Below, piece after piece: positions 1 to 64,000 of a stretch of DNA of 64,000 nucleotides. A program made the position numbers and the translations under genes. Positions within the stretch are counted from its first letter, which is position 1. Every line of letters starts with the position of its first letter. The stretch is from Bacilli bacterium (GTDB lineage: Bacteria > Bacillota_I > Bacilli_A > RFN20 > CAG-826). Where the stretch lies: assembly GCA_017940265.1 (NCBI GenBank), contig JAGAYY010000025.1, positions 64,711-128,710 on the forward strand, in the 5' to 3' direction. The notes under the pieces were generated by a model. The model ran no database searches. It saw only the letters and a program-made list of their open reading frames with translations, and was not told where the DNA came from.

Positions 1-414
1 TATGTTCGACATATCCAAGGTATTAAGATTCATACCGGAGGTGGCACTATAACTTTTGATGCTCCCAAATATAACAGAAATATATATTTAGATATTTCTG
101 GTGTTGCTTATGAATTACGAGCTTATGAAGAGAAAAAGAAAGTAAGCTGGATAGATTTGTTCCGAAAATTCGTAACAACATCTGGCTCTGATCTGAAACG
201 TTATTATAAGTTGAATGGATTCTTGGATCTGAGGAAGAGAGTTCAGAAAATAATGGATGAAATAACAGAAAAAGATATTAATGTTATAAATTCCATTACA
301 GAAGAACTTACTATAGGTAATAATTATATAGGAAGAGATAAGTTAACTGAATTTGCAGAAAATTATGTTGACATTAAAGTACGACGAGAAAGAAGATCTC
401 TATTACGAAGATAA
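1..414 (+). CDS. hypothetical protein, 5' end outside window
   Basis: Frame 1 is open from base 1 and continues into the listed 157..414 ORF; no diagnostic motif recognised. Confidence 0.45.
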   Translation, partial: YVRHIQGIKIHTGGGTITFDAPKYNRNIYLDISGVAYELRAYEEKKKVSWIDLFRKFVTTSGSDLKRYYKLNGFLDLRKRVQKIMDEITEKDINVINSITEELTIGNNYIGRDKLTEFAENYVDIKVRRERRSLLRR

Positions 415-712
415 ATCTGAAATCATTAAAATCTTTGTCGACCTTTTAGTAAAAATCTTTAAGGATACCCTTAGATCTAAAGAAGTATTCAACGTTGAAC
501 TCTTAGTTAGGCAAAATTTCCTAACTATCTTAGAAACTGATGGATATTTAGAATCTATTTTTGATCAACACTATCCATACTACCTAGATGAAGATGGGGA
601 ATATTATCAAGTAAGACTTCTAGAAGAAGAAATAATTGATAAAGTGATGAGTGAGATGGAATTAGTCGATATTGGATTAGATAAATACTTATGGATGACG
701 AAAAACTCTTAA
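365..712 (+). CDS. hypothetical protein
   Basis: ORF 353..712; the first plausible ATG is at 365. It overlaps the upstream ORF by about 50 nt, so a frameshifted fusion cannot be excluded. Confidence 0.4.
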   Translation: MLTLKYDEKEDLYYEDKSEIIKIFVDLLVKIFKDTLRSKEVFNVELLVRQNFLTILETDGYLESIFDQHYPYYLDEDGEYYQVRLLEEEIIDKVMSEMELVDIGLDKYLWMTKNS

Positions 713-1014
713 CTATTGATATTCTTGGAAGACTAGGATGGATGAACCTGGAAGTAATGTATGAAGGAAAAAGATATCCAGTTTTTGGGTATGGGGCTGG
801 AAGATTAGAACTTCTGTCTTCTAGGTTTGCATCGTTTACACTTCCGGTAGCTCCTTTAATCCGAGAAGTTAAGCCATATTTGAGAGAATTAACCGAGGCA
901 GATAAGATAACTCTGGGGAAATTCTCGGAGCCATATGAGAAAGTTGATTGGATGAATAAAAATAATATTGATTATCGTGGACTTATCAAGAAAGGACTTG
1001 CAGTTATTATTTAG
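691..1014 (+). CDS. hypothetical protein
   Basis: 107-aa ORF in a co-directional packed block; no motif recognised. Confidence 0.5.
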   Translation: MDDEKLLTIDILGRLGWMNLEVMYEGKRYPVFGYGAGRLELLSSRFASFTLPVAPLIREVKPYLRELTEADKITLGKFSEPYEKVDWMNKNNIDYRGLIKKGLAVII

Positions 1015-1264
1015 GATTCCAGATGAAGAACTAAGGATAACCGACAATGGAAGACTAACTATTAAAGGAAACCTAAATCATTGTACAAATGATGACTGTA
1101 AGATTAGAACTAAATGTCTATGGTATAAACTAATGTGTGATTTCTATTCTTGGTCAAATGGAATAGAAACTGGTAGTGATAAATGTATGGGATATAGAGA
1201 AAATAAGTTCCCAGACAGATTAAATCTTTATTCTATTGAGAGGTGGAAAAAAAGAAGATTATGA
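968..1264 (+). CDS. Cys-rich small protein, tandem paralog family A (1 of 5)
   Basis: Shares RL-x-I...C-x4-C-x5-C-L...C...FP-x2-LNL-x2-IE-x-W with the next four ORFs. Confidence 0.6.
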   Translation: MIIVDLSRKDLQLLFRIPDEELRITDNGRLTIKGNLNHCTNDDCKIRTKCLWYKLMCDFYSWSNGIETGSDKCMGYRENKFPDRLNLYSIERWKKRRL

Positions 1265-1578
1265 TCAATACCTCGAAGAAATTATTAGGACTTATCGGAC
1301 GTAGTGATCTTAGAATATTATCCAGTCATAGGATTGGGATTTCTAGAAAGATTACTTTTTGTTCTGGTGGCTGTGCTTTATCGGCGAAGTGTTTATCCCG
1401 TCGTTTAGGTTGTTCTGATAAATGGGGAGATTCCATTATCGTTGGAGTAAGTGGACTGATTCCTTCTTGTTTTAGAGAAGATAGGTTTCCGAAAGAATTA
1501 AACCTGACCAGGATAGAAGACTGGGAAGAGGTGGTTTATCGAAGATACTTAGAGAAAATTCTTGAGACGTATGATTGA
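1261..1578 (+). CDS. Cys-rich small protein, family A (2 of 5)
   Basis: CSGGCALSAKCL...FPKELNLTRIEDW; the ATG at 1261 overlaps the upstream TGA (an alternative start is 1243). Confidence 0.6.
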   Translation: MINTSKKLLGLIGRSDLRILSSHRIGISRKITFCSGGCALSAKCLSRRLGCSDKWGDSIIVGVSGLIPSCFREDRFPKELNLTRIEDWEEVVYRRYLEKILETYD

Positions 1579-1879
1579 AGTTCCTATCGAAGAGATCAAT
1601 GTTTCTGAGAAAAATCGTCTTTTACTTCCGAAGGCTTTGGGTTTATGTGATGGAGGTAATTGTATTAGAGCAGAATTATGTCTAAGACACTATCTATATA
1701 TGTGTTTCTTCAATACTACCTACCCCATCAGTAACTATAGATCTGGGCTAGGGAAAGATTGTTTGGTAAGAATTCCAGAAAATGTGGTAGGAATACTAAA
1801 CCCGGATCGACTAGACGAAACCGAGTATAAGGAATTAGAACCATGGATAATAAAAACATACAACTGGAGATTGCCTTAA
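1571..1879 (+). CDS. Cys-rich small protein, family A (3 of 5, divergent C-terminus)
   Basis: RLLLPKALGLCDGGNCIRAELCL matches the family core; the start overlaps the upstream stop (ATGATTGA). Confidence 0.55.
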   Translation: MIEVPIEEINVSEKNRLLLPKALGLCDGGNCIRAELCLRHYLYMCFFNTTYPISNYRSGLGKDCLVRIPENVVGILNPDRLDETEYKELEPWIIKTYNWRLP

Positions 1880-2214
1880 GGGCTAAGCTCGAAGATATTA
1901 GGTTGTTAGATAATTGGCGCCTAGATCTTCCCGGCCGTGTATGTTTATGTGGTGAAGAATGTATAATGTCAGGGGATTGCATTAGAAGAAAACTTATGGT
2001 TGGTTTTGATCCCAGTAAACACCATAAGGATAGAGAAATTACATATATTAAAAATTTATCTGGTGAATTTCCTTGTTACCTTAAATCAGAATTTATCGGC
2101 CGGATCTGTTATTGGCGCCTAGGAGATTTACAACCAGAAAACTACGAGCTCATTAAACCTGATATATACAAATTATATGAAGACAATATTAGAGAGGCTA
2201 CTAGGAATAAATGA
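1843..2214 (+). CDS. Cys-rich small protein, family A (4 of 5)
   Basis: RLDLPGRVCLCGEECIMSGDCI matches the family core; 37-nt overlap with the upstream member. Confidence 0.55.
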   Translation: MDNKNIQLEIALRAKLEDIRLLDNWRLDLPGRVCLCGEECIMSGDCIRRKLMVGFDPSKHHKDREITYIKNLSGEFPCYLKSEFIGRICYWRLGDLQPENYELIKPDIYKLYEDNIREATRNK

Positions 2215-2539
2215 CCTAGAACTAATGATGACTAAGGGAGATAGACTAGACCTTCCGGGATGGATTAAAGAAAGCAAGTCAACTTATCCCTGCAAAAATA
2301 AACTTTGTCAAAATAGAGGATATTGCCTAAGAGGAAAACTCTATGATGATTTAGAAAAAGTAGAAAAACATGTTACTTGCGGGTCTTGGATAAGAAGTAC
2401 GTCGGAAGCAAAAGACTGTGGAGGTATTAAACACGATTTCCCTGAGAACCTTAATTTATGGGAAATAGATAATTGGACAAACACAGAATATGATGAACAA
2501 CTTGATAATTTAATTTGGTTATATGAAATTAACAGATAA
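2177..2539 (+). CDS. Cys-rich small protein, family A (5 of 5)
   Basis: RLDLPG...CKNKLCQNRGYCL...FPENLNLWEIDNW. Confidence 0.6.
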   Translation: MKTILERLLGINDLELMMTKGDRLDLPGWIKESKSTYPCKNKLCQNRGYCLRGKLYDDLEKVEKHVTCGSWIRSTSEAKDCGGIKHDFPENLNLWEIDNWTNTEYDEQLDNLIWLYEINR

Positions 2540-3047
2540 GTATGTATTTTTCTGGGCTTCAATTTTAGGTAATTGGAGCAAAGTTAAGGATGGAATTATA
2601 GTACCAGCCAAGTATAGTTTGAATGGAGAAGAAGATTTTAAGGTTCCAACATCAGAACACCTTTTCATGTTCTTGAAGGCTAAATTCTTTGGTGATTTCG
2701 AAGTGGCTAAAGCAATTCTCGACACTCCAGACCCCAAGACTGCCAAGAAATTAGGTCGGGCAGTTAGAGGTTTTAATGAGAAAAAGTGGGAAGAATATAG
2801 GGAGAAAGCTATGTGGATAGCTATTGAGCTTAGGTATATATCAGATCAACGATTCAGAGATTATCTAGGGAAACCAGAATTTGAGGGTAAAAAATTCGTT
2901 GAGGCTAATCCATATGATAAAATTTGGTCATGTGGTTACCTAGAAGATGATCCACGAGTAGACCTTCCAGAAGAAACTTGGCCTGGATTAAATCTTCTTG
3001 GCCACTTACTTGATAAACTTAGAGAAAAATATGTTAAATCATCCTGA
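2523..3047 (+). CDS. NADAR (YbiA/DUF1768) family protein
   Basis: FFW...LGNWS, SEHLFMFLKAKFFGD, KTAKKLGR, and WSCG near the C-terminus fit the NADAR/YbiA pattern. Confidence 0.75.
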   Translation: MKLTDKYVFFWASILGNWSKVKDGIIVPAKYSLNGEEDFKVPTSEHLFMFLKAKFFGDFEVAKAILDTPDPKTAKKLGRAVRGFNEKKWEEYREKAMWIAIELRYISDQRFRDYLGKPEFEGKKFVEANPYDKIWSCGYLEDDPRVDLPEETWPGLNLLGHLLDKLREKYVKSS

Positions 3048-3390
3048 ACATATCTGGCTAGAAGATATAATATATTGTCCTACCCAGATAGATTACTACT
3101 TCACTGATCCAGAAGATAAAAGATGGTGCCTCTATATAAGACAAAGAGGAGGGCCAGAAGCTACCATGGAATTAGTGGAGTGTGACGAGAATCAAGAATT
3201 TAGTGATTTTCCTTGGGAGAGAATTCTAACTAGTGAATCTTATGACATTAATGGTCAAAGAAGTCAGGAAGATGAAGATCGAGTTATTATGGAAATTGAA
3301 TCAGAGGGACTATGTTTCTTGAAGCAAAGATTCCCTGGGGTTAATTTCCCTGAAACTCCCGAGAGAAAATCCAGAACACTATGGAAATAA
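3031..3390 (+). CDS. hypothetical protein
   Basis: ORF 2998..3390; the ATG at 3031 gives a 17-nt overlap with the upstream gene. Confidence 0.5.
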   Translation: MLNHPEHIWLEDIIYCPTQIDYYFTDPEDKRWCLYIRQRGGPEATMELVECDENQEFSDFPWERILTSESYDINGQRSQEDEDRVIMEIESEGLCFLKQRFPGVNFPETPERKSRTLWK

Positions 3391-3704
3391 AGAGCTTCGG
3401 CTCTTTTAATTTCCTTATTAATGTTATGAATGAAGAAAAAATAGGATTTGTTTTAGCAAAAGCTAGAAACTTAGTCTATTATGTTTCCATTGATACAAGA
3501 CCTAGAGCTACTTATATACATGCTGTCCGAGAACTCCGTGAGGAAATGAAATCAATACTTGGAGATCTAGTAGGGACAGACTTATATAATATACTCTTAG
3601 ACATTATTCGTTCTTGTCCAAAGAAGATAACAGCCGAACAATGTAAGCCTTGGATCATTGGAACACTAAAACAAAAATTAGAGGAATATGGGATCGCTGA
3701 ATAA
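3381..3704 (+). CDS. hypothetical protein
   Basis: 107-aa ORF; the start overlaps the upstream stop. Confidence 0.5.
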   Translation: MEIKSFGSFNFLINVMNEEKIGFVLAKARNLVYYVSIDTRPRATYIHAVRELREEMKSILGDLVGTDLYNILLDIIRSCPKKITAEQCKPWIIGTLKQKLEEYGIAE

Positions 3705-4077
3705 AAAAATCAGACGGGAAGCTCGACATCAGAGAAATATCCAGAAAGAACTAGACCATAAAAAAGCGGCATGGGAAGCTGGAAAACTGATCGAAGAGAA
3801 TCACAACAACAATCCTTACTCCGCAGAATATACGTCAGGTCTAGAACGCCGACTTATAGAAATTATCGGAGATATAAGAACTAAGTCGGAAACTTACTCT
3901 GACGTAAAATCTCGGAGTGATTATGTGTTGTTTAGATTTAGGGCGTATAGAAAGAAAATTCAGGATTTTATTCTACATTATAACCCTGAGCTCTCTAAGA
4001 CAGAAGGATACGAACAACTTAAACGCCTTCTAGAAGTATATTGGGATAATCCGGATGACCTATGGAAAGAGTTTTAA
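3688..4077 (+). CDS. hypothetical protein
   Basis: 129-aa ORF in the packed block. Confidence 0.5.
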   Translation: MGSLNKKIRREARHQRNIQKELDHKKAAWEAGKLIEENHNNNPYSAEYTSGLERRLIEIIGDIRTKSETYSDVKSRSDYVLFRFRAYRKKIQDFILHYNPELSKTEGYEQLKRLLEVYWDNPDDLWKEF

Positions 4078-4325
4078 AAGAATTCACTAGTAATATTGAA
4101 GTTACTCCTACCGGATATTCTAAAATGGAAATAACAGTAAAAACTTTCGTGGTTATAAAGAAAGTTAAGATGCCGGGAAGATTCAAACTAAAACTCCTCC
4201 CATTTCCACCTAGAGCATGGGTAGAACCTGATGAAACAAGAATTCGATATGAAATTATTCAACTTCTTCCTAAATATGAAGATGAATATTCTTTTGTTGC
4301 TAGAAATGTAAAAAAAATGCCATAA
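4062..4325 (+). CDS. hypothetical protein
   Basis: 87-aa ORF; contains LLPFPPRAW, weakly similar to LTLFPPKYH in the next ORF. Confidence 0.45.
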   Translation: MERVLKEFTSNIEVTPTGYSKMEITVKTFVVIKKVKMPGRFKLKLLPFPPRAWVEPDETRIRYEIIQLLPKYEDEYSFVARNVKKMP

Positions 4326-4391
4326 AAATTATATCATCCGAAGATATGAATAGAGCTAAAGAATGGCTACTAAAAGAAAGAGAGGTTGATT

Positions 4392-4694
4392 ATGAAAACC
4401 AAGACTGAAATTATCTACAAGAATCAGACTCCCTTGGTAATGGAAGTCTGGTGGAAAAAAGAAGTAGTAACCATTAATACTTTGGTTCTTAAGAAAACAG
4501 TTATTAAAGGAGGCCTCACGCTTTTCCCACCTAAATATCACAGGAAAGGTGATGTTTCTTATGAGGTAACACAGAAAGTCGAGAATAAGAGGCATGCAAT
4601 GGGAACTTATTCTTCGGAGGATTTTCTTAAGACTAGATTACTAAGAGAAAAAGATCGTGCTAGAAATTGGTTATACCTGGAAAAAGGAATATGA
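4392..4694 (+). CDS. hypothetical protein
   Basis: ORF 4386..4694; the first ATG is at 4392. Confidence 0.45.
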   Translation: MKTKTEIIYKNQTPLVMEVWWKKEVVTINTLVLKKTVIKGGLTLFPPKYHRKGDVSYEVTQKVENKRHAMGTYSSEDFLKTRLLREKDRARNWLYLEKGI

Positions 4695-5149
4695 TTAACG
4701 ACGATACAATTATTAAAATAGAAAGGCTTAGGGGATTTAAACGTACCTGGCCTGAACAAACTAATCGAGTAAAATCTAGACTACAATGGGTTAGAGAAGG
4801 ATTTCCCGGGATTAGAAATGATCACTTAGACCTAACTACCTATGCAAGAATAAAAACTGGCTCTTTGTATATATGGGATCCTTACTTAGAAAAAGGATTT
4901 GGCTTTGGTGATGAAGCTCCCCTGATGTTAAAAGACCTAGGAAATGGAAAATCTGAGGTTATTGGTATAGGAAAGGGCTCAGATAGTAAAAGAGATCCTA
5001 CCCGAACTCTTATACGTTGGAAAGATATAATTCCAACTCCTATCATTGCCCCAAGCGAATTAGTTTTGAGAGTTAATCCAAAACCAACTCTCAATGGTGG
5101 ATCCGCATACTATTATTTTTATAAATCCCCCCGAGATCAACGTGATTGA
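4691..5149 (+). CDS. hypothetical protein
   Basis: ORF 4667..5149; the ATG at 4691 forms an ATGA overlap with the upstream stop. Confidence 0.5.
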   Translation: MINDDTIIKIERLRGFKRTWPEQTNRVKSRLQWVREGFPGIRNDHLDLTTYARIKTGSLYIWDPYLEKGFGFGDEAPLMLKDLGNGKSEVIGIGKGSDSKRDPTRTLIRWKDIIPTPIIAPSELVLRVNPKPTLNGGSAYYYFYKSPRDQRD

Positions 5150-5459
5150 TAGAGATTGGACATGGAGTACTACAGATCAGTGGAAAATTAGTATAAAAAT
5201 AATTCCATCAGAGCAAATTAGAACTAGGTTATTTCAAATTATTAAAAAATTCGATACTAACCTTGAATTTGGTTTTAAAATTGCGGATGGTGGATATAAC
5301 TCTTGTAGTTTCTTTATAATTCATGAAGAAAGTAATACAAAATTAATACTAACCTGGAATCAAGAAGCAGAAACATTAGGTGGCTATGATCTTAATGATA
5401 AAGAGCTTGAAAATACTATTGCTTTCTGGATGATAAATACTCTAAATGATAGGTGCTGA
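5094..5459 (+). CDS. hypothetical protein
   Basis: 121-aa ORF; the start is uncertain (a GTG at 5142 would give a GTGATTGA overlap). Confidence 0.45.
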   Translation: MVDPHTIIFINPPEINVIDRDWTWSTTDQWKISIKIIPSEQIRTRLFQIIKKFDTNLEFGFKIADGGYNSCSFFIIHEESNTKLILTWNQEAETLGGYDLNDKELENTIAFWMINTLNDRC

Positions 5460-5973
5460 TATTAAAGAGATCTTAGAAAATCACTTATATACAGAAATAA
5501 CAAATATCGACCGGAGATCAGGAGCTTGGCATTACAGATTTACACCAAGATTACATTCTCTGGTTGGATATTTTATTAAACCTACTTATTATGGTGCTTA
5601 CATAGAATTATATGCTTATGAATCTCTTAGTAAAAATCAAGTAAGTTTTAATCTAATCGAAATAGATGAGGTGGATTCCTTAGAGGACTGGTTATTCAAA
5701 ATAGAATATAAGTATATTATTTTGGATAATTTAGTTAAAGAAATGATTGATGAAGGTATCTTAGAGAGAACTTACAAAAAGAAAGATCCTTATACCGTTT
5801 TCATCCGAGAAGATGGTTTTGACTTTTATCTCCCTGAACAGAAATATAGAGTTTGGATAGGACTTTCTAAGGATGATACTGTTTATTCAATAGGATATGG
5901 AAGAAACAGAGAAGATTTTACCGGATCTAGAAGCTTATTTAGAAGAATCCAAGAAATCATTGCAATATCCTGA
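5446..5973 (+). CDS. small-module protein, tandem family B (two modules)
   Basis: C-terminal half (...YRVWIGL...RRIQEIIAIS-stop) parallels the C-terminal half of the next ORF. Confidence 0.5.
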   Translation: MIGADIKEILENHLYTEITNIDRRSGAWHYRFTPRLHSLVGYFIKPTYYGAYIELYAYESLSKNQVSFNLIEIDEVDSLEDWLFKIEYKYIILDNLVKEMIDEGILERTYKKKDPYTVFIREDGFDFYLPEQKYRVWIGLSKDDTVYSIGYGRNREDFTGSRSLFRRIQEIIAIS

Positions 5974-6439
5974 ATGTATTACACGTTTAGGATTTGTAAT
6001 TCTTGGGTTAACTAATAATGGAGTTTGTTTTTGTTATGGACTTCAGCTCCATGATGGCGTATCTCTCACTTTCTTATATGATGGTCAAGAAATAAAAGCT
6101 AATATTCTAGGTAGAAACTCTAATGGATATACAATATATACGGGATCTAATATTGAAGATGCACTTCAGAAAATTATAGGGTTGTATGAGAAGTTGTGGA
6201 AAATAAGAGACTACCTAATAAAAAATGATTACCTGGATCCCAATATAGTTAATGAATACTCGGTAGGTGTAGAAGGAGATAGACTTGTAATCATATTATC
6301 TACTAGAGTTGTTTATTGTTCTCTTGGTGTTACTTCCAAAGGTCTTATGTTTCGTCTATCATACAAAGGATCTATTCAATACTATAAAAATCCAGAAGTG
6401 GTAATTAATAAAGTAATAAATCTAATTGCTATATCATGA
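5897..6439 (+). CDS. small-module protein, family B (two modules)
   Basis: Ends ...INKVINLIAIS-stop, like the upstream member; 77-nt overlap, so the start is uncertain. Confidence 0.45.
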   Translation: MEETEKILPDLEAYLEESKKSLQYPECITRLGFVILGLTNNGVCFCYGLQLHDGVSLTFLYDGQEIKANILGRNSNGYTIYTGSNIEDALQKIIGLYEKLWKIRDYLIKNDYLDPNIVNEYSVGVEGDRLVIILSTRVVYCSLGVTSKGLMFRLSYKGSIQYYKNPEVVINKVINLIAIS

Positions 6440-6696
6440 AAATTCTCCTAGACCTAATTCTTAAAAAAACTGCACTAGAACTAAAAGATGGATATTTGAA
6501 GTGGGAAGGAGATGAATATATGATTTCGTATGAACCTGACATGTTACAATTTAAAACTTCTGAAAATACCTATTATCAGGTAGATCCAGGTTACACACTA
6601 AGGACGATAGCGGGAACTTTACTCTATCAAACAAGAGATCCAGAGGAAATGGCTACTTATATATCAGGACTATGCATTGGATTACAGAACTATTAA
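6436..6696 (+). CDS. small-module protein, family B
   Basis: 86 aa; DGYLKWEGDEYMISY core; ATGA overlap. Confidence 0.5.
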   Translation: MKILLDLILKKTALELKDGYLKWEGDEYMISYEPDMLQFKTSENTYYQVDPGYTLRTIAGTLLYQTRDPEEMATYISGLCIGLQNY

Positions 6697-6941
6697 TATC
6701 TAGATTCAGTCTTTGGTTAGATGTAGAAAATCCTGAAGATGAGTTAGAGCCTTATCATATCTGGGAAGAACCGGGATTAATAGTTTTCCGACTTTCAGAT
6801 AACCATTATATGATTAAAGAAACTCATAATGGCTATATTAAAATATGGAAAGAAGGAGGAAAATACTTAGGGAAACGGAAACCAAAAGAGTTTATTAATT
6901 ACCTAACTATCATAGTATTGAATGATGGAGGAGATTTATAA
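6672..6941 (+). CDS. small-module protein, family B
   Basis: 89 aa; PYHIWEEPGLIVFRL...YMIKE core. Confidence 0.45.
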   Translation: MHWITELLISRFSLWLDVENPEDELEPYHIWEEPGLIVFRLSDNHYMIKETHNGYIKIWKEGGKYLGKRKPKEFINYLTIIVLNDGGDL

Positions 6942-7194
6942 TAGTCTTTCAAAGAAACTAGACTTAATAAAAATAGGGGAAGTAAAAAATGTTGATCTAC
7001 TTCCAGACTACTCCATCTCAACATATAAATATACTAATACAGTTATAATTAAGATTCCGAAACTATGGCTATACTTAAGAGCCGATAGTTTAGTAATAGA
7101 GGGATTGAATGATGAACACGTAATTATAAATTATGGAAAATATAGTACTGCCGAAGATCTTGGGACCGAAGCAATTAGGATATTATTCAATTAA
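6922..7194 (+). CDS. small-module protein, family B
   Basis: 90 aa; same size class and the same alternating beta-like pattern. Confidence 0.45.
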   Translation: MMEEIYNSLSKKLDLIKIGEVKNVDLLPDYSISTYKYTNTVIIKIPKLWLYLRADSLVIEGLNDEHVIINYGKYSTAEDLGTEAIRILFN

Positions 7195-7435
7195 GGCCGA
7201 TATAATTCAATACCTCGAATCTTTAGATTTTCGCAGAGTAAAAAATATCAAAAGTGCCGGAGATTATAAGGACTTTGGAGATGAGTTAGTTATTAAAACC
7301 GGATATCATAGGGTTTTGTGCCTTCTATTCAAAAATACTGGAGAGGTCTATATAGATTCAGATAGATTTCCAATCCAGGCCTATAATATCTCTGAAACTA
7401 AAGATATTATTTTTAAAGATATATGGATGAATTAG
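7133..7435 (+). CDS. small-module protein, family B
   Basis: 100 aa; YLESLDFRR helix followed by DELVIKTGYHRVLCL; start uncertain. Confidence 0.45.
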   Translation: MENIVLPKILGPKQLGYYSIKADIIQYLESLDFRRVKNIKSAGDYKDFGDELVIKTGYHRVLCLLFKNTGEVYIDSDRFPIQAYNISETKDIIFKDIWMN

Positions 7436-7659
7436 AAAAACTCTTTGAGGAATTGGGAATAGAAATTAATCGAAGATATAAAGATGGAACATTAGAAATA
7501 GAAATCCATAATCTATTCTTACAGGTTTATCCTACTGATCCTGGGAGATATTGCCTGAGGTACATAAATACTGAAGTAAAAGACAGTGGGAATTACATTG
7601 GCTGGATAGACATAAACGGAGTAAAATCCGAAATATTAAAAGCTATAATATGCTCTTAG
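7423..7659 (+). CDS. small-module protein, family B
   Basis: 78 aa; LFEELGIEI...RYCLRY...EILKAIICS-stop. Confidence 0.5.
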   Translation: MDELEKLFEELGIEINRRYKDGTLEIEIHNLFLQVYPTDPGRYCLRYINTEVKDSGNYIGWIDINGVKSEILKAIICS

Positions 7660-7898
7660 TAGAATTAATAGATGGGATGGGATTTATACCAGGTAGAGCA
7701 TCAAATCCCGGAGAATATGAAATATGGGGAGACATGGTTATACTATGTACGGAACACTCCAGAATTGAAATATCACCCCAAACCGAAAAATATAGGATCG
7801 AGCTAAGAGAGTGGGATAACTTCGGAAATGTATGGGTAGATTTCTTTGGGATTGATAAAATTAAAACCTTATTAGAAAACGAAATATGGAGAGAATAA
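7650..7898 (+). CDS. small-module protein, family B
   Basis: 82 aa; LIDGMGFIP...GEYEIWGD...YRIEL. Confidence 0.5.
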   Translation: MLLVELIDGMGFIPGRASNPGEYEIWGDMVILCTEHSRIEISPQTEKYRIELREWDNFGNVWVDFFGIDKIKTLLENEIWRE

Positions 7899-8593
7899 TT
7901 AAATGGCTGGATAAAAAAGGAGTAGTTAAGTACGATTTAAATCCGAAAGGCTTGTTTACAATTAAGTTTCCCGAATATAAAGTTTATATTCAATCAAGCC
8001 CTTATCACAAGAACTACGATTTTTTGATTGATTATGGTGGAGGAAATACAGTACATCATATATTTTCAAATCCAGAAACAGAGCTGAATGAACTTTGGAA
8101 ACTAACTGATATTAACCCAAAAACTGAGCTCTTAGAGGTTATCAGGTACCTAAAAGAAGACCTTGGTGTTGATGGATATGAAATTATAAATAATCTAAAG
8201 GTATTAATCTGGACACCTTACCAAAATAGATACACCCTAACCTGTAATCCTGAACTAGAAATGTGGGAAGGACTGATGAACAGGAAAAAAGTAGGAGAAG
8301 GCTTAGAAAATATTAAGACTAGACTCTATAATGAGATAATGTTTCAGAAAGTAGAGAAACACTTAGTAGAGATAGGATTTAAGAAAAAGTCTATATCCCC
8401 TGAAGAAGATGGTGAATATAAAATCTGGGATAATAACTCGATAATAGATGCTAAATTTCCGATAGGACTTGTTAGAATACATTGGGTTGGTTATCAGAAA
8501 GGCTACATAATTGAAACACCAACCACTAAAAGATATAATCTTGGATTGGAAGAAACAAAAACTTATCTCTTACAACTTGTAATGAATGTTTAG
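7886..8593 (+). CDS. small-module protein, family B (three modules fused)
   Basis: 235 aa with three successive helix-plus-beta modules (WLDKKGVV..., LKEDLGVDG..., LVEIGFKKK...GEYKIWDN...). Confidence 0.5.
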   Translation: MERIIKWLDKKGVVKYDLNPKGLFTIKFPEYKVYIQSSPYHKNYDFLIDYGGGNTVHHIFSNPETELNELWKLTDINPKTELLEVIRYLKEDLGVDGYEIINNLKVLIWTPYQNRYTLTCNPELEMWEGLMNRKKVGEGLENIKTRLYNEIMFQKVEKHLVEIGFKKKSISPEEDGEYKIWDNNSIIDAKFPIGLVRIHWVGYQKGYIIETPTTKRYNLGLEETKTYLLQLVMNV

Positions 8594-8855
8594 ATCTACG
8601 ATTATTGATCTAGGATTCAAAGAAATTATTGATAAAAGAATATGGTTCGAATCTCCAGAAGCTTATACCTTTTATGATTATGGTGAAGGATCAATTATGT
8701 TTAGGGTTAAAGAAGACCTCGGATATTGGTTCACCACTGGAAAGGACGGAACTTATATGATTGCTGGAACTAATGCCCAAAGATATCTGACTACCAATCC
8801 TTTCGAAATAATCCAAATAATTTCTTACCTCGTTCTCGTTGAGAGCGGGGATTAA
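8586..8855 (+). CDS. small-module protein, family B
   Basis: 89 aa; IIDLGFKEI...RIWFESPEAYTFYDY. Confidence 0.5.
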   Translation: MFRSTIIDLGFKEIIDKRIWFESPEAYTFYDYGEGSIMFRVKEDLGYWFTTGKDGTYMIAGTNAQRYLTTNPFEIIQIISYLVLVESGD

Positions 8856-9045
8856 TTTTTGTCCACTTTTTTTCGGCCAAGGGAACGAGGGAGTTAGCCC
8901 CTTAATGCCTATCTGCCGATATACGGCATTAAGGCCGCTGCGCGGAAGGCTAAAGCCATTGAACTCCTCCCCTATAAAATTTCCAATTTTTTGTGGAAAA
9001 AGCACTTGTATAGTATTTTCCCTATTTCTAGTTAATAAAATGGAC

Positions 9046-9093
9046 ATTTCACGCTTCTGAAGCCTTAATAACCTTATGAGTGATAATGATGGG
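9046..9093 (+). promoter_or_regulatory. copy of recurrent intergenic motif (ACGC..GAAGCcTTaAATAACCTTA..TGATGGG)
   Basis: Aligns with the copies at 14368, 29583 and 50001; lies about 80 nt upstream of the helicase-like gene start. Confidence 0.45.
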
Positions 9094-9171
9094 TTTAATG
9101 TTTTCCGATTCCCTTGGCTTTTTAGGTTTCGGAAGAACATTAAATTAATAACAATAAATTTATTAATTATT

Positions 9172-11199
9172 ATGTTAAAAAATTATTTTATACAAAGAGA
9201 TGGAAAGACAGTTATATATGTAGAGCGAGGTATTAGATATATGAGCGAATGGACTGATTTCAATCTCAATTTTTTCAATGGTCCTTACATTATAAATAAA
9301 CAAATCCCAGGATGTGGATTTACTGAGTATTGCTTAACCAATAATAATGATATAATATTAGCTTCTCCACGTAAAATACTTTTAGCTAATAAAGAAAATC
9401 AACATCCAGGTGAGATTTTTTATGCTAGGAATGAATTTGAAAAAGAAGATTTAGGTGTAGATAAAGATATATCTATTCCAAATAAACAGAGCTCTGAACC
9501 AGACGAAGAAAACGAAGCGAAAAGAATACATAATGAATTATGTGCTCTAGAGAAAATGGAAGAGAAATTAATGAATTATATTAGTTCTAGACTTATACAA
9601 AGAAAACCTATGAAACTTATTGTTACTTATGACTCTTTTCACCATGTAAGAGAAATTCTAGAGAAAAATTCAATCTTTAAACCTTTTAAGATAGTAGTCG
9701 ATGAATTCCAATCAGTTTTTGTAGACTCTAGATTTAAAGCTTCAACAGAATTTGGTTTTATGAATGAACTAAAACAGGTAAATAATGACATCTGTTTCGT
9801 TAGTGCTACTCCTATGATGGATAAATATCTTAAACAGATTGATTATTTTAAAAATTTACCTTATTATGAATTAGACTGGGGATTTCTAGATCCAGGTAGA
9901 GTTATTAAACCTGAGCTTAAAGTCCGTAAAATTAAATCTGTCTGTTTTGAAATTAAAAGAATTATTGAAGAATATCTAAAAGGGGAGTTTGCTATATTGG
10001 CTAATCCAGTTACTAGCGAATTAGTCCAGTCTACTGAGGCCGTATTTTACGTTAATTCTGTAAACGATATTCTTAAAGTTATTAAAACAATGGGACTTAC
10101 TCCAGATCAAGTTAATATTCTTTGTTCAGATACAACTATTAACCGCAGGAGAATACAGAGAAAATTAGGGAAGAAGTTTGAAATTGGATCGGTCCCATTA
10201 AGGGGTGAGCCTCATAAGATGTTTACTTTTTGTACTAGAACAGTTTACCTTGGAGCTGATTTCTATAGTACTAATGCTAGAAGTTTTATATTATCTGATG
10301 CTAACATAGATTCATTAGCTGTTGATATATCATTGGATCTTCCTCAAATTCTAGGAAGGCAAAGATTAGCTGAGAATCCCTGGAAAAATCATGCGGAATT
10401 CTATTTTAAAACTCTGGGAAAAGAGAAAGATATTACTGAGGATGCATTTAATTCTAGAGTAAAATCTAAATTAGAGTCTACTAATCATAGAATCTCTTTA
10501 TTTATGAAAGGAACTGATACGGAACAAAAAGCTATTATCGGAAACTTTCGAGATAGTATAGTATTAAGAAATTATTCAAATGACTATATCTCTATTAACT
10601 ATAACGGAGGAAGAGAAGTTCCAGTTCTTAATAATTTAGTATTAGTTGCTGAACAGAGAGCTTATGATATTCAACAAATAGATTATAAGGATAGATTTTC
10701 AGTTTTTAATACTATAAATGAGAGTGACGGTTTTAAAATGGATAAAATAAGTAGATTTGTTGAATACTTGAGAGATACTACTTATTCTATTCCAATTAGA
10801 TTAAAAGCCCTATGTGAAACTGATGAATTCTCTGAAGATGAAAAAAGAATTATAGCACAGCAAGCTTCAGAAAATTTTGATAAATACTATAATTTACTTG
10901 GTCCAGAAAGATGTAGAGCAGTTGGATATGATACTACTAGAATTCGAAAGGAAATTTCTGACATGATGATTTCCGAAGAAGATGTCAAAGTACTAATAAT
11001 GGAAAAGTTTTTGGTTGGAAAAAGGTATACTAATGTTTTTATTAAAGAAGAATTAGGAAAAATTTATTCTCAATTAAAACTAGCTAGATCACCAAAAGCT
11101 TCTGATATTGATCTGTACTTAGAAACTAAACCTGTTAAAATATTGGATCAAAATACCCAAAAACGGATACATGGTTTAGAAATTATAAAAATTAAATAA
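9172..11199 (+). CDS. SF2 helicase-like protein with non-canonical motif I, cassette copy 1
   Basis: Motifs PGCGFTEY (I, no Lys), ILASPRKILL (Ia), VVDEFQS (II), VSATP (III), QILGRQR (VI). Start chosen by alignment with the paralog at 45500. Confidence 0.7.
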   Translation: MLKNYFIQRDGKTVIYVERGIRYMSEWTDFNLNFFNGPYIINKQIPGCGFTEYCLTNNNDIILASPRKILLANKENQHPGEIFYARNEFEKEDLGVDKDISIPNKQSSEPDEENEAKRIHNELCALEKMEEKLMNYISSRLIQRKPMKLIVTYDSFHHVREILEKNSIFKPFKIVVDEFQSVFVDSRFKASTEFGFMNELKQVNNDICFVSATPMMDKYLKQIDYFKNLPYYELDWGFLDPGRVIKPELKVRKIKSVCFEIKRIIEEYLKGEFAILANPVTSELVQSTEAVFYVNSVNDILKVIKTMGLTPDQVNILCSDTTINRRRIQRKLGKKFEIGSVPLRGEPHKMFTFCTRTVYLGADFYSTNARSFILSDANIDSLAVDISLDLPQILGRQRLAENPWKNHAEFYFKTLGKEKDITEDAFNSRVKSKLESTNHRISLFMKGTDTEQKAIIGNFRDSIVLRNYSNDYISINYNGGREVPVLNNLVLVAEQRAYDIQQIDYKDRFSVFNTINESDGFKMDKISRFVEYLRDTTYSIPIRLKALCETDEFSEDEKRIIAQQASENFDKYYNLLGPERCRAVGYDTTRIRKEISDMMISEEDVKVLIMEKFLVGKRYTNVFIKEELGKIYSQLKLARSPKASDIDLYLETKPVKILDQNTQKRIHGLEIIKIK

Positions 11200-11200
11200 T

Positions 11201-12192
11201 ATGGTATATGTATTAAAATCTCCTATGTACAATAAGGATACTAATAAATATGGATTAGCAATTAAAATCGGTCATACTGATAATTGGAGTAATAGATTAG
11301 ATGCTTATTTACTACATAATCCAGCAATTCAAGTTATAAAAATCTATGAAAATGGGTCACTCGACGATGAAACTCTTCTAAAGAAGTATTTTAGACCGTA
11401 TCTAGTTCATAGAAACGAATGGTTTAAATATTGTAAAAGTATTTTAGATTTCTTTAATAAATATAATAAGATAGAAGATATTAGGCGCGAACTATCATTT
11501 ATTAAGTTAGAAGAAACACGACCTGCAAATAAAAGATATTTTTATAATTTTGCACGGAGTATAAAAAATATAATGGGATGTAAGGAAAATATCAAAACTA
11601 TTATTGACAATATGTTTAAAATCTGTAATTATAATGAAGAATCTGCATTAAAATATATTTGTGATAAATATCTAGATTATGCTCCGATTATCATTCAAGA
11701 CTATGAAGATGATAAATCTGTATTAACTGAGGAAATGATAGAGATGATAGCTTACTTACAAAATACTAGTATTAAATTTTCAGTGCGCCTAAAGACTTTA
11801 TGTGAATCTACTGAGTATTCTGATGAGGAAAAGAAAATTATATCTCAACAAGCCTCCGAAAATTTTGATAAGTTCTATAATATATTAGGCCCTTCCGATT
11901 GTAGAAGGTTTGGTTATAATATTACTCTTATGGAATCGGAGGTTAAGAATAGAGTTATAACCAAAGATGCAGATGTAATTAAAGAAAGTTTCCTAAGGAA
12001 TTTTAAGGTAGGAGATAGAAAACAAAATCTGACCTCAAACAAGAGATTCAGGCTATATATAATGAGCTAGGAATTTCTAAGAATGCTAAAGCGTCTGATC
12101 TTAATAACTATTTTGAATTGAAAGAAGTAAAAATAACGATTCCTGGAGTTAAGAAACAAGAGAATGGTTTTAAAATTCTAGGTCTAAAATGA
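11201..12192 (+). CDS. T5orf172 (GIY-YIG-like) domain protein, cassette copy 1, interrupted by a frameshift at 12019-12022
   Basis: N-terminus YVLKS...IKIGHTDNW..RLDAY...NEWFKY. The C-terminal module continues in the -1 frame to the TGA at 12190-12192 and then aligns without gaps to the paralog at 47547. Confidence 0.65.
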
Positions 12193-12205
12193 AGAAAAGT
12201 AGGTT

Positions 12206-12254
12206 GAGAGGCTGGGAAATCCTTAATGTTGTGGAGAGGATAACCTAGCCTCTC
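12206..12254 (+). terminator. possible hairpin terminator after cassette 1
   Basis: GAGAGGCT...AGCCTCTC stem with a large loop and a weak T tract. Confidence 0.3.
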
Positions 12255-12269
12255 CTTATTCTAAAAAAT

Positions 12270-12527
12270 ATGAAAGTAATTGAATCAAAAATTTTAATTA
12301 AGCCATTAGGAAAATCTGATGGTGCTGTAGAAAAGTTTGGTGGTTTTGAGGTTCCGGTAGGAGCTGGTCAATATGAATCTGGTAAAGTTATTAGTGTAGG
12401 TTCTAAGGTTGAGGGTGTTTCTGAGGGTGATACTATTTATTATTATCCAGGAGCAGGTAAAGAATTTAATCATGAGGGACAAACCTATCGTGTAATAACA
12501 ACTCCAGAGGTTATTGTAGTTGTATGA
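12270..12527 (+). CDS. groES: GroES-like co-chaperonin (Cpn10)
   Basis: 85 aa; ILIKPL...G..VP...G.YESGKVISVG...GDTIYY fits the Cpn10 pattern; sits immediately upstream of the GroEL-like gene. Confidence 0.7.
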   Translation: MKVIESKILIKPLGKSDGAVEKFGGFEVPVGAGQYESGKVISVGSKVEGVSEGDTIYYYPGAGKEFNHEGQTYRVITTPEVIVVV

Positions 12528-12721
12528 CGCTCTTTGAGAAAACAGAGATCTTTGGGAAAATAGAAGTCCTAGAGATTGATGTGCAAAATAAGATAGCAGC
12601 TAAAGAAAAAGAGCTCCAGGAATTAAGAGATAGACTTATGCTGATTGAAATCATAAGACGACGAGCAGATAAACCTGAAGCTACTAAAGAAAATATTAAT
12701 AAATTTTTAGATATAGTATGA
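12524..12721 (+). CDS. hypothetical coiled-coil protein
   Basis: 65-aa ORF with ATGA-type overlaps on both sides, between groES and groEL. Confidence 0.45.
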   Translation: MTLFEKTEIFGKIEVLEIDVQNKIAAKEKELQELRDRLMLIEIIRRRADKPEATKENINKFLDIV

Positions 12722-14331
12722 CAGGAAAAGTAATTATTTCAGGTGACGAGTCTAGAGAACGCGTCATTGAAGGTGTTAATAAAATTTGTAATGCCATTAA
12801 AGTTACCTTAGGTCCTTCTGGTCGTGGGGTATCTATTTCTGGAGATTGGGGAGGACCTGAGATTACCAGAGATGGGGCTTCTGTTGCTAAGTCTATTCAA
12901 TTTAAAGATCCGGGAGTTAATCAGGGTGCTATGTTGGTTAGAAAAGCAGCGACTTTAACCGAAGAACAGGCAGGTGATGGAACTAGTACTTGTAGTATCT
13001 TAACCCAGGAATTATGCCGTAAGGGATTAAGAGCCCTAAATACTGGAGCTAATGTGAACGAAATTAAGTCCGGTATGTTAAAAGCTCAAAAATGGGTTAC
13101 AGAGTATATTAAGTCCAAGGCAATCAAGGTAGACGGTGACTTAGAACAAATTCGAAAGGTTGCTACTATCTCTGCTAATAATGATCCCGAGGTAGGTGAT
13201 TTAGTGGTAGACTGTATGGGGAAAGTAGGCATTAATGGAGTTCTTACGGCGGACATGGCTTCCGGCTTAGAGACTGTAATTGATGTTACTACTGGCATGA
13301 AAATTGAACGTGGATGGAGTTCACCTCAATATGTTACTTCTCCAGAGGATTCCAAGTGTGTTATGGATGATCCTTATGTCTTAGTAGTAGGTGAAAAAAT
13401 TTCTAGTGTAGCTCAGATTCTTCCTCTCATGCAGCTTATTGTTCCTACTGGTCGCCCCTTCCTATTTGTATGTGATGATATTGATGAGGTGGTTAATACT
13501 ACTCTTGTCATGAATACCTTACAGGGAGCAATCAGATGTTGTGTTATTAAAGGCATTGATTTCGGTGACTCTAGAAAGAACATAATGAATGATATTGCTG
13601 TTGCCTGTGGTGCTACTTTCGTTTGTCCAGAAAATGGTATGGATATTACTGAAGCTACCTTGAAGGATTTAGGTGCCGCCAAGAAAGTTGTGGTAAGCCG
13701 AGATAGTACTATTATCTATGAAGGTGCAGGTGATCCTAAGCTTATTCAAGAGCGTGCCGAAGTTCTTAAGAAAAGATTGGCAGATCCTGGAACGTCGGCT
13801 TATGATAAATCCAAGTTTGAGAAGAGATTAGCTGGATTGGCAGGCGGTATTGGTGTTATCAAAGCTGGTGGTGCAACCGAAGCCGAGAAACAGAACAGAA
13901 AGGCAACAATTGAAGATGCTATATTGGCTGCTAAATCTGCTATTGAAGAAGGTTGTGCGCCAGGTGGAGGTTATGTCTATTATCAAGCCTCTCTAGCTGG
14001 TAAACGAGATAAATCATTCTGGAAGTTTTTGAGTGGCGATGAAACTGAAGGAGCTAAGATTGTATTTGACTCTCTTCCAATCGTAATGTGGACTGTAGCA
14101 GAGAATTCAGGGGCTGCTGGAGATGTAGTTCTTTCAGAGGTAGCCAAATCTAAGAAAGATAATTGGGGCTATGATGCTAAGGCTAAGGCATACTGTAATC
14201 TTTCTGATTCTGGTATCTTAGATTCAGCTAAAGTTCTTAGAGTTGCTTTGGAGAATTCGGTATCTACTGCTTCTATGATCCTATTGATTGATTGTATTAT
14301 CTACGAGGAAGCAACAGAGACAAAAGAATAA
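12718..14331 (+). CDS. groEL: GroEL-like chaperonin (Cpn60)
   Basis: 537 aa; VTLGPSGRGV, AGDGTST, GGATEAE, APGGG are classic Cpn60 motifs; no GGM tail. Confidence 0.9.
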   Translation: MTGKVIISGDESRERVIEGVNKICNAIKVTLGPSGRGVSISGDWGGPEITRDGASVAKSIQFKDPGVNQGAMLVRKAATLTEEQAGDGTSTCSILTQELCRKGLRALNTGANVNEIKSGMLKAQKWVTEYIKSKAIKVDGDLEQIRKVATISANNDPEVGDLVVDCMGKVGINGVLTADMASGLETVIDVTTGMKIERGWSSPQYVTSPEDSKCVMDDPYVLVVGEKISSVAQILPLMQLIVPTGRPFLFVCDDIDEVVNTTLVMNTLQGAIRCCVIKGIDFGDSRKNIMNDIAVACGATFVCPENGMDITEATLKDLGAAKKVVVSRDSTIIYEGAGDPKLIQERAEVLKKRLADPGTSAYDKSKFEKRLAGLAGGIGVIKAGGATEAEKQNRKATIEDAILAAKSAIEEGCAPGGGYVYYQASLAGKRDKSFWKFLSGDETEGAKIVFDSLPIVMWTVAENSGAAGDVVLSEVAKSKKDNWGYDAKAKAYCNLSDSGILDSAKVLRVALENSVSTASMILLIDCIIYEEATETKE

Positions 14332-14336
14332 TATAT

Positions 14337-14366
14337 AAGAGATCGGTTTTAGAGCCGGTCTCTTTC
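14337..14366 (+). terminator. intrinsic terminator after groEL
   Basis: AAGAGATCGG-loop-CCGGTCTCTT stem followed by TTC. Confidence 0.6.
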
Positions 14367-14367
14367 T

Positions 14368-14414
14368 AAATTGATAAAACGCGCTTCTCCGGCCCTAAGA
14401 ACCTTACTAACGAT
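14368..14414 (+). promoter_or_regulatory. recurrent intergenic motif copy
   Basis: AAATTGATAAAACGCG...AAGAACCTTACTAACGAT, 15 nt before the ATG at 14429. Confidence 0.5.
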
Positions 14415-14428
14415 AAAAAATATACAAT

Positions 14429-14800
14429 ATGATTAAAGACGGAAATGATATTGAGGATCCTGAGGATGTATATTTCAATGGATCCCCGAGTTCAGAAATA
14501 ATCGAAGAAGAGGAGGATGAATCACCGCCTGCCTGTATTGAACATCTCCTTAGCGCTATTTTTATTTCACGTCCTCTTGGAATACTCTGGGATGATGATT
14601 TAATCGAGGAATTTTTAGAATCTCTTGGTTATAGAATCATTGAAAGAGTAGACGAGAATGGAGAACCCTATACTGTTCCAGTAAAACCTGGATCAAAACT
14701 TATTCCCGATCGAAAAGATAGTTTAAGGCGGGTATTCGATCGAGAAGTACAGAAGACACTTTTGAAATGGTTAATCGGCATAAATGAAGATTATGAATGA
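14429..14800 (+). CDS. hypothetical acidic protein
   Basis: 123-aa ORF following the motif copy. Confidence 0.55.
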   Translation: MIKDGNDIEDPEDVYFNGSPSSEIIEEEEDESPPACIEHLLSAIFISRPLGILWDDDLIEEFLESLGYRIIERVDENGEPYTVPVKPGSKLIPDRKDSLRRVFDREVQKTLLKWLIGINEDYE

Positions 14801-16271
14801 TCAAGTCCTTAAGAAATGGGAAACTCTAGTAATAGCATGTAAAAATTATTATATAGACTCTATTCCTACTGGGATGAGTGACTCTGAATATGATACCCTA
14901 GAAAGAAAAGCCCTTGCTGAAGATGGTTTTTCTGTTAGAGATTATGTATTTCAGACATTTATGCAGGGAAAACGAGCAAAAAATGCCTATATAGAGAAGA
15001 TCAAGAAAACAAAGGTTGAGGGTATGTCTATGTTAGAGGCTATCCTTGGAGTTACCTCTGGGAAAAAACTTTATTGGGATCTTAAATATGATGGATCTAG
15101 TATTGCCATCTACTTAAACCCGAGAAATGGAACTCTCAAAAGGATAATCTCTTGTGGCAACCTTAATTTATCTTCGGAAGGTATTGACCAAACAGCTAAG
15201 CTTTCTGGTCATTTACCTAAACAATTTCCGAAAGGTATTGTTGCTATTCAGGCTGAAGCTCTTGTGGATGTTAATAGAATTGATAACCCAGATAGAGCAA
15301 GACAGAAAGCAAATGGTTTAGTTAATTCAGTTTACTTAGCAGATGAGGTTAAAAGTCTACTTACTCTCAGAGCTTATCGTTATTATGTTGACGATTCTCC
15401 AGAGGGTATTGCTATAAGTAGAATGGATTATCGTGAGGTCTTAGGTTCTTTTGAAACAGTTAGATCAAGAGTAGATGGACATATAATGTTTGCTCCGGCT
15501 GATTCATGGACGACCGAAGAACTTCAAAAGATGCCTGGATTTACTGAAACGGATTGTACTGTAACATCAACCGGAACATTTATTTTAGACGGTTGGGTTG
15601 GTTATACGGAGAAGGGTGAATGTATAGGAGCATTGAAATTTGCAGGAGCAGGATCTGGAACTGAGATGTTAACTACCAAGGTTAAGAGCATACAATGGAA
15701 TAATCAAGTAGTTAAAGGAAAAGATTCTTGGTCGGCAAATGTTATCATCGATCCTATAGTTATCAAAGGTTGCACTATTAAGAAACCGAGTGCAGGTTCC
15801 GTTGGTAAAATGATTAAGGAAAAGATAACTCCTGGGGCTGAAGTTTCAATAATCTTGGCTAACTCCACTATTCCTATGGTAGGTAAAACAGTTAGTCCTG
15901 GAAATGGAGACTATCAATGGCCGACTTGTAGTTGTGGATATAATATGTCTGAGAAGGATGTATATGGCAGCCTTCTTAAATGTGGAAATCCCGGATGTTC
16001 GGAGAGACTTGGACGAATGAGAAAATATTTGTCTGGATTGAAGAATATAGGGGAACTTAATCTAGGACCTTTCTTAGTGATTGATCGTTTCAAGTGGGAA
16101 AATACTGATGTAGATATAAATAAACTTCTCGGATTCGTTATGAAAGGAGATCCAGATTCCTATAGAGACTATCTTATGGGGTATATGGGTACGGACTTAC
16201 AGAAACGAAATATGGAGCTAGTATGGAAATCTTCTTATCAAGTTTTGTATGAAATCCTTATCGGAAGTTAA
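14784..16271 (+). CDS. ligA: NAD-dependent-type DNA ligase, short form
   Basis: N-terminal YYIDS.P.MSDSEYDTLE (LigA domain Ia pattern), the adenylation motif LKYDGSS (KxDG), and a Cys4 finger CSCG...CGNPGC. Confidence 0.75.
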   Translation: MKIMNDQVLKKWETLVIACKNYYIDSIPTGMSDSEYDTLERKALAEDGFSVRDYVFQTFMQGKRAKNAYIEKIKKTKVEGMSMLEAILGVTSGKKLYWDLKYDGSSIAIYLNPRNGTLKRIISCGNLNLSSEGIDQTAKLSGHLPKQFPKGIVAIQAEALVDVNRIDNPDRARQKANGLVNSVYLADEVKSLLTLRAYRYYVDDSPEGIAISRMDYREVLGSFETVRSRVDGHIMFAPADSWTTEELQKMPGFTETDCTVTSTGTFILDGWVGYTEKGECIGALKFAGAGSGTEMLTTKVKSIQWNNQVVKGKDSWSANVIIDPIVIKGCTIKKPSAGSVGKMIKEKITPGAEVSIILANSTIPMVGKTVSPGNGDYQWPTCSCGYNMSEKDVYGSLLKCGNPGCSERLGRMRKYLSGLKNIGELNLGPFLVIDRFKWENTDVDINKLLGFVMKGDPDSYRDYLMGYMGTDLQKRNMELVWKSSYQVLYEILIGS

Positions 16272-16671
16272 ACGAGATAGAATTTGTTTAAAGGAGAATA
16301 CATCGGTTAGTAGTAAATTTGAAGGGAAACTTATAGGGTTAATGAAATACCTTGAGGTTTCCCTCGATTCATTGAGTTATCAGGAACTAGAAAGTATTGA
16401 TCTCGAAAAGTTTGAATGTTCTATAATTCGGTTAGTCTTAGAGAAAGGAGGCATAGATTCTTCGTTTTTTAGAGTAATTGAAGATTATGATGAAAATTAT
16501 CATACTGGCGTTAGATATTACAGCTATGATATTGAAATTAATACTAAAGTTCCTATAACTATTAATGCAGTAAGTTTAGATACTTTTGATTTGTTATCAG
16601 ATCTACAAATTAAGTATCAAGAAGCAAAGAAAAAGTTAGAAACTATTAAAACAAAATATTTTCCAATATGA
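16249..16671 (+). CDS. hypothetical protein
   Basis: 140-aa ORF. Confidence 0.5.
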   Translation: MKSLSEVKRDRICLKENTSVSSKFEGKLIGLMKYLEVSLDSLSYQELESIDLEKFECSIIRLVLEKGGIDSSFFRVIEDYDENYHTGVRYYSYDIEINTKVPITINAVSLDTFDLLSDLQIKYQEAKKKLETIKTKYFPI

Positions 16672-17039
16672 TTAAGACTATTGATGACACTGATTATACA
16701 GATATAACCAAGATGTCTTATCGAATACTTACCAGGGAATATGGATATACTGCAAGAATTTCTGATATCTGGAAACTTCTATTGAGTGTATACGGATTAC
16801 AAGAATTCGAAATATTAGACTCTAGGGAGTATCAAAATGGAAACTTTGAATCCTATCTCTCTGAGGAATACTATGGCTGGTTACATCATCGGAAGGTAGA
16901 TTTTGGAGAGATAGAAAAAGCAATCATGGCTGTAGGAGATTTTACTGGAACAGAAAAATTGCTCTTAGGGTCTGGTGATATGCAAGAAAGATTATGGGCG
17001 ATATTCATATGTTTATCTGACCCAACAAAAATAATTTAA
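16668..17039 (+). CDS. hypothetical protein
   Basis: 123-aa ORF with an ATGA overlap. Confidence 0.5.
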   Translation: MIKTIDDTDYTDITKMSYRILTREYGYTARISDIWKLLLSVYGLQEFEILDSREYQNGNFESYLSEEYYGWLHHRKVDFGEIEKAIMAVGDFTGTEKLLLGSGDMQERLWAIFICLSDPTKII

Positions 17040-17055
17040 TTAATTTTTATAAAAA

Positions 17056-17679
17056 ATGATTGAAGTAAATCTTATTCAGATACCTGCTGGTGAAAAAACT
17101 AGTATGGTAGGACATTGTGTGGCCCGTAATCGTTTTGACAAGGATTCTATGGGCATTACTATTGAAGAGTTTGCTCGCGGATTCCTTAAAGAAAACCTTG
17201 AAAAATTTGAGGCAGGTATTGGAAGTGCTGAGTTAACTGAAACTATTAATTCAACCGGTTTTATTAGCCGTAAGGATCTCGCTTGTATTAATTATTATCT
17301 TGTTCAGGCAGGTTATATCTTGAAGATATTTAATGTGACCGACGATGAGATTAATGCAGTTGGTGTTCCTAGTGGTGAAGTAGCTGAGTGGAATATCATC
17401 GATAACAACTTCCTTCAGTATGACTATCCCACTAGTATCAAGCTTATGCCAGGTGATGGTCTTGATATTCCCAGCATCTTACGTCAGGTAGTAGATCAGA
17501 GTGGTGTATTTGACCCAGATAAGTTTGCTGGCTTGAAGAATCCGTTGAAGGAACTTCTTGATGCACTTGATAGTATTAAGAGTACAACCGGCGATATCAA
17601 CCCCGGTATTACTACTCGTATCTATGCTATCTTGGCTGATCTTGGTATTGAATTAATGTGTATTAGAGGCGAAGATTAA
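17056..17679 (+). CDS. hypothetical protein
   Basis: 207-aa ORF. Confidence 0.55.
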   Translation: MIEVNLIQIPAGEKTSMVGHCVARNRFDKDSMGITIEEFARGFLKENLEKFEAGIGSAELTETINSTGFISRKDLACINYYLVQAGYILKIFNVTDDEINAVGVPSGEVAEWNIIDNNFLQYDYPTSIKLMPGDGLDIPSILRQVVDQSGVFDPDKFAGLKNPLKELLDALDSIKSTTGDINPGITTRIYAILADLGIELMCIRGED

Positions 17680-18128
17680 TGACAACACTTCAAAACGACC
17701 TCCTAGAGATATATAACTCTCTTGTGGTCTTCAGTAGTGAAACTGTCGAATCCCCTCGTCCAACCCCCATCAAAGTATACTATGAAAAGGAAACTCGACT
17801 CTTAGTATTTGAGCAAAAAGGTAAATCGTCACGTCTTTGGGTCCCGGTCTATTATTCACTGGGCCTCGAAGATATGACTAAAGAAAAGCCCGGTTATCTC
17901 TTACCACACAGTTATGATTTTTTGATGAGTGAATTAAAGAATGTTATTTATTCTAATATTCTCTTACAAGAAAGAACAATTGTAAGTCCTGAGAATTATG
18001 GGTTTGATATCTATGCAACAAGTCCCTCCGAATTATGGAAAGGGCCGGAGATTAAAGCAGAAATTCGATTTACCTCAGGGATAGGTTGGCTGTTTAGATG
18101 GAGAACTAAACGAAAATATAGGTTATGA
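17679..18128 (+). CDS. hypothetical protein
   Basis: 149-aa ORF. Confidence 0.5.
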   Translation: MTTLQNDLLEIYNSLVVFSSETVESPRPTPIKVYYEKETRLLVFEQKGKSSRLWVPVYYSLGLEDMTKEKPGYLLPHSYDFLMSELKNVIYSNILLQERTIVSPENYGFDIYATSPSELWKGPEIKAEIRFTSGIGWLFRWRTKRKYRL

Positions 18129-18592
18129 AAAGTGGCAAAGCATTGATTATAACAGACCCTTGTTATATTGCTAAAGATGATGATTGGGGTAAAGATTTTG
18201 ATTATGAAGAAAATGTAATCAATCTTCCCGAATTTACTGAGTATGAATGGAGTAATACTGGTTTTGGTGATGGATCTTTCAAGGTCTATGAATTAAATGA
18301 AGGTACTGATCCGGAAGAGTGGATAGAGAAGTGGGTAGAAACTGATGATACTGGGAAGGAAGACCTAGAATCTAATGCTAAGGTTCTGGGAGAATTCTGT
18401 GTTGACTCAGGAACTTTTGGAGTTTTTATTCTAGAAGAAGTATTTAAGTATAATCCCGAGTTTATGAAAGAAGTATCATCCAGGTGTTATTGTTCTATCT
18501 ACGGTTATGATGGTCCTTCTATTATGTATTCCGATAATCAAGATAATAATCACCTTATCTTCAAAGGCAATAAAACAATAGTAACTATATGA
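18125..18592 (+). CDS. hypothetical protein
   Basis: 155-aa ORF (ITDPCY...GDGSF...VDSGTFG); family not confidently recognised. Confidence 0.5.
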   Translation: MKSGKALIITDPCYIAKDDDWGKDFDYEENVINLPEFTEYEWSNTGFGDGSFKVYELNEGTDPEEWIEKWVETDDTGKEDLESNAKVLGEFCVDSGTFGVFILEEVFKYNPEFMKEVSSRCYCSIYGYDGPSIMYSDNQDNNHLIFKGNKTIVTI

Positions 18593-19029
18593 AACTTAAG
18601 ATAATCAATACTTCTGGATATCCAAACCCAGATTATAATGGGGAAGGAAATTCAGGGATGGACATAAGAACATGTATTAAAGAACCTGTTACTTTGAACT
18701 CCTTAGAACGTAAATTATTTCCAACTGGTATTAAGATAGAAATTCCGATTGGTTATGAAATACAAGTTAGACCGAGATCAGGGTTAGCTCTTAAGAAGGG
18801 TATAACTGTTCTTAATACACCAGGGACTATTGATGCTTCTTATCAGGGTGAAATAGGAATTGTTCTGGTTAACCTCTCTAAGGAGCCCGTAACAATAAAC
18901 CCCGGAGATAGAATTGCTCAGTTAGTTCTCTCTAAGGTTGAAATTTCAGAAGGATTTGAGGAAATTGAATTCTTTGAACAAACTACAGCCAGAGGAGAAG
19001 GTGGGTATGGTTCGACAGGGATACAATAA
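18589..19029 (+). CDS. dut: dUTP diphosphatase (trimeric dUTPase)
   Basis: GMDIR, RPRSGLALKKGI, PGTIDASYQGEI, GDRIAQLV, RGEGGYGSTG motifs. Confidence 0.9.
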   Translation: MKLKIINTSGYPNPDYNGEGNSGMDIRTCIKEPVTLNSLERKLFPTGIKIEIPIGYEIQVRPRSGLALKKGITVLNTPGTIDASYQGEIGIVLVNLSKEPVTINPGDRIAQLVLSKVEISEGFEEIEFFEQTTARGEGGYGSTGIQ

Positions 19030-19396
19030 TAGAATCAGACGTTTTAAGGGAATGAAGGGATTATCTAGACTGGCAGTTAAAGATAGAATAACTGAATCAA
19101 TCTTATCCCATAATTCTGGCACTCTCAAGCTTAAGTTTTTGGAATCTCAAAGAAAGGAAACAGAAATGGGTGAGTGGAACGAATATTATATACTTTTAAC
19201 TTACCCTGGAATTTCTGAAACCTCCGAATATCTTAGGTACCTTATGAAAGATCTAGATAAGTATCTAGTATTTCTAGGAACTTTAGGTACAGATAACATA
19301 GGACTCCAAGAACTCGAATGTGATAATGGTAATTATGATATTTTAATTTATATAATAAGTAATGGAACAGATAAAGAAAAATACAGAGACATCTAA
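19007..19396 (+). CDS. hypothetical protein
   Basis: ORF 18938..19396; an internal ATG at 19007 (or 19052) limits the overlap with dut. Confidence 0.4.
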   Translation: MVRQGYNNRIRRFKGMKGLSRLAVKDRITESILSHNSGTLKLKFLESQRKETEMGEWNEYYILLTYPGISETSEYLRYLMKDLDKYLVFLGTLGTDNIGLQELECDNGNYDILIYIISNGTDKEKYRDI

Positions 19397-19397
19397 T

Positions 19398-19790
19398 ATG
19401 GGCGTTGAGGTAAAAGATCCTCAGGACCTGGAAAATCAACAGAACATGAGAATCTATGGCTTTGAGGATAGCATTGCCGTAGCTAAGACTATATTTGGTG
19501 GAATTCATGAAATCTTACTGAGAGGAGAGCTAGTTTTTGCTTATCGAAATACAGCATCTAGTAACAAGAAAGACCTATTTCAGGTCATTGTAGTACGTGA
19601 TCTTAGACCATTTGATAATGCGCCTCTGAATACGTATTCGATTAGTACAATAACATCCGGATATACAGCATTAATCCCGCATATGCCTATTGAATATCTA
19701 GATGAAGTAGTATCAGATCTTGAAGCTGGTAAGGTAGAAAAGAAAATTGTTGAAAATTTTAAAGAAATTATTAAAGATCTTAAGAAATGA
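19398..19790 (+). CDS. hypothetical protein
   Basis: ORF 19362..19790; the ATG at 19398 lies just after the upstream stop. Confidence 0.5.
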   Translation: MGVEVKDPQDLENQQNMRIYGFEDSIAVAKTIFGGIHEILLRGELVFAYRNTASSNKKDLFQVIVVRDLRPFDNAPLNTYSISTITSGYTALIPHMPIEYLDEVVSDLEAGKVEKKIVENFKEIIKDLKK

Positions 19791-20803
19791 GACTTATATC
19801 AATAGATTTAGGTTATTCAAATGTAAAAATTTGCTATTATAATGAAGATGGAGCACTCCAATTTGATAAATATATTAGTGCAGTAGCTAAAATTGATAAT
19901 CCGATGGAGCTTGATAATGATGTAATGTTTAATCTCCCCGGAACTACTGACACGTACGTAATGGGTGCAGCCTCTCTTAAACTTAGTAGAAATTATCTAG
20001 TTGACCTACATGACTACGAAAGTCTCAAGAGTGTGTATCCTGTTTGGATTTCATACATCTTGGCCAAATATGGTGGAATAGATAGCTTTGATCATGTTAT
20101 CATTGGACTATCACTGGCTTTTTCTGATAAAGCTGATGATCTATTGTCCTACTTATATGATACACTCATGATTCAGAAGGAGAATTATTTCTATGTTCTC
20201 CCTCAAGCTCTTTCCTGCAAACTGGGGTATTCATTAAAGGGATTAGATATTACGGATACAAAAACTGGTGCAACTGGTAGTACTGAACTGCAGAATTATA
20301 TTATCTTGGATGGTGGATTTTATACCTTAGATTGGGCTACAGTCTTGGGTTCGAAAGCATCAGCAGGAGCAGCTATTGGTATTAAAGATTCGGGAGTTAT
20401 TCAAATTGTTTATAACATTATTGATTATCTCTTCAAGACTTACCAGATGAAAGTATCCTTAAAAGAAGGACAGAATATTCTTGATAATGAGGGTATTTTT
20501 GTCAGACGCGGTAGAAAATATGATATCTCTGAGAAAGTTAAGGAATTCACAAAAAAATATATTGGTGACGTCTTTAATCTACTCGAAACTAATGCCGGTG
20601 ACTCTATGGACTCCTCGGACGGTATCATTTGTGTTGGTGGATTGGCATACTTCTTGGGTAAATATGAACATGATCCGGATGTTATTGGAGAAATCGAAAA
20701 ACATATATCTCGATCCTTTATCCATTACCCCACCCATCACGCAGAATTCTATAACGCATTCTCTTACTTGAAAGCAGGTGAGAAAATGCTAGGACTTATT
20801 TAA
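19787..20803 (+). CDS. actin-like ATPase (ParM/Alp-type)
   Basis: Phosphate-1 ISIDLGYSNVK, phosphate-2 ILDGGFYTLDWA, and a late VGGLAY adenosine-like motif. Confidence 0.65.
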   Translation: MRLISIDLGYSNVKICYYNEDGALQFDKYISAVAKIDNPMELDNDVMFNLPGTTDTYVMGAASLKLSRNYLVDLHDYESLKSVYPVWISYILAKYGGIDSFDHVIIGLSLAFSDKADDLLSYLYDTLMIQKENYFYVLPQALSCKLGYSLKGLDITDTKTGATGSTELQNYIILDGGFYTLDWATVLGSKASAGAAIGIKDSGVIQIVYNIIDYLFKTYQMKVSLKEGQNILDNEGIFVRRGRKYDISEKVKEFTKKYIGDVFNLLETNAGDSMDSSDGIICVGGLAYFLGKYEHDPDVIGEIEKHISRSFIHYPTHHAEFYNAFSYLKAGEKMLGLI

Positions 20804-20810
20804 ACAATGG

Positions 20811-20850
20811 AAGATTATGACTTTTAGAAATAAAGGCCATAATCTTTTAT
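20811..20850 (+). terminator. hairpin terminator after the actin-like gene
   Basis: AAGATTATG-loop-CATAATCTT followed by TTAT. Confidence 0.5.
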
Positions 20851-20863
20851 ATTAGACAAGTAT

Positions 20864-21358
20864 ATGGATAAAATTTGTTACGGTCAAGCATATATAATCG
20901 ATGATCAGCTTATCCAGGACACAATCACTTTCACAGAAACGGGCCAGTCTTTTAATGGTACTAATGTGATTATTGAAAATATCTGGGAAGATCTATTGGC
21001 CAGCTCTCATCAATACAAAAAGTCGGGGAAAAAGTACTTCTATTGGGAATATACACAAACCAACGATGAAGGACAGGATATCTTTATTAAATATGAAGCT
21101 CCGACACCAAAAGAAAACCTATTCGGTGAAGACTTAAACCCTGATGACTGGGAAGGGGAATATCCGAAATATTGGGTAAGTAAAATCGTAGAAAGTATTA
21201 AGAACTACGAAGATAAGGCAGCTATTCAAAAGAAGGAAATTATTTTTGCCGACAATAAAACTGTTAACTTTGAAACTGGGGAACCACAAAATAATTCGGG
21301 GTATACAGTTAAAAATACAGATACCGGATTCATTGAGAGTCTGTTATCCTTATTTTAG
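20864..21358 (+). CDS. hypothetical protein
   Basis: 164-aa ORF. Confidence 0.5.
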   Translation: MDKICYGQAYIIDDQLIQDTITFTETGQSFNGTNVIIENIWEDLLASSHQYKKSGKKYFYWEYTQTNDEGQDIFIKYEAPTPKENLFGEDLNPDDWEGEYPKYWVSKIVESIKNYEDKAAIQKKEIIFADNKTVNFETGEPQNNSGYTVKNTDTGFIESLLSLF

Positions 21359-21361
21359 TAT

Positions 21362-21739
21362 ATGAAGCTAAAAGACCTAAAAGAACGTGGAAAGATCTAT
21401 GATAGTATTGGATCTCTCCCCTCAACCATTAAACATAAAAGATACGACCCTACATGTGATGATTGGGTGAATGAAGATGATGATTGGGTATTATCCATAA
21501 CCGGAGCACCACAATCAATTTATCCTCATCCTGGACCTACCAGAAAATATAGGGTTGGTTATGTTCTCCATGGTTATGAAGGAGAAAAGCAAGTAATACC
21601 TTTTGAGCCGGAAATCTATGAAGATATGAAGGCACTAGAAGTAGATCTCGGTGGCGGTTATTTCGGTGATTCATTAGTAGAGCTTATAGATAGACTCAGG
21701 AGATGGTTGGAGCGAGAAAAGGTCGAAGAAAATTCATAG
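21362..21739 (+). CDS. hypothetical protein
   Basis: 125-aa ORF. Confidence 0.5.
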   Translation: MKLKDLKERGKIYDSIGSLPSTIKHKRYDPTCDDWVNEDDDWVLSITGAPQSIYPHPGPTRKYRVGYVLHGYEGEKQVIPFEPEIYEDMKALEVDLGGGYFGDSLVELIDRLRRWLEREKVEENS

Positions 21740-21790
21740 AACTGATTACATAAACTTTTTAAAAAGTAAAGTAGTCAGTTCTTCTTTTTC
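21740..21790 (+). terminator. long hairpin terminator
   Basis: AACTGATTAC...GTAGTCAGTT outer stem, ACTTTTT/AAAAAGT inner stem, followed by a T-rich tract. Confidence 0.55.
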
Positions 21791-21792
21791 TT

Positions 21793-21835
21793 CGTCAAAA
21801 CACGCTCCGGAAGGTCTGAGTTCTTTATATCTGGT
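21793..21835 (+). promoter_or_regulatory. divergent copy of the recurrent intergenic motif
   Basis: GTCAAAACACGCTCCGGAAGG... resembles the ATAAAACGCG..CCGGAGG copies; ends at the ATG at 21836. Confidence 0.3.
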
Positions 21836-22030
21836 ATGAAAAATAAAATATATATTTATAACAAAACCGGGAACCAATATCGTGTTCTCGGTGATGCAAA
21901 ATTCAAACACCCAGAGACTCGTGAATGGGTGAAGTGTATAATCTATCAATCTGTAGATACCGGTGAAACCTATGTCAGAGAAACCGGAGAATTTATGGAG
22001 AGATTTACAGAACAAATTAAATCTTTTTAA
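21836..22030 (+). CDS. DUF1653-like small protein
   Basis: IY.....G..Y.VLG.AKF..PET.EWV...IYQS...GETYVRE..EF fits the DUF1653 pattern. Confidence 0.55.
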   Translation: MKNKIYIYNKTGNQYRVLGDAKFKHPETREWVKCIIYQSVDTGETYVRETGEFMERFTEQIKSF

Positions 22031-22031
22031 T

Positions 22032-22961
22032 ATGCTAGTAATTAAAAGAGATGAAACAAGAGAGGCCTTTAATCTTGAAAAAATTCATAAGGCTGTAGAT
22101 GCAACTTTTAAAAGTTGTGGGTTACAAATTTCTCAAGGTGTGTTAGATGATTTAGATAAGTATGTTGAAGATAATCTAGATCTTGCTCGTGAGGAAGATA
22201 TCGAAGTTGATGAAATTCATAATGTTGTCGAACAATTCCTTATGAAAAATAATTTTTTCGATGTTTCTCGTGAATATATACTTTGTCGTCATCATAAGGC
22301 ACTAGAAAGAGCTGAACATGAACGTCTTACTAAGGGTATCTCTGAAAAACTTGCAGCGTCTAATGTACAAAACCAAAATGCTAATCTAGATGAACATTCA
22401 TTTGGTGGGCGTATCGGAGAGGCAAGCAGATATGTAACAAAAGACTTTGCTCTAAACTTCTGTATGAGCAAGATGTCAAAAAAGAATCATTTAAATAATG
22501 AAATTTATATTCATGATTTAGATTCTTATGCAGTTGGTATGCATAACTGTTTAACTATTCCATTTGATGATCTTCTTGCTAATGGATTTAACACTAGACA
22601 AGTAGATATAAGACCAGCAAATAGTATTAATACTGCGTTTCAATTAATTGCAGTAATTTTTCAAATTCAAAGCTTACAACAGTTTGGAGGGGTATCAGCA
22701 AGTCATCTTGACTGGACAATGGTACCTTATGTAAGAAAATCTTTTTATAAACATTATAAAGAAGGTTTAGAATTTATTCTAGATTATACAGAAGACCAAA
22801 TAGAAAATTTTGACATAGATGATACTATGTCAATTGAAAGTGATAAATATAAAAGTGAGCAGAAAGTATATGACTATGCTATGAAGCTTACAACAAAAGA
22901 GCTAAATCAGGCTGCAGAAGGAATATATCATAATCTCAATAGTCTGCAGTCACGTTCCGGT
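22032..22961 (+). CDS. nrdD: anaerobic ribonucleoside-triphosphate reductase, exon 1
   Basis: N-terminal ATP-cone-like VIKRDETREAFNLEKI. The NrdD-like sequence ends at ...NSLQSRSG and resumes at 24140. Confidence 0.8.
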
Positions 22962-24139
22962 AAAACAAAAGTTGCCGCACTAATTAGTTAGTGAAACATT
23001 CCGTAAAATCGGTGAAGACTAAAAATAAATTTTTTAAAATTATGAAACGAACTAGTCCAGATATTGAAAAACAGGTTATAAGTGAGTATAATAATGGAAA
23101 ATCTTTATCTAAGCTTGGAGAATCTTATGGATTAAGTCCAGTTACAGTACTTAATATTTTAAAAAGAAATAATATTCAAGTACGAACTAAAGGAGGAATT
23201 TATAAACTAGATGAAGACTCTATTATAAATAAATATAAATCTGGTAAATCATGTAGGGAAATTGCAGAAGAAAATGGTGTATGCCTAAAAACAATATGTA
23301 ATACTCTAGAAAAGAATAATATAGCCAGAGATAATATCTATCACAATAAAAGCCTAATTTCTAATTATTGGGAAGAAATCAATACATACGATAAGGCATA
23401 TTTCCTTGGGGTTTTTAATAACCGATGGAAATGTTTTTGGGAATAATGTTCGTTTGCAACTTTCTAGCAAAGATGAATATATTTTAAAAATATTTTCAGA
23501 TAAAACAAATAATAGCAATAATATTAACATTGACAAACGAGGGTTCTCATCTTTTAATATAAAACGAAAAGTATGGGTCGAAGATTTATCCAAGTATGGA
23601 GTTATTCCAAATAAAACAAAATCTGTATATCTACCTAGTATAAGAGAAGATCTAATGTCTCATTTACTTAGAGGTATTTTTTGATGGGGATGGTTGGATA
23701 ACATTAAAGGGTCATACTATTGGTCTATGTGGAAATGAATTATTAACTACACAGGTCAGAGATTATCTAGTTAGTACTTTGAGCGTATATAATGTAAAAG
23801 TTATCAAGAATAATGATAATCTTTGGAGTGTGTCTTGGGCTAGTAAAAAAGATATAAAATTAATAGGTGACTACCTCTATAAAGATAAAAATAATTGCTA
23901 TTTAGTTAGAAAGTTTAATAATTTTGAAAGTATTATTCATGTTGATACCGAGGTAAGTTCTGATATTTCGAAAGGATCAGAAACACCGTAGAGCATAGGA
24001 AGTGAATAAATATAATCTTCCCACGAGTATGGAACATCTTAGGATGAAAATATATGCCGAACTGGACCAGAATTAACTGGTTATAATGAGAGAAATCTCC
24101 AGATCTATAGGATAAAAAGCCTATAGGATAACACAATTG
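22962..24139 (+). mobile_element. group I-type intron interrupting nrdD (boundaries inferred)
   Basis: Exon 1 ends in T and the insert ends in G. Removing the insert joins LQSRSG to NQLPFTSLNYG in frame. The insert has stops in the exon frame and carries a homing-endonuclease ORF. Confidence 0.65.
23042..23991 (+). pseudogene. LAGLIDADG homing endonuclease with two N-terminal HTH repeats, broken by two frameshifts
   Basis: The motifs YFLG(F)LITDGNV and IFDGDGWITLKG become contiguous only if one G is removed from the run at 23408-23411 and one T from the run at 23677-23682. Confidence 0.65.
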
Positions 24140-25393
24140 AACCAACTTCCATTTACAAGTTTAAATTATGGAACTTGTACTCTTATTGAGGGTAAAATGG
24201 TAATCAAAGCTCTTTTAGAAGGATCTATTAAAGGTGTTGGAAAATTCCATAAAACACCAATCTTCCCTTGCGGTATTTTCCAATACATGAAAGGTGTAAA
24301 TGATAAACCAGGAACACCAAACTATGAACTATATCGTTTAGCTTTAGAGTCTACTTCCAAACGACTTTATCCCAATTATGCAAACGTAGATTGGAGCGGA
24401 AATGCCGGATATGATATAAATGATCCTAGAACTTATTTCAGCACAATGGGTTGTAGGACAGCTAATGGATATGATATAAATGGGCTCGGTCAGCTTAAAG
24501 ATGGAAGAGGAAATATCTGTCCTGTTACGATTATTCTTCCTACACTAGCTATGGAAGCCGATCGTGATGTTGAAAAATTTATGCGTCTCTTAGGAAGAAA
24601 AATTAAAGAGGCCAAAGATATGTTGATTGAAAGATTCAATTGGATTTGTGGCCAAAGTCCAGAGTCTGCACGTTTTATGTATGAGAATAATACTATGGCC
24701 GGTTATATTCCAGAAGAAGGAATAAGATCCGCACTTAAACATGGAACTATAGTAATTGGTCAACTTGGTTTAGCAGAAACTCTTCAATTATTAATAGGCA
24801 CTGATCATACTACCGAAGAAGGAATGAAATTAGCTAAGCGTATTGAATCTTTATTTAAGAAACGTTGTGCAGAATATAAAGAAGAGTATAAATTAAATTT
24901 TGGCGTTTATTTCACTCCAGCAGAAAATCTATGTTATACTGCGTTAAAGAAGTTTAGAACTAAATATGGGATAATCCCTAACGTTAGTGACAGAGAATTT
25001 TTCACCAATTCAATTCATGTTCCTGTTTGGAGAGATATGGATCCTTTTGAAAAGATTGATATTGAATCACAATTAACGGGTTATTCTTCTGCAGGATGTA
25101 TTACGTATGTAGAGCTTCCTTCAACTACAATGCACAATATCGATGCTCTTGAAACACTAGTAAATTATGCAATGGACCACGACATTCCTTATTTTGCTTG
25201 TAATCTTCCAAATGATATCTGTAATGGATGTGGGTATACTGGTGAATTCAATGATAAATGTCCTCAATGTGGTTCTACAGATATTAGTCAACTGAGACGA
25301 GTGACTGGGTATCTTACTGGTGATTATAAATCTGCATTTAACATAGGAAAACAAGACGAGGTTGAAAATAGAGTAAAACATATTAAAAACTAA
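24140..25393 (+). CDS. nrdD: anaerobic ribonucleoside-triphosphate reductase, exon 2
   Basis: NQLPFTSLNYGT, a C-terminal Cys4 ribbon CNGCGY...CPQCGS, and the glycyl-radical motif RRVTGYL. Confidence 0.85.
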   Translation, partial: NQLPFTSLNYGTCTLIEGKMVIKALLEGSIKGVGKFHKTPIFPCGIFQYMKGVNDKPGTPNYELYRLALESTSKRLYPNYANVDWSGNAGYDINDPRTYFSTMGCRTANGYDINGLGQLKDGRGNICPVTIILPTLAMEADRDVEKFMRLLGRKIKEAKDMLIERFNWICGQSPESARFMYENNTMAGYIPEEGIRSALKHGTIVIGQLGLAETLQLLIGTDHTTEEGMKLAKRIESLFKKRCAEYKEEYKLNFGVYFTPAENLCYTALKKFRTKYGIIPNVSDREFFTNSIHVPVWRDMDPFEKIDIESQLTGYSSAGCITYVELPSTTMHNIDALETLVNYAMDHDIPYFACNLPNDICNGCGYTGEFNDKCPQCGSTDISQLRRVTGYLTGDYKSAFNIGKQDEVENRVKHIKN

Positions 25394-25401
25394 GGGAACA
25401 T

Positions 25402-25896
25402 ATGAGATATCATAAAATAACAAGCCCAGATATTAATAGTGGTTTAGGGTTTAGAGTAACTTTATGGCTATCTGGATGTTCACTTAATTGTAAATTTTGT
25501 CATAATCCAGAAACACATAATCCTTTAAGTGGAAAAGAGTTCACAAATGAATCCATGACAGAACTTCTTGATAAACTAGGAAAACCATATATAAAAGGGT
25601 TAACCATAAGTGGTGGAAATCCATTTGACTCAGATCATCAGGAATTACTCAGTTTAATAAAAATAGTTAAAGAAAAGTATCCGAAAAAAGATATTTGGAT
25701 ATTTTCAGGATATACTTTAGAAGAAAGTATGAAAGATTCAACTTTAACCGAAATTCTTGAAAACATAGATGTTCTTGTTGATGGAAGATTTGATTATACT
25801 AAAAGAAATGTTTCATTAGCTTTTAGAGGATCAGAAAATCAGGTTATTTGGGAAAAAGATTCTAGTGGAAAGTTTATTAAAAGTAAATTAAATTAA
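25402..25896 (+). CDS. nrdG: anaerobic RNR activating protein (radical SAM)
   Basis: CSLNCKFCHNPE (CxxxCxxC); size and position directly after nrdD. Confidence 0.85.
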   Translation: MRYHKITSPDINSGLGFRVTLWLSGCSLNCKFCHNPETHNPLSGKEFTNESMTELLDKLGKPYIKGLTISGGNPFDSDHQELLSLIKIVKEKYPKKDIWIFSGYTLEESMKDSTLTEILENIDVLVDGRFDYTKRNVSLAFRGSENQVIWEKDSSGKFIKSKLN

Positions 25897-26108
25897 AATA
25901 AAGGAGTGATAGTTAGGTATTAAAAGCCTATCTATTGCTTCTTATTTCTATATAGTAGACATGGATTTAGGAATTAGGACACTAATATATAAAGGAACCT
26001 TACCTATCCGGAAGGGAAATAAAAAGAAGAGTAAACCATCCCTTCGAGGATTAATTGAGTTCGGTAATTCAATGTGGATAGATCAAAATACAGGTTACGT
26101 ATATTATT

Positions 26109-26546
26109 ATGAGCAAAACAATAATTAGTTCTGTTACTCTCCTGAAGAAACTAGAGAATTCGGAGTGGCTGTTTCTATATCCTATCAGAGGAGTAGTCGA
26201 AGAAGGGTGTTGGGGTCCGGAGAGTGAAGTCTTAGATATAATCGCAGGAAGTTTTGGTGCTGAAGTTATTACAATAAGAGAAGCTTCTGGGTTATGGATG
26301 TTTATATTTCCTGACACCAAAGACCTGAATCGACTTCGCCCAATATACAGAGTTATCAATGAGCTTGATGGTGAGAGCGTACTAGAACTTATGATCCTCG
26401 ACGAAAAACTGACCGAGGTAGAGGAAGGGTCGGAAGAAGAGGAAGATATAATAGCTCCGCAGATAGAGGTTCCTAATCCCGACCCAGACTATACCTCGGA
26501 AGAAGAATCGTCGATAACACAAGCAATAATAAATGGAAATAATTAA
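26109..26546 (+). CDS. hypothetical protein with acidic C-terminus
   Basis: 145-aa ORF. Confidence 0.5.
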   Translation: MSKTIISSVTLLKKLENSEWLFLYPIRGVVEEGCWGPESEVLDIIAGSFGAEVITIREASGLWMFIFPDTKDLNRLRPIYRVINELDGESVLELMILDEKLTEVEEGSEEEEDIIAPQIEVPNPDPDYTSEEESSITQAIINGNN

Positions 26547-27186
26547 TTACATAGAAACTTGTAATCCTGTATATGGTTGTTCTATTGGCTGCCCTTATTG
26601 TTATGCCGCTAGACTAAATACCAGATTCAAGATTACACCAGACTTCAAGGTTCCGACTATTATGCCCCAAGCTTTGAAGAAAATACATTCTAGGTCACCG
26701 AAGACATTTTTTATGACAAGCATGAGTGATTTATCGGGATGGCCAGAAGATTGGAGAGAAGAAGTTTTTAATGAGATGAGGAAATACCCAAGGAACAGCT
26801 ATCTATTCTTAACTAAACGCCCGGATTTTATTACCATAGATATACGAGATATCCCCGGTGCTTGGATAGGTGTAACGGTAACAGGAAAACAGGATCTTTG
26901 GAGAATCCTGAAGATGAAACAAAACCTGAAAGCTCAAAATTATTGTATCTGTTTTGAGCCTCTACATAATTCGGTGGGGAAAGTTAATCTTAGTGGAATA
27001 GGATATATTGTAATTGGTGCAGAGACAGGAAACCGGGTAGGTAAGATTATCCCTAAGAAAGAATGGATTACCGAGATATCCGAATCTGCCAAAGGTATTC
27101 CAGTGTGGATGAAGGATAGCTTATTAGGAATAGTGGGTGAAGAAAGTTTTATCCAAGAACTTCCCAAATCGATGAAACACGCTTGA
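26533..27186 (+). CDS. DUF5131 (phage Gp37/Gp68) family protein
   Basis: CNPVYGCSIGCPYCYAARL, FMTSMSDL, FLTKRPD match the family signature. Confidence 0.75.
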   Translation: MEIINYIETCNPVYGCSIGCPYCYAARLNTRFKITPDFKVPTIMPQALKKIHSRSPKTFFMTSMSDLSGWPEDWREEVFNEMRKYPRNSYLFLTKRPDFITIDIRDIPGAWIGVTVTGKQDLWRILKMKQNLKAQNYCICFEPLHNSVGKVNLSGIGYIVIGAETGNRVGKIIPKKEWITEISESAKGIPVWMKDSLLGIVGEESFIQELPKSMKHA

Positions 27187-27231
27187 GAGGGCTGGATAAC
27201 CTTATACTCGAAAAAAAAAAGAACCCGGAAA

Positions 27232-27254
27232 GGAATTCATCCAATCCAGGTACC
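27232..27254 (+). repeat. exact 23-nt direct repeat, copy 1
   Basis: GAATTCATCCAATCCAGGTACCC is identical at 27645-27667. About 25 nt of weaker similarity follows in both copies. Confidence 0.9.
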
Positions 27255-27507
27255 CCTTTTATTGAGGATTTTTGATACTTACCCTACTTCACTTCTGGTG
27301 TTCTCGTCTAGGAGTTCATTAAGAAATAATTGTCCCTCGGTATTCGACTTTCTTGTGAGGCCAATTAAATTTCTCTAACGAAACTCTCTTTCTTTGAATC
27401 TGAGAAACCGGTTTAGGATATCTCAATCCACTTAAGAGGTTGTTTTTGAAACTTACCAACATATTTATTAATTTTGGCAGGTTAATACCGTGCATTTTCT
27501 TTATTAC

Positions 27508-27570
27508 AACCAAGAAAATTAAACCCAATTCCCTTACGCACGGTGATATGGGGGAATTGGTTTCTTGGTT
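27508..27570. other. long imperfect hairpin in a non-coding island
   Basis: AACCAAGAAA + CCCAATTCCC pair with GGGAATTGG + TTTCTTGGTT, with a 6-nt bulge and a 16-nt loop. Confidence 0.7.
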
Positions 27571-27596
27571 ATAGATCAGAGCTCTTAATCTCCTTT

Positions 27597-27607
27597 CATA
27601 TATAAGG
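27597..27607 (+). promoter_or_regulatory. CATATATAAGG motif copy
   Basis: Exact 11-mer followed by cTTTTAGGCtt..AAACGG, as at 28882 and 58415. Confidence 0.5.
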
Positions 27608-27644
27608 CTTTTAGGCTTTATAAAACGGAAGAAAACCTGGAGAT

Positions 27645-27667
27645 GAATTCATCCAATCCAGGTACCC
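27645..27667 (+). repeat. exact 23-nt direct repeat, copy 2
   Basis: Identical to 27232-27254. Confidence 0.9.
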
Positions 27668-27855
27668 TATTTGTTGAGATCTTTCTTACCACTTAATGTA
27701 AATTACCTAGGAAGTTTAACAATCGGATAACGAGGCTGCTTTTTTTGTGGAAACTAAACGGATGATCTTGATTAGTGCTTCCTCCAAAAGTAATTTATGC
27801 ATTAGGAAATCGAATATTCCCTTTATGCATGGAAATTTCAAGACGGTAACAAATT

Positions 27856-28554
27856 ATGACAAAAGTATATATTAATCAGCAACCAACTAAATCAGTATTA
27901 TCGATTGTTTTAGTTAATTCTAATCTCCCCTTATCCGATCCCACTCACCACAATCTTCTCCAACTTTGTAAGGAGACCGACGTTATGTTTTTGATGAGTC
28001 CCGGATATGGAATGATAGATTTTAATAAATTCACGGCACTATATCAGGCTTGTGGATGGGTCGAAGCGTCTAAGTCTATTCCCGTAACTTTTGTATCTTT
28101 GTTGGAATATGAGAAAGAAATATGGGAAGAAAAGCACCCAGGCATATTAATAACCTCAACAGAACTTTTAGACCTTGAGATTAATATTTCTAAGGTTAAA
28201 GGATTAGTCGCTTCGGATATTAACAAGCCTATAATGAAGTGCCGAGAAATGAATAGCCAGGAGTTTTATGGTATATATAAGACCGGCGAAAAAAAGAGAA
28301 GCTGGAGTTGGTGGTTTGTAGGTCAGGACGAAGAGGAGTATATTGATAATAGATATTCAACTTATACCTCTGAATCTAGAGTTATTATTCTTCGTCCCTC
28401 AGTAACAAACCAGATCTTAAGCTTCTGGGAAACATCGCCGGAATGGATTAAAACTTTTGGTGGCTCAGATATCAGACCTTTCATATCTTCAGTCTTAGGA
28501 AAACTAGATGTAGATGTATTAGGATTAGACTATGATGAGACAGAGGGGATATAA
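27856..28554 (+). CDS. hypothetical protein
   Basis: 232-aa ORF. Confidence 0.55.
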   Translation: MTKVYINQQPTKSVLSIVLVNSNLPLSDPTHHNLLQLCKETDVMFLMSPGYGMIDFNKFTALYQACGWVEASKSIPVTFVSLLEYEKEIWEEKHPGILITSTELLDLEINISKVKGLVASDINKPIMKCREMNSQEFYGIYKTGEKKRSWSWWFVGQDEEEYIDNRYSTYTSESRVIILRPSVTNQILSFWETSPEWIKTFGGSDIRPFISSVLGKLDVDVLGLDYDETEGI

Positions 28555-28813
28555 TTCAGCATATCCAGTAGAAATAGATATATGGTCTCCTGGTTTACCC
28601 GTCCCAGAATGGCTCTCCGATATAGCAGCCGTTAAATTTATGGATGGGGAAGGAAACCTAACCCTCGAGACTATTCCTTTGTCTGGGGGTGGCTTCGAAG
28701 TTAAGGGTAGTGATGGACAAATCCTTATTCGAACTTCTGGGGTTGTTTGTTATGGTAGTGGTCGATTATTTGGGCTCTCACATAAGCAACTTCGAATATT
28801 ATATGAAGAATAA
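28532..28813 (+). CDS. hypothetical protein
   Basis: 93-aa ORF. Confidence 0.45.
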   Translation: MMRQRGYNSAYPVEIDIWSPGLPVPEWLSDIAAVKFMDGEGNLTLETIPLSGGGFEVKGSDGQILIRTSGVVCYGSGRLFGLSHKQLRILYEE

Positions 28814-28821
28814 AAAAAAAT

Positions 28822-28874
28822 AAGTTAGCTGCCGCCACTAAAAACCAACTTCTGTACGTGTGGGGAGCTAACTT
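28822..28874 (+). terminator. possible hairpin terminator
   Basis: AAGTTAGCT...AGCTAACTT 9-bp stem with a large loop, followed by TTCC. Confidence 0.35.
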
Positions 28875-28881
28875 TTCCTTA

Positions 28882-28942
28882 CATATATAAGGTTTTTAGG
28901 CCTCCAGAGACGGTCAACCCTGAGAACCTTATTACTGATGAT
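28882..28942 (+). promoter_or_regulatory. composite intergenic motif directly upstream of tRNA-Gln
   Basis: CATATATAAGGTTTTTAGGCCTCCAGAGACGG...GAGAACCTTATTACTGATGAT ends 1 nt before the tRNA. Confidence 0.5.
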
Positions 28943-29014
28943 TGGACCATGGTGTAATTGGTAACACGACAGTTTTTGGCGCTGTCTTTCTGAGTTCGAG
29001 CCTCGGTGGTCCAA
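28943..29014 (+). tRNA. tRNA-Gln (anticodon TTG)
   Basis: Hand-folded cloverleaf: acceptor TGGACCA/TGGTCCA, D arm GTGT/ACAC, anticodon loop TTTTGGC, T loop TTCGAGC. Confidence 0.8.
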
Positions 29015-29039
29015 CTATTTTTAACCAATAAAGATAATT

Positions 29040-29507
29040 ATGATAAAGACAATTACTGCCCCAGAGAGTTATGAAAACTTAGAGGGTAAATTTATTTTCT
29101 TAGCAGGAACTATTGATAATGGTGAGTCAGAGGATTGGCAGGCAGAGGTTTCCAAGTATGCAGAAGGATTAGAAACAACCGAAAACGTTTATATCTTAAA
29201 TCCTCGCAGGAATGATTGGAATCCTAACGCTACCGAAAAAGATATTGAGGATCAGATTAAATGGGAGCTCGGTGCCTTGAAAAGAAGTGAGGTTATTATT
29301 ATGAATATACTTGAATCTTCTAAATCACCAATCTCATTACTAGAAATGGGACTGTTTGGTAAGGATAATCCAGGGTTCTATGTATTCTGTGGACCCGGCT
29401 TCTATCGTTATACAAACGTTAGAGTTACTGCTGAAGAGTTTGGAATTAAACACTATTCGGATTATACTACAGATGATATTAAGAAGTTAATCAAATTAAT
29501 AGTTTAA
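29040..29507 (+). CDS. nucleoside 2-deoxyribosyltransferase-like protein
   Basis: FLAGTIDNG.SEDWQ...NPRR.DW...QIKWE...PISLLEMG; paralog of 60715..61284. Confidence 0.5.
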   Translation: MIKTITAPESYENLEGKFIFLAGTIDNGESEDWQAEVSKYAEGLETTENVYILNPRRNDWNPNATEKDIEDQIKWELGALKRSEVIIMNILESSKSPISLLEMGLFGKDNPGFYVFCGPGFYRYTNVRVTAEEFGIKHYSDYTTDDIKKLIKLIV

Positions 29508-29522
29508 TTTCCTTAAAAATAG

Positions 29523-29583
29523 AGAAGACATTAGGTACCGCGTCGTGTTGTTGCGGAGGGAAGGGCCTAGTGTTCTTCTTTTA
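29523..29583 (+). terminator. hairpin terminator
   Basis: AGAAGACATTAGG...CCTAGTGTTCTTCT imperfect long stem followed by TTTT. Confidence 0.55.
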
Positions 29584-29632
29584 AATTGATAAAACGCGTT
29601 CCGGAGGCTTTGAATACCTTACTGATGATGGG
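29583..29632 (+). promoter_or_regulatory. recurrent intergenic motif copy
   Basis: AAATTGATAAAACGCGTTCCGGAGGCTTTGAATACCTTACTGATGATGG. Confidence 0.5.
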
Positions 29633-29638
29633 TGATGA

Positions 29639-29666
29639 TAGCTTTTGAAATTTATTCAAAAGCTAT
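29639..29666 (+). promoter_or_regulatory. perfect 11-bp hairpin in the HNH gene leader
   Basis: TAGCTTTTGAA-atttat-TTCAAAAGCTA, 20 nt before the ATG at 29686. Confidence 0.6.
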
Positions 29667-29685
29667 ATAATTAAAAATTCTAATC

Positions 29686-30153
29686 ATGGAAAACAAAATT
29701 ATGTCATTTTCTGATCAAGAGTTTATAGAAATTATAAACTCTAATATAGGATGGAATCAGATTACTAAAGCTCTTGGGTATGAAACTAAACCCTCTAGTT
29801 TTACTATTAATAAAATTAAAGCTAGATGTGAAAGTTTAGGAATTTCACCAAAGTTAAATAAATTATCCCCAGTTGATTCAGAAACAAAAGATGGCTTATT
29901 AGGTAAACGGAAAAACTATCAAAGTTACAGAACAGCAATTAGAAAAAGAGCTGAAAAAGTATTTTCTAATTCAGGAAAACCATTAAAATGCGCTATTTGC
30001 GGGTATGATCTTTACGTAGAGATCGCTCATATTAAAGCAGTATCTGATTTTCCTGGAGATACGTTAATTTCAGAAATAAATTCTGAAGATAACCTTATTG
30101 CATTATGTCCTAATCATCATTGGGAATATGATCATGGAATTTTAAAATTATAA
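29686..30153 (+). CDS. HNH homing-type endonuclease
   Basis: CAICGY...EIAHIKA...NLIALCPNHHWEYDHG (HNH with Cys pairs). Confidence 0.8.
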   Translation: MENKIMSFSDQEFIEIINSNIGWNQITKALGYETKPSSFTINKIKARCESLGISPKLNKLSPVDSETKDGLLGKRKNYQSYRTAIRKRAEKVFSNSGKPLKCAICGYDLYVEIAHIKAVSDFPGDTLISEINSEDNLIALCPNHHWEYDHGILKL

Positions 30154-30167
30154 TTTAAAGATTAATA

Positions 30168-30189
30168 GTTCGAATCTGTCTCCCGCTAC
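30168..30189 (+). other. tRNA 3'-end-like fragment
   Basis: AGTTCGAATCTGTCTCCCGCTA looks like T loop + T stem 3' arm + acceptor 3' arm + discriminator, but no matching 5' half lies nearby. Confidence 0.35.
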
Positions 30190-30191
30190 AT

Positions 30192-30392
30192 ATGAATAAA
30201 AAACTTATAGAACTTTTACAGAAAAATCCTGAAGCAAATCTTTTTATAGATTGTGGCCAAGGAGATAAATTTCAGGTAATAGGAATAACTGAAAATGAAA
30301 ATAGTGGATCCATTAGCCTTCACATTCACCGAGGAAGTGTTAGGTGGATAGAAATGGATGGAAAACACCCAATTAAACTTAGTACAGAATGA
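30192..30392 (+). CDS. hypothetical protein
   Basis: 66-aa ORF. Confidence 0.45.
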   Translation: MNKKLIELLQKNPEANLFIDCGQGDKFQVIGITENENSGSISLHIHRGSVRWIEMDGKHPIKLSTE

Positions 30393-30631
30393 AATTAGAA
30401 CTTACACGAGGATGTATTTGTGATTCATTAACAGTCGATGATGAAGAAGAAATAGATCTTACAGATGACGTTAGGAAGGAAGTACTTCGAAAAATTTTTG
30501 AAGCTCTAAGACCAGAAGATCTTAATTATGTACTTCAAGAATTAATTCCATGCTTTGGAGAATATGAATGTGATCCAGAACCTTGTGAATGTTGTGGAGA
30601 TTTTGTTGAAACCTATAAATGGGAAATATAG
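30389..30631 (+). CDS. hypothetical Cys-rich acidic protein
   Basis: 80-aa ORF; C-terminal CFGEYECDPEPCECCGDF. Confidence 0.5.
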   Translation: MKLELTRGCICDSLTVDDEEEIDLTDDVRKEVLRKIFEALRPEDLNYVLQELIPCFGEYECDPEPCECCGDFVETYKWEI

Positions 30632-30948
30632 TTATGGATATTACAGGAATTTTTTCAGAGTCATTTTGGTATATGGCTCCAATTTTAATGTCGATCACAG
30701 TTACTATTACTGGTGCAATTAATGGTAGATTTAATATCACTAATGGAATTTGGCCCCAGATAGTATCTTGGATTGTAGGCTCTGTACTTTCAGTAGGAGC
30801 TTGGCTACTTAATTTTGTAACTATGGGTCAACCTGTTTGGCTCGGTGTTATTATGTTATGTGTAGTTGTTGGTCTGTCTAGTAATGGTATCTATGATATT
30901 CCAACTATTCAGAAGCTTATCAAACAACTATTCTATAAAGAACAATAA
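30619..30948 (+). CDS. small membrane protein (three predicted TM helices; holin-like size)
   Basis: 109 aa with three hydrophobic stretches; no enzymatic motif. Confidence 0.5.
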   Translation: MGNIVMDITGIFSESFWYMAPILMSITVTITGAINGRFNITNGIWPQIVSWIVGSVLSVGAWLLNFVTMGQPVWLGVIMLCVVVGLSSNGIYDIPTIQKLIKQLFYKEQ

Positions 30949-31184
30949 AAAGGGTTTATATTACCGACTTCAAACCAGAAACCCTGAACCTTCCTGCCTG
31001 GAATCTTCTTTCATTACTATCTCGCCTATCATCCAGGTTAAACAAAAAGGTGACAGACCATTGGGTAATTCCATAGGAGCGCTGTTAGGAAGTCAAAATT
31101 GTAAGAGGTCGCGCCTCAACGTAACGTATCTCGTCCCTGAGAAATATTCTCAAACGTTGATCTCAATCGTAAGTGAGTATTTTG

Positions 31185-31216
31185 GTAAGTTAACGGTTAT
31201 AAAAACTTACATTTTT
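31185..31216 (+). other. hairpin plus T-run immediately upstream of tRNA-Thr
   Basis: GTAAGTT-loop-AACTTAC followed by ATTTTT. Confidence 0.35.
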
Positions 31217-31289
31217 GCCTCCTTAGCTCAATTGGTAGAGCGCGTGATTTGTAATCTCGAGGTTGTTGGTTCGATCCCGACAGGAGGCT
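31217..31289 (+). tRNA. tRNA-Thr (anticodon TGT)
   Basis: Acceptor GCCTCCT/AGGAGGC, D arm GCTC/GAGC, loop TTTGTAA, T loop TTCGATC; one T-T mismatch in the anticodon stem. Confidence 0.75.
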
Positions 31290-31294
31290 CGAAA

Positions 31295-31368
31295 GGGCTT
31301 GTAGTTCAGTTGATTAGAACGTCTGTTTTGCATACAGAAGGTCCCCCGTTTGATCCGGGGCAGGTCCA
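31295..31368 (+). tRNA. tRNA-Ala (anticodon TGC)
   Basis: Anticodon stem TCTGT/ACAGA, loop TTTGCAT, T arm CCCCG/CGGGG, and an acceptor with a G3:U70 pair. Confidence 0.8.
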
Positions 31369-31498
31369 CACATGCCAAGGTAGAGCGATGCAAGCCAGTA
31401 TCTTGTGCTAGTCTTAGCTATTTTTGATGAAGAAACAGAGTAAATTCTCTGTAAAATAGTAGAAATCCTCTCAACTCAGAAAAAGACTTTTAGTAGCA

Positions 31499-31532
31499 AA
31501 TTAATATAAAAGAGGCCTATTTTATATTAATT
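31499..31532. repeat. 34-nt near-perfect palindrome in a tRNA spacer
   Basis: AATTAATATAAAA-gaggccta-TTTTATATTAATT (13-bp arms). Confidence 0.8.
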
Positions 31533-31655
31533 GGAAGAAGGATGGATTTTATAACCGTAAGGTGAATTTAAGGTAGCGTGCTGAGTTGTCCGAAAACTAA
31601 AAATTGATGTCAAGTAGGACGAGTTTTAGAATTTCTCACCAAAAAATTCTACTAA

Positions 31656-31728
31656 GGATGAGTGGCAGACGTGGTGTATGCATCGGACTGAAAATCCGAC
31701 TAAGGTGATTCAACTTCATCCTCATCCA
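31656..31728 (+). tRNA. tRNA-Phe (anticodon GAA), atypical D arm
   Basis: Acceptor GGATGAG/CTCATCC, anticodon stem TCGGA/TCCGA, loop CTGAAAA, T loop TTCAACT. Confidence 0.65.
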
Positions 31729-31971
31729 CAAGGTTATAGACGAAACTGACCTAGGTAATTAAGTTTCTTGGTATCTGGAATAATTGGCAATTATAAACAG
31801 AGCAATAGTAGGAGTAATTCTTAATGAATAATACAATAGTTAGACGTAGAGCGGTTTTTCGTTTCAGGATGGTTGCTAGTTTCCTGGAGAACCTCCTATC
31901 CAGGGAGTGTGAGTTTGGTAAGCCGGTCAGAACAAAAATACTGGGAAACTCTACAAAAAATTAGCATCTAA

Positions 31972-32051
31972 GCTCCTATGGTGGAATTGGTAGACACGAT
32001 AGATTTAGGATCTATTGCGAAAGCGTGCAGATTCGAGTTCTGCTAGGAGTA
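31972..32051 (+). tRNA. tRNA-Leu (anticodon TAG), long variable arm
   Basis: Anticodon stem ATAGA/TCTAT, loop TTTAGGA, variable arm TGCGAAAGCGT, T arm GCAGA-TTCGAGT-TCTGC. Confidence 0.8.
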
Positions 32052-32055
32052 CTGA

Positions 32056-32143
32056 GGATAGGTGACAGAGTGATTTATTGTAGCGGTCTTGAAAACCGCC
32101 GAACGTTAGTAGCGTTCCGTAGGTTTGAATCCTACCCTATCCG
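32056..32143 (+). tRNA. tRNA-Ser (anticodon TGA), long variable arm
   Basis: Acceptor GGATAGG/CCTATCC, anticodon stem GCGGT/ACCGC, loop CTTGAAA, long variable arm, T arm GTAGG/CCTAC. Confidence 0.8.
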
Positions 32144-32337
32144 CGAGACCAAAGTTCGAGAAAGGTAACCGAAGTGCCTGAAGAACGAATGCTGTTAATG
32201 ATGTACTCGGTATTATAATCATAGTGAACAGCGGCGCCAGATAAGGGAATACTGGCAAAAGAAGAGTGCCAAGCATTTAATGCACCGGAGCAGGGTGACC
32301 TGATTTCCTTAGGTTCCAGATCTCTTCTATTTTATTT

Positions 32338-32409
32338 GCTTGTGTAGCTCAGAGGTAGAGCAAATGGCTGTTAACCATTAGGTCGGGATATCATAATTCT
32401 CCACAAGCG
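32338..32409 (+). tRNA. tRNA-Asn-like (anticodon GTT) with a non-canonical T arm
   Basis: Acceptor GCTTGTG/CACAAGC, D arm GCTC/GAGC, anticodon stem AATGG/CCATT, loop CTGTTAA. The T loop ATCATAA lacks TTC. Confidence 0.5.
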
Positions 32410-32412
32410 CTT

Positions 32413-32688
32413 ATGAAATCATTAATTATACTTCATCCTTCAGAACGTATAGATCTAGATTACTGGATTGAATACCTTAGATTGGGGAACACTGGAATTA
32501 GAACTTATCAAGGAGGCTATCTTCTTTGGTGGGAGGAAAAAGAATCTAGAGTTATTGATCTTTTGGAACATATTGAGGAAATAGAGTTAATTCCATTACT
32601 TCCAAGAATAGAGCCAGAAGGTTTTACTTTAGTTTGGGATTCAGGTTCTTACTCTTGGAAATTACTGAGGGATGAATTACAGTGTTAA
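32413..32688 (+). CDS. hypothetical protein
   Basis: 91-aa ORF starting 3 nt after the Asn-like tRNA. Confidence 0.5.
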   Translation: MKSLIILHPSERIDLDYWIEYLRLGNTGIRTYQGGYLLWWEEKESRVIDLLEHIEEIELIPLLPRIEPEGFTLVWDSGSYSWKLLRDELQC

Positions 32689-32940
32689 GTATCATCTTCG
32701 TATAAAGGGTTCCCACCTTATTGTGAACTCAGAGGCGAAACTTCACAGACTTGGAATAAGGATAACTATATTGGGTCGCTCCCAGGAAATAGTTGATGGG
32801 TCTTGGTGAAGGGTATAGAGGGTAATAATCTCTATCAGGACGAGTACCAATTTCTTCTATCCGTGAGGAAGTTTCAGACGTTCGTTAATCTTTTGGCACG
32901 AACAGTTAAAAAGACGCCAATAAAAACCTAAGCTCGTTAT

Positions 32941-32977
32941 TAGATTCTAGTTTCTTCAGAGGCTAGAATCTATTTTC
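32941..32977 (+). terminator. intrinsic terminator closing a 250-nt ORF-free stretch
   Basis: TAGATTCTAG-12 nt-CTAGAATCTA followed by TTTTCTC. Confidence 0.65.
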
Positions 32978-33008
32978 TCTTTCCAGGGACCTCAGGAACC
33001 TTATATGT

Positions 33009-33401
33009 GTGATGACAATAGTATTTGTGATATCGGTATTAGTTACAGTTAGTATACTAATTCTACGTCGGAAAGAAATCAAACTTAGGATGACGTCTTT
33101 TGTGGATAACTCAGGAAAAGACCTAAGAAAAGATCTTGGATATGAACTAAGATTTGCCAATGAAGACGGAATGGTACCGGCCCTAAAACCCAATGATGTT
33201 ACTGTAATCGATAAGAAAGGTTCAGGAAAAATTGAGGTTGGTGATTTAGTCTATATTGAATACCCAGGAAGCTCTCATTATTGGGAAGTTTCTGCTGTTA
33301 AAGCAGATAAAGTAGATCTAAAGAATCTTGCTGGTAATAGTTTGCTTGATTTTCCGGTGTATAAGATTATAGGAAAAGTAATAGGAATAGAACATATATG
33401 A
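33009..33401 (+). CDS. membrane-anchored hypothetical protein
   Basis: N-terminal TM helix; GMVPALKPND..IEVGDLV is only weakly reminiscent of S24/S26 peptidases. Confidence 0.5.
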   Translation: MMTIVFVISVLVTVSILILRRKEIKLRMTSFVDNSGKDLRKDLGYELRFANEDGMVPALKPNDVTVIDKKGSGKIEVGDLVYIEYPGSSHYWEVSAVKADKVDLKNLAGNSLLDFPVYKIIGKVIGIEHI

Positions 33402-33565
33402 AAAGTTACCTGATCAGAAGAATTTGTAAAAAATTAGAACAGGAAACTAACGGGAGACATCATTTCAGATATTTCCCAGATAAAAACTTAGTTTTAGATA
33501 CTGAGTTTGGATATTATACAAGTTCTTGGAGTTTTATAATAAATAATCTGGAGTATGTTATTTAA
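33398..33565 (+). CDS. small hypothetical protein (55 aa, not in the ORF track)
   Basis: Fills the gap between neighbours, with overlaps at both ends (ATGA at the start). Confidence 0.3.
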   Translation: MKSYLIRRICKKLEQETNGRHHFRYFPDKNLVLDTEFGYYTSSWSFIINNLEYVI

Positions 33566-34067
33566 TTATTATAGTGGTGATGTGTTTAGTTCGGGAGCTC
33601 AGGTAATTGTCCATCAAGTAAATTGTATGGGTGTAATGGGTTCTGGAGTAGCTAGGATAGTACGAGAGAAGTATCCTGAGGTTTATCTGGAATATAAGAA
33701 GGCAGTTGAAACTTTGGAGGGAAATTGTCTGGGAGGTTGTTTATTGGTTGGTAGAATAGCTAATCTCTTTGGTCAGTATTATTATCGTGGTTACAAGGAC
33801 GAATACTTTGGAGATGAATTCTGGAAACAGCCGGAAATGGATAATTCCGGGAGACCAATCCGATTTACTAATTATGAAGCTTTCTATAATGGACTAGTCC
33901 GACTTAGGAATATTGTTCAAGGACGAGGAGATATAACTACCATAGCCTTCCCTTACAAAATTGGATGTGATCGCGGAGGTGGTTCATGGGGTATTATTGA
34001 GTCCATGATTAAAGAAGTATTTGGTAAAACTAATATAAATATTGAAGTATGGAAATATCAGAGTTAA
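33555..34067 (+). CDS. Macro domain protein (ADP-ribose binding/hydrolase)
   Basis: GDVF...AQVIVHQVNCMGVMGSGVARIVREKYPE fits the Macro domain N-terminal signature. Confidence 0.7.
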   Translation: MLFNYYSGDVFSSGAQVIVHQVNCMGVMGSGVARIVREKYPEVYLEYKKAVETLEGNCLGGCLLVGRIANLFGQYYYRGYKDEYFGDEFWKQPEMDNSGRPIRFTNYEAFYNGLVRLRNIVQGRGDITTIAFPYKIGCDRGGGSWGIIESMIKEVFGKTNINIEVWKYQS

Positions 34068-34495
34068 GTATCCGTGAGTTAGAAGCCTTGAAAGAAGAGG
34101 TTGATGAAACATTGAAGCGGGAGAATAGTGATCAACGTGTTTCTCAAGAGCTTAAAGATGTAGCTATCAATGTTATTAAGTTATGTCCCGGTTGTAATGG
34201 AATTGTTCTTGCTGCAGCCTGGGAAGATCAAAGAAGGAGATTTGTTTATAACTTCGAAGAAATAGAAGAATCAAAGTATGAAGGTGTATGGATTGACGAA
34301 CTAGGTGATGAACTTAGAACAGTGAATGCTTGGTTAACTGAGAATACTCCTGAAACAGAGCTTGATCTTGCATTAACTGAGCTCTTAGATGAAAATCCCA
34401 AGCTCTATGAAATGGAGATCGACTGGACAAATCTTGAAGATAAGAAATTCGAATTTTTAATGCTTGAAGATGGAAGTTGGTTGGAACAAGGGTAG
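34049..34495 (+). CDS. hypothetical acidic protein
   Basis: 148-aa ORF. Confidence 0.5.
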   Translation: MEISELSIRELEALKEEVDETLKRENSDQRVSQELKDVAINVIKLCPGCNGIVLAAAWEDQRRRFVYNFEEIEESKYEGVWIDELGDELRTVNAWLTENTPETELDLALTELLDENPKLYEMEIDWTNLEDKKFEFLMLEDGSWLEQG

Positions 34496-35063
34496 TGTTT
34501 GGTCTGGTTTTCTAATTGGTCTGGCAGGTTGGATAAATTTGTCAGTCGGTGGTGGAATTCTTGGGGCTGTGTTATTTGCTATCGGACTTTTAGCTGTCGT
34601 ATGGTTCGGCTCGTCTTTATACACCGGAAAAGCTGGTTCATGGGAGTTTAGGTATTATGCTGTATGGAGGGATATAGGTAGACTGGGGTTGGTAATAGTC
34701 GGAAATGTTATAGGTTGTTTGATCATATCTCAGATTGCTGCTGCCTCCGGAACAATTAAGGCAGAAACTCTAAGTGTGATATTATCGAGCCGGGAATCTT
34801 CGACAGCAATGACTACGATAGCAAGAGGAATCGGCTGCGGATTTTTAATGGAATTAGCTGTTTGGGGATGGAGAGAGAAAGGATCTGTGTTGGGTATATT
34901 CTTAGCTGTTCCCGGATTCATTTTGGCGGGATTCTATCATAGTATTGCTGACGCCTTTTATTATCTAGTATCTCCTTCTTCTACTTATCTGATTCCATGG
35001 CTCTTAACTGTCTTGGGAAATTTCATAGGCTGTAACTTAAGAAGGTTTATATGTTATTACTAG
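34470..35063 (+). CDS. formate/nitrite transporter (FNT)-like membrane protein, short
   Basis: SSLYTGK, GNVIGCL, GFYHSIADAFYY, GNFIGC resemble FNT motifs (LFTGN, GNLIG, GFEHSIANM, GNIVGG); multiple TM helices. Confidence 0.55.
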   Translation: MEVGWNKGSVWSGFLIGLAGWINLSVGGGILGAVLFAIGLLAVVWFGSSLYTGKAGSWEFRYYAVWRDIGRLGLVIVGNVIGCLIISQIAAASGTIKAETLSVILSSRESSTAMTTIARGIGCGFLMELAVWGWREKGSVLGIFLAVPGFILAGFYHSIADAFYYLVSPSSTYLIPWLLTVLGNFIGCNLRRFICYY

Positions 35064-35635
35064 GATGGTCTGAAGTTAGAGAAAAGATTCGAGAATATTG
35101 GAGGAATCTTCCAGAACTAAAAGAATACGCTAATTCAAGATTATCCTTAGGGTATTCAGGTCCCGATTACTTAAGAATTTGGGATGAAGAATACCATTTA
35201 GGTTATTATCCTGGTTCTCTGATCGTATATCAGTTTACTCAATCTCCAGTGGATGGTTGGTGGAATGTAATTGTATATTATGATACCAATGAATTTAAGG
35301 CAGATATCTATGATGAACATGTTTTTCGGAGATATGAGGAAAGATACCTAAGAACGAAGGGAACAGATATACACGAATTAGTTAAGGTATTTCTTTTGGA
35401 AGGAGGAAATTATTCTGGTATGTATTTTATTAGACCGGATAATAAATTTTCTCGACGTACCAATCAAGGAGCAACTTTTGGGCATTCGGAATATGAGAAG
35501 GAAATTATGTTTCATAAAACATTTGTACCAGAAGAACTCCTAGATAGCAGGCAAACACAAGGAATTCTTAAGGAAGGAAAATATTATACATTTTTCAAGG
35601 ATGTTAACAATAGAAGAAAAAACTTTCAGAGCTAG
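35051..35635 (+). CDS. hypothetical protein
   Basis: 194-aa ORF. Confidence 0.55.
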   Translation: MLLLGWSEVREKIREYWRNLPELKEYANSRLSLGYSGPDYLRIWDEEYHLGYYPGSLIVYQFTQSPVDGWWNVIVYYDTNEFKADIYDEHVFRRYEERYLRTKGTDIHELVKVFLLEGGNYSGMYFIRPDNKFSRRTNQGATFGHSEYEKEIMFHKTFVPEELLDSRQTQGILKEGKYYTFFKDVNNRRKNFQS

Positions 35636-35747
35636 ATTACTTGCTCTACTTAAAGAGATAGTTGATACAGAAAAAGAATTAATAACTAAGATAGATGAAC
35701 TTAATAAGAATCTTACAGGAGCTACAGAGGTACAGAGCAAATCCTAA
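35601..35747 (+). CDS. possible small coiled-coil protein (48 aa, not in the ORF track)
   Basis: ATG-initiated ORF bridging 35635-35695; conflicts with the N-terminus of the next ORF. Confidence 0.25.
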   Translation: MLTIEEKTFRARLLALLKEIVDTEKELITKIDELNKNLTGATEVQSKS

Positions 35748-36177
35748 TGAAAAAGTTTACCTGAAGTCAATTGCCCATGGAAAACTTTGGTGGATTGGAT
35801 GTTCCGGTAATGTTATCGAGACACAGGATGCTCAAGGAAACGTTATTAAATTTAATCAGGAAGGGAAAATTCATCTAGCCGGAGAATGTATATTATTTCC
35901 TGAGACTGGCGAACCTTGGGAGATTTACCGAAAGAAAATGAGCGACCAATATTATGATTCACTAATGAGAATTGGTGATATCTGTTTGGGCAAGGTAGAT
36001 GAAACATCTAATTGGGTCTTGGTTGTTTATGAAGGAAAACTCGATGGACAATATCGAGCAAGAACTGGCCAAGATAAAACTGAGTGGAAATATTGTATAC
36101 CGTATCAAGCTAATTCTGGATACTTAGGTAGACCTAGCTTTCCGGATTGGATGATACCTGATGATGAATTAGAATGA
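35695..36177 (+). CDS. hypothetical protein
   Basis: 160-aa ORF; start uncertain. Confidence 0.5.
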   Translation: MNLIRILQELQRYRANPNEKVYLKSIAHGKLWWIGCSGNVIETQDAQGNVIKFNQEGKIHLAGECILFPETGEPWEIYRKKMSDQYYDSLMRIGDICLGKVDETSNWVLVVYEGKLDGQYRARTGQDKTEWKYCIPYQANSGYLGRPSFPDWMIPDDELE

Positions 36178-36446
36178 AAACATATCAAGAAAGAAAAAAA
36201 GAAGTTACTCTAGGAAAAAGCCCTGAGTACTTGGCTGGAATGGAAGCCGCTGAAGGATTACTTGAAAAGAGACTTCGTGAGATTCTTGGTCCTTATGGAA
36301 ATATGATTCAGGTTTTGTCTCAAATCATTGATACAAAGAAACCTGAAAAACGTGAAGAACTTATGAAATTTCTCTTGGAGACTCCTGGAACACTTAAAGA
36401 ATTAAATAAAAATTTTGATGAACTTATTAATGTTATACGAATATGA
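36174..36446 (+). CDS. hypothetical protein
   Basis: 90-aa ORF with an ATGA overlap. Confidence 0.5.
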   Translation: MKTYQERKKEVTLGKSPEYLAGMEAAEGLLEKRLREILGPYGNMIQVLSQIIDTKKPEKREELMKFLLETPGTLKELNKNFDELINVIRI

Positions 36447-36937
36447 AAATAACAAATAATCGAGAGTTTAGAGTAGCTACCGGTATTAAGGAGGACTTAG
36501 ACTATTTTATTGAACGATTAAGTGAGGATGAACAAGACTACTTAGATGTTAGGGCACTTAAAGAAACTCAAAAGAAAATTGAGGCTGATGTTTCTGAATA
36601 TATAGAATCTCAAAAATCACTGTGCCCAACTATAAAGGTTGGTTCTATTGTTGGGATCTTCGGAGGTGATGGTATTAGCTATTCACAACAGGATTACTAT
36701 AAAATTAGTAATATCACCGATAGATGGATTGAAGGTGATAGATTAACTGTCGTCCGAGGTGATTATAATAATGAAATTGTATTTGAGGAGAAGTGGAAGG
36801 AGAGCATAGAAAAATTTATGAATCAATATAACCGTAACTATCATTCTTCCAAAGTCCCTGAAGAAACTTGGAATATGCTCATGGATTATACCAAAAATAT
36901 ACCATGGCCGGATTACAAGTGTGAAGAAGAAGATTAA
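36443..36937 (+). CDS. hypothetical protein
   Basis: 164-aa ORF with an ATGA overlap. Confidence 0.5.
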   Translation: MKITNNREFRVATGIKEDLDYFIERLSEDEQDYLDVRALKETQKKIEADVSEYIESQKSLCPTIKVGSIVGIFGGDGISYSQQDYYKISNITDRWIEGDRLTVVRGDYNNEIVFEEKWKESIEKFMNQYNRNYHSSKVPEETWNMLMDYTKNIPWPDYKCEEED

Positions 36938-36944
36938 AAATAAA

Positions 36945-36964
36945 ATAGAGGAAATTTCCTCTAT
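36945..36964. terminator. bidirectional terminator at a convergent junction
   Basis: Perfect palindrome ATAGAGGAAA/TTTCCTCTAT flanked by an A-run and a T-run. Confidence 0.8.
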
Positions 36965-36972
36965 TTTTTTAT

Positions 36973-37314
36973 TTATGTCCAAGGTTTTCCTCTAGCTAAT
37001 GCATAACTAGATTTAGGCCCTTTGATCACTCCGTTCACACATCTAAAGTACTTAAGGAATAATCGAATAACATCTACTAAATTTGGTTTTCCATTACTAT
37101 TACATTTTACAAAACCTATCAACCTAGCACTTCCTTTCCTTAGCTGAGTTTGTAATTCAATAAATGAACCTTTATCAGTATCAAACACCGCATCAGTCTC
37201 TAATTCATAAATTAAACGATATCTTTGTTCGAACCACTTAACTATCTGAGAAGGCTTATCTAATGAGCAACCTAAGATCCAAAGCTTAAGTCTAGTATCC
37301 TCGGTTAACTCCAT
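36973..37314 (-). CDS. small protein, tandem paralog family C
   Basis: LKLWILGC...IVKWFEQRY...FRCVNGVIKGP...PWT-stop. Confidence 0.6.
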   Translation of the reverse strand: MELTEDTRLKLWILGCSLDKPSQIVKWFEQRYRLIYELETDAVFDTDKGSFIELQTQLRKGSARLIGFVKCNSNGKPNLVDVIRLFLKYFRCVNGVIKGPKSSYALARGKPWT

Positions 37315-37601
37315 TCTTTATATTTTTTATTTGTATACTTAGTTGCGGGTCCTTTAATTTCTCCATTACGAACCGTGAACAATCTAAGATACCAATATAT
37401 CGGGTAGGTCTTATTTACATAATAAGGTGTTCTAACAAAAATCAAAAGTTTCTTTCCTTTACATACAGTGAAATTACCTTTGGCTGTTATTGACCACTTA
37501 AGATCATACCTATCCTTGAACCATTTAATTATTTCATCCGGGTCTGTTTTAGTACATCCTAGATAAGACAGTTTAAGTATTAAGTTCTCGCTTAAGTCCA
37601 T
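37305..37601 (-). CDS. small protein, family C
   Basis: LKLSYLGC...IIKWFKDRY...VRNGEIKGP...EWS-stop; 10-nt ATGGAGTTAA junction. Confidence 0.6.
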   Translation of the reverse strand: MDLSENLILKLSYLGCTKTDPDEIIKWFKDRYDLKWSITAKGNFTVCKGKKLLIFVRTPYYVNKTYPIYWYLRLFTVRNGEIKGPATKYTNKKYKEWS

Positions 37602-37891
37602 TCTTCTTGTTTATCTAAATAGTCAGCTGATGGTCCCCTAATAAAACCATCCTTACATATGAAAAGATCCAAAAATATTTGAATTAACCCCAGGATATTT
37701 CTTTTAGGGTAACCGTCATGAATCCGTCTTCCATTAACTCTAATAACATATAAGTCATCACGCCAAGAAGGAAATAGATCGATTTTATATTTCGTCAAGA
37801 ACCAATCAATTATTTCTGATGGTTCCTCCTTAAAACACCCTATTGCCCATAATCTCGACAATGTATACTCATCAAAAACACCATCGTCCAT
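37592..37891 (-). CDS. small protein, family C
   Basis: LSRLWAIGC...IIDWFLTKY...CKDGFIRGP...EWT-stop; start set at MDDGVF by family alignment. Confidence 0.55.
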   Translation of the reverse strand: MDDGVFDEYTLSRLWAIGCFKEEPSEIIDWFLTKYKIDLFPSWRDDLYVIRVNGRRIHDGYPKRNILGLIQIFLDLFICKDGFIRGPSADYLDKQEEWT

Positions 37892-38195
37892 CTTCTCCGA
37901 GCATATAATTGTCAGTGTGAGGTCCATGTGGTTTTCCTGAGGCATCAACATAGAACAACCTTATTAACATTTTTATTTGTACGATAGGACCAGGACAAAC
38001 GGAGTAGGTAGAAGTTTTAATACATTTCTGACCATTATATAATTCAACAAGATATTTACCATTTCTTTTTCTCTTAGAAACTACCTTGACGTGCCAGACT
38101 CGGAGAAACCAATCTAGGATACCTGATTGATCTTCTAGATCTCCAGAATACCCTAGCATCATGGCTTTTAATCCTACATCTTCTGGTAATTCCAT
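37872..38195 (-). CDS. small protein, family C (divergent C-terminus)
   Basis: LKAMMLGYSG...ILDWFLRVW...DASGKPHGP...RWCF-stop. Confidence 0.5.
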   Translation of the reverse strand: MELPEDVGLKAMMLGYSGDLEDQSGILDWFLRVWHVKVVSKRKRNGKYLVELYNGQKCIKTSTYSVCPGPIVQIKMLIRLFYVDASGKPHGPHTDNYMLGEDGRWCF

Positions 38196-38605
38196 AAAAG
38201 CTCACGTATACTATCTACCGGTATCTCACCATTACATCCAGTCTTTAACCAGGCTTCAACTACGTGGGAAGGATCATCTAAGAGAAGGTATATGTCATGG
38301 AGCTTCTTTGTATCAAGTTCATTAGCATAGACAATAACTCTCTGTCCCGTGTTACCGAAGAAAGCGATTCTAACGTCGCTATCACATGCATCAGATAGGT
38401 CATGATTCTGTCCCGTTATGGAAATAGAATCGACCTCTATATCATCTGTAATTTTCTGGCGACGTAAATCTAGCTTTCTAACATACACGGGATTTTCAAA
38501 ACCATCACGAGTACAACCTTCGCTAATAGAATCTTGTTTATTATCTTCGACTCCATTTTTCATTACACCTTCAAATAATCTTCTAATTAATTCAAACTTT
38601 TTCAT
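38174..38605 (-). CDS. hypothetical protein (unrelated insert in the family C array)
   Basis: ORF 38174..38611; the ATG at 38605 forms an ATGA overlap with the upstream W-T-stop. Confidence 0.5.
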   Translation of the reverse strand: MKKFELIRRLFEGVMKNGVEDNKQDSISEGCTRDGFENPVYVRKLDLRRQKITDDIEVDSISITGQNHDLSDACDSDVRIAFFGNTGQRVIVYANELDTKKLHDIYLLLDDPSHVVEAWLKTGCNGEIPVDSIRELLWNYQKM

Positions 38606-38940
38606 GTCCAATCTATTTCTAAGTTCTTAAAATTTTCATCGGAGGGCCCAGAAACTACACCATTCACAGTTCTAAAAGCTCTTAATACTAACTTAACCTT
38701 AAATTCATCGGTAGCTTGTGTATTAGTGTAGTACTTCTGATTTGGAGAGGTTAAGGTATGAAGAACACTAGTTGATCCTTCTTTCCACCCCACCCAAAAT
38801 TCAGTCTTTCCATCTTTAAGTCTTTTGGTACTTAGATAAATACCATACTTAGAAGAAAACCACGAAAGAACTTTAGGTAGGTTGTTTGTTTTCCCCGAAT
38901 AACCTAAAGCTACTAATTTATATATATCGTCTATTTTCAT
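38602..38940 (-). CDS. small protein, family C
   Basis: YKLVALGYSG...VLSWFSSKY...FRTVNGVVSGP...DWT-stop. Confidence 0.6.
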   Translation of the reverse strand: MKIDDIYKLVALGYSGKTNNLPKVLSWFSSKYGIYLSTKRLKDGKTEFWVGWKEGSTSVLHTLTSPNQKYYTNTQATDEFKVKLVLRAFRTVNGVVSGPSDENFKNLEIDWT

Positions 38941-39425
38941 TCTATTACTAAATTTATATGTTCACCGGGTTTAGGTAAGTAATCTATCCATTCTGACTTC
39001 TCTTCAGTACCGTTCACTAAAATAAGATCTATAAGAACAGGACAACTATTTCCTAAAGAGCTAAGCTTTGTAGTTAGGCGTACCCATGCTTGTCCTTTCT
39101 GAATTAGGTCTTCTGTTTTCATTCCTTCTATAGTTTTCACAGGAGATTCAGACATTTTAGCAATAAATAACATATCATCTATCATCTCCTTAACTAACCT
39201 AAGAGGGGCAGTGATTCTTTCCTGTTCGGCCCTTTCAAGATCTAAATCATATCCATAACTACGACTACTAATTAAACCGTTTTGCTGCCTATAGGTCCAG
39301 ATAGCTTTAATCTTCTTTTCAATTAAGTCATATAACGGAGACAAGAAAGCTAACATCAGGCTTTCTTTATTTTCGACAAGTCTTAAGTCTATTCTTATCT
39401 CATGTCGTTTTTGTTCTACGTCCAT
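38937..39425 (-). CDS. hypothetical protein (unrelated insert in the family C array)
   Basis: 162-aa ORF. Confidence 0.5.
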   Translation of the reverse strand: MDVEQKRHEIRIDLRLVENKESLMLAFLSPLYDLIEKKIKAIWTYRQQNGLISSRSYGYDLDLERAEQERITAPLRLVKEMIDDMLFIAKMSESPVKTIEGMKTEDLIQKGQAWVRLTTKLSSLGNSCPVLIDLILVNGTEEKSEWIDYLPKPGEHINLVIE

Positions 39426-39739
39426 TGTTCTTCGTTTTTCTTATTAAGAGGACCAATAACTAGCCCATCCACCGTTTTGAAATAATATAAGAGAATAACC
39501 AGCCTTTTATATTCATAATCCTCCTGATCCGAATAATAAAAACTATATTCTTCGAAGGTAACATGCCCACCTACATTAACTCTTCCGTGACATAATACCT
39601 TAGGGTCAGTGAGGTTGGAAGGAAGAGGATAATAATCTATTTCGAAATTACTCGTAATCCACCTAAACATATCACCCGGACTCCCACTTCCTTTATATCC
39701 TAGAGACCACATCTTAAGTAATATCTCTTCTATGTCCAT
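39416..39739 (-). CDS. small protein, family C
   Basis: LKMWSLGYKG...MFRWITSNF...FKTVDGLVIGP...QWT-stop. Confidence 0.6.
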   Translation of the reverse strand: MDIEEILLKMWSLGYKGSGSPGDMFRWITSNFEIDYYPLPSNLTDPKVLCHGRVNVGGHVTFEEYSFYYSDQEDYEYKRLVILLYYFKTVDGLVIGPLNKKNEEQWT

Positions 39740-40047
39740 GGTTCATTTAATACTTCAGAGTATGGACCAGTAATTACACCTTCTTCACACTTGAATCGAT
39801 TAACTATTACACATACTACTGTAGGATTTACTTCTCGGGAAGAACAACAAATAATACTTTTTCCGATTAGGTCGCCTTCTTGAAATATCAAAACTTCTCG
39901 TTCTAGTCGATTATCATTATTCTCACTTATTACTGCATAGCTCAAGTTATATTTACGGCCTAACCAAAATAAGGCTTCGTGCGAGATAGGTTTTCCTTTA
40001 TATCCTAAGTAAATTAATTTTAAATATAAGTCTTCAGTTATGTCCAT
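39730..40047 (-). CDS. small protein, family C
   Basis: LKLIYLGYKG...FWLGRKY...FKCEEGVITGP...PWT-stop. Confidence 0.6.
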   Translation of the reverse strand: MDITEDLYLKLIYLGYKGKPISHEALFWLGRKYNLSYAVISENNDNRLEREVLIFQEGDLIGKSIICCSSREVNPTVVCVIVNRFKCEEGVITGPYSEVLNEPWT

Positions 40048-40373
40048 TCTTGTTCCGGTTCTTCATAATTATAGACGCTAGGACCAGAAATTACGCCTCC
40101 TATACACTTAAAGAAAAGGAGTATATCAAGGACTATATCTATCTCCCGACCTCTCTGATAGTATTTAATAATTCCCTTATCATATACTAATGTTACCCAG
40201 AAATTAGTTTTCATAATCTTAAAACTATATTTCTTAGAAAACCATCCCAATACACTATCTACGTTGGAGTAAGGGCAACCTAAGTATATTAGCTTAAGTA
40301 CTACCTTTTCTGATATTTCTTTCGAAACAGGCGGTATCGGGCCCAATAATTCCTCCATCCTCTTTAACCTCAA
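40038..40373 (-). CDS. small protein, family C (N-terminally extended)
   Basis: LKLIYLGC...VLGWFSKKY...FKCIGGVISGP...EWT-stop. Confidence 0.55.
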   Translation of the reverse strand: MRLKRMEELLGPIPPVSKEISEKVVLKLIYLGCPYSNVDSVLGWFSKKYSFKIMKTNFWVTLVYDKGIIKYYQRGREIDIVLDILLFFKCIGGVISGPSVYNYEEPEQEWT

Positions 40374-40785
40374 AGAAGTAAGTCATACTATCAATTACTT
40401 CTTTCATCATAACTATAGGAGATCGTTCATCTATATTATGAACGGTTATACTTAAAAAATTTGTAAGTTCTTTATTTCCAATTCTTATATGGGCCTCGAG
40501 AAGATCTGAATTCTTCCCTGTAACCATAAATCCAGAGTAAAAACCTTCCGAATAATCAATCTTGTACTCAAACTTCAAGTAATCTAGAATTTCTCGAACA
40601 TTATTTTCTCCGGCATAACCTAGTTTTCTGATTTTTTCGAGCACTTCCTCTTTAATCATAAAAAATTCAGGAGCTACTTCTTCTACAGATTCTTCGATAA
40701 TGAAATATCTCTTTTCCGTAGAGTCAAAGTATGCTCCATCCTTGTATCCACTTAAATATTTTCTTGCTTTTTTATGATATAACAT
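40294..40785 (-). CDS. family C-related protein with N-terminal extension
   Basis: LEKIRKLGYAG...ILDYLKFEY...FEVKEDGGIIGP; the C-terminal junction has degenerated. Confidence 0.5.
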   Translation of the reverse strand: MLYHKKARKYLSGYKDGAYFDSTEKRYFIIEESVEEVAPEFFMIKEEVLEKIRKLGYAGENNVREILDYLKFEYKIDYSEGFYSGFMVTGKNSDLLEAHIRIGNKELTNFLSITVHNIDERSPIVMMKEVIDSMTYFFEVKEDGGIIGPDTACFERNIRKGST

Positions 40786-40806
40786 TTCATATTTAAGGTT
40801 TTGAAT

Positions 40807-41079
40807 CTAAATTAGGTCCATGAAAAATGACGCACCTATCGGTTTATTCCATTTGCCACTCACCACTAATCTTTTTATTTCTTCTAACTCATAATAATCT
40901 TTTTCTAGAAGTGTAGTAGTTGTCCATTCAAGGTTATCTCGATATGGAACTAATTCTACATTAACATTCCTTATTTTCTTAAGTAACATTGGTGTTTTTC
41001 GACTCCCATAATAAAAACTGAGAGCCTTAGTACCGCCGATATAGATATAAGCTTTCTCTTGCTTTAATCTAATTTTCAC
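40807..41079 (-). CDS. hypothetical protein
   Basis: 3' part of ORF 40807..41361; a GTG at 41079 preceded by AAGGAG avoids the long overlap with the upstream ORF. Confidence 0.4.
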   Translation of the reverse strand: MKIRLKQEKAYIYIGGTKALSFYYGSRKTPMLLKKIRNVNVELVPYRDNLEWTTTTLLEKDYYELEEIKRLVVSGKWNKPIGASFFMDLI

Positions 41080-41530
41080 TAATCTCCTTTTCGATTGCCG
41101 CAAGAATAATGTCTGGTTTCTTAGTAGCATATCCAATTTTCTTGGCAACCCCCACCGGAATCCATTGTTCGATATATTCTGATTCATCAACTTTTGCTTT
41201 TGATATATAAAGTCCTGTTGGTTTAGGGACATCATCTCTAGTCTGTTTTTTGATTGTACCATTGGAAGTGACAATTGTAGTATTCCCACCTCCATGCTCT
41301 CGATAAGCTTCTGTCCAATAATCAAGAAGTTCCCATATCCACCAATATTTCTTTTTACCAATCATAGGGAAATGGGTTGATTCTGTATACGTTGACCAGA
41401 CCAGGAACCCAGAGATAACAACATTTAGATGAGAAACCGTTACGTCCGGGCTATTCCACTTAGGTTGTGTCTTAGTATAGGCCTTAACTAGTACTTTTAT
41501 TTTCTTTACCCCAAAGTCTTGAGAGCTCAT
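41069..41530 (-). CDS. hypothetical protein
   Basis: 153-aa ORF; start uncertain. Confidence 0.45.
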   Translation of the reverse strand: MSSQDFGVKKIKVLVKAYTKTQPKWNSPDVTVSHLNVVISGFLVWSTYTESTHFPMIGKKKYWWIWELLDYWTEAYREHGGGNTTIVTSNGTIKKQTRDDVPKPTGLYISKAKVDESEYIEQWIPVGVAKKIGYATKKPDIILAAIEKEISEN

Positions 41531-41771
41531 ACTCAGTAAGATAAATTTCTTTGGTCTCTATAGGAACCGAAGTCTCATATTTTTTAAGTGAAAGTTGTCT
41601 CCCAGATAACCATGTAGACCAGGGACCTAATTTTTTATTACACTTAAGGCAACCAGCCCTAACAACCTTAAGGTATTGATTTTTATTCAAGTCTGGGATC
41701 CAAAATTTAGTAACAATATAGGTCTTCGAAAAATTTTGTATTAGGTAAGATACCCTATAGTTACGTTCCAT
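41484..41771 (-). CDS. hypothetical protein, first gene of the minus-strand block
   Basis: 95-aa ORF directly preceded (on the minus strand) by the motif copy. Confidence 0.5.
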   Translation of the reverse strand: MERNYRVSYLIQNFSKTYIVTKFWIPDLNKNQYLKVVRAGCLKCNKKLGPWSTWLSGRQLSLKKYETSVPIETKEIYLTEYELSRLWGKENKSTS

Positions 41772-41806
41772 CAGTGATAAGGTTTTATTTCCTTATATAT
41801 GTGAAA
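41772..41806 (-). promoter_or_regulatory. compact copy of the intergenic motif on the minus strand
   Basis: The minus strand reads TTTCACATATATAAGGAAATAAAACCTTATCACTG and runs straight into the ATG of 41484..41771. Confidence 0.5.
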
Positions 41807-41821
41807 TTTATACAAATTAAT

Positions 41822-42499
41822 ATGGAAAAAGACTTTAGAAAATTTTATGGATCTCTACCAGGAAGTAAGATGACGGTATATGATGACTTAATGAGAAAGA
41901 AAGGTTATCAAAATCCTTACATCCTTGAAGAGAAAGAGCTTCATGTTACTCAATTGGATATTTTTAGTCGATTAATGATAGACCGACAAATATTCTTTGC
42001 TTCCGAAGTTACTGACGAGACTTGTAGTATTGCCATTGCCCAGCTTCTCTATATGGACGCTCAGGGAAATGAAGATATTACTATTAATATTATGTCTCCC
42101 GGAGGATCTTGTTCGGCAGGAATGGGACTTATTGATACTATCGGAAAAATTAATTCGGACGTTAGAACAATTAATATATCGAGTGCCTATTCAATGGGTC
42201 TTGTTCTGTTAGTAGCCGGAAAGAAAGGAAAACGTGTAGCCTTACCACACTCAGAGGGTCTCTTACATATGCCTCTCGTATCTGGTGGTATCTCAGGCCC
42301 ATGTGACGATATCGAAATTCAAACCGAGAACCTGAAGAAGACCAAACAGACTCTTTTCGAATTTATTGGTATGAGAACTGGTCATACTCTTGAAGAGATT
42401 ACTGAGATGGCCCCTCGCGATAGATGGATGACCGCTCAGGAGATGCTCGACTTAGGGTTTGTCGATGAAATACAGAACATTGATTGGAGTAAGAAATGA
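41822..42499 (+). CDS. clpP: ClpP-like serine protease (S14 family)
   Basis: ITINIMSPGGSCSAGMGLIDTI, SAYSMG (Ser), LLHMP (His), DRWMTAQEMLDLGFVDEI (Asp region). Confidence 0.8.
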   Translation: MEKDFRKFYGSLPGSKMTVYDDLMRKKGYQNPYILEEKELHVTQLDIFSRLMIDRQIFFASEVTDETCSIAIAQLLYMDAQGNEDITINIMSPGGSCSAGMGLIDTIGKINSDVRTINISSAYSMGLVLLVAGKKGKRVALPHSEGLLHMPLVSGGISGPCDDIEIQTENLKKTKQTLFEFIGMRTGHTLEEITEMAPRDRWMTAQEMLDLGFVDEIQNIDWSKK

Positions 42500-42804
42500 A
42501 AGTAGTCGGATATAATGTTGCTAAATACTTGAAATTTCCAGAACAAACACCATACTTATATTGGGAAGATGATCGTACAGAAGTTCATCTTTGGTGTGAT
42601 CCCGAAAATATCTACCACGTAACCTTCCCGGCCCCAAGTGCTATCGAAGCAGTTGAGTATTTATGGAAGAGGGGAATTAGAATATCATATGAACCTGTCT
42701 CCGAAGGTTGCAAGGGGCGTATAGAAGGTTCAGTACTTAGTAACATATATCCAACTCCAACTGATGCTATGATTGGGTGTCTAGAATGGTTATGTACACG
42801 ATAG
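42496..42804 (+). CDS. hypothetical protein
   Basis: 102-aa ORF with an ATGA overlap. Confidence 0.5.
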   Translation: MKVVGYNVAKYLKFPEQTPYLYWEDDRTEVHLWCDPENIYHVTFPAPSAIEAVEYLWKRGIRISYEPVSEGCKGRIEGSVLSNIYPTPTDAMIGCLEWLCTR

Positions 42805-42871
42805 CTATAATTCTGGCCGGTATACTTCTCGTGGTTGTTGTTCGGGAAGTATCAAAGAATGAACTTAGGAG

Positions 42872-43114
42872 ATGGAGGAACCAACACGAGGATATGCATT
42901 CGGATACTGGAAAGACGAAGAAACGTTAATGATTCTGTGTATGTCGGGAGGGTCAATATATTACAGTGAGTGGGGTCCTGGTCTTTCACCTTCCAATATT
43001 GTGCTGGGATGGAAACCGGACTCCTTACCTATTCTAACTTCCGGCCATGAAATTAAAGAAGAACTGGAAGCACTTGAAGTAGAACTGACAGATACCGGAG
43101 TATGGTTAATATAA
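42872..43114 (+). CDS. hypothetical protein
   Basis: 80-aa ORF. An alternative 47-aa TM-peptide ORF at 42786..42929 overlaps its start. Confidence 0.4.
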   Translation: MEEPTRGYAFGYWKDEETLMILCMSGGSIYYSEWGPGLSPSNIVLGWKPDSLPILTSGHEIKEELEALEVELTDTGVWLI

Positions 43115-43644
43115 TGAACAACGCTTGGAACTATAATTGGAAAAGAAGAGATACCGGAGAATATGTAACCGTTATTTCTACTTGTACAGATGGAACAGTT
43201 ACTTATATGGGTGGTGATGGAGTTTCTCTAAGAATAAAAGAATCTGAATTTCTTAAGGATTTTGAAAAGACAAGAGAAAATAATTATCAGAAAGTAGCTA
43301 AACAAATCGCAGAAGCTTGTTACCTAAATAGAGACTTCGAGAACTTGGGAGATACGATATTAAGGAGAACAACTTCTGGATATTACAAAGAAGGCGTTAT
43401 TGTTTATTTTATTGATTCAGGAGGTTATTTTGAGACTAAATCAGGGTATAGAGACTTTGGACCTAATGTACCTTTTGAGATTATGAAAATTAGACAAGAC
43501 CCCGATCATTGTAGGGCTATGATAGGTCTGAGACGCTTGGGAAGTAAAACAGATCAACCTATCATAGAAGTCCCAGCCTATTTAGACCACCTAGAACCAA
43601 ATGATGCTTACTGGTTATTAAAACGATATGACCAACCTTATTAA
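43102..43644 (+). CDS. hypothetical protein
   Basis: 180-aa ORF. Confidence 0.5.
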   Translation: MVNIMNNAWNYNWKRRDTGEYVTVISTCTDGTVTYMGGDGVSLRIKESEFLKDFEKTRENNYQKVAKQIAEACYLNRDFENLGDTILRRTTSGYYKEGVIVYFIDSGGYFETKSGYRDFGPNVPFEIMKIRQDPDHCRAMIGLRRLGSKTDQPIIEVPAYLDHLEPNDAYWLLKRYDQPY

Positions 43645-44389
43645 GTTATTACCCGGTTCTGTAGTTGATGTGAAAGGACATCATATTTACTCTAATGGAA
43701 CTTATATTTGTACCCGAGTTAATACAACCCAAGGATACTGGTTAATAAAAACTGATGAACTTGAAGGTTTTAATATTTTTATCAAAGACCTAAGTTCATT
43801 AAGCACAAACCTAACAAGAAAAGGATACGCAGGACCAAGGATTGTAGATGATTACGTATGTCATGATCACCACTGCTTTCCAAAATCAATAACTGGCTGT
43901 TCTGGTTGCCATTATCAAGGAAATCCATACCCCAATTATTTTTGGTTGGGAGAATATGTATGGGATAAGGTATGGAAGAAAAGACATAAAGTAATTGCAA
44001 TCGAACTATTCTTCGACATTAGAGATTTAGACTTAGATCTAGATAATAAAATACCAGAATGGGAAATACGAAGAATCAAAGAAGTAGGAGATTTTTTATC
44101 CCCAGAACTTCATAGAGAATATTATCAAATGTTATATGAAGCTTTCGGAGGATTAAAACCCGTATTTCTATATACCCTAGCTGGATTTACTCGTAAGTCT
44201 AAATTCGAATTTCATGAACTAACCAGGGCAGGAAAAAGAACAGGTTATATCCCAGACTTAGAACAAACTAAATATATCTGTTCCGAGCTTTGTATATATG
44301 GGAAAGGATCACTCAAATGCTTTGGATGTCCGACCCGTGATTTTATTGACGAACTAAAACCAAATTTAGAAAATCCACATGACTTATAA
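43628..44389 (+). CDS. hypothetical Cys-rich protein
   Basis: 253-aa ORF. Confidence 0.5.
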   Translation: MTNLIKLLPGSVVDVKGHHIYSNGTYICTRVNTTQGYWLIKTDELEGFNIFIKDLSSLSTNLTRKGYAGPRIVDDYVCHDHHCFPKSITGCSGCHYQGNPYPNYFWLGEYVWDKVWKKRHKVIAIELFFDIRDLDLDLDNKIPEWEIRRIKEVGDFLSPELHREYYQMLYEAFGGLKPVFLYTLAGFTRKSKFEFHELTRAGKRTGYIPDLEQTKYICSELCIYGKGSLKCFGCPTRDFIDELKPNLENPHDL

Positions 44390-44765
44390 AGAAATAGCAG
44401 AAAAATACATCGACCTATTTATTATGCTGGTCGAAAAAGCTGGACGTGAAACAGGAAACAACTCATACCTTAAGGTTGATGAAATTCTTAAGGAAAAGTG
44501 TGGTGGAATGTATGAGAAGATATACCAGGATGAACCGGAATTTAATATCTTTGTTTGTATCTTGATAGTTAATGTCTTCTATGATATCTATGGTGACGAG
44601 CTTTCTTCCTGGGATTCGGATACTGCAGGAGATAAACTAACCGAATTTTATACCCTCTACCTAAAGAAAGCCACCAAGAAATTTTGCTCAAGTTATGGTC
44701 TTCCGGTTTTTGATGACCCAGAGACCTCATTTGCAATGAAAAAGTATGTCATTAAAAAGAATTGA
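44379..44765 (+). CDS. hypothetical protein
   Basis: 128-aa ORF. Confidence 0.5.
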   Translation: MTYKEIAEKYIDLFIMLVEKAGRETGNNSYLKVDEILKEKCGGMYEKIYQDEPEFNIFVCILIVNVFYDIYGDELSSWDSDTAGDKLTEFYTLYLKKATKKFCSSYGLPVFDDPETSFAMKKYVIKKN

Positions 44766-45051
44766 TATAGTCGTTTATATAGTAGCTACCGGACCTATCT
44801 ATCTCACACCCCTGAAGACAAGCGTAATGGTAGGGGAAACAAAAGAAGAAGCAGTAGTCCGGAGTTGTGAGGAAGCTGGATTAGATGTCTCAGAACTAGA
44901 TCCTCCATATAAGCTGAAGGAAATTAATACCCCAGAAGCTTATGTGACTTATTATGTTTACCAAACTGAGGCCTCTGATCTCAGGGACTTCGTAGCGCAG
45001 GCCAATAATCCGGAACTTAAAGTGGTGGAGGGCACAGTTGAGAGCTTCTGA
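44746..45051 (+). CDS. hypothetical protein
   Basis: 101-aa ORF. Confidence 0.45.
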   Translation: MSLKRIDIVVYIVATGPIYLTPLKTSVMVGETKEEAVVRSCEEAGLDVSELDPPYKLKEINTPEAYVTYYVYQTEASDLRDFVAQANNPELKVVEGTVESF

Positions 45052-45066
45052 AGGTTTTATTTCTTA

Positions 45067-45113
45067 AAATCATATACCTAGTTATCATAGATAACATAAT
45101 ATATGATTTTTTT
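45067..45113 (+). terminator. intrinsic terminator (nested hairpin plus T-run)
   Basis: AAATCATATA...TATATGATTT outer stem, GTTATC/GATAAC inner stem, followed by TTTTTTT. Confidence 0.7.
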
Positions 45114-45344
45114 ATTTCATCTTGGGTCGCCCACCTAGCCCCTCCTCACTTCGTTCGTCGTTGCCCGACCCAAGACTCTGTTCAGGAGACCTGAACAAGA
45201 GGATATCATTATCTCTCCTGAGGTTTTTTAACCGAAGGGAGAGACATAATCAGGGGACCTCTAAGGGACCCTGATATGACATAGATTCTAACGAAGTAGT
45301 AAGGGCTTGTCCCGAACGTTAAGAATCTTTTTGTATATAATAAG

Positions 45345-45401
45345 ACGCACACTTTTTTCTCTTATTAGGAAAAATGAAATTTTGGAAGAAAAAGTGTGCG
45401 T
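45345..45401 (+). promoter_or_regulatory. 13-bp inverted repeat upstream of cassette 2
   Basis: ACGCACACTTTTT...AAAAAGTGTGCGT separated by about 30 nt, followed by TTTTGC; about 100 nt before the ATG at 45500. Confidence 0.55.
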
Positions 45402-45499
45402 TTTGCTCTTAAAGAGGGCTCAAATCCTAATATATGAATGACAAGAAGCTCTCAACTGTAATTTTGAGAGCTCAGAACAATTTAAAAATAAAAACAAAA

Positions 45500-47545
45500 A
45501 TGGAAAAACATAACATTATTGTACCAAGAGGAATTAGATATATTAGTGATTGGAAAGAATATAATCTTAGAGACTTTCCTTTTCCTCACATCTTAGATAA
45601 AGTATTAACTGGGTGTGGTTATACTGAATACTGTCTCAGAAATGATCAGGATCTAATTCTATGTAGTCCACGAAGAATGCTTTTAGAAAATAAAGAACAG
45701 CAACATCGTGGAGAAATTTTTTATGCTCGAAACGAAGCATGTGATGAAGAATTTGATAGAGTTTTTACAGAAAGCGAAGGAAAAAAGAAAGCAAATCAAA
45801 AAATAATTTATTACACTGATAATACTAGTAGTACATCTTCAATAATTCTAAAGTTAAAACAAGATGTAATTTATTATTATAATAAGAGAAAATCCGAAGG
45901 TAAACCAGTTAAAATTATTGTTACTTATGATTCTTTTCGCCATGTTAAAGAAACTCTATTAAGTTTTAATCTTTTCCAAAATTTTCAGGTAGTAGTCGAT
46001 GAATTTCAATCGGTTCTAGTAGATGTAAAATTTAAATCCAATACCGAATTAGAATTATTAAATCAGCTCTTAGGAATTCAGAGGGTATGTTTTGTATCCG
46101 CTACTCCCATGTTAGATAAATATCTAGGTAGACTAGATGAATTCAAAGAATTGCCTTATTATAAGTTAGATTGGGAAACTAAGGATCCTGGACGTATTAT
46201 TAATCCTAACCTTCAAGTGCATAAAACTGACAGTATTTTTAAAGATATTACTAAAATAATAACAAAATATCAAAATAATCAATTTGATGCTGAATCTTGG
46301 GTGGATGATAGTGGGTTGATTCATGAAACTCAATCTAGAGAAGCAGTCATATATGTTAATTCAGTTAAGACTATTTGTAGTGTAATTACTAGATTTGGAT
46401 TGACTTTAGATAATACTAATATTCTATGTGCAAGAACACCAGATAATGAAGAAAAACTTCGAAAATCATTTAACGAAGTCCAAAAAAGATCTGGACTTGA
46501 TAAAAAATATAAGAAAGAAGATCAAATCATAGGATATATTCCAAGAAAAGGTGAGCCTCATAAGATGTTTACCTTCTGTACTCGAACTGTATACTTAGGG
46601 GCGGATTTCTATTCTACTTGTGCTAAGACTTATATTTTTAGCGACAGTAATATAGAATGTCTATCTGTTGATATTTCCCTAGATCTTCCTCAAATTCTGG
46701 GAAGACAGAGATTAGATGAAAATCCTTGGAAAAATTCAGCTGATCTCTATATTAAAAGTACTTTGGCTAAATTGTCTAGAGAAGATTTTGATAGAGAATT
46801 AAAACAGAAAATAGAAATTACCAATGATCTTCTTCTTTCTTATAATACAACTCCAACTAATAAAGCAAAACATTCGTTAGCTTCTGCTTATGAAGACAGA
46901 GTTAAGAGCCTATCTTATAAAAAAGATTATGTAGCAGTTAACCATCATGCAGGTTCAGATCTTATCCCGGTATTCAATAACCTAATGCTAGTAGCAGACG
47001 AAAGATCTTTCGATATTCAACAGATAGATTATAAAGATAGAGTTTCTGTGTTTAATACCTTGAAGAATAAAGGATTTATTACAATTGATGTTGATAAAGA
47101 ATTAGAAACCTTTAACAGTATTCCTTATTATCATGATAAGATGAGATACGTTTGCCAGCTTAGTAATACTCTAGACTCTATACATTTTGATCTATTTCTT
47201 AATTCTATCTCTAAAGATTATAAAAATTATTACGTTGTATTAGGTTCAGAAGGATGCAGTGCTTGTAAATTTAGGAGAAAAGAAATGGAAATAGAATATC
47301 AAAGGATAATAGGAAATCAAAGAGTAGATTTTCATTTAGAATTAGATAAACAATTTAAAGTGGGAGAAAGGTATCTATTTTCTGATATAAAGAAAATCCT
47401 GACTGAAATTTATAATTTAGTTGGATATCAACAAACTCCAAAAGCAACTGATCTTGAGGAGTGGTATGTTCTCAAATCTTGTCAGATTACTAATCCAATA
47501 ACAAAGAAAAGAGAACATGGTTATAAAATATTAGCTAAGAAATGA
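45500..47545 (+). CDS. SF2 helicase-like protein with non-canonical motif I, cassette copy 2
   Basis: TGCGYTEY, ILCSPRRMLL, VVDEFQS, VSATP, QILGRQR; start by alignment with copy 1 (the ORF opens at 45434). Confidence 0.7.
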   Translation: MEKHNIIVPRGIRYISDWKEYNLRDFPFPHILDKVLTGCGYTEYCLRNDQDLILCSPRRMLLENKEQQHRGEIFYARNEACDEEFDRVFTESEGKKKANQKIIYYTDNTSSTSSIILKLKQDVIYYYNKRKSEGKPVKIIVTYDSFRHVKETLLSFNLFQNFQVVVDEFQSVLVDVKFKSNTELELLNQLLGIQRVCFVSATPMLDKYLGRLDEFKELPYYKLDWETKDPGRIINPNLQVHKTDSIFKDITKIITKYQNNQFDAESWVDDSGLIHETQSREAVIYVNSVKTICSVITRFGLTLDNTNILCARTPDNEEKLRKSFNEVQKRSGLDKKYKKEDQIIGYIPRKGEPHKMFTFCTRTVYLGADFYSTCAKTYIFSDSNIECLSVDISLDLPQILGRQRLDENPWKNSADLYIKSTLAKLSREDFDRELKQKIEITNDLLLSYNTTPTNKAKHSLASAYEDRVKSLSYKKDYVAVNHHAGSDLIPVFNNLMLVADERSFDIQQIDYKDRVSVFNTLKNKGFITIDVDKELETFNSIPYYHDKMRYVCQLSNTLDSIHFDLFLNSISKDYKNYYVVLGSEGCSACKFRRKEMEIEYQRIIGNQRVDFHLELDKQFKVGERYLFSDIKKILTEIYNLVGYQQTPKATDLEEWYVLKSCQITNPITKKREHGYKILAKK

Positions 47546-47546
47546 T

Positions 47547-48545
47547 ATGATTTATTTAATTAAATCCGCCGCATTTAAAGAGGGTGGAGGATATGAAACT
47601 ATTTTAAAAATTGGATATGCAAGTGAGAATTCTATGAGATATAGAGAAACTGCTTATCGTACTGAAAATCCAACTTTTAAAATTATTCAAACGATCCATG
47701 GAGGAGACTTACAAGATGAAACAAATCTACATTATAAGTTTTGTCATCTCCTGAGATATGGAAGAGAATGGTTTAGTGAGGATGAAGAGATTTATGAATT
47801 TTTCAGATCTCACACTACAAAAGAATCATTACAAGATCTAGAAACACATTATTCAATACGAAAACAAAAAATTATAGACTCTGAAGAAAAACTTAGGCCT
47901 AGTAGACTTAGTTGGATGATAGGGAAAGTTTTAGAAACAAAATCAGGGATTGATTATATTTTATCTCTAGAAGAATTGATAAATACATTAGGATCTTTAA
48001 AATCTGATAAAGATAAACAAGAATTCTTAGTATTAACTTATCCAGATATAAATTTTGAGCAACAAGCCATAACATCAGACGGAGTATTAGGTGCTCTCAA
48101 TACCTTCAATTCTTTCCCGACTTTTGCAGAGAAACTTAGATACATACATGAAGTTGAAGTTACTCTAGGATCTGAACAAATGCCGCTGTTCCTAGATTCA
48201 ATTCCTCTTAAATTTAAAAATTATTATCTGGTGTTTGGTGATACTAGGCTTAAGGCACTGGAGTATCGAGAAATAGAAATTACTAGAGAATGGGAAAGGA
48301 TTAAAAATAACTCAGAACTAGAAAGAGATCTGATTTCAGCTATTGAATCCGTTTTCAAGGTTGGTGAAAGATATACTAAGGCTCAGATCAAAGAAAAACT
48401 TCGAGAAATCTATCAGGAACTAGGATATAAACAGTCGCCAAAAGCTACAGACCTAGAAAAATGGTTTATATTAAAGTCTATTATGTTTACAAATAAAGAA
48501 ACAGGTAAACGTGATGCTGGTTTTGAAATCTTAAGCCGGAAATAA
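47547..48545 (+). CDS. T5orf172 (GIY-YIG-like) domain protein, cassette copy 2
   Basis: IYLIKS...LKIGYASENSMRYRE...YGREWFSE; its C-terminal 140 aa are homologous to the C-terminus of 45500..47545. Confidence 0.7.
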   Translation: MIYLIKSAAFKEGGGYETILKIGYASENSMRYRETAYRTENPTFKIIQTIHGGDLQDETNLHYKFCHLLRYGREWFSEDEEIYEFFRSHTTKESLQDLETHYSIRKQKIIDSEEKLRPSRLSWMIGKVLETKSGIDYILSLEELINTLGSLKSDKDKQEFLVLTYPDINFEQQAITSDGVLGALNTFNSFPTFAEKLRYIHEVEVTLGSEQMPLFLDSIPLKFKNYYLVFGDTRLKALEYREIEITREWERIKNNSELERDLISAIESVFKVGERYTKAQIKEKLREIYQELGYKQSPKATDLEKWFILKSIMFTNKETGKRDAGFEILSRK

Positions 48546-48551
48546 AATAAA

Positions 48552-48580
48552 AAGATATAGAAAATATAATTCTATATCTT
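48552..48580. terminator. bidirectional terminator at a convergent junction
   Basis: AAGATATAGAA-7 nt-TTCTATATCTT flanked by A-rich and T-rich tracts. Confidence 0.8.
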
Positions 48581-48593
48581 TTCTTTTTCTTTC

Positions 48594-49493
48594 TTACATC
48601 GATTCTAGAAGGTTCTTTGATGTTATATACTGATCAAGAATTTCATCAGTACTTTCAATTCCCCAGGCTGAATGAATTATAACACCAAAACGACAGACCG
48701 AGAATACAAATGGATCTCGCGGAAGAACTCTAATTTTGAAATTTTCTGCGTTCTTCATTTCTTTCTGAGGTGCGGCGATGAAGAAATTATCAACTTTATT
48801 TCCTTGTAAGTTAGTATAGCTTGATAGGTCGGATACATTACAAGAAAAACATCCGGCCTCTTTTAGAAGATCTTTTAAATAATAATCTATTCTATAGTAA
48901 GAATCTCCCGTTACAAGTTTGATTGGAAATCTCATAATACTCTCGAGGTATTTATTACCAAGGAACTTCTTTTTATCCCTACTATCAATACGTAGTTCAT
49001 TGATGTAGTAAGTGTTAGTTTCCCATAGAGTCCTCTTAAGAAGTTTGGGCATACTATCATAATCTAACATCTTCCTCTTAGCCCGTTTTAGTTGCTCCAA
49101 GTTCTCGGAAGGTATAGCTCCAGTATAATTTCCAGGGATTCCACACCAAAGACCATATTTCTTCAAGAGGGATTCAAAATCAGAAATCTTGATGAGTAAG
49201 GTATTTTTCCCAAAGTGCTGATACATTTCTTTAGTGAATTCGAGTCTTTCTGCATACTCCTTAAGAACTGATTCAATTTCTTGTCCCTTAAGGATTGCGG
49301 ACTTGATATACTGAGCATTCATTGTATTACAGAAACCAAGCTCATTCAGAGTCTCAAATTCGGTCAGCTCTTTCTTAGATACTTTAACTAACTCAAGCTC
49401 TTTAGTCGTTTCATTTGCATAAGCGACACAAGCTGCATAAAGTGCAAGATGTATTTCCTCAGCACTATAATTCTTTTTGAGTAATCCTAACAT
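48594..49493 (-). CDS. hypothetical protein
   Basis: 299-aa ORF. Confidence 0.55.
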   Translation of the reverse strand: MLGLLKKNYSAEEIHLALYAACVAYANETTKELELVKVSKKELTEFETLNELGFCNTMNAQYIKSAILKGQEIESVLKEYAERLEFTKEMYQHFGKNTLLIKISDFESLLKKYGLWCGIPGNYTGAIPSENLEQLKRAKRKMLDYDSMPKLLKRTLWETNTYYINELRIDSRDKKKFLGNKYLESIMRFPIKLVTGDSYYRIDYYLKDLLKEAGCFSCNVSDLSSYTNLQGNKVDNFFIAAPQKEMKNAENFKIRVLPRDPFVFSVCRFGVIIHSAWGIESTDEILDQYITSKNLLESM

Positions 49494-49499
49494 ATTTTT

Positions 49500-49862
49500 T
49501 CAATGATTAATAATCTCATATGAATTTTCTCCGGCGATTGACATCCAGATAATAGAATTTTCAGATCCGTTCCCTAGATACCATCTTCCATCTTTTAAGG
49601 ACCAACACACTAAGTATTCGAGTTTTCCCACTTTAACTGTATCACCTTCGTATATTTTCTTAGGTTCTCCATTTCCGTGTCTAGCCCAAAAACCAGTAAA
49701 TTGACCTACTGTATTCGGATCCACCTGATAGTTTTCAAAATCTAAGGCGGATGCAAGAAATGCAGGAAGTATATATTCTTCTCCTCCTTCATCATAGAGA
49801 CTTCCTACTAACCATTTATCTTTTTCAATAAGTGATTTTCCTCTAAATTCTATTTCTCTCAT
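49500..49862 (-). CDS. YopX-like protein
   Basis: MREIEFRGK...VGQFTGF......KIYEGDTV fits the YopX pattern. Confidence 0.6.
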   Translation of the reverse strand: MREIEFRGKSLIEKDKWLVGSLYDEGGEEYILPAFLASALDFENYQVDPNTVGQFTGFWARHGNGEPKKIYEGDTVKVGKLEYLVCWSLKDGRWYLGNGSENSIIWMSIAGENSYEIINH

Positions 49863-49969
49863 ATATTAATAAGGAAATTAAATGAGGGATTTATCTATCA
49901 CAGACTAATCCCTCAAATCTTGTTCATACGACTGAACAAAACAGAATTGTAAAATTTTTTGTTTCGCTT

Positions 49970-50047
49970 CATATATAAGGAATACAGAGTCCACTTTTTC
50001 TAAATCGATAAAACGCGTACCAGAAGCTTTGAATACCTTACTGATGG
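49970..50047 (+). promoter_or_regulatory. composite intergenic motif in a divergent region
   Basis: CATATATAAGG (49970-49980) followed by AAATCGATAAAACGCGTACCAGAAGCTTTGAATACCTTACTGATGGG. Confidence 0.5.
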
Positions 50048-50183
50048 GAGAAAAATGCGCTCCCGAAGGCCTTAGTGCCTTATGATTGATAATTATATTA
50101 TAAGTCCTCCTTGGGAAATCCTGAGGAGGCAAAAGAGAATTTTTATATATTTACAATTTTAATTTAAACATTATTTTATTATT

Positions 50184-51416
50184 ATGCAAGTTTCAGATTT
50201 TATGGAGAAATTAGCTAAGCAGACTAGTTCTCCCGCAGCACGTACATTTAGCAGACCTAATCGCAAAATTGAAAAGTTAAGCCTTAATCATCCAGCTAAT
50301 CTCGGACGTTATCAGGTTATTCCGTTTGTATCAGATGTAACGGACTTTCCATTTGTATCAGGTTCAGTTAAGCAGATTAATATTCCTAGAAAGAATGTAG
50401 ATCAGTCAGGAAATGTTAATCAGTACAATGCTTGGATTCATATTCCTTCGGCAGGTTTTTATCAGATGAAGGATATGAGTGGTCGAACTGTTTCTAGCTT
50501 GACCACAGAGGATGAAAAACTCCTTAGTACAGCATCATCGTTGTGGGATGAACTCTACACAGAACTAGACGGAAAGAATAATTGGGCAGCAGTCAAAGAT
50601 CTCGTACGTCGTAGAAATTACACACTGTTCACTGGTTATTGCTTGAATTTCTGGAAGTACGGTTCAGCTGATCCTCGTGTTCCTGATCGTCAAAACTTCA
50701 GTGCTTTGTTCATGATTACTACAAAGTCATTTACTAGTAGTATTGAAGAGAATATTAGCAACAAGTCATTGATGGAGGGCTCACAGGATTGGATTGATAA
50801 GGTTTATAATAATGACCTTAAGAACCGTGATGGATTCCTGTTGTTCAGCGTTAACAAGGACCGTGATCGTGCAGGTTTTACATCTAGTGCACAGCATGAG
50901 TATGGTAAGAGCCAGATGCTATCTCAGGTAGAAATTAGTCAGGAAGACTTCGATGCAGGTATGAATGATCCTGTTAGTCTGTTCCTTGGTTGGCAGGCCT
51001 CTAATCAAGATGCCGATAAGCCTTTCGGAACACGTCGTCTCTTTAATGCTGCTCTCATCAAAGAAGCAGTAGACTATATGGCTTCTATGCTCGCTGCTGT
51101 TCGAGGTGCTAAGGCCGCAGGTACTTCAGTCGAGGAAGCAATTGCCTTGACTAACCAAACTGCTTTTGATTCAGCCCAGACAGTAACCGATACACAAGGA
51201 AATCCGGTCGGTACTGCGGATATTGCTGCTAAGAATACAGATCCTTTCCATACACCAGCTTCCAGCCGCGTGGATCCCGTAACAGGTGCTCCGGTAGGTT
51301 CAGGAAATAGCGCAGGTTTTGGTGGATTTGGTACAGCCGCAACAAATCCCTTCAACGCAGCACCTTCGTTTGGTGCACCTGCTGGAGAGAGTAGTTCCGA
51401 GGGATTGCCCTTCTAA
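50184..51416 (+). CDS. putative single-stranded DNA-binding protein
   Basis: A Gly/Ala/Pro/Phe-rich disordered tail ending ...ESSSEGLPF resembles the SSB acidic tip (…DIPF). It heads a FEN / SWIM / Mre11-Rad50 block. The core fold was not recognised. Confidence 0.45.
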   Translation: MQVSDFMEKLAKQTSSPAARTFSRPNRKIEKLSLNHPANLGRYQVIPFVSDVTDFPFVSGSVKQINIPRKNVDQSGNVNQYNAWIHIPSAGFYQMKDMSGRTVSSLTTEDEKLLSTASSLWDELYTELDGKNNWAAVKDLVRRRNYTLFTGYCLNFWKYGSADPRVPDRQNFSALFMITTKSFTSSIEENISNKSLMEGSQDWIDKVYNNDLKNRDGFLLFSVNKDRDRAGFTSSAQHEYGKSQMLSQVEISQEDFDAGMNDPVSLFLGWQASNQDADKPFGTRRLFNAALIKEAVDYMASMLAAVRGAKAAGTSVEEAIALTNQTAFDSAQTVTDTQGNPVGTADIAAKNTDPFHTPASSRVDPVTGAPVGSGNSAGFGGFGTAATNPFNAAPSFGAPAGESSSEGLPF

Positions 51417-51472
51417 GTTTTGAAAAGTGAGTAGATATGGTTTTAGCACTATATCTACTCCAAGTTTCTTTT

Positions 51473-52483
51473 ATGGAAAATAAATTTGAATTAGCATTAG
51501 TTGACGGATCTTTCATGCTTAAGAGATCCGCAGCCATGGTAGCTAAAGGCAGAGATCCCAAGACTGTCAGACCCGGGGAAATTTTGACCTTGATAATACA
51601 AACACTCCGGAAGGCTGCCAGAGATTATGGTATCACATGCTCTAAGTATATATTTGTATGGGATCAGTGGAAGCCGGAGTGGGGTGGTTATTGGAGAACC
51701 TACCTAATGAAAGACTTCGGTAACTATAAGGGAACAAGAAGTTATTGGAATGAGGAGAAAATTGAATCCTTACGTCGAGATCCGGAGGTAAGTGCCTTTG
51801 AGCTTGCTGGGCTGGAGTCTGAATATGAAATGCATTGCTTGAGAGAAAAAACTAAGAGAGCGATTGTTGAAGATTTTTGGAAACTAGGAATCTTGAGCTA
51901 TGAGTATCCTGGGTATGAAGCAGATGATATTATTACATTAGCTACCCATTCCCTCTTAAATCACCAAACTTCTCCTTATGTTATTATTTCTAAGGATACT
52001 GATCTCCATTATTCATTAACCCCTATGACATATTTTTATAAGGTTGGATCGAAGGAAGAAGATCTAGTGGGATATGATCAGATGTGGGAAAAGGTACCAA
52101 TGGGAATTAAGGCCACGGGAATAAGTCTCTATCAATATAAAGCTTACCTCGAGTCTTTGTCGGTTACGCATAATGACATGACCCGAACACTTAAGCCTGG
52201 AAAAGATGTTAATATGGCAATCCTTAAAATAATGGATGGAGATTTTTCTGACCTATCTGACCCTCTAGCATTCAAAGCTCAATTTGGTACTTTCGATCTA
52301 TGGAGTTTCCCGGATGTTGATCAGGTTTTATCTGACATCTCTGGTTTTCCAGTGAGGGGTATATATCCGGACATGACGGGGTGGAATGAGGTTAGGAAGA
52401 AGTATGGTATTTTTCGTATCTCTGATGACTACTTCTATGAGTTCTCCAAAGGATTTGATCAAAAATTATTCTGTGACCGATGA
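51473..52483 (+). CDS. 5'-3' exonuclease / flap endonuclease (T4 RNase H-like)
   Basis: LALVDGSF, YEADDII, ISKDTDL are motifs of the PIN-like 5' nuclease family. Confidence 0.75.
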   Translation: MENKFELALVDGSFMLKRSAAMVAKGRDPKTVRPGEILTLIIQTLRKAARDYGITCSKYIFVWDQWKPEWGGYWRTYLMKDFGNYKGTRSYWNEEKIESLRRDPEVSAFELAGLESEYEMHCLREKTKRAIVEDFWKLGILSYEYPGYEADDIITLATHSLLNHQTSPYVIISKDTDLHYSLTPMTYFYKVGSKEEDLVGYDQMWEKVPMGIKATGISLYQYKAYLESLSVTHNDMTRTLKPGKDVNMAILKIMDGDFSDLSDPLAFKAQFGTFDLWSFPDVDQVLSDISGFPVRGIYPDMTGWNEVRKKYGIFRISDDYFYEFSKGFDQKLFCDR

Positions 52484-52692
52484 TAGAAATAACAACGATA
52501 ACTACTGGTGAGACTTATAAGTTTGATCAGGAGACAGAACGAATTTATAAGTCTGGTATTTTGATTCCTAGAGTAGAAGCTGAACCTGTTTACTCTGGGA
52601 TGAAGTTTGCTGGGATATACCTGAAGACTAAAGATTCGGTACTTAGTTTATCTGGCAAAATTAACAAACTAACTGACCCTGAAACGTTATGA
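52480..52692 (+). CDS. hypothetical protein
   Basis: 70-aa ORF with an ATGA overlap. Confidence 0.45.
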   Translation: MIEITTITTGETYKFDQETERIYKSGILIPRVEAEPVYSGMKFAGIYLKTKDSVLSLSGKINKLTDPETL

Positions 52693-53183
52693 AGCAGAAG
52701 ACTATTGGTGAGTTAATTGGAAGTACAGAAGCCGCCAGATTAGAAAAAGCGGGATCATGTACTGTCTCATTAGAACGCACGTATCATGAGCTTAAACGTG
52801 CGACAGTTTTAGACAGATTTAAATCGCTTTTTAAGAGTGGCGGCATGATTAATGAGTACTACTTGATATTTAAGCTCAAGGTTACGTCCGGGAGTAGAAG
52901 CACGTGGGAAGTTTATATAAGAACTAACCCTGACTTTAATCTAATGGAGTGGGAATCAAATCCTATCCAAATATATTGTGGATGTCCTGATTTTAAATAT
53001 AGATGCGCTTATAACCTAGAGAAGACAGATTCTTTATTTAAGAATGAAAGACTCAAGGCAGAATTAGGTCCGGCTATTACAGAAAAACCAAAACGAGCTA
53101 CGGAAGGCCTGTTATGTAAACATTCGGTAGCTGCTCTGAGATGGCTGGTATCTAATTATTCCAGCGTTATGAAGACAATATGA
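52689..53183 (+). CDS. SWIM zinc-finger protein
   Basis: CGCPDFKYR...CKH (CxC-xn-CxH). Confidence 0.6.
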   Translation: MKQKTIGELIGSTEAARLEKAGSCTVSLERTYHELKRATVLDRFKSLFKSGGMINEYYLIFKLKVTSGSRSTWEVYIRTNPDFNLMEWESNPIQIYCGCPDFKYRCAYNLEKTDSLFKNERLKAELGPAITEKPKRATEGLLCKHSVAALRWLVSNYSSVMKTI

Positions 53184-53449
53184 AAAAGAAGGGAAACTTA
53201 ACAAGAAGATATTTACCGTATCGGATGTTAGCTTTTATTGCTAAGAGTAACGGAACTTTCTATAACTACAAACTCATGACTGTTACCTTAGAGCGCCCTT
53301 CTATTGTTAAGTTAACCAGAGATAGTGTTGAGATTCATCAACGATTATCTAAAGATCATAAATACTTAGAAGAAATAAAGGAATCATTAATTAAAGAAGC
53401 TAAAAATTTATTTGGTCAAGAACGAAATATTATAATTTATTATGAGTAA
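53180..53449 (+). CDS. hypothetical protein
   Basis: 89-aa ORF. Confidence 0.45.
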   Translation: MKKKGNLTRRYLPYRMLAFIAKSNGTFYNYKLMTVTLERPSIVKLTRDSVEIHQRLSKDHKYLEEIKESLIKEAKNLFGQERNIIIYYE

Positions 53450-56288
53450 AATATTAGCAGTGGCAGATATTCATATTCATGATTATCCACACCGTAATAG
53501 TTTTCCATTCCAACGTTTGTATCAGGGTTCTAGAATTGTAGCTCAGAATATTATCAAAGTAGGTAAGGAAAATGGAGCAGAGTATATAGTCTTTGCTGGT
53601 GATATCATAGAAAAGTCAATTATCCGCCCGTATGTTATGGCAGAGGTGTATGACTTCCTTCACACAATTATGAAGGAATTTAAGGAAGGGTGGATATTAT
53701 GGGGTAACCATGATATAGATAATAAAAGTTCGGATCAGGTGGTTACTGATTCCTGTCTAGCCTTATTCTTACCCCTCAACCTACACTATATGCACCAGAA
53801 AACAATCACCTTAGACGGAACACTTATCGGGTTTAATAATTGGCAACCTGATATAGACCTTTCTTGGGTAACCAGTAAATTAGATATTCTATTTACTCAT
53901 GCCAGGATTTGTTATCAGAAAGATTCAGACTTATATCAGTCTCAATATCTAGATGAGTCCAAGTTTGATATTGCTTTCTGTGGTGATATTCATAAGCCAG
54001 GTCAGATTGGCAAGTACATAAGTATTGGTATCCCCCAGAGATGTAAAATGAGTGATGGTGAGGCTTGTACTGGTGTTATTGTTGATGCTTCGACTAAGGG
54101 ATGGCATTGGGTGAATCTTAATCCTGAGGATAACCTTATGAAATTCCAGTACACTAATGTCGCTGCTAATGAAGGTTGGCAGGCAGATATAGGTACTTGG
54201 AATATCTATAAGCCAGATACAGATCAGATAATAGATCCCTCTGGTAATATAAAAGTTTCTGGGTGGGAAAAGATTGAATCTTTAGTAAACGATGCAATCC
54301 AACAATCTGGCCTTCAAGACATACATACAAGTGTCTTAGGGAGTATTAAGGATATTGATGCTGGTGAGGTTGACTTCAATTTCACACCAATCAGATTTTA
54401 TTGTAAGAATTGGAGAAGTATAGATGAAGTTACTATGTACTTTGATGAGGGTGATAAAATTCTGATCTTGGGGGAAAATGGATCTGGTAAGTCTAGTCTC
54501 TTGAGTGCCATTAAATATGCTTTCTGTGATGTTAAATCTACTCCTGGTCTTTCTTCCCTTAAACCATTCATACAGTTTGGAACCAAGGAATGTTTAACTG
54601 AAATAGAATTTTGGTACCAGGGAAGTAAATGTAAGATTCGGAGAGGCACCAAAGAATACGGTTTGTGGATTAATGACGAACCTATGAAATATAATAATAA
54701 GGGAGACTTCGAGGTTGATTGCCGTAAGAGATTCCCATTCATAGAGTATATGGAAGTTATGATTCATGACCAAGACCATAACCAGTTCATTGGTAACTTA
54801 ACGGGAGAAAGATTGGCAGATATTATTTCCAAAGCTTTCAAACTAGATAGAATTGACACCTACAACGAAACTGCCACTTACTTGTTAGAAGGATTACAGA
54901 AAGATACTTCAGATTGGTTAGTTAAGATTGGTGAGGCTCAGAAGTTAGTTGAGTTTATAGATACTAAATTATCTTCTCTAGTTCTTCCCTCTAGATCAAA
55001 ACCTGAACTCGAAGCCTTGAAAGCAGAGGGACTAGAACTTCAACGTAAGAATAACCTCTGGAATCAATTTGTATCTAGTTCTTCCCGACTTCAAGCAATA
55101 GTAGATCGAGCAGATAAAGATATTCAAGACTATTCCCAACAGATTCAAGGTTTTCGCTCCCGGGAGATAATTGATGCGGATATTTCTTCCCGACAATCAG
55201 CTATCTTAGACTTACAAACCAGACTTATTGAGATTGGTGGTTTGAATAGTCAGATAGCAATAGTAGAGTCGGAAAAGAAACGCATCATAGACGAGGGAGC
55301 TAGATTAAGAAAAGAGTGGGGTGAGATTGATCCAGATAAAGAGAGTATTTGTCCAACGTGTAAACAAGTAGTTAAGGTTAGTCCTAATACAAGACAAGCA
55401 CTGATTGATAAGAAAACAAAACTTGCCGAACAAATAAATACTAAGCTTCAAGAGTATAAAAACGTAGAAATTAGAGAAAAGGAACTTAAGGGCAGAATCT
55501 CGGAGAGTGAAGAAGAGTATAAAGGCTTACAGCTACAAATACAAACCTTAAATACCGAGATTTCTAAGTTAATGTCTGAGAAACAACGCCAATCCGAAGT
55601 TCAATTAAAGTTATCTGAGTCACAGGCAGAAAAATTAAATGCTATGTCTCAACTATCTGCTCTTGGTATCCCAGAGAAGGTCGAGCTCCCAGATGGTTTT
55701 ATGACTAAGATGGGAGAACTTGAAGCTGGTCTAAGAGCTTGGGAAAGTTGGGAGACTAGTATGGCAGACAAGGAGGAACAGTCCAAGAAGATATCTGAAT
55801 ATGAGACAGAGATTTCTGGGAATAAAGCCCTCCAAGAAAGACTTAAATCTTATATTAAACTAACTGGTCCGACTGGTGTTATTTACAAAGAAGTCATGGA
55901 GAAATTGGTATCACAATTTAATGATAACTTAGTAAATTATGAAGTTAATATTCGTGAGGTCCGTAAGAAAGATCACCTAACCCTTGTACCCCAATTCTTT
56001 AATAACGGAAATTGGGTATCCTACGAGGCTTGTTCAGGGGGTCAGAAAACGGTATTAGATATTCACTTCCTCTCAAAAATAATAAGTCGGGTTGGTATCC
56101 TAGTGTTAGATGAATTCTTCAAACACCTAGATCCATCAAATCATGACTTATGTATAGATATGATACAAGGAATGAGCATTGGATGTACTTTTATATCTAG
56201 TCATATGGAAAGTATCCAAGCATTCAATAATAAAACATGTCGTCTAGAGCTTAATCCCTCTGGACTTACTAAAATAGATTTTTCATAA
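53442..56288 (+). CDS. fused Mre11-like nuclease / Rad50-like ATPase (SbcD-SbcC fusion)
   Basis: N-terminal DIHIHD, GDIIE, GNHD, THA, GDIH. Then Walker A GENGSGKSS, a long coiled coil with a CPTC hook, the SGGQKT signature, Walker B LVLDEFF, and SSH. Confidence 0.85.
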   Translation: MSKILAVADIHIHDYPHRNSFPFQRLYQGSRIVAQNIIKVGKENGAEYIVFAGDIIEKSIIRPYVMAEVYDFLHTIMKEFKEGWILWGNHDIDNKSSDQVVTDSCLALFLPLNLHYMHQKTITLDGTLIGFNNWQPDIDLSWVTSKLDILFTHARICYQKDSDLYQSQYLDESKFDIAFCGDIHKPGQIGKYISIGIPQRCKMSDGEACTGVIVDASTKGWHWVNLNPEDNLMKFQYTNVAANEGWQADIGTWNIYKPDTDQIIDPSGNIKVSGWEKIESLVNDAIQQSGLQDIHTSVLGSIKDIDAGEVDFNFTPIRFYCKNWRSIDEVTMYFDEGDKILILGENGSGKSSLLSAIKYAFCDVKSTPGLSSLKPFIQFGTKECLTEIEFWYQGSKCKIRRGTKEYGLWINDEPMKYNNKGDFEVDCRKRFPFIEYMEVMIHDQDHNQFIGNLTGERLADIISKAFKLDRIDTYNETATYLLEGLQKDTSDWLVKIGEAQKLVEFIDTKLSSLVLPSRSKPELEALKAEGLELQRKNNLWNQFVSSSSRLQAIVDRADKDIQDYSQQIQGFRSREIIDADISSRQSAILDLQTRLIEIGGLNSQIAIVESEKKRIIDEGARLRKEWGEIDPDKESICPTCKQVVKVSPNTRQALIDKKTKLAEQINTKLQEYKNVEIREKELKGRISESEEEYKGLQLQIQTLNTEISKLMSEKQRQSEVQLKLSESQAEKLNAMSQLSALGIPEKVELPDGFMTKMGELEAGLRAWESWETSMADKEEQSKKISEYETEISGNKALQERLKSYIKLTGPTGVIYKEVMEKLVSQFNDNLVNYEVNIREVRKKDHLTLVPQFFNNGNWVSYEACSGGQKTVLDIHFLSKIISRVGILVLDEFFKHLDPSNHDLCIDMIQGMSIGCTFISSHMESIQAFNNKTCRLELNPSGLTKIDFS

Positions 56289-56291
56289 GAT

Positions 56292-56855
56292 ATGACAAAA
56301 GAAGAACTCACAGAAAAATACTTCATTATTGAGGTTATCGATGAGTCAGAGAAAACTACTGATTTTTTAGGGTGGAAAGTAATAGCAAATGTTGGTGAAA
56401 GTACTGCATGGTCGTCTCCAGAATATAAGACGGATCCAGAAGCTTGGCCTATCATGTTTAGACTTAAGTATCAGAACGGTCTCCTATTAGCTAGTCCAGA
56501 ATGTCCAGAACAGTACTACGTAGACAATGATGAACTGCAAGAAATGGTCAAAGATATTTCAGCTACTCAAAATCTGACTGAACAACTTAATCAGTATATT
56601 AAAGGATTTGACGAGTCAGCTCTAATAAATGATCTTATCTATAGAGAGCCACAACGCTTGATTACTCCAGATTGGTCTTCAATTACTACACCTATTTGTG
56701 TGGATGATACTATTTTGGGAACATCGATTACATGTAGTTCAACATGTGATGCTGGAATTACGACTGCAACAGCTACCACAGCAGCTAAAGCAGCTCATTA
56801 TAATACTTATGCAAATTATGCTGCCGATTTTATATCATCAAGTAGAATTTGCTAA
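56292..56855 (+). CDS. hypothetical protein
   Basis: 187-aa ORF with a Thr/Ala-rich C-terminus. Confidence 0.5.
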   Translation: MTKEELTEKYFIIEVIDESEKTTDFLGWKVIANVGESTAWSSPEYKTDPEAWPIMFRLKYQNGLLLASPECPEQYYVDNDELQEMVKDISATQNLTEQLNQYIKGFDESALINDLIYREPQRLITPDWSSITTPICVDDTILGTSITCSSTCDAGITTATATTAAKAAHYNTYANYAADFISSSRIC

Positions 56856-57210
56856 TGTTCAAAATTTAGCAGATTTCTATAAAACAAGTCTACCAGAGAC
56901 TCCTAAGATAAGGGCTCTGGTAGATGGAATTAAGCTATTATTTAGTCTCCCACAAAGTAACTTACAAATTTATGTGGCTGAAGGTAAACGAATCTATAAA
57001 ATTATAGTCCTATCGAAAGATGTCCAGAAGATGCCTTTCGGATATTTTGTATATATTCCAGGAGAACGAAGATTAGATGCCTATTCAGCAGAGTCAGAGA
57101 TACCTATAGCTCAATGGAAAAATAGGAAACCCGTATATAGTGGCGTTTCTATGTTTCTTGAGAAGGCCGGTGTCTTACAGGTTTTTGATAAACTTACAAA
57201 TATATTATGA
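56818..57210 (+). CDS. hypothetical protein
   Basis: ORF 56698..57210; an internal ATG at 56818 limits the overlap. Confidence 0.45.
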   Translation: MLPILYHQVEFANVQNLADFYKTSLPETPKIRALVDGIKLLFSLPQSNLQIYVAEGKRIYKIIVLSKDVQKMPFGYFVYIPGERRLDAYSAESEIPIAQWKNRKPVYSGVSMFLEKAGVLQVFDKLTNIL

Positions 57211-57542
57211 GAGACGATAGAAATAGAATTACTGTGGCTCAATGGAAGACAGTCAAGAAATATATAGATTATTCTGACGTTGCTTCCATGACACCGACCT
57301 TTGGATTTGTGGTAGATGAATTAAGAAAGAACTATGGAATTTATATAGCAGTTTCACCTGTTACTAATTCGGACCTAAGTTCTGGGACAGATACAAAAAT
57401 TGTATTTGCATATAGATCAATAGTTAGCTGGGTTTCTGGAAATGATATCCTGGCTCAGTGGTCAAGTTCAGAACAGGCTTATTACTTAGCTATTCGACGT
57501 GCTATAGATACTGCAATAAATTGGTTGGAAGGTCGAAACTAA
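57207..57542 (+). CDS. hypothetical protein
   Basis: 111-aa ORF with an ATGA overlap. Confidence 0.5.
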   Translation: MRDDRNRITVAQWKTVKKYIDYSDVASMTPTFGFVVDELRKNYGIYIAVSPVTNSDLSSGTDTKIVFAYRSIVSWVSGNDILAQWSSSEQAYYLAIRRAIDTAINWLEGRN

Positions 57543-57549
57543 AAAAAAT

Positions 57550-57574
57550 AGAGTATACCATAAAAGTATACTCT
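57550..57574. terminator. bidirectional terminator at a convergent junction
   Basis: AGAGTATAC-7 nt-GTATACTCT between an A8 run and a T-rich run. Confidence 0.8.
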
Positions 57575-57984
57575 TATTTTTTCTTCTTATACCAAGTTTT
57601 TATTTTTCCTACTAAGATGATTGGTTCTGTTAGGGTCCACTTCAGGATTTGATTAGAATTAAACGGTTTTCCTCCATTTTTGATATTTGTTCCTAGAGTT
57701 ATATGTCTATGTTTATTTCTACATAAGACATTACCCATTACTCTAACCGCTGCCGCTTTCTCATTCTCTCCATAATGTGTTACCACTAAGATAACTTGTT
57801 TTCCCATATTTCTCTTAAACCACTTCTCTTCAAACTTGGTTAATTCTGTTTTCCCATCATTAAATACGGAGGTCATGTGGTGACAAAATATTTTCCAACC
57901 CGGATGTTCTCCATACTTCTTTCGTAGTAATTCTTGGCTCTCTTTATCCAGTTCAACTCCAATATACAATATATTTTTGTCCAT
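57574..57984 (-). CDS. 2H phosphoesterase superfamily protein
   Basis: Two H-x-T motifs (CHHMTS and RHITLG) about 70 aa apart in a 136-aa protein. Confidence 0.6.
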   Translation of the reverse strand: MDKNILYIGVELDKESQELLRKKYGEHPGWKIFCHHMTSVFNDGKTELTKFEEKWFKRNMGKQVILVVTHYGENEKAAAVRVMGNVLCRNKHRHITLGTNIKNGGKPFNSNQILKWTLTEPIILVGKIKTWYKKKK

Positions 57985-58029
57985 TTGTTTGTTGTTTTAA
58001 GTTTTGGCCTGGGGTTGGTTCCCCAGGGA

Positions 58030-58350
58030 TTAGACTATTTGATAAACTCCACGAGGATCACCGAGATAATGTATTTTTAATGCTACAACATCTTTAAATG
58101 GTGTAGATGTTATCATTCGATTTATTCCCTTACAGAATTCATCTGATATAGTCTGTTTTTTCTTTTTCCATTCGTACCACGTATTCCCTATAGAAATTAG
58201 GCGGTTATCTTCATACTCGGCCTTTATCCAACCTGTAAATTGGTGGTCGATGTTCTCCAACTGTATTTCAACTAGTTGGAATGATTGTCCATACCTAGGA
58301 TCTTCCTCGGTTGGCCAAAATCTCTTGTTCTGTTTTTTGTTCCTTTTCAT
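58030..58350 (-). CDS. hypothetical protein
   Basis: 106-aa ORF. Confidence 0.5.
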   Translation of the reverse strand: MKRNKKQNKRFWPTEEDPRYGQSFQLVEIQLENIDHQFTGWIKAEYEDNRLISIGNTWYEWKKKKQTISDEFCKGINRMITSTPFKDVVALKIHYLGDPRGVYQIV

Positions 58351-58414
58351 AAGTTTGTTCGTTTTAATAAAATTTAGGCCCCTAAGGTTTAAATTTCTTA
58401 GGAGCCTTTTATCT

Positions 58415-58425
58415 CATATATAAGG
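58415..58425 (+). promoter_or_regulatory. CATATATAAGG motif copy, plus-oriented inside a minus-strand block
   Basis: Followed by TTTTCAGGCTCCAACAGACGG, as at 28882; enclosed by the GGAGCCT/AGGCTCC hairpin. Confidence 0.4.
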
Positions 58426-58428
58426 TTT

Positions 58429-58914
58429 TCAGGCTCCAACAGACGGAGATTTTCTTTTATATTTCCAAAGTGCGCAATCCTCGGAACAATCCATTAGACA
58501 TTGTTCAGTACAGAATCTATCTAAGTCAGTAATTGATGTAGTATGATCTTCATGTTTCGGACCTTTTATTAATTCGATGAATCTATAATTTGTATATCGG
58601 ATTCTAAATGTATATGTATTTTCTAAGTCATCCGGGCTAGGTTGCATTGTTAATAATAAATATGTACCAGAATCTTTTTTATCATCAAATCCATCAACAT
58701 ACTGAATAACTTTTCTGTTAGTAAGTGATTTTTCTATTATTTTCTCTAAGTTATGAGTCCCATATACATCAGAGGGTTTCTTTCCTAAGACAATACCGTA
58801 TTCATTATTTTTCTGATCAAATACAATATCGCCTGGTTTAAACTTAGAATTAGAATCAAATACAGTTTCTTTAATTATTTCAAGTACTGTCTGAACTGGA
58901 TTATCTTGTTTCAT
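58429..58914 (-). CDS. hypothetical protein
   Basis: 161-aa ORF. Confidence 0.5.
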   Translation of the reverse strand: MKQDNPVQTVLEIIKETVFDSNSKFKPGDIVFDQKNNEYGIVLGKKPSDVYGTHNLEKIIEKSLTNRKVIQYVDGFDDKKDSGTYLLLTMQPSPDDLENTYTFRIRYTNYRFIELIKGPKHEDHTTSITDLDRFCTEQCLMDCSEDCALWKYKRKSPSVGA

Positions 58915-59522
58915 TGCTTATATAAGGCATTCGCGATATCCGAAAGTGTCTTTTCTCTAAATCCACCATGAACCCAAAGATGTTCGAGTTTAGTAGTCAA
59001 GTCTAATTCCATTTCTTCGGTTGTCGTCCCAGAATAATAAGATTCTGAAAGCATTCTAAGTAATGAATGTTCAACTCCTTTACTAGATCCTTTAACCGTT
59101 ATTAGTTCTTTTTCTAATGTCTCACAGAAGAATCCGGTGCCCCACATTAAAGAAGGAGATTTATGTGAGAGTCTCCATACTGCTTCTATTAACCAGGCAA
59201 TACTATTCCAATCTCCTTCGATAAACTCTGGAATAACAAGTTCAATAATACCTTTTTTCTTGGGCTTGGGCATAGCTGTTGGCATAGGTTCTGGTTCAGG
59301 AAGTTTTATAGTTTCCTCTTGCTCCTCTATTTCTTCGTCAATAAAATCCCAGTCATTAGCATATTTAGAAGTACATAGGGTTTTCATTGTTTCCTTGTTG
59401 TCCTCTATATACATAATAATCTCTGCCGGGCTATCCATTAAACCAATTTCTTCGAGAAGTAATTTTAATTGTTCAGCTCGTGCGACTTTAATTTTTACTT
59501 TCCTATTTGACATACGTTCCAA
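58911..59522 (-). CDS. hypothetical protein
   Basis: 203-aa ORF with an ATGA overlap. Confidence 0.5.
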   Translation of the reverse strand: MERMSNRKVKIKVARAEQLKLLLEEIGLMDSPAEIIMYIEDNKETMKTLCTSKYANDWDFIDEEIEEQEETIKLPEPEPMPTAMPKPKKKGIIELVIPEFIEGDWNSIAWLIEAVWRLSHKSPSLMWGTGFFCETLEKELITVKGSSKGVEHSLLRMLSESYYSGTTTEEMELDLTTKLEHLWVHGGFREKTLSDIANALYKQ

Positions 59523-60718
59523 TTGTTAGTGTGTTGTTCTGCAAAAATGATTTCTTCATTACTCTGGGGATCCAAATTAACAACATTAGGATATTTATGA
59601 ACATCCCAATCACCGTGGTATTTACAATGTGCATGGATCGACCAGTAAATTGATTTTTTAGTGTGTATCGAAAAATCGCGGTCATGTCGATTTATATCTC
59701 TACCACCATAAATTACATTCCCTATATATTTTGGGGAAATCTGTTCAGGGTATTTTAACCCTGAGTGAGTACATATATAACGAAAGCCTGAATTTTCAAT
59801 TATAGCAAATAACTTAAGAACTTCATTCATCTTAAGTAAATAATCTTTAGCTAAAATCGGATCTATATCTTTAAATTCATTAGCAGTCGTATCTAGGTAA
59901 TCTTCGGGTAATAATGCTGAGAGGATTTCACGTATCTCACGCCCTCTTCCCGTATTTAGCATTATGATACCTAGATGTTTCCTAAGTCTTATTTCATGAT
60001 TTCCTTCTAGCCATATAGTTCTTTGATGTGAACCCCATAAGACTTCATCAATCATTCTTCTTGAACCTCCCTTTTCTGGACCATCAATATAATCACCATA
60101 GAATACTTTAAATTCATAGCGATTATTTTTTAATGGTAACTTTTGATAAAGAGAATAGTTAGAATGAATATCTGAAACATGAAGAACAGGTTTAGATTCT
60201 TTACCTAACCGTATGTAGTTCTCCACTTTACATTTAGCTTCCCAATACTCTTCTACCTGCGAATATCGGGTTATACAGATTTTATCAGATAGTTGTAGAT
60301 TTAAAAACCCCATAACTTCTTTTTCTAAGTCCTCCTTACGTTTTAGGGGATAATATGGGGGAAGATATTTTTTCGGTTTTTGTAGGAAGTCGTGGGGAAC
60401 TGATTGAAGAACGTAGAAGACCGTATAACCAAAAATTATGGCTAGGTTTTCTAACATCCTGAGGCTTTCATTCTCTGGATCAACTACAATCAGACACCCC
60501 TTAGACATCCTGGTTATTAATACCTTAGCAAATTCAGAAAGAACTGTATCTCCGAAGGATTTAGTAAGAATACCTTTAAATGGAGTGATAAGTTCTGGAC
60601 TACTGTATAACTTCCTAAGGCAATCAATATCTATGAAAAAATCTTGTAATCCTTCTTTCTCTACCCATCTGCGCTTTTCTGTTTTAGCTATACCTTTTAA
60701 AATTATAAGTGATTTCAT
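59495..60718 (-). CDS. kinase-like N-terminal domain fused to a calcineurin-type metallophosphoesterase
   Basis: VSDIHSN, GDYIDGP, GNHE, THSG, HAH phosphatase motifs. The N-terminus IILKGIAKTEK...IDIDCLR resembles a degenerate P-loop kinase. The ATG at 60718 forms an ATGA overlap. Confidence 0.65.
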   Translation of the reverse strand: MKSLIILKGIAKTEKRRWVEKEGLQDFFIDIDCLRKLYSSPELITPFKGILTKSFGDTVLSEFAKVLITRMSKGCLIVVDPENESLRMLENLAIIFGYTVFYVLQSVPHDFLQKPKKYLPPYYPLKRKEDLEKEVMGFLNLQLSDKICITRYSQVEEYWEAKCKVENYIRLGKESKPVLHVSDIHSNYSLYQKLPLKNNRYEFKVFYGDYIDGPEKGGSRRMIDEVLWGSHQRTIWLEGNHEIRLRKHLGIIMLNTGRGREIREILSALLPEDYLDTTANEFKDIDPILAKDYLLKMNEVLKLFAIIENSGFRYICTHSGLKYPEQISPKYIGNVIYGGRDINRHDRDFSIHTKKSIYWSIHAHCKYHGDWDVHKYPNVVNLDPQSNEEIIFAEQHTNNWNVCQIGK

Positions 60719-61284
60719 TCTGGGATCTGAAGTTGCTGGAGATCTCGGAATTTCTCTATATATGAACCAGCACACAAGATAACATCTTTAACTGATGTTT
60801 TTCCAGTGAGTAAAGGAACATTATATTTTTCACAATATAATCTTATTTGTGAGTAAATCTGATGCTGTTCTCCACATCTAACAACAAGTTTACCAGATGT
60901 TAAGAGACTACCAAATTCTAAGATAGGTATAGGTGATACTGATTTATTCATTATATTTAAGAATACAATATCTGCCATATCCATCATTTGTAATCTCCAC
61001 TGCATAGTTTGGATAAACTCTGGATTATCTAAAGTTGGAGCAAGTGGTTGTGTAGCAGGAACATGTGGATTAAAAATTATCCAGTTAGTTCCTCTAATCA
61101 TAAGTAACCCTTTTATTGGATCGGTTAAACTAATAAGGCCGTTTTGAAATTTTGTTTGCCAATCATTTTCTACTGAACCAAAATCCATTGTTCCACCTAG
61201 ATACAGCTTAATTGAATCATTCGTAACCATAGGAAGTTGGTCCCCTGGGTTAAGAACGGTTATTTTTTCATTTAACTGAATCAT
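60715..61284 (-). CDS. nucleoside 2-deoxyribosyltransferase-like protein
   Basis: LYLGGTMDFGSVENDWQ...NPH...MQWRL...PIPILEFG parallels 29040..29507. Confidence 0.5.
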   Translation of the reverse strand: MIQLNEKITVLNPGDQLPMVTNDSIKLYLGGTMDFGSVENDWQTKFQNGLISLTDPIKGLLMIRGTNWIIFNPHVPATQPLAPTLDNPEFIQTMQWRLQMMDMADIVFLNIMNKSVSPIPILEFGSLLTSGKLVVRCGEQHQIYSQIRLYCEKYNVPLLTGKTSVKDVILCAGSYIEKFRDLQQLQIPE

Positions 61285-61335
61285 ATTATTAATAAAGTTA
61301 ATGAGGAAAGTTTACATTTACTCTCCTCAATTTAT

Positions 61336-61920
61336 TTAACACCAATTTGTTAGTTTTAGTTTACCTTCAAATATCTTCTTAAGTTCATCAAGTTTTTCTT
61401 GATAAAGTAAGATAGCTACTTCGGTATATTCATGGGTTCCATGTTCTACCATATATTGATGGAAGACATATTTTCCATTCTTTTCAGACATCGCTTGATA
61501 TTCTGAGAAATCTTGAATAATACAAAGCTTTCGTTTGTTCTTAACTGCCGCCTGAATATCTTCTTTTAAATTTTCGGCGGGATAACCATTTAGAGGAATA
61601 AACTCAGTTGTTTTTAATTCTTTTCTGAGTGCACTTCCAATAAATGAGTTAATAATCTTCTGAAAAACTTCCATAGTCTCCATGTTTACACCAATTGACA
61701 TACCGTTTTCTATCTTCTTAACGATATTTTGCGAAGGATCGACTGGAAACGTAATTCTGGCTGTTGTTGCACCAAGTTGTTCAACCTCAGTATCTTTTGG
61801 AATTCCAGTGTCTTCTAGAATCATTCCTGAAAAATTGTTGAAATATCTACTGAGGAGATTTAGTTCTATATTAAGAACTATTCGTTTTTTATCTGGGTCA
61901 TATCCAGGCTGAATATTCAT
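61336..61920 (-). CDS. hypothetical protein
   Basis: 194-aa ORF. Confidence 0.5.
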   Translation of the reverse strand: MNIQPGYDPDKKRIVLNIELNLLSRYFNNFSGMILEDTGIPKDTEVEQLGATTARITFPVDPSQNIVKKIENGMSIGVNMETMEVFQKIINSFIGSALRKELKTTEFIPLNGYPAENLKEDIQAAVKNKRKLCIIQDFSEYQAMSEKNGKYVFHQYMVEHGTHEYTEVAILLYQEKLDELKKIFEGKLKLTNWC

Positions 61921-61964
61921 ACTTATTAATATTTTGTTATATATGTTATTCCAATATTAAGGGT

Positions 61965-62510
61965 TTAGACCTTCCGGAGGAGAATATTATCCAAGAAAGA
62001 AAATACTCGTGGTCCTTCGGTAGGATTCATCCTTCTCATCTCTAAAGTCAATTCTTTAAATTTGTTCTTTTGTACTTCTGGTTTTTCAAGATTTCTAATT
62101 CTAAATGTTTTTATTCCTAATCCCCCTAGATACTCATCTCTTAGATTATCTTTTTCTTCTGAATGATATTCAGAGTCAAGTTCAACATTTAAACATAATG
62201 TAGGAAAATAATAATCTAAAAGAAAGAATCCACCATGTATTTTTCCTCTTAGGTGATTTTGAATAATTACTGGAAATTCACGGACTACAATAAGAGGATC
62301 CCAATAACCAATATTTATTAACATGTCAAAAAACTTGGCTTGCATGGATCTCTTCTTAAGTTGTTTATTTCTAGTAAACCTTTTAATACTAGTAGGATTT
62401 GGATATAAAACATTTTTAATATTGTATATATGACCTTTTTCAGATACACTATATACAGGATAAGGTTGCCAAGGGATATCTTTGAAGGTAAATGTCTCTA
62501 AGTAATCCAT
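61965..62510 (-). CDS. DUF559 / Vsr-like PD-(D/E)xK endonuclease domain protein
   Basis: FFLLDYYFPTLCLNVELDSEYH...RDEYLGGLGIKTFRI fits the DUF559 core. Confidence 0.55.
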   Translation of the reverse strand: MDYLETFTFKDIPWQPYPVYSVSEKGHIYNIKNVLYPNPTSIKRFTRNKQLKKRSMQAKFFDMLINIGYWDPLIVVREFPVIIQNHLRGKIHGGFFLLDYYFPTLCLNVELDSEYHSEEKDNLRDEYLGGLGIKTFRIRNLEKPEVQKNKFKELTLEMRRMNPTEGPRVFSFLDNILLRKV

Positions 62511-62565
62511 ATCATTAAAGAGGGAGAAGGTGCCAAGTTTCCTTAGCTCCCTTCTCTTTTATAGA

Positions 62566-64000
62566 TTATTCGTCTTTTACTACAACGAAAATACCAGGTT
62601 CTGTTTCTACTGACTTATAACCCGGAGCTACAAAACTAACAGGTCCACCAGGTTCACCCATAGAGTTTGCAGGATCAAAGTCATGGAAAATTCCACCATA
62701 GACGTTGATTTTTGCTTTGCCTGATGTGTAACTAGAGTCGTAGCAGTTGATTACATATCTCTTGTCTTCACCCTTGACCTCGAATTCACCACCATAGATG
62801 TTGATAGTTCCGTTTTCAGCGTATACAGCATGTGTATCTGCAATGAAGTGACCACCGTGAATATTAGCAGTAGATTTTTCGGCGGATACCCAAAGACCAT
62901 AATTATCAGAGTCAACAGTTCCTGTGCCGTAATAATTTACTGTAGCGGTTCCTCTCTGGAAGAAAGGACCAGTCTTACTACCAGTGGATGTGATATTATG
63001 GTCTAGATTCAACTTGAAGTTACCATTCTGAGAAATACCGAACCCAATAAATTGAGATCCTTCTAAGTCCTCTGTTACATTATAGATACCTGCATTAGAA
63101 CCGACTTTCTTACTAGATGAAGTTAGATCAACTGTATAGATACTAAGTTCACCTCCACCCTTATTCACAATTTCGTCGGTAACTGATTCATATCCGTCAG
63201 AGTTGTATAAAACTACATTACCCTTTCGGATAAATAGTTTCTTAGCTTTAAAGGACTCTTTTAGATTAAGTGTATCTTCGCCAACGGTTGCTTCTACATC
63301 TCCCCAAGTAGCACTAAGTGAAACAGTAGCATATGGAGCAACTATAGTCATGTTTTCAAGAACGGTCTCATCATTTGAACCATTACCAATATTTAGATTA
63401 TTGGTATTATAAGATACAACACTGGCGTTCTCTGTCCAAGCAGCAATTACCGATAAATTACCGGTACCTTCTACTTCATTACCGAATACAACATTTGAGA
63501 TTGTTGCATATTTACCAGAACTACCAGAGATACTCTTGGCGGCTAAATATACAGTCTCATATTTTCCAGAAGGCATATAGACCGTACCGCCACTCTGAAC
63601 AGTTATACTAGCTACTTCATCAGAGGTATTAGCAATTGATATACCTTTGGTAGAGTTGTTGATAATAGTGGCACCATCTTGAATAGGACCATTAATAGTA
63701 ATTAACTTAGTAACCGTTTCAGGAATTGTAACATTATTAATAGGTGTATCTACAGTAATAGATGTTTCACCATTAGCCAATGCTGTTTCAATTGCTTCTT
63801 CTGTTGCCTGTTCCTCAGGAGTATTTGGGCGTGGTTTCGGACGAATAGGGCCAGGAATAATCTCTGCTACTACTTCAACCGAAATTTTATCACTTAGATT
63901 ACTACCTGGTTTAGAGGCACTGACCTCTGCTATACCCACACCTTCGGCATAGATACGACCCTCCTGATTAAGAGTAATAACGCCTAAGTCACTGCTTTCC
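62566..64000 (-). CDS. structural/fibre-like protein with an N-terminal Ig-like (Big_2-type) segment, 5' end outside window
   Basis: The reading frame stays open beyond the listed GTG at 63939 to the window edge (…NQEGRIYAEGVGIAEVSA…). The rest is Gly/Asn/Thr/Ser-rich with repetitive beta-like segments. Confidence 0.6.
   Translation of the reverse strand, partial: ESSDLGVITLNQEGRIYAEGVGIAEVSASKPGSNLSDKISVEVVAEIIPGPIRPKPRPNTPEEQATEEAIETALANGETSITVDTPINNVTIPETVTKLITINGPIQDGATIINNSTKGISIANTSDEVASITVQSGGTVYMPSGKYETVYLAAKSISGSSGKYATISNVVFGNEVEGTGNLSVIAAWTENASVVSYNTNNLNIGNGSNDETVLENMTIVAPYATVSLSATWGDVEATVGEDTLNLKESFKAKKLFIRKGNVVLYNSDGYESVTDEIVNKGGGELSIYTVDLTSSSKKVGSNAGIYNVTEDLEGSQFIGFGISQNGNFKLNLDHNITSTGSKTGPFFQRGTATVNYYGTGTVDSDNYGLWVSAEKSTANIHGGHFIADTHAVYAENGTINIYGGEFEVKGEDKRYVINCYDSSYTSGKAKINVYGGIFHDFDPANSMGEPGGPVSFVAPGYKSVETEPGIFVVVKDE

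Follow-up and report, generated by a model that had tools for sequence, protein, structure and literature searches.

We focus here on a window of 64,000 nucleotides of DNA, the whole stretch that was analysed, which carries two copies of a cassette composed of a large gene (L1 and L2) for an SF2 helicase-like protein and a small gene (S1 and S2) for a T5orf172-type nuclease-like protein. The positions of the genes and of the features discussed below are collected in Table 1. L1 and L2 are 42% identical over their full length, and the Lcore HMM matches L1 at E=1e-216. The reading frame of L1 is open already from 9076 (9076/9172-11199, +); for L2, homologues and gene calls point to 45500 (681 aa) rather than 45434 as the start, and the copy 2 cassette (L2 plus S2) spans 45434-48545. 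The large gene of copy 1 ends with TAA at 11197-11199 and the small gene begins with ATG at 11201, leaving a single base between them, in agreement with a preliminary description of this DNA.

Table 1. Features of the two cassettes and their leaders (positions in the window)
Feature	Position	Strand	Basis or remark
Non-coding leader of cassette 1	8856..9171	+	after terminator-like hairpin ending the upstream gene; G+C-rich hairpin at about 8899-8941
L1, large SF2 helicase-like protein, 675 aa	9172..11199	+	start backed by homologues and sister-assembly gene calls
Non-canonical P-loop of L1, K43-QIP-G-C-G-F-T51	9298..9324	+	alignment of homologues
C-terminal module of L1 (aa 530-675), putative DNA-recognition module	10759..11196	+	BLASTP to S1; hhalign
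S1, T5orf172-type nuclease gene as now read, 289 aa	11201..12070	+	Pfam MUG113 and T5orf172; SN HMM
Displaced S1 tail, terminal subdomain, putatively winged-helix-like, KTKSDLKQEIQAIYNELGISKNAKASDLNNYFELKEVKITIPGVKKQENGFKILGLK then stop	12019..12192	+	-1 frame; translations; SC HMM
Leader of cassette 2	45052..45499	+	A+T-rich palindrome/terminator 45066-45110, then structured G+C-rich region
L2, second copy of the large protein, 703 aa	45434..47545	+	identity to L1; AlphaFold2 model
S2, intact T5orf172-type nuclease with putatively captured module, 332 aa	47547..48545	+	homology; AlphaFold2 model

The large protein consists of an SF2 helicase-like core, a helical region that follows motif VI and a C-terminal module of about 150 aa. 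All of the SF2 motifs that had been reported for L1 are present, namely ILASPRKILL (Ia), VVDEFQS (II), VSATP (III) and QILGRQR (VI), and the cores of the last three were followed across 119 relatives, with DE[FW]QS in 114 of them and both SATP and G[RK]QR in every one, the residues of motif Ia being checked in a 20-sequence alignment; the positions of motifs II, III and VI do not vary in the alignment of L (A2). The fold was computed on the paralogue L2 and not on L1: its AlphaFold2 model (pLDDT 77) has the two RecA-like domains of SF2, recognized by Foldseek with a probability of 1.0 and E values of 1e-8 to 1e-6, the best matches being Hjm/Hel308, WRN/RecQ, BLM, Brr2 and the HSV-1 origin-binding protein UL9 (the HSV-1 OBP structures 9hgi and 9hgj are among the fold matches), and the matches in BFVD include viral 'replication origin-binding protein' entries. 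Whether the large protein falls into a known helicase family was checked against profile libraries, and no Pfam, PHROG, NCBIfam or PADLOC family was found for the large proteins; PADLOC-DB contains no family that matches any of the four proteins (L1, S1, L2, S2) at E<=1, and profiles of L and its module retrieved nothing significant from PDB sequences, the best profile match there, a plexin RBD-like stretch (E=0.08), being treated as chance. Homologues of L nevertheless amount to over 5,300 database matches, 536 of which are in IMG/VR. These genes are phage-borne, often with several diverged copies in one jumbo-phage genome, and every copy has a leader of its own. That L might be a cellular or prophage gene was considered and rejected, with only 14 loci, mostly on MAG contigs, in 185,579 species genomes. 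The large family is uncharacterised and essentially phage-borne, and in its architecture L resembles SF2 proteins that act site-specifically, such as the herpesvirus origin-binding protein.

The P-loop of L is unusual in that Phe occupies the position of the Walker-A lysine in L1, with an invariant Lys sitting upstream. All 119 homologues have K-x3-G-C-G-[FY]-T at this place, and canonical motif I (Walker A, G-x-G-K-[ST]) was sought in these 119 relatives and found in none, which is in keeping with the preliminary description, where motif I was not given. K56, G60, C61, G62, T64 and E65 (L2 numbering) are invariant in the alignment of L (A2), and distant phage relatives also do without the Lys, having GVGGTT and GCGATH instead. 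Because the Walker-A lysine is absent, the earlier label of 'motor' is unproven, and the deviant P-loop makes the predicted NTP-dependent unwinding or translocation by L uncertain.

The small protein had been described as T5orf172/GIY-YIG-like at its N-terminus, and S1 passes both of the Pfam cut-offs concerned (PF10544 / PF13455), scoring 27.8 bits against MUG113 (cut-off 22.3) and 20.7 bits against T5orf172 (cut-off 20), while the SN HMM matches it at E=1.5e-20. In S1, the T5orf172 domain (aa 1-95) is joined through a linker to the first two-thirds of the module shared with L, after which the protein ends prematurely. Its motifs VYVL, IKIGHT, NRLDAY and NEWF match the family positions Y3, K-I-G, R33 and E74-W-F. 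S2 itself has no Pfam T5orf172 or MUG113 match; within the aligned family, 18 of 24 sequences match MUG113 and 15 of 24 match T5orf172. Y3, K21-I-G-Y24, R33 and E74-W-F are invariant in this 24-sequence alignment (A1), and by our own mapping of the positions R33 and E74 would correspond to the catalytic Arg and Glu in GIY-YIG enzymes. The AlphaFold2 model of S2 has a pLDDT of 88; a Foldseek search with the whole S model gave no significant match, with winged-helix proteins appearing weakly at E>0.5. Variants of S also occur, some with a longer piece of L that appears to have been captured (T5orf172 plus L residues from about 399 to the end) and some with duplicated terminal subdomains. S is apparently under purifying selection in many lineages, which could mean domestication.

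The last ~140 aa of the two proteins had been called homologous, and the similarity is highly significant in pairwise as well as in profile alignment. L1 530-675 and S1 183-330 are 41% identical (BLASTP, E=1e-35), the modules of L2 and S2 in copy 2 are 45% identical (E=1e-37), and the hhalign profile-profile comparison of L with S gives E=6.6e-49, limited to the last 157 aa. At the DNA level, the L1 module is 70% identical to 11753-11892 (repeat D4). The secondary structure in the AlphaFold2 models divides the module into a helical subdomain and a terminal beta-alpha-alpha-beta-beta subdomain, and the models make the latter look winged-helix-like. Among 136 representative proteins analysed, the module is almost confined to the two families, and all but three are L-type, S-type, L-S fusions or module-only fragments, the three exceptions having an unexplained N-terminus of ~100 aa. 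The C-terminal modules of L1 and L2 are only about 27% identical to each other, and S modules are 41-82% identical to those of their presumed donor L. Recent gene conversion was rejected as the source of the L/S similarity; synonymous codon identity is mostly near random expectation, and most L/S module pairs are therefore old copies. Strict matching of specificity inside each cassette was likewise set aside as only loosely true, the S module sometimes being closer to another L; within one genome, it is 62% identical to its own L and 56% to the L of the paralogous cassette. Judged from such identities, the 'matching' of L and S modules within cassettes is loose. We infer that the module recognises a specific DNA site.

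In copy 1, the frame of S1 stops at 12068-12070, and the homologous tail, which runs from KTKSDLKQEIQAIYNELG to GLK and a stop, is encoded in the -1 frame between about 12019 and 12192, where SC HMM positions 93-147 match it at E=5e-15. The frameshift is at the A-run 12019-12022, with one A missing, and repairing S1 at this site gives an end-to-end alignment with S2 and L1 that needs no further indel. Since the identical 60-mer over the site is found in 8 of 8 independent assemblies checked, the frameshift is genuine rather than an artefact of assembly. Programmed frameshifting was considered and rejected, as the site, a run of four A, contains no slippery heptamer and the loss of a single A is enough to explain it; a mutational frameshift is the preferred interpretation of the sequence. 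The copy 1 nuclease gene is decaying. Cassette 1, previously drawn to 12192, thus reaches that point in its homology, but S1 is not one intact ORF and its frame ends at 12070.

The two genes co-occur widely outside this genome. An L gene lies immediately upstream on the same strand at all 69 S loci sampled, the S gene starting one to a few bases past the L stop, and an S-type gene is present at about four in ten of the sampled L loci (37/80). S is thus never found without L, but at 43 of the 80 L loci no nuclease gene follows directly, and the pair is not an obligate two-gene system. The suggestion of a selfish homing-type element fits the small gene, given its precise presence or absence and the fixed frameshift in copy 1. 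In comparisons of phages with 99-100% identity in the L core, S corresponds to a precise indel of ~1.03 kb (locus pairs L135/L133, L138/L115 and L140/L127, with flanks 92-99% identical), whose ends lie just after the L stop and after the S stop and share ~20 nt of terminal sequence. One of these pairs combines an L core that is 99.6% identical with an L C-terminus of only 65-85% identity (DNA), a mosaic that is compatible with a co-conversion tract beside S. An indel this precise, with ~20 nt of similarity at its borders, could just as well have arisen by deletion, and the co-divergence of the L core and the S N-terminal domain (Spearman 0.78) fits long-term co-inheritance equally as well as frequent homing. 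Both cassettes are present in all sampled assemblies of the window phage's own strains, with no empty site among them, and the case for mobility of S is thus drawn from other jumbo phages. Cassette 1 is missing between the same landmarks in a more distant relative, whose GroEL is 66% identical, but the region as a whole is variable.

Further afield, DAL_143 of Psychrobacter phage D'Alembert (a 'DEAD-like helicase') and Phab24_id070 of Acinetobacter phage Phab24 are distant homologues of L (22-24% identity over >90% of the length) that share with it the lysine-less P-loop, the same C-terminal module and a homing-type nuclease gene directly downstream. Unlike L, they are present as a single copy in each phage. 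The adjoining nucleases, HNH-AP2 in D'Alembert and a classical GIY-YIG enzyme in Phab24 (a GIY-YIG nuclease is at the same downstream position in locus L195), differ from S in having no C-terminal module of L.

We thus favour, with a probability of roughly 60%, a reading in which S is a homing-type nuclease gene with a module captured from the neighbouring L, a cis version of the ICP1 Odn/RepA chimera. S would be a homing-endonuclease-type gene with a T5orf172 domain (GIY-YIG superfamily), free-standing and located at the 3' end of L, and its targeting domain would be a captured copy of the C-terminal module of the adjacent L. The borrowed module would bring the nuclease to a DNA site that is read by L-type modules and lies in or beside an L locus without S; the break would then be repaired from an S-bearing genome during co-infection, with S copied in and at times accompanied by the neighbouring C-terminus of L. 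Copy 1 would represent a late stage of this life cycle, in which S1, found in each of the strain assemblies sampled, no longer has its terminal subdomain because of the frameshift.

The cassette was at first thought to match no system that could be named, but the principle has precedents. Odn (ICP1 gp88) is a T5orf172 nuclease whose DNA-binding domain shares 42% identity with PLE RepA_N and which cuts the RepA-bound origin (PMC8263062); T5orf172 genes more generally are modular homing genes that swap DNA-binding domains, and 87% of surveyed T5orf172 HEGs use CapR/DUF723/DUF4397 zinc-finger domains (PMC10448857). Like Odn and the Odn-like nucleases of coliphages Inny, Muut and Mt1B1_P17, S combines T5orf172 with a recognition domain apparently copied from a site-binding protein, binding being predicted in our case; the identity to the donor is similar, and changes in the borrowed domain follow those of the donor family (PMC8263062, PMC10448857). 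The T5orf172 fusion and the homology of its module to L are observed, and L as an initiator or DNA binder is putative. There are also differences. First of all, the donor for S is the upstream gene in the same phage, while that of Odn is the initiator of a hostile satellite. Second, the module of S lies at the C-terminus and belongs to a new type that differs from RepA_N. Third, its donor is an SF2 helicase-like protein. Compared with other T5orf172/GIY-YIG HEGs, such as the ICP1 T5orf172 HEGs and the T4 Seg proteins, S is similarly a small nuclease gene wedged between genes, modular in the manner of 'beads on a string' with domain shuffling and tandem copies, polymorphic in its presence with precise borders and subject to decay by frameshift. 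It differs from them in that the S family has no CapR/DUF723/DUF4397 zinc-finger domains and is tied to one host gene family, the gene from which its recognition module would come, and its homing is putative.

More tentatively, and with low confidence, capture of this kind may be a general 'neighbour-capture' route, in which a T5orf172 parasite copies the recognition module of a multi-copy host gene family and the host gene and parasite co-diversify; the host gene would encode a new lysine-less site-specific SF2 ATPase, spreading semi-autonomously through jumbo phages of metagenomic origin, perhaps as auxiliary origins or recombination hot-spots. The L family, very common, unannotated in the libraries searched and with an unusual catalytic site, is a gap in jumbo-phage annotation. 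S would provide a concrete way for a homing nuclease to gain or renew its specificity by copying the module of a neighbouring gene, and would extend the Odn principle from conflict between genomes to parasitism within one. Such capture may explain mosaic, fast-evolving gene ends near nuclease genes and, should the module prove to be a compact binder of specific DNA sequences, its recognition code could be read with the help of naturally matched nuclease/binder pairs.

Other explanations have to be weighed against captured homing. L and S could form a domesticated two-component, Odn-like weapon against a competing phage or satellite, with the same module directing both, S cutting and L, as an ATPase or translocase, displacing the foreign initiator or processing the break. 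Its chimeric logic would be the same as that of Odn and its coliphage analogues (PMC8263062, PMC10448857), and it would account for C-terminal modules that are hypervariable and shuffled between cassettes, as in an arms race, for several cassettes per genome with different modules, and for the location of the cassettes in local G+C dips, each behind its own non-coding leader. We nevertheless consider it unlikely, as 54% of the sampled L genes lack an S-type gene immediately downstream, S is polymorphic between near-identical phages and frameshifted in copy 1, PADLOC gives no match and L homologues are rare in cellular genomes. Moreover, the module comes from a neighbouring gene of the phage itself rather than from a foreign replicon, and no satellite with the module was found, the module being restricted to L and S architectures among the representative proteins analysed.

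A role in initiating replication or recombination appears quite improbable. L would then be an origin-binding SF2 protein and S a site-specific nickase that is brought to the same origin and primes rolling-circle or recombination-dependent replication, with the several cassettes serving as multiple origins of a 400-kb genome. A recombination role for T5orf172 has been proposed by Aravind's group (PMC7824862), the cassettes have DNA-metabolism genes as neighbours (ligase, NrdD/G, SbcCD-like and 5'-3' exonuclease), a structured leader precedes L2, and the distant L homologues come after non-coding regions of 0.9-1.3 kb, which in D'Alembert and Phab24 sit at a switch in transcription direction. 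L also resembles HSV-1 UL9 and the giant-virus 'replication origin-binding proteins' in its fold and in joining an SF2 core to a C-terminal putative DNA-recognition region. However, the match to UL9 is no stronger than that to generic SF2 helicases such as Hel308 or RecQ, and L shows no sequence similarity to UL9 (Pfam Herpes_ori_bp or PDB sequence), is without the Walker-A lysine and is multi-copy and variable instead of being a single core replication gene; its copy number and positions differ among related phages, and L2 is interrupted in one assembly. S, furthermore, is dispensable and decays, and no iterons were found, as a search for repeated motifs around the cassettes and upstream of the distant L homologues gave only short A+T-rich two-copy matches, which as binding sites were judged chance.

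Finally, S might act on L as a regulator or antagonist instead of being a nuclease, competing for the site or partner of L through the shared module and using its T5orf172 domain only for DNA binding or interaction; T5orf172 was reportedly first described, by Iyer et al. in 2002, as a DNA-binding module of viral regulators, and tight stop-start coupling would fix the L:S expression ratio. This is very hard to reconcile with the invariance of the expected catalytic Tyr, Arg and Glu-Trp-Phe in the 24-sequence alignment, the catalytic-type motifs in 115-119 of 120 S homologues, the nuclease activity of characterised T5orf172 proteins such as Odn (PMC8263062) and an indel behaviour typical of homing genes.

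The leaders themselves match nothing in Rfam at the gathering threshold or at E<=1. That of cassette 1 comes after a terminator-like site at 8828-8850, contains no repeats and has a predicted fold not distinguishable from those of shuffled sequences (z=-1.2); the minus-strand ORF 8691-9140 is probably spurious. For the leader of cassette 2, the fold has a z of -5.9, with 0 of 100 shuffles as stable. This leader is 84% identical over 145 nt to the leader of locus L001, and its 54-nt hairpin at 45121-45174, which is also found upstream of a paralogous large gene, matches L001 without visible mismatch, the stem arms being exact, and is confined to this phage lineage. At the other end of the same cassette, a hairpin plus T-run, read by eye, follows S2 at about 48551-48590.

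The window appears to derive from a large phage genome of low G+C (about 35%) and contains GroES/GroEL-like genes, NrdD/NrdG, a tRNA cluster and a weak NAD-ligase-like match. It holds two paralogous cassettes, in each of which the gene for a large SF2 helicase-like protein (L) is followed by that for a small T5orf172-type nuclease-like protein (S), the two proteins having a C-terminal module in common. Compared end to end, L1 and L2, the large proteins of cassettes 1 and 2, share 42% identity. Each cassette lies in a local G+C dip (lowest 2-kb bin 0.29-0.30, against 0.32-0.39 in the adjoining bins) and is preceded by a non-coding leader of 0.3-0.45 kb. The L/S cassette is real, widespread and not annotated in any of the resources searched. 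The tRNA cluster between the two copies comprises seven genes by Rfam and six by ARAGORN (Gln, Thr, Ala, Phe, Leu and Ser).

Coordinates of the cassettes and of other features, in the window unless a sampled homologous locus (L followed by three digits) is named
Feature	Position	Strand	Remark
L1	long ORF 9076-11199, best start 9172	+	675 aa
S1	ATG at 11201	+	one base past the L1 TAA stop; second gene of cassette 1
L2	45434-47545	+	cassette 2, layout as in cassette 1
S2	47547-48545	+	cassette 2, layout as in cassette 1
L2 variant in another strain	L177 7949-9993		corresponds to window 45434-47545
tRNA cluster	28943-32409		between cassettes 1 and 2
L2 leader	45052-45430
Hairpin in L2 leader	45121-45174		54 nt, G+C-rich
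Leader region with the same hairpin, P0002 locus	L001 5540-5700		5' of a paralogous large gene
53-nt motif	14360-14412, 21781-21833, 29575-29627, 49994-50046		intergenic where checked against ORF lists
nrdD, two ORFs	21963-22991 and 24137-25393
Double-HTH ORF	22991-23446		between the nrdD halves
Stand-alone 134-aa T5orf172 gene	L008 9988-10392; L117 7223-7627		also in L130, L149 and L158
Non-coding stretches before distant L homologues	L165 3578-4925; L166 3962-4892; L190 2620-3943		0.9-1.3 kb
Antirepressor-type gene	L190 6098-6865		homologues in L184-L193

The preliminary description of L as a helicase-like motor holds in part. Motifs II, III and VI are essentially invariant, and an AlphaFold2 model (pLDDT 77) has the SF2 helicase fold, with Foldseek matches to Hjm/Hel308, WRN/BLM/RecQ, Brr2 and the HSV-1 origin-binding protein (E 1e-8 to 1e-6) and, in a viral library, to several 'replication origin-binding proteins'. 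The P-loop, on the other hand, reads K-x3-G-C-G-F/Y-T in 119/119 relatives and is devoid of the Walker-A lysine, as it is in distant phage homologues. Searches of Pfam, PHROGs, NCBIfam and PADLOC returned no family for L, nor did the PDB yield any relative by sequence; the architecture of L suggests a putative site-specific DNA-binding SF2 ATPase. The family is large, with more than 5,300 matches in the protein collection, none carrying a Pfam domain, and 536 relatives in IMG/VR. Most of its genes are found on viral contigs of 100-400 kb, a single contig often having several copies; cellular genomes hardly contain any (14 loci, the majority on MAG contigs). In one independent assembly, a strain variant, the L2 gene call is broken into pieces of 478 aa and 101 aa that are separated by a gap. 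This is due either to disruption of the gene in that strain or to an assembly error; a true disruption would argue that L2 is dispensable there.

For the small protein, the proposed T5orf172/GIY-YIG-like N-terminus is borne out: S1 passes the Pfam cut-offs for both MUG113 and T5orf172, as do 18/24 and 15/24 aligned relatives, respectively, and the expected GIY-YIG-type catalytic residues are invariant. The homology claimed for the C-termini of L and S is equally secure. Over their final ~148 aa, L1 and frame-repaired S1 share 41% identity (E=1e-35), L2 and S2 45% over the corresponding region (E=1e-37), and profile-profile comparison of the two families returns a single region, the last 157 columns (E=6.6e-49); the module is thus real and sharply bounded. 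It is helical, and its end is formed by a beta-alpha-alpha-beta-beta unit some 60 aa long, which carries a conserved F-x-V-G-x-R-Y...I-Y...P-K-A-x-D signature, is present twice in one relative (P0130) and looks like a winged helix. Since the module has no significant match by fold or by sequence, we can only infer its putative DNA binding. A profile search of 1.84 billion representative proteins gave 1,434 clusters. Among the 136 new proteins whose architecture was analysed from the best 150, 61 combine T5orf172 with the module, 37 the L core with the module, five T5orf172 with the distal L core and the module, and three T5orf172 with two or three modules; 27 are module-only fragments and three carry about 100 unexplained N-terminal residues before it. 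Within this set the module is essentially confined to the L and S families.

The two genes had been taken for a pair, which describes S better than L. In a survey with purpose-built HMMs (L core, S N-terminal domain, module), a full L gene lies immediately upstream on the same strand at 69/69 sampled small-gene loci, and the association extends outside the window. But 43 of the 80 L-seeded loci have no downstream S-type gene; 30 have a module-bearing one directly downstream, six only a separate 134-aa T5orf172 gene 0.15-1.2 kb away, and one an extra module fragment. S is thus dependent on L, and L is independent of S. The stand-alone 134-aa protein, which has no C-terminal module and is encoded 0.15-2 kb downstream of large-gene loci in related jumbo phages, is a distinct small protein of the nuclease family and is conserved.

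Furthermore, S behaves as a movable unit. In three pairs of loci the L cores are 99.4-100% identical and S occurs in one member only; nucleotide alignments place the difference, about 1.03 kb, between a point just past the L stop codon and one just past the S stop codon, with flanks 92-99% identical and L and S nearly alike in their final ~20 nt. In one of the three pairs (L140 and L127), the L core is 99.6% identical and the DNA of the L C-terminal module only 65-85%, the pattern expected if the segment adjoining S had been replaced together with S. Tandem S genes, and variants with a longer captured piece of L, from just past motif VI to the end, point to repeated recombination of L 3' parts with T5orf172 genes. 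Across 57 distinct cassettes the mean identity of the S module is 62% with the module of its own L and 44% with those of other L genes (42-45% against 27-31% in the window). Within single IMG/VR genomes the S module is only a little closer to its own L (62% against 56%) and in some cases closer to another; modules have thus been exchanged among cassettes. Overall, the L core and the S nuclease domain co-diverge (Spearman 0.78). Synonymous codon identity between L and S module copies is mostly near random expectation, so that most pairs are old copies rather than products of fresh gene conversion.

We favour, with a probability of about 0.6, the reading of S as a homing-endonuclease-type parasite on L genes, a nuclease that would be guided to L loci by its copy of L's recognition module. 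A second reading, in which L and S form a domesticated two-protein weapon against competitors, seems unlikely to us; many L loci have no S. Less likely still is a module made up of an origin-binding protein and a nickase, for which the fold matches of L to origin-binding proteins speak and against which the dispensability of S does. That S is a non-catalytic antagonist of L is highly improbable given the invariance of its expected catalytic residues. Among described cases, the ICP1 vibriophage protein Odn comes closest to S. The DNA-binding domain of this T5orf172 nuclease has 42% identity to the RepA_N domain in the initiator of the satellite PLE, and the enzyme cuts the origin bound by PLE RepA (PMC8263062). 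According to a later survey, T5orf172 genes are free-standing homing genes of modular build whose DNA-binding domains are exchanged, and Odn-like chimeras arose repeatedly (PMC10448857). The S family follows the same logic, but, unlike in Odn, the module comes from the gene directly upstream and is of a new type distinct from RepA_N, and the donor protein is SF2 helicase-like. The earlier impression of an undescribed system is thus not upheld as put: the principle is not categorically new, and the cassette varies the known theme of chimeric T5orf172 nucleases, here tied to a large uncharacterised helicase-like family.

S1 itself is damaged. The second gene of cassette 1 begins as described, but its frame does not run to 12192: it ends at 12070, and the conserved tail continues in the -1 frame to a stop at 12190-12192. 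Restoring one A in the run 12019-12022 yields a protein that aligns to S2 and L1 without an indel. A 60-mer carrying the frameshift recurs unchanged in eight assemblies made independently from different samples; the mutation is therefore real and is found in every assembly of this phage recovered. If S is a parasite of L genes, copy 1 would be a degenerating S copy in all of these.

Distant but true L homologues occur singly in Psychrobacter phage D'Alembert ('DEAD-like helicase') and Acinetobacter phage Phab24, both with the lysine-less P-loop and the C-terminal module as in L, and both with about 1 kb of non-coding DNA upstream, at a switch in transcription direction. Among the distant homologues such stretches are unusually long (0.9-1.3 kb); no convincing iterons were found in them, and an origin or regulatory function is conceivable. 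In both phages a homing-type nuclease gene that has no module lies directly downstream, annotated as an HNH endonuclease in D'Alembert (its sequence also reads as containing an AP2-like domain) and a classical GIY-YIG in Phab24; in another lineage (L195) a GIY-YIG gene starts 3 nt past L. The L 3' flank is thus a recurrent landing site for nucleases of homing type, and among the nucleases downstream of L, only the T5orf172 lineage has taken over the module. In further lineages the gene downstream of L is a KilAC/ANT-type antirepressor. On the viral contigs of about 38 kb (L184-L193) it is mosaic, combining a KilAC/ANT C-terminal domain with interchangeable N-terminal halves; the neighbourhood also holds a ParA-like ATPase, a hint of plasmid-like prophages.

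The L2 leader is strongly structured (z=-5.9) and contains a hairpin that recurs with no visible mismatch before a paralogous large gene, although the protein of the latter (P0002) is only 67% identical to L2. The leader has no match in Rfam, and the hairpin, restricted to this phage lineage, might act as a regulatory RNA or as a site for protein binding, or be a small repeat element. A 53-nt motif (CTTCTTTTAAATTGATAAAACGCG...CCGGAGG...) with four window copies of 66-100% identity may serve as a promoter or regulatory element specific to the phage. Finally, nrdD (anaerobic ribonucleotide reductase) is split exactly at position 154/155 of the Pfam NRDD profile, likewise in a G+C dip (0.296). 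The intervening 1.15 kb holds, besides the double-HTH ORF, frameshifted ORF remnants with no Pfam match, in which a LAGLIDADG-like motif, GFLITDGNV, was seen by eye only. Rfam reports no group I intron there at gathering score, and the insertion looks like a decayed homing endonuclease or intron.

Follow-up and report, generated by a model that had tools for sequence, protein, structure and literature searches.

Several described systems offer close points of reference for the locus described here. In archaeal chromosomes with multiple origins, origins and initiators are paired, as in Sulfolobus oriC1/Orc1-1, oriC2/Orc1-3 and oriC3/WhiP, and in the orc-ori pairs of the haloarchaea. The model for UL9 of HSV-1 includes a hairpin that forms at the origin. 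The ssi signals and complementary-strand origins, among them ssiA and ssiB of RSF1010, the n' site of phiX174 and the minus-strand origins of G4 and M13, consist of one to three adjacent hairpins, 40-150 nt in extent, that work only in single-stranded DNA; their stems vary while still pairing, and recognition of the loops or bulges depends on sequence. For phage genomes of the size considered below, we know of no account of where replication starts, nor of any origin defined for the uncultured gut/rumen clade in question. A further point of reference is Odn of ICP1, a T5orf172 nuclease whose origin-binding domain, of the RepA_N type, is that of PLE, which it targets (PMC8263062).

The window, the whole stretch of 64,000 nucleotides analysed here, belongs to a 376-kb jumbo-phage contig (C18). 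We believe that the region at 45052-45499 of the window is the cis-acting half of a module that resembles a replication origin, with the adjacent helicase-like gene as the trans-acting half, and we put the probability of this reading at about 0.5. The region and the genes that follow it are these:

45052-45499: non-coding gap upstream of the SF2 helicase-like gene, bounded by the stop of the ORF at 44746-45051 and by ATG 45500.
45500-47545, + strand: SF2 helicase-like gene, 42% identical to the paralog at window 9076-11199.
47547-48545, + strand: downstream gene; the last ~150 aa of its product repeat the C-terminus of the helicase-like protein.

An earlier note on this DNA had ended the region at 45433. 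ATG 45434 sits within a promoter-like motif, and the alignment of paralogs and homologs gives ATG 45500 as the family-consensus start; the gap therefore runs 45052-45499. The same note saw no credible ORF, and rightly so: in the ORF list for the region before the helicase-like gene, only ORFs of 44-50 aa overlap it, and these cannot be conserved because the copies of the region diverge completely 3' of hairpin P2 (below). Its description of the region as G+C-richer than the surrounding DNA is correct in part. G+C is 0.44-0.45 over 45100-45324 and 0.51 within P1-P2, above the contig mean (0.36) and the downstream gene (0.23-0.34), though values of 0.39-0.43 are reached in the upstream gene as well.

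The suspected tie to the helicase cassette proved stronger than had been claimed. An SF2 helicase-like gene of ~700 aa is present on C18 in nine paralogous versions, each of which has a related region upstream; related regions also precede helicase-like homologs in other jumbo phages. This strict linkage is one of the grounds for the origin-like reading. Five copies, which we call type 1 (A-E, with A the copy at window 45052-45499), share hairpins P1 and P2, and a P1-P2 covariance model run over the 1.73-Mb assembly matched these five only, all upstream of helicase paralogs. Over 84 related loci the model added only L015; homologous P1-type hairpins are present in L015 and L010. Beyond these, a scan of IMG/VR with the exact P1 pattern returned two chance matches in GC-rich phages, a P1 pattern scan of metagenome contigs returned 115 matches, none of them with the context of the hairpin, and the sole match in GenBank phage DNA was 89 nt long and lay inside the helicase gene. 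A literature search for comparable elements found nothing relevant.

The left part of the region holds the following elements:

45066-45113, no strand assigned: AT-rich quasi-palindrome (arms 45066-45086/45090-45110), then T7, found by inverted-repeat search; looks like a bidirectional terminator.
45120-45129/45166-45175, + strand: hairpin P1, an inverted repeat with the 10-bp stem TCTTGGGTCG/CGACCCAAGA.
45176-45201, + strand: hairpin P2, stem of 11 bp with a single bulge, loop AGA (core 45179-45186/45190-45197; inverted repeat I9).
45202-45207, + strand: conserved GATATC box directly after P2, also found 3' of P2 in L010 and L015.
45212-45218/45238-45244, + strand: hairpin P3, TCTCTCC/GGAGAGA (inverted repeat I13, MFE structure).
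45249-45260/45264-45275, + strand: hairpin P4, ATCAGGGGACCT/AGGGACCCTGAT (inverted repeat I5, MFE structure).
45283-45333, + strand: stem AGATTCTAACG/CGTTAAGAATCT around GGGCTTGTCCC, then T5 (inverted repeat I14); terminator-like in copy A only.

Conserved structure is limited to P1 and P2; P3-P5 are not conserved across copies. Covariation, which the earlier note had named as one means of checking the structure, is seen as compensatory changes in P1 and P2 only. All ten P1 pairs are kept in six sequences, and six of the ten are changed on both sides; the covariation score was reached by none of 500 shuffles, and slid controls were only 22-59% paired. The P1 loop is 36 nt long, C-rich and conserved (CCCACCTAGCCCCTCCTCACTTCGTTCGTCGTTGCC), being identical in copies A, B and C, and since the compensatory changes adjoin this conserved loop they point to selection on the hairpin itself. 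A further sign of such selection is that P1-P2 identity is 79-100% between copies in which the adjacent genes are 67-74% identical. In P2, as read from the alignments, compensatory changes separate copies A/B from C/D/E. Both stems consist of Watson-Crick pairs only, with zero G-U. The P1 loop has no significant complementarity elsewhere in the assembly that would suggest a target in trans, and its sole partner is a weak one inside the element at 45290-45307. The idea of a mimic of the anti-Shine-Dalgarno sequence was rejected because the phage's own genes lack Shine-Dalgarno motifs.

The remaining hairpins are more variable. P3 and P4 recur in copy B only (near-identical at C18:184807-185004), and the hairpin modules form a mosaic, because copies C, D and E carry other hairpins at the same position. 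The GGGCTTGTCCCGAACG box within 45283-45333 recurs in copies B and D, and the T-run there is missing from the other copies. The quasi-palindrome, previously taken for a strong terminator at 45067-45113, is a GC-poor hairpin of -12.2 kcal/mol, its 21-nt arms 81% complementary. The terminator scan made no call at 45066-45113, because the G-C pairs are too few, and found nothing on the + strand. The 45-nt sequence of the quasi-palindrome here ('flip') is the exact reverse complement of that in copies C and D.

Around and to the right of these hairpins lie a promoter-like motif and two sets of repeats:

45034-45049, + strand: left arm of a long-range inverted repeat, ACAGTTGAGAGCTTCT, overlapping the stop codon of the ORF at 44746-45051.
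45342-45404, no strand assigned: paralog-specific paired sites ACGCACACTTTTT / AAAAAGTGTGCGT, inverted (arms 45342-45357/45389-45404; inverted repeat I2).
45394-45440, + strand: phage promoter-like motif found by nhmmer, contig consensus AAATTGAAAATACGCGCTTCAGAAGGCCTGAAAACCTTATAAATGA.
45444-45459, + strand: right arm, AGAAGCTCTCAACTGT, complementary to 45034-45049; falls where a 5' UTR would begin, provided that the motif acts as a promoter.
45447-45472, + strand: local hairpin AGCTCTCAA/TTGAGAGCT in the presumed 5' UTR (inverted repeat I7, 9/9 pairs), an alternative partner of the right arm.

The 48-nt promoter-like motif gave 37 nhmmer matches at E<0.01. Every one is on C18; the remaining 62 contigs have none. 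The motif stands 60-120 nt before the start codon in all nine paralogs, and one copy precedes a tRNA gene. Most of the structure is upstream of the motif at 45394-45440, and so is probably not a proximal 5' leader. The 13-bp stem that had been drawn at 45345-45401 does pair in the window, but its 3' arm, the 3' paired site, is the upstream edge of the promoter motif, and what is a stem here is a direct repeat in three other copies. More generally, the 36 nt 5' of the promoter core have a significant second copy within 190 nt in six of the nine paralogs; its orientation is inverted in three (A, 149k and 346k) and direct in the other three (B, C and D), and each paralog has its own sequence. An iteron-type replicon, with at least three direct repeats of 17-22 bp, is ruled out by this arrangement of one extra site copy per paralog, direct or inverted. 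The spacer between the paired sites is ~30% G+C, against 36% for the contig.

The long-range arms at 45034-45049 and 45444-45459 are complementary over 16/16 nt, a score reached by none of 100 shuffles. Copies B, C and D have equivalent arms, which have changed in sequence yet remain complementary; significant arms of 16-22 nt are present in four of the nine paralogs, and relatives have arms of other sequence at the same positions. By our own reading the arms have no strand preference, because copies B and D have C-A mismatches and copy C has G-U. A second promoter at the left arm was sought with nhmmer and none was found. The local hairpin, in turn, has a counterpart of differing sequence at the equivalent position in every paralog. 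Inverted repeats that flank a promoter motif, as in the window, also invite comparison with invertons, yet none of 89 upstream regions shows the segment reversed, and only the small quasi-palindrome is flipped.

The placement of the cassettes on the genome extends the comparison with origins. The nine C18 cassettes, at 29.4, 73.5, 109.9, 150.2, 185.0, 231.4, 273.5, 299.2 and 345.7 kb, lie ~40 kb apart with a gap CV of 0.17 (p=3e-5), and the seven copies in a related 367-kb phage (G001) have a gap CV of 0.19 (p=1e-4). We analysed GC3 skew with the coding-strand effect removed and, in C18, the cassette genes excluded, using crude longest-ORF gene calls. On the + strand of C18, skew is +0.148 immediately right of a site and has fallen to -0.078 by the approach to the next one. 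Skew in the first half of the interval exceeds that in the second in 8/8 intervals, and the slope of -0.16 compares with 0.015 +/- 0.018 in a phase-shifted null (0/3000). In G001, 6/6 intervals have residual skew that is positive in their first half (+0.04 to +0.09) and negative in their second (-0.06 to -0.10; 0/3000). The effect holds in + genes and in - genes taken apart. The right-minus-left contrast is at its maximum at offset 0 in both phages and, compared with random sites, is positive at 8/9 sites in C18 (p=0.0004) and 7/7 in G001 (p<0.0002). At the site under study the jump is +0.086, while cassette 1 (C18:73.5 kb), which also lies in the window, shows none (-0.028). Genes are co-oriented with the inferred forks at 62% in G001 (p=7e-6) and at 46% in C18; gene orientation does not switch at the C18 cassettes, which lie mostly inside co-directional gene blocks. 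GC3 skew may also arise from transcription. Nonetheless, because the strand bias flips at the sites, the module looks more like part of an origin than like an RNA leader.

In the alignment of homologs of the helicase-like protein the Walker A lysine is absent (TGCGYTE), and DEFQ, SATP and QILGRQR are kept; among more than 5000 homologs none has a Pfam domain. An AF2 model (pLDDT 79) ends in a helix, a strand, two helices and two strands that, to our eye, may form a winged-helix-like domain. Foldseek matches of the model include Hjm/Hel308, Brr2, RecQ/WRN and HSV-1 UL9 bound to OriS. The UL9-OriS entry has the highest query TM-score (0.31) among the 50 matches listed, with an E-value no better than that of Hel308, Brr2 or RecQ, and the UL9 likeness is structural only: a search at the sequence level against UL9, Pfam and PDB gave no match. 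In the downstream protein, residues 184-333 align with the helicase C-terminus at 45% identity (tblastn). Its cassette-1 counterpart has a T5orf172/MUG113 nuclease domain (Pfam); the cassette-2 protein encoded here has no T5orf172 match. This re-use of the helicase C-terminal module, which recalls ICP1 Odn, is a further ground for the origin-like reading.

Taken together, the even spacing, the skew switch and an SF2 fold with UL9 among its matches point to an origin-like role at the level of DNA. That the element acts as DNA is further suggested by paired sites that are either direct or inverted, by a quasi-palindrome that flips, by stems of Watson-Crick pairs only and by a promoter 3' of the hairpins. 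The pathway can be imagined as follows. The helicase-like protein would be made from the promoter inside the module, and its C-terminal domain would bind the candidate paired sites beside that promoter (45345-45357/45389-45401), possibly also the 16-nt bracketing arms. The protein would then open the AT-rich spacer, and forks would depart both ways. P1-P2 and the variable hairpins after them would fold when their strand is single-stranded, and might then mark where loading or priming takes place, much like the ssi signals of plasmids and ssDNA phages, or might act in an RNA copy.

At the same time, several observations count against an origin. Genes in C18 lack fork co-orientation, and cassette 1 lacks a skew jump. 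The spacer is only slightly AT-rich for this genome, and two paired sites are not an iteron array. The protein resembles UL9 in structure only, and its Walker A lysine is missing. In addition, the proportions of P1 (ten base pairs, conserved loop of 36 nt) are more characteristic of RNA than of a DNA cruciform, and nine separate initiators for nine origins would be, to our knowledge, unusual.

The most serious alternative, which we nevertheless consider unlikely, is that the region specifies a structured RNA, either an extended 5' leader or an independent small RNA with its start immediately 3' of the quasi-palindrome, that regulates or partners the helicase-like protein. The left and right arms would then pair in long transcripts, sequestering or processing the mRNA 5' end, and such an RNA would also be compatible with an RNA-primed origin. 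The region is indeed as dense in hairpins as first described, with every listed stem present and a + strand fold of -107.6 kcal/mol against -78 +/- 4.8 in shuffles (z -6.1; z -4.0 on the - strand). The covarying P1 stem encloses a large conserved loop that cannot extrude from duplex DNA, the G+C content of P1-P2 (51%) stands out in an AT-rich genome, and the arms have changed differently in copies A, B, C and D without losing complementarity. In 4/5 copies P1 has, 12 nt to its 5' side, a TATATGAT box similar to the phage promoter's -10 part, but nhmmer, relaxed to E<10, finds no promoter motif on that side of the hairpins. The structure is preceded by one or two terminator-like hairpins, and no conserved terminator follows it. 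The earlier suggestion of a stable RNA or regulatory leader thus gains from the compensatory changes in P1 and P2 and loses, as far as a simple 5' leader is concerned, from the promoter 3' and the terminator-like hairpins 5' of them.

Signs of which strand is folded are mixed. The homologous regions of relatives have a nested multi-helix structure (M2-M3) with G-U in five pair columns on the + strand and two on the -, as an RNA would lead one to expect, but P1 and P2 contain no G-U at all and the arm mismatches favour neither strand. Across 80 upstream regions, the G-U share of pairs is 9.2% on the + strand and 8.5% on the -, and the folding energies of the strands differ by -5.5 +/- 12.7 kcal/mol; a choice of strand from folding energy or G-U counts is therefore equivocal. 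The 13-bp stem, a direct repeat in three copies, counts against an RNA, and no known RNA family accounts for the region. Rfam 15, which had been proposed as a check, found only tRNAs in the whole window at gathering thresholds; a permissive scan of 44600-46000 gave chance-level matches (the top one, mir-1, at 23.6 bits against a threshold of 45.6), and no match at E<0.1-1 came from four other copies, the cassette-1 region or three relatives. The Rfam 15 families, including ROOL, GOLLD, HEARO, group I introns, riboswitches and ribozymes, are ruled out by the lack of any match near the gathering score, and ARAGORN found no tRNA or tmRNA in the region.

It is improbable that the region is a selfish or recombinogenic repeat, like the T4 PeSL cassettes, REP/BIME or MITEs, that spread by gene conversion among cassettes and has no role of its own. 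The mosaic sharing of hairpin modules between copies would fit, as would the near-identical, sharp-edged block of ~200 nt in copies A and B, whose genes are only 69% identical. The inverted quasi-palindrome, the duplicated promoter-proximal segments and the mobile-looking nuclease gene in some cassettes are also of this character. But the copies are found solely upstream of the paralogs, in fixed order and orientation, and nowhere else in 1.73 Mb, including the unrelated intergenic sites at which a dispersed repeat of the REP/BIME or MITE type would be expected. The P1-P2-GATATC architecture persists in phages whose helicases are ~45% identical, and compensatory changes beside a conserved loop indicate selection on the hairpin.

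Least probable of all is ordinary intergenic punctuation, in which hairpins would serve only to end or stabilise transcripts arriving from upstream and to shield the helicase promoter: hairpins with T-runs do stand at 45066-45113 and 45283-45333, the promoter motif comes next and many promoter motifs on C18 are followed by a 5'-UTR hairpin, but the upstream genes differ among copies while P1 and P2 track the helicase paralogs, P1 and P2 lack T-runs and the + strand terminator scan is empty, and the 36-nt conserved loop and the long-range arms are left unexplained.

We therefore return to the origin-like module, and to a broader proposal that we hold more tentatively, at somewhat less than even odds. 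In the giant gut/rumen phages of this clade, replication of the 370-390-kb genome may start at seven to nine evenly spaced, separately licensed origins, each with a bracketing inverted repeat, conserved hairpins that fold in ssDNA or RNA, paralog-specific binding sites and its own gene for a lysine-less, UL9-like SF2 initiator, with the hairpin block as a loading or priming signal. If so, a bacterial virus would contain a replicon laid out in an archaeal or eukaryote-like manner. If the modules are origins, they would provide nine mapped candidate sites per genome, a function for a family of more than 5000 unnamed helicase-like proteins, and a case in bacterial viruses of multi-origin replication with origin-specific initiators. 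If the hairpins act as RNA instead, they would represent a new helicase-associated RNA class.

How does such a module compare with the systems from which we began? The ssi signals share with it adjacent hairpins whose stems change yet stay paired, but the 36-nt loop here is far larger. ROOL, GOLLD, HEARO and origin transcripts such as ColE1 RNA II and T4 oriF/oriG are likewise GC-enriched, multi-hairpin, non-coding and found in phage genomes, and the origin transcripts also adjoin replication functions; the present region differs in its lack of an Rfam match, its fast mosaic sequence change and the absence of a recognisable promoter before the hairpins. As with ICP1 Odn, a gene of the T5orf172 nuclease type appears, from sequence comparison, to share a nucleic-acid-binding module with a replication-initiator-like protein, although here the nuclease and initiator-like genes are neighbours in one genome, and the downstream protein of cassette 2 is without the T5orf172 match.

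HSV-1 OriS/OriL with UL9 (PDB 9hgi/9hgj) offers a closer parallel, for there too an SF2 helicase fold has, as far as the model can be trusted, an extra C-terminal domain, and inverted sites, binding sites there and candidate sites here, flank an AT-rich spacer. The two differ in that there is no similarity at the sequence level, the Walker A lysine is absent here, the arms are 400 nt apart rather than ~20, a promoter and ~200 nt of hairpins lie between them, and each site has one candidate initiator paralog. The archaeal multi-origin chromosomes resemble the phage in overall layout, with several sites, each beside the gene for its own (here candidate) initiator paralog, with inverted repeats around an AT-rich stretch, and with strand skew that switches at the sites. 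Where those chromosomes use AAA+ Orc1/Cdc6 proteins, the phage replicon has an SF2 helicase-like protein, and seven to nine near-evenly spaced putative sites marked by GC-rich hairpins with conserved loops.

The gap that precedes the helicase-like gene of cassette 2 is G+C-rich, densely structured and lacks a credible ORF, much as the earlier note proposed. All six of the inverted repeats that it listed were found in place, G+C reaches 0.44-0.45 across 45100-45324 and 0.51 in hairpins P1 and P2 against a mean of 0.36 for C18 (the 376-kb jumbo-phage contig, on which the window spans 64711-128710), and overlapping ORFs are only 44-50 codons long. The + strand of the 320-nt region folds at -107.6 kcal/mol, compared with -78 +/- 4.8 for dinucleotide shuffles (z -6.1), and the opposite strand gives a z of -4.0. 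A search of the region against Rfam for a known RNA element returned chance-level matches only, ARAGORN returned no match, and the region is outside every Rfam family. Its features are as follows.

Features of the region (window coordinates)
45034-45049 and 45444-45459: long-range arms that bracket the whole region as an inverted repeat, perfect over 16 nt
45052-45499: non-coding gap, between a 101-aa ORF (end 45051) and the helicase-like gene
45066-45113: AT-rich quasi-palindrome and T-run; in copies C and D it reads as the exact reverse complement
45120-45175 and 45176-45201: hairpins P1 and P2, followed by a GATATC box
45394-45440: promoter-like motif of this copy (A), 3' of nearly all hairpin structure

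The helicase-like protein, of about 700 aa, has nine paralogs on C18, and a GC-rich, hairpin-dense gap lies upstream of 9/9. P1 and P2 are common to five of these gaps: copy A and copies B (185 kb), C (231 kb), D (29 kb) and E (273 kb). In the 1.73-Mb assembly a P1-P2 covariance model matched these five and no other sequence; its one further match was in the IMG/VR phage L015. In another relative, L010, the P1-P2-GATATC layout is recognisable and the sequence different. Across the six sequences the P1 stem retains 10/10 pairs, 6 of them altered on both sides, a covariation reached by 0/500 shuffles, while slid controls are only 22-59% paired; P2 carries compensatory replacements between copies A/B and C/D/E. 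The P1-P2 segment is 79-100% identical between copies, whereas the neighbouring genes are just 67-74% identical, and 3' of P2 the hairpins differ among copies and are shared as a mosaic. P1 and P2 are under selection as hairpins. The 36-nt, C-rich loop of P1, identical among copies A, B and C, does not permit extrusion from duplex DNA, and P1 must therefore act in unwound DNA or in RNA.

Copies B, C and D have arms of 16-22 nt whose differences preserve complementarity, the mismatches being C-A or G-U depending on the copy; in relatives, these two positions are occupied by arms whose sequence is unrelated. The 45-nt imperfect palindrome at 45066-45110 shows a flip/flop relationship with C18:231540-231584 and C18:29196-29254 (copies C and D), implying DNA-level inversion or hairpin-mediated copying of the element. 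A second element type lies upstream of cassette 1 (window 8830-9076) and is common to four paralogs (73, 149, 299 and 346 kb). Its GC-rich hairpins are distinct: in two copies, for instance, TTAAATGTC...GACATTTAA stands in place of TTAATGCC...GGCATTAA. This type also has a weaker arm pair, GCCAAGGGAA/TTCCCTTGGC.

At E<0.01, 37 copies of the 48-nt promoter-like motif (consensus ...CGCGCTTCAGAAGGCCTGAAAACCTTATAAATGA) were detected, all on C18; they usually lie 50-120 nt upstream of a start codon, and one precedes a tRNA gene. From this placement the motif is most simply predicted to be a phage promoter. The helicase start common to homologs is ATG 45500, and the start at 45434 given by an ORF lister falls within the motif; in cassettes 1 and 2 a motif-internal ATG is in frame with the helicase gene, so that ORF listers over-extend these genes 5'. 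At the 149-kb paralog (C18:150063-149880, minus strand) the motif-internal ATG begins a frame of 34 codons, whose stop overlaps the helicase start (ATGAATAA). The 13-bp stem of the earlier note links the upstream edge of the motif with a site lying 45 nt farther 5'. It does not behave as a conserved RNA hairpin would: in 6/9 paralogs the promoter-proximal 36 nt recur significantly within 190 nt, the second copy being inverted in three and direct in three, with paralog-specific sequence. This variation fits paired protein-binding sites, and as candidates for such sites we would regard them.

Cassette spacing is even. The nine cassettes of C18 have a mean gap of 39.6 kb (CV 0.17; p=3e-5 against nine random points), and the seven copies in G001, a related 367-kb phage (IMGVR_UViG_3300035283_000164), have a spacing CV of 0.19 (p=1e-4). 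The G001 paralogs alternate strictly in orientation (-,+,-,+,-,+,-). If the sites were bidirectional origins, the + strand would have an excess of G on the right side of each site and an excess of C on the left side of the following one; we measured third-codon-position skew in both genomes, using crude longest-ORF gene calls and regressing out the coding-strand effect.

Residual skew between cassettes (bin, half-interval and slope rows leave out helicase and nuclease genes; contrast rows take all called genes)
Measure; C18; G001
First eighth of interval; +0.148; +0.091
Last eighth of interval; -0.078; -0.078
Intervals with first half > second half; 8/8; 6/6
Slope against relative position; -0.16; -0.24
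Slope, phase-shifted null; 0.015 +/- 0.018; 0.064 +/- 0.094
Null draws attaining observed slope; 0/3000; 0/3000
Right-minus-left contrast, offset 0; 0.103; 0.178
Sites with positive contrast; 8/9; 7/7
Contrast p against random site sets; 0.0004; <0.0002

The contrast is maximal at offset 0 in both genomes, the effect is present in + genes and - genes taken apart, and G001 residuals stay above zero throughout the first half and below it throughout the second. Cassette 2 has a contrast of +0.086; cassette 1 has no skew jump, the one such site of nine on C18. In G001, 62% of genes run in the direction of the inferred forks (p=7e-6); the 46% that do so in C18 are not significant. The skew could alternatively be a product of transcription.

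The helicase-like family has >5000 members, found on contigs as long as 394 kb, and lacks Pfam domains. Its alignment holds invariant residues: a Walker A without lysine (GCG[FY]TE), DEFQ, SATP and QILGRQR. An AlphaFold model (pLDDT 79) shows an SF2 fold, matching Hel308/Hjm, Brr2, RecQ/WRN and HSV-1 UL9 on OriS, the UL9 origin-binding protein ranking first by query TM-score among the 50 listed matches; a sequence-level link to UL9 was not found. The last ~150 residues of the helicase-like protein recur in the product of the gene that follows, and the cassette-1 counterpart of that gene has a T5orf172/MUG113 nuclease domain; a precedent is ICP1 Odn, a T5orf172 nuclease with a borrowed initiator origin-binding domain (PMC8263062). 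In IMG/VR relatives L009, L013, L014, L016, L028, L029, L033-L039 and others the helicase tblastn match spans ~3.0 kb rather than the usual 2.0 kb, hinting at inserted sequence within the gene, for instance an intron, intein or nested ORF. The ninth paralog (C18:346026-347992) matches in two pieces, 346026-346781 and 346823-347992, and may be frameshifted or interrupted.

C18 has the marks of a jumbo phage: GroEL, a split NrdD, a Mre11-Rad50 fusion and tRNAs. With a Shine-Dalgarno-like motif at 13% of its genes, compared with 51% on the other 62 contigs, and with a promoter motif that none of those contigs has, it is probably mis-binned and its host probably another organism. The anaerobic ribonucleotide reductase NrdD (window 21963-25393) lies in two ORFs, 21963-22991 (profile positions 2-154) and 24137-25393 (155-562), with ~1.1 kb and two small ORFs (22991-23446 and 23406-23684) between them; this looks like an intron or homing-endonuclease insertion, and Rfam called no group I intron at the split.

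Overall, given computational evidence for the repeated architecture, for selection on P1 and P2, for the even spacing and skew switch at the sites and for the SF2 fold, we believe, at a probability of about 0.5, that the region is the cis-acting half of a putative origin-plus-initiator module. The C-terminal domain of the helicase-like protein would bind the paired sites or the arms, the AT-rich spacer would melt, and P1-P2, once single-stranded, would serve as loading or priming signals. That the region is instead a structured RNA seems to us a good deal less probable, though compatible with an RNA-primed origin. As to whether P1 acts in unwound DNA or in RNA, strand-asymmetry tests were equivocal; the P1 and P2 stems contain no G-U pairs, and the promoter-motif search detected no promoter 5' of the hairpins. 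A selfish repeat is unlikely and fits less well: within the assembly the P1-P2 model never found a copy away from the paralogs, and the architecture is kept across phages whose helicases are ~45% identical. The same two observations weigh against plain transcriptional punctuation, the least probable reading.

The putative origin is not a member of the archaeal, HSV OriS or ssi classes. In how such a module would work, its nearest analogues are archaeal multi-origin chromosomes, HSV OriS/UL9 and ssi-type hairpin signals. In the archaeal chromosomes every origin adjoins its own initiator paralog, although the initiator class differs in the phage module; with HSV OriS/UL9, the likeness of the helicase-like protein is structural only, as modelled.

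Follow-up and report, generated by a model that had tools for sequence, protein, structure and literature searches.

T-even phages carry free-standing GIY-YIG homing endonucleases, Seg and Mob, which mediate intronless homing. Their small genes lie between or beside conserved genes, are present or absent among close relatives, and are accompanied by linked divergence of the neighboring gene. These enzymes combine an N-terminal catalytic domain with a C-terminal binding domain. In mitochondrial mORFs, a copy of the C-terminal part of the host gene is inserted and the native C-terminus is left downstream (PMC3630166). Examples include atp6 of Allomyces macrogynus and atp6, atp9, cox2, and nad3 of Glomus (PMC3630166). 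Odn (Gp88) of phage ICP1 is an origin-directed chimera in which a T5orf172 nuclease is joined to a DNA-binding domain that was copied from a different protein (PMC8263062).

The window analyzed here, a 64,000-nt stretch of jumbo-phage DNA, contains two cassettes, each formed by a gene for a helicase-fold protein (H) followed by a nuclease gene (N). Cassette 2 (H2 and N2) repeats the architecture of cassette 1 (H1 and N1), as described in a previous sequence-only reading, and both pairs of ORFs were found on the + strand. We propose, with a probability of about 0.65, that each cassette consists of a resident helicase-like phage gene H, followed at the 3' side by a free-standing homing-endonuclease-like gene N whose product has a C-terminal half copied from an H 3' end. 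H1 (9172..11199, +) codes for 675 amino acids from M33 of an ORF opening at 9076, and H2 (45500..47545, +) for 681 amino acids from M23 of an ORF opening at 45434, both starts being set by gene callers and homologues. The H stop and the N start are 1 nt apart in both cassettes, and N always starts a few nt from the H stop, a spacing that is also compatible with a co-operating pair. Among the ORFs of the window, H and N have the lowest GC contents (0.28-0.32 versus 0.351, sd 0.037). The same ~394-kb phage population harbors at least five H and at least three N paralogues.

H is an SF2-helicase-fold protein comprising two RecA-like domains with motifs II, III, and VI. H1 and H2 are 42% identical across 691 amino acids (BLASTP, E 2e-174). 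The sequences GEPHKMFTFCTRTVYLGADFYST and LDLPQILGRQRL.ENPWKN, previously put forward as marks of conserved catalytic cores, are present in both H proteins and absent from N1 and N2. Motifs II (DEFQ), III (SAT), and VI (QILGRQRL) of H1 are invariant in 21/21 aligned H sequences. The AlphaFold2 model of H2 (pLDDT 78.7) matched Brr2, Hjm/Hel308, WRN/RecQ, and the HSV-1 origin-binding protein in Foldseek searches; the PDB yielded 215 matches at E≤1e-3, and all 50 listed (E≤6e-6) were superfamily-2 helicases. The H sequence matched no family in Pfam, PHROGs, NCBIfam, or PADLOC. The P-loop of H1, TGCGFTE, is devoid of the Walker A lysine. TGCG[Y/F]TE, which departs from the Walker A consensus GxGK[ST], is present at motif I in all 21 aligned members, and distant homologues from phages D'Alembert and Phab24 have AGVGGTT and TGCGATH, respectively. 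Since the lysine is missing, the ATPase activity of H is uncertain. The exact nucleotide runs previously reported between the two H genes (10204-10226 identical to 46550-46572 and 10336-10352 identical to 46682-46698) were verified. These runs are accounted for by invariant residues and codon bias. Recent gene conversion or exchange between H1 and H2 was ruled out as their source by codon statistics: the 298 columns with identical amino acids contain 167 identical codons versus 146 expected from codon usage, the overall nucleotide identity being 58%.

Profile, predicted fold, and conserved residues identify N as a putative T5orf172/MUG113 nuclease of the GIY-YIG superfamily. N1 matched PF13455 (27.8 bits, cut-off 22.3) and PF10544 (20.7 bits, cut-off 20). 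N2 (ORF 47547-48545, +; nuclease domain 47547..47876) itself had no match in Pfam; many of its homologues contain PF10544 or PF13455. The N2 model (pLDDT 88.9) matched MUG113 and T5orf172 proteins in BFVD (E 4e-8 to 3e-4). Foldseek comparison of the whole N2 model with the PDB gave no significant match, which is explained by its several domains (pTM 0.51), and tblastn with N2 against phage records found none. In 42 N homologues, Y3, G23, R33, and E74 are invariant and Y24 nearly so; inspection of N1 by eye located Y3, H24, and the corresponding Arg and Glu.

The N1 gene is interrupted by a 1-nt deletion at 12019, within the A-run 12017-12026. The first frame (11201..12019, +) encodes the nuclease domain and, after a linker, the beginning of the H-derived module, which continues in the -1 frame (12019..12192, +) with KTKSDLKQEIQAIYNELG...GFKILGLK. 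As an uninterrupted ORF, N1 is thus shortened to 11201-12070, its full extent reaching 12192. The frameshift is identical in every listed independent assembly spanning the whole gene (nine places) and is therefore fixed, N1 being a recently inactivated or truncated N. A frameshifted N remnant was also found at a related locus, L030. The modules of N evolve under purifying selection (dN/dS 0.12-0.36), indicating that the N tail has a function, which might be to match H.

H1, N1, H2, and N2 all terminate in a homologous module of ~150 amino acids. The part of H1 shared with N1 (10681..11196, +), in which similarity extends from DYKDRFSVF onward, comprises a helical sub-domain followed, from 11008, by the last 63 amino acids, a beta-alpha-alpha-beta-beta unit. 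The module of H2 (47102..47542, +) has the same helical part, with the terminal unit starting at 47354, and that of N2 (48096..48542, +), homologous to H tails and modeled with a pLDDT of about 90, has its terminal unit from 48354. BLASTP aligned H2 with N2 (45% identity over 149 amino acids, E 6e-38) and H1 with N1 (39% over 121 amino acids, E 8e-26), versus E 2e-15 to 5e-3 across cassettes. Since similarity extends along the whole module, it reflects homology by descent, through duplication or capture of an H 3' end. The length captured by N varies, from about 150 or about 170 amino acids (the latter in cassette 1) to about 290 amino acids in six cluster representatives, in which the tail begins right after motif VI (62% identity over 273 amino acids at L017).

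The sequence-only reading had stated that each module resembles that of its cassette partner most. In a four-way alignment including N1 with the frameshift repaired, identity was 40.7% and 45.6% within cassettes and 26.4-30.3% across cassettes, irrespective of protein type. Parsimony-informative columns grouped the modules by cassette in 11 cases, by protein type in one, and in a crossed manner in two, with a bootstrap value of 100% for grouping by cassette; a tree grouping helicase with helicase and nuclease with nuclease was therefore not obtained. Most of this signal originates from the helical first half (37-44% within versus 14-22% across cassettes). The last 63 amino acids are conserved throughout the family, with identities of 38% and 57% within cassettes and of 37-46% between them. 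Grouping by cassette did not fully withstand the addition of paralogues from the same phage population: the N2 module is 46% identical to that of H2 but shares 49%, 45%, and 44% identity with the tails of three further H paralogues, and other N modules are its neighbors in the clustering. Grouping with the partner is robust in cassette 1 only. As to the motifs proposed as cassette-specific, QQASENFDK.YN.LGP occurs only in H1 and N1, and the motif of the second copy only in H2 and N2 once three of its gap lengths are each changed by one residue. A profile search covered 1.84 billion representative proteins; of its best 150 matches, 136 were newly returned representatives, and in these the module occurred only on H-type proteins, N-type proteins, or short fragments. 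By these matches, the module is not a promiscuous phage domain, a case that had been named as fatal to the idea of partner-specific modules. The terminal unit is predicted with a pLDDT of about 90; Foldseek matched it only weakly and locally, to the TFE-alpha winged helix (probability 0.2-0.3), and the module profile produced chance-level matches only against PDB sequences and Pfam. The net charge of this unit (mean +3.8) and its presence as tandem arrays in some N proteins hint at a winged-helix or HTH DNA-binding domain. With a mean net charge of -1.2, the helical sub-domain ranges from acidic to neutral and is less likely to bind nucleic acids.

The origin of the N tail was approached by comparing related jumbo-phage loci. 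The module is present in 80/80 related H genes, whereas N was detected downstream of only 29-33 of them (~40%), about 60% being devoid of N. When loci were grouped by common downstream flank, seven groups contained genomes with and without N, the flanks being 94-100% identical. The empty site is clean in the L056/L045 pair and edged, in the L035/L050 pair, by a ~25-nt repeat made of the two module ends; in both pairs the H tails are 98-99.8% identical and N is a clean insertion. Three haplotypes occur at the locus represented by L027, L035, and L050. L027 consists of core b and tail b (Hb alone), L035 of core a, tail a, nuclease, and tail b, and L050 of core a and tail a without N. At the nucleotide level, L035 and L027 are 99-100% identical in tail b and the downstream flank; identity falls to 57-85% across the H core and is again 94-100% upstream of it, in the flank. 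The N module of L035, joined in frame to the nuclease at DD[M/I]|VNQEV, is 99% identical in amino acid sequence to the tail of Hb versus 54% to that of its own partner Ha. Likewise, the N tail of L079 is 99% identical (98.7% at the nucleotide level) to the H tails of L033/L034. The identity between the H and N tails of the same genome is only 66-67% at the nucleotide level in L035 and L079. L043 is a weaker case of this pattern (83% to the H tail of L057 versus 71% to its own H). Thus, as in mORFs, the downstream copy in L035 and L079 is orthologous to the 3' end found in the ORF-less allele, and the upstream copy is foreign; the L035/L050 and L056/L045 pairs show the converse. Of 13 non-redundant N modules at loci known from several genomes, 10 were at least as close to the H tail of another genome at the same locus as to that of the partner, and nine were closer. 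Presence or absence of N and the three haplotypes therefore point to N as a gene of the homing-endonuclease kind that became joined, in frame, to an H 3' end. Presence/absence polymorphism, observed at loci other than those of the window, and degenerate copies, which a cycle of invasion and decay would generate, are features of free-standing homing endonucleases. The changes between L027, L035, and L050 are unpolarised, gain and loss of N both fitting.

No allele lacking N was found at the two loci of the window among 8 and 10 independent contigs, all of which had the same arrangement, or in a metagenome scan, so that the model for the window cassettes rests on homologous loci sharing at most 47% H identity. 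Positional homologues of the window loci were identified in distant phages (L012; L025/L047/L058; the L018-L028 group), and their H tails did not come nearer to N1 or N2 than the remaining tails did. A search with the nuclease domain alone returned two protein matches and three loci, two of which were further H-N cassettes; as to tails borrowed from other host genes, the third locus, L114, contained an unrelated tail with no nearby copy.

The cassettes have the order H core, tail a, stop, nuclease domain, tail b. In the proposed model, the mobile endonuclease ORF would arrive with a replacement for the 3' end of the host gene, leaving the resident 3' end downstream, where it would continue the reading frame of the nuclease and stay functional. 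N would be translated after H by coupling, and its H-derived tail would take it to whatever H tails bind, probably nucleic acid. N could then break N-less alleles in co-infecting phages. In repair off the N-carrying genome, tail b and the downstream flank would serve as the right homology arm, the left one being the upstream flank, and the whole diverged H allele would be dragged along. N may later decay, as in the case of the N1 frameshift, or be deleted. Both tails of a cassette would be drawn from a pool of H 3' ends at one locus, and would for this reason be closer to each other than to tails at a distant paralogous locus, giving the appearance of co-variation. A shared target is not needed to explain similarity within a cassette. 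A possible but improbable extension is that N retargets itself: fused to the 3' end of the displaced H allele, N may inherit its binding specificity, as Odn does with that of RepA, and attack co-infecting phages that still contain this allele or its cognate site. For this to hold, the H tail would have to recognise a specific sequence and act in cis, inside the H gene or close to it. In that event, successive sweeps would drive the 20-25% nucleotide divergence of H alleles that is observed between genomes with 99-100% identical flanks.

In the model that follows from the sequence-only reading, H and N form a two-protein helicase-nuclease machine, the module is the specificity domain for one cassette-specific DNA target, and selection keeps the modules matched. 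This scheme would fit the grouping of modules by cassette in the window, the purifying selection on N modules, the 1-nt spacing of the genes in both cassettes, the confinement of the module to H and N proteins, and the basic, tandemly arrayed terminal unit, which resembles a DNA-binding unit. Nuclease genes also follow distant H homologues in two cultured phages, an HNH endonuclease gene in Psychrobacter phage D'Alembert and a gene for a GIY-YIG-like protein in Acinetobacter phage Phab24. The occurrence of nucleases of three families after H homologues fits the proposed model and could equally indicate a functional helicase-nuclease partnership, although these two nucleases have no module in common with the adjacent H. 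A target shared by both partners is disfavored by the N tails that are 99% identical to a rival H allele and 51-54% identical to their own partner, by the H genes that lack N, and by the N2 module, which is as near three other H paralogues as H2. In addition, where the modules of H alleles are 100% identical, those of the accompanying N proteins may be only 66-78% alike (L043 versus L061: dS of 1.6 for the N module and 0.05 for H), and the N module of L010 is 25-27% identical to its partner and 57-58% to the H tail of another cassette. The cassette matched no PADLOC defence model at E≤0.1, and only seven loci, all on MAG contigs, were found in 185,579 species genomes. For these reasons, we consider a common specificity domain unlikely.

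Many of the same observations bear on a second possibility, namely that the module is a homotypic protein-protein domain through which N docks on H, or on a partner of H, by tail-tail pairing, similarity within cassettes preventing cross-talk between paralogues. The number of H and N paralogues in one phage population would create a need for such insulation, and the cassette-specific signal resides in the helical sub-domain with its net negative charge. Docking is nevertheless quite unlikely, since N tails are closer to other H alleles than to their own partners and H works without N at most loci. Concerted evolution of a single ancestral H-N pair, in which gene conversion between tandem repeats would now and then homogenise adjacent modules, appears highly improbable. 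The two modules form direct repeats separated by about 1 kb, a nearly identical stretch of ~25 nt is common to their 3' ends, and the identity between H and N modules of a cassette spans 25% to 71% continuously, as conversion might produce. However, the DNA identity of modules within cassettes is only 65-78%, the H and N tails of the orthologous cassettes L026, L042, and L075 form separate lineages with no sign of conversion, and conversion cannot yield an N tail that is 99% identical to the H tail of another genome together with its downstream flank.

As a candidate cognate site, a conserved RNA or repeat preceding the two H genes was also considered and rejected: the upstream regions are non-homologous and had no Rfam match, that of H2 being the only one significantly structured. 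Promoter and terminator scans remained at chance level, and no near-identical DNA was found in 50,697 phage records.

If N is a mobile nuclease that has retained the 3' end of H, elements associating an endonuclease ORF with a replacement 3' end, otherwise known from fungal mitochondria, would extend to phages. The displaced 3' end would be recruited as the C-terminal domain of the nuclease itself rather than left as junk. This would provide a concrete mechanism for the acquisition of new targeting domains by T5orf172 nucleases, and hence for the origin of Odn-like chimeras, which was previously only inferred. It would also account for the hypervariability of one gene family between otherwise identical genomes of gut jumbo phages. 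For the reading of genomes, partner-specific domain similarity in adjacent genes may reflect local duplication by a selfish element rather than co-evolved specificity.

N resembles the Seg and Mob endonucleases of T-even phages. To our knowledge, however, the DNA-binding domains of the latter enzymes are not copies of the product of the neighboring gene, and their insertion involves no 3'-end duplication. H itself is related in fold to RecQ/WRN, with its RQC winged helix, and to HSV-1 UL9 (Foldseek E 1e-7 to 1e-8 for the H2 model), SF2 helicases that end in a domain for DNA recognition, and motifs II, III, and VI are kept. H differs in that all family members have Y, F, G, or A in place of the Walker A lysine, and in that H belongs, at the sequence level, to no Pfam, NCBIfam, or PHROG family.

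The order of the proposed element is that of mORFs: core of the gene, inserted C-terminus, endonuclease ORF (GIY-YIG or LAGLIDADG), and native C-terminus. In both cases the native copy matches the ORF-less allele (91% nucleotide identity in mORFs and 99% in the phage loci), and the two copies present in one genome are diverged (63.5% in mORFs and 65-78% in the phage cassettes). The native C-terminus of the mitochondrial genes usually persists as a remnant that is not translated, and in some cases the endonuclease forms a fusion with the gene upstream. In contrast, the downstream copy of the phages is in frame with the nuclease, forms the whole C-terminal half of the protein in every member of the family, and is under purifying selection. 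Furthermore, the phage host gene is multi-copy, and the whole H allele is swapped with the insert. N shares with Odn a T5orf172 domain related to phage homing endonucleases and a borrowed domain (42% identity to the PLE RepA_N protein for Odn, 41-99% to H tails for N). The Odn nuclease inherits the targeting of the copied protein. The borrowed domain of Odn is N-terminal and originates from a hostile satellite, whereas that of N is C-terminal and originates from the adjacent phage gene or its alleles. DNA binding and cleavage have been demonstrated for Odn, whereas the H-N cassettes are known from their sequences.

Each of the two cassettes comprises a helicase-like gene (H) and, 1 nt after its stop codon, a nuclease gene (N), both read from the forward strand. 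The H1 and N1 open reading frames of cassette 1 occupy positions 9076-11199 and 11201-12070, and those of H2 and N2 in cassette 2 occupy 45434-47545 and 47547-48545. Gene calls made on independent assemblies of this phage, as well as all homologues, place the start of H1 at M33 (9172, 675 aa) and that of H2 at M23 (45500, 681 aa), the latter being the start chosen in the sequence-only reading. The GC content of the H and N ORFs is among the lowest in the window.

The proteins encoded by H and N end in a homologous C-terminal region, the module or tail. Alignment of the four modules, with a frameshift-repaired N1, revealed 40.7% and 45.6% identity within cassettes and 26-30% between cassettes, regardless of protein type. 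Eleven informative columns supported grouping by cassette, one grouping by protein type, and two the crossed arrangement; bootstrap support for cassette grouping was 100%. Thus, the modules group by cassette, as proposed from the sequence alone, and grouping of H with H and N with N was absent. The cassette-specific signal is carried by the first, helical part of the module (~80 aa; 37-44% identity within versus 14-22% across cassettes). The second part, a terminal unit of ~63 aa (38% and 57% within versus 37-46% across), is conserved family-wide, has a predicted beta-alpha-alpha-beta-beta topology, and is basic (mean net charge +3.8). It is present two to three times in tandem in some N proteins (P0130, P0241, P0244, P0245, and P0347, with P0241 repeating the entire module). 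The modelled unit is compatible with a nucleic-acid-binding role; fold and profile searches provided no confirmation of a winged-helix assignment. With more paralogues included, the N2 tail clustered with other N tails, and cassette 1 remained the only clear partner pair (41% identity between the N1 and H1 tails versus at most 30% to anything else).

H1 and H2 are 42% identical across 691 aa. Both share the two core motifs and the two exact nucleotide runs previously reported for them, the latter because of invariant residues and AT-biased codon use. Recent exchange as the source of these runs was ruled out by codon statistics: of the 298 columns in which H1 and H2 have the same amino acid, 167 also share the codon, where codon usage predicts 146, and the two genes are 58% identical in nucleotides overall.

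N1 matched Pfam MUG113 and T5orf172 above threshold, these domains are present in many N2 homologues, and the N2 model (pLDDT 88.9) matched viral proteins of the T5orf172 and MUG113 types. N has conserved residues at the Tyr, Tyr/His, Arg, and Glu positions. H had no match in Pfam, PHROG, NCBIfam, or PADLOC models. Its structural model (pLDDT 78.7) matched Brr2, Hjm, WRN/RecQ, and the HSV-1 origin-binding protein (E values of 1e-7 to 1e-8), and the predicted fold is that of an SF2 helicase. Helicase motifs II, III, and VI are invariant across aligned members. In place of the Walker A lysine, all aligned members have an aromatic residue (TGCG[Y/F]TE; P-loops at 9310-9330 in H1 and 45605-45625 in H2), and the distant homologues of two cultured phages have G or A (AGVGGTT in D'Alembert, TGCGATH in Phab24). 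Judging from these residues, H would be either a pseudo-ATPase or a protein with an unusual P-loop. The family nonetheless retains motifs II, III, and VI, together with an invariant lysine four residues upstream.

In 80 related viral loci, the module was present in every H, and N was directly downstream in only 29-33. Grouping of loci by shared downstream flank revealed seven at which genomes with and without N coexist. Three haplotypes were found at a single locus: H allele b (core b and tail b) in L027, H allele a alone in L050, and, in L035, core a and tail a followed by a nuclease domain and then by tail b. The N tail and downstream flank of L035 were 99-100% identical at the nucleotide level to the H tail and flank of L027; identity fell to 57-85% across the H cores and was 94-100% in the upstream flanks. 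The nuclease domain joins the tail in frame, between DD[M/I] and VNQEV. Similarly, the N tail of L079 was 98.7% identical (nucleotides) to the H tail of the N-less L033/L034 and 67% identical to its own H tail, and L043 versus L057 displayed the same pattern more weakly (83% versus 71%). The complementary pattern, identical H with N as a clean insertion, was found in L035/L050 and L056/L045, the former insertion being bounded by a ~25-nt repeat made of two module ends. For the 13 non-redundant N modules at loci represented by at least two genomes, the H tail of another genome at the same locus was at least as close as the partner tail in 10 cases and closer in nine. The two tails of one cassette were 65-78% identical at the nucleotide level and the H-tail alleles of that locus 66-76%, indicating that tail divergence inside a cassette equals that between the H-tail alleles of the locus. 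N-less alleles of the window's own two loci were not found in independent assemblies or in a metagenome scan; the nearest polymorphic loci had at most 47% H identity to H2.

In L027/L031/L035, L043/L066, and L079/L033, the flanks were 97-100% identical and the H gene only 75-83%. The divergence sets in sharply where the gene begins and stops as sharply at the module boundary or where the gene ends, marking H as a locally hypervariable gene whose alleles are swapped.

In N, the H-derived segment measures about 150 aa in cassette 2, about 170 aa in cassette 1 (from DYKDRFSVF), and about 290 aa in a further class, from ENPWKN just after helicase motif VI. N proteins with the ~290-aa tail (P0237, P0255, P0280, P0295, P0306, and P0358) are 465-489 aa long, and the L017 N tail was 62% identical to its own H over 273 aa. 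Since the H-derived length varies among lineages, the fusion arose on more than one occasion. Purifying selection acts on the N tails (dN/dS 0.12-0.36), indicating that they are working protein parts rather than decaying remnants. Synonymous divergence is mosaic, as near-identical H genes (dS 0.05) are followed by N tails with a dS of 1.6, and N tails paired with H alleles having 100% identical tails are only 66-78% identical to each other.

Decayed N genes were also found. In N1, a 1-nt deletion within an A-run (12014-12026) changes the frame at 12019; the -1 frame retains 57 further intact codons specifying the conserved module end, with a stop at 12192. The same 289-aa N1 product was present in every independent assembly listed with the whole gene (nine places), and the frameshift is therefore real and fixed. 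L030 harbors a frameshifted N remnant. The N gene of the related phage L001 (6153-7181) contains four in-frame stops, all TAG, is free of frameshifts, and ends with TAA; the neighboring H is devoid of in-frame stops. The pattern is suggestive of recoded TAG, or of late nuclease expression that depends on a suppressor, rather than of decay.

Several features adjoin the cassettes or share the window. GroES-like and GroEL-like (Cpn10/Cpn60) genes lie directly 3' of cassette 1 (12270-14331), and seven clustered Rfam tRNA matches are located at 28943-32409; ARAGORN likewise predicted six of them (Gln, Thr, Ala, Phe, Leu, Ser). Upstream from H2, a perfect 16-nt inverted repeat (45034-45049, ACAGTTGAGAGCTTCT; 45444-45459, AGAAGCTCTCAACTGT) flanks a 394-nt region with a GC-richer core (45105-45340; folding z = -4.5). 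This region had no Rfam match and, in the window and the 80 related loci, no further copy; candidate identities are a small structured RNA and a miniature inverted-repeat element. Individual assemblies from this phage population have H2 broken into ORFs of 101 and 478 aa (L082, 3955-5999) and GroEL into ORFs of 251 and 273 aa (L095, 4949-6562), reflecting either polymorphic disruptions or assembly errors.

Metagenomes yielded more than 5,300 H homologues, which lie on 180-400-kb contigs and number several per genome. At least H1, H2, three more H paralogues, and three N genes belong to one ~394-kb phage population. Many related viral contigs are 330-400 kb, a size range overlapping that of the homing-endonuclease-rich 'Jug' gut jumbo phages (360-402 kb; PMC12880540). 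Only seven H loci, all on MAG contigs, were found in 185,579 genomes of bacteria and archaea, indicating a phage family rather than a bacterial defence system. The module profile had 1,918 matches among 1.84 billion representative proteins. The 136 newly returned representatives among the best 150 matches comprised 67 N-type proteins, 33 H-type proteins, six N proteins whose H-derived tail is longer, and 30 short fragments, with no other architecture. Within this set, the module is not a promiscuous domain. In the ~93-kb cultured phages D'Alembert (Psychrobacter; L103, DAL_143/DAL_142) and Phab24 (Acinetobacter; L104, id070/id071), a distant single-copy H homologue with the module has an endonuclease gene of another family immediately after it, for an HNH endonuclease and a GIY-YIG-like protein, respectively, neither of which has the module.

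In our reading, the modules within a cassette resemble each other because both descend from the 3' ends of H genes at that locus. The captured tail could also give H and N one shared target, or its function could be tethering. A cassette-specific target recognized by both partners, as initially proposed, is not supported: N tails are often much closer to another H allele than to their partner, and with more paralogues included, the N2 tail shares 46% identity with the H2 tail versus 49%, 45%, and 44% with those of three other H proteins. Both co-specificity and tethering were ranked below simple capture. Under simple capture with homing, a break in the N-less allele would be repaired from an N-carrying copy. 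The right side of the repair would use tail b and the downstream flank, and the left side the upstream flank, because H cores with 78% identity recombine poorly, so that the entire H allele would be carried along. This route, if true, would account for the sharp H divergence boundaries.

Mobile endonuclease ORFs of mitochondria, first described in Allomyces atp6 and later in Glomus atp6, atp9, cox2, and nad3, have the same layout as H-N, [core]-[tail]-[endonuclease]-[tail'] (PMC3630166). In these ORFs (PMC3630166), as in the related phage loci, it is the downstream tail that is orthologous to the tail of the endonuclease-less allele. Based on this shared layout and tail orthology, N is probably a homing-endonuclease-like gene located at the 3' end of H and carrying a duplicated H tail. 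A new feature of the phage genes is that the nuclease reading frame includes the downstream tail, which is conserved. An N protein with an H-derived tail also parallels Odn of phage ICP1, in which a T5orf172 domain is joined to a copy of a different protein's DNA-binding domain (PMC8263062).
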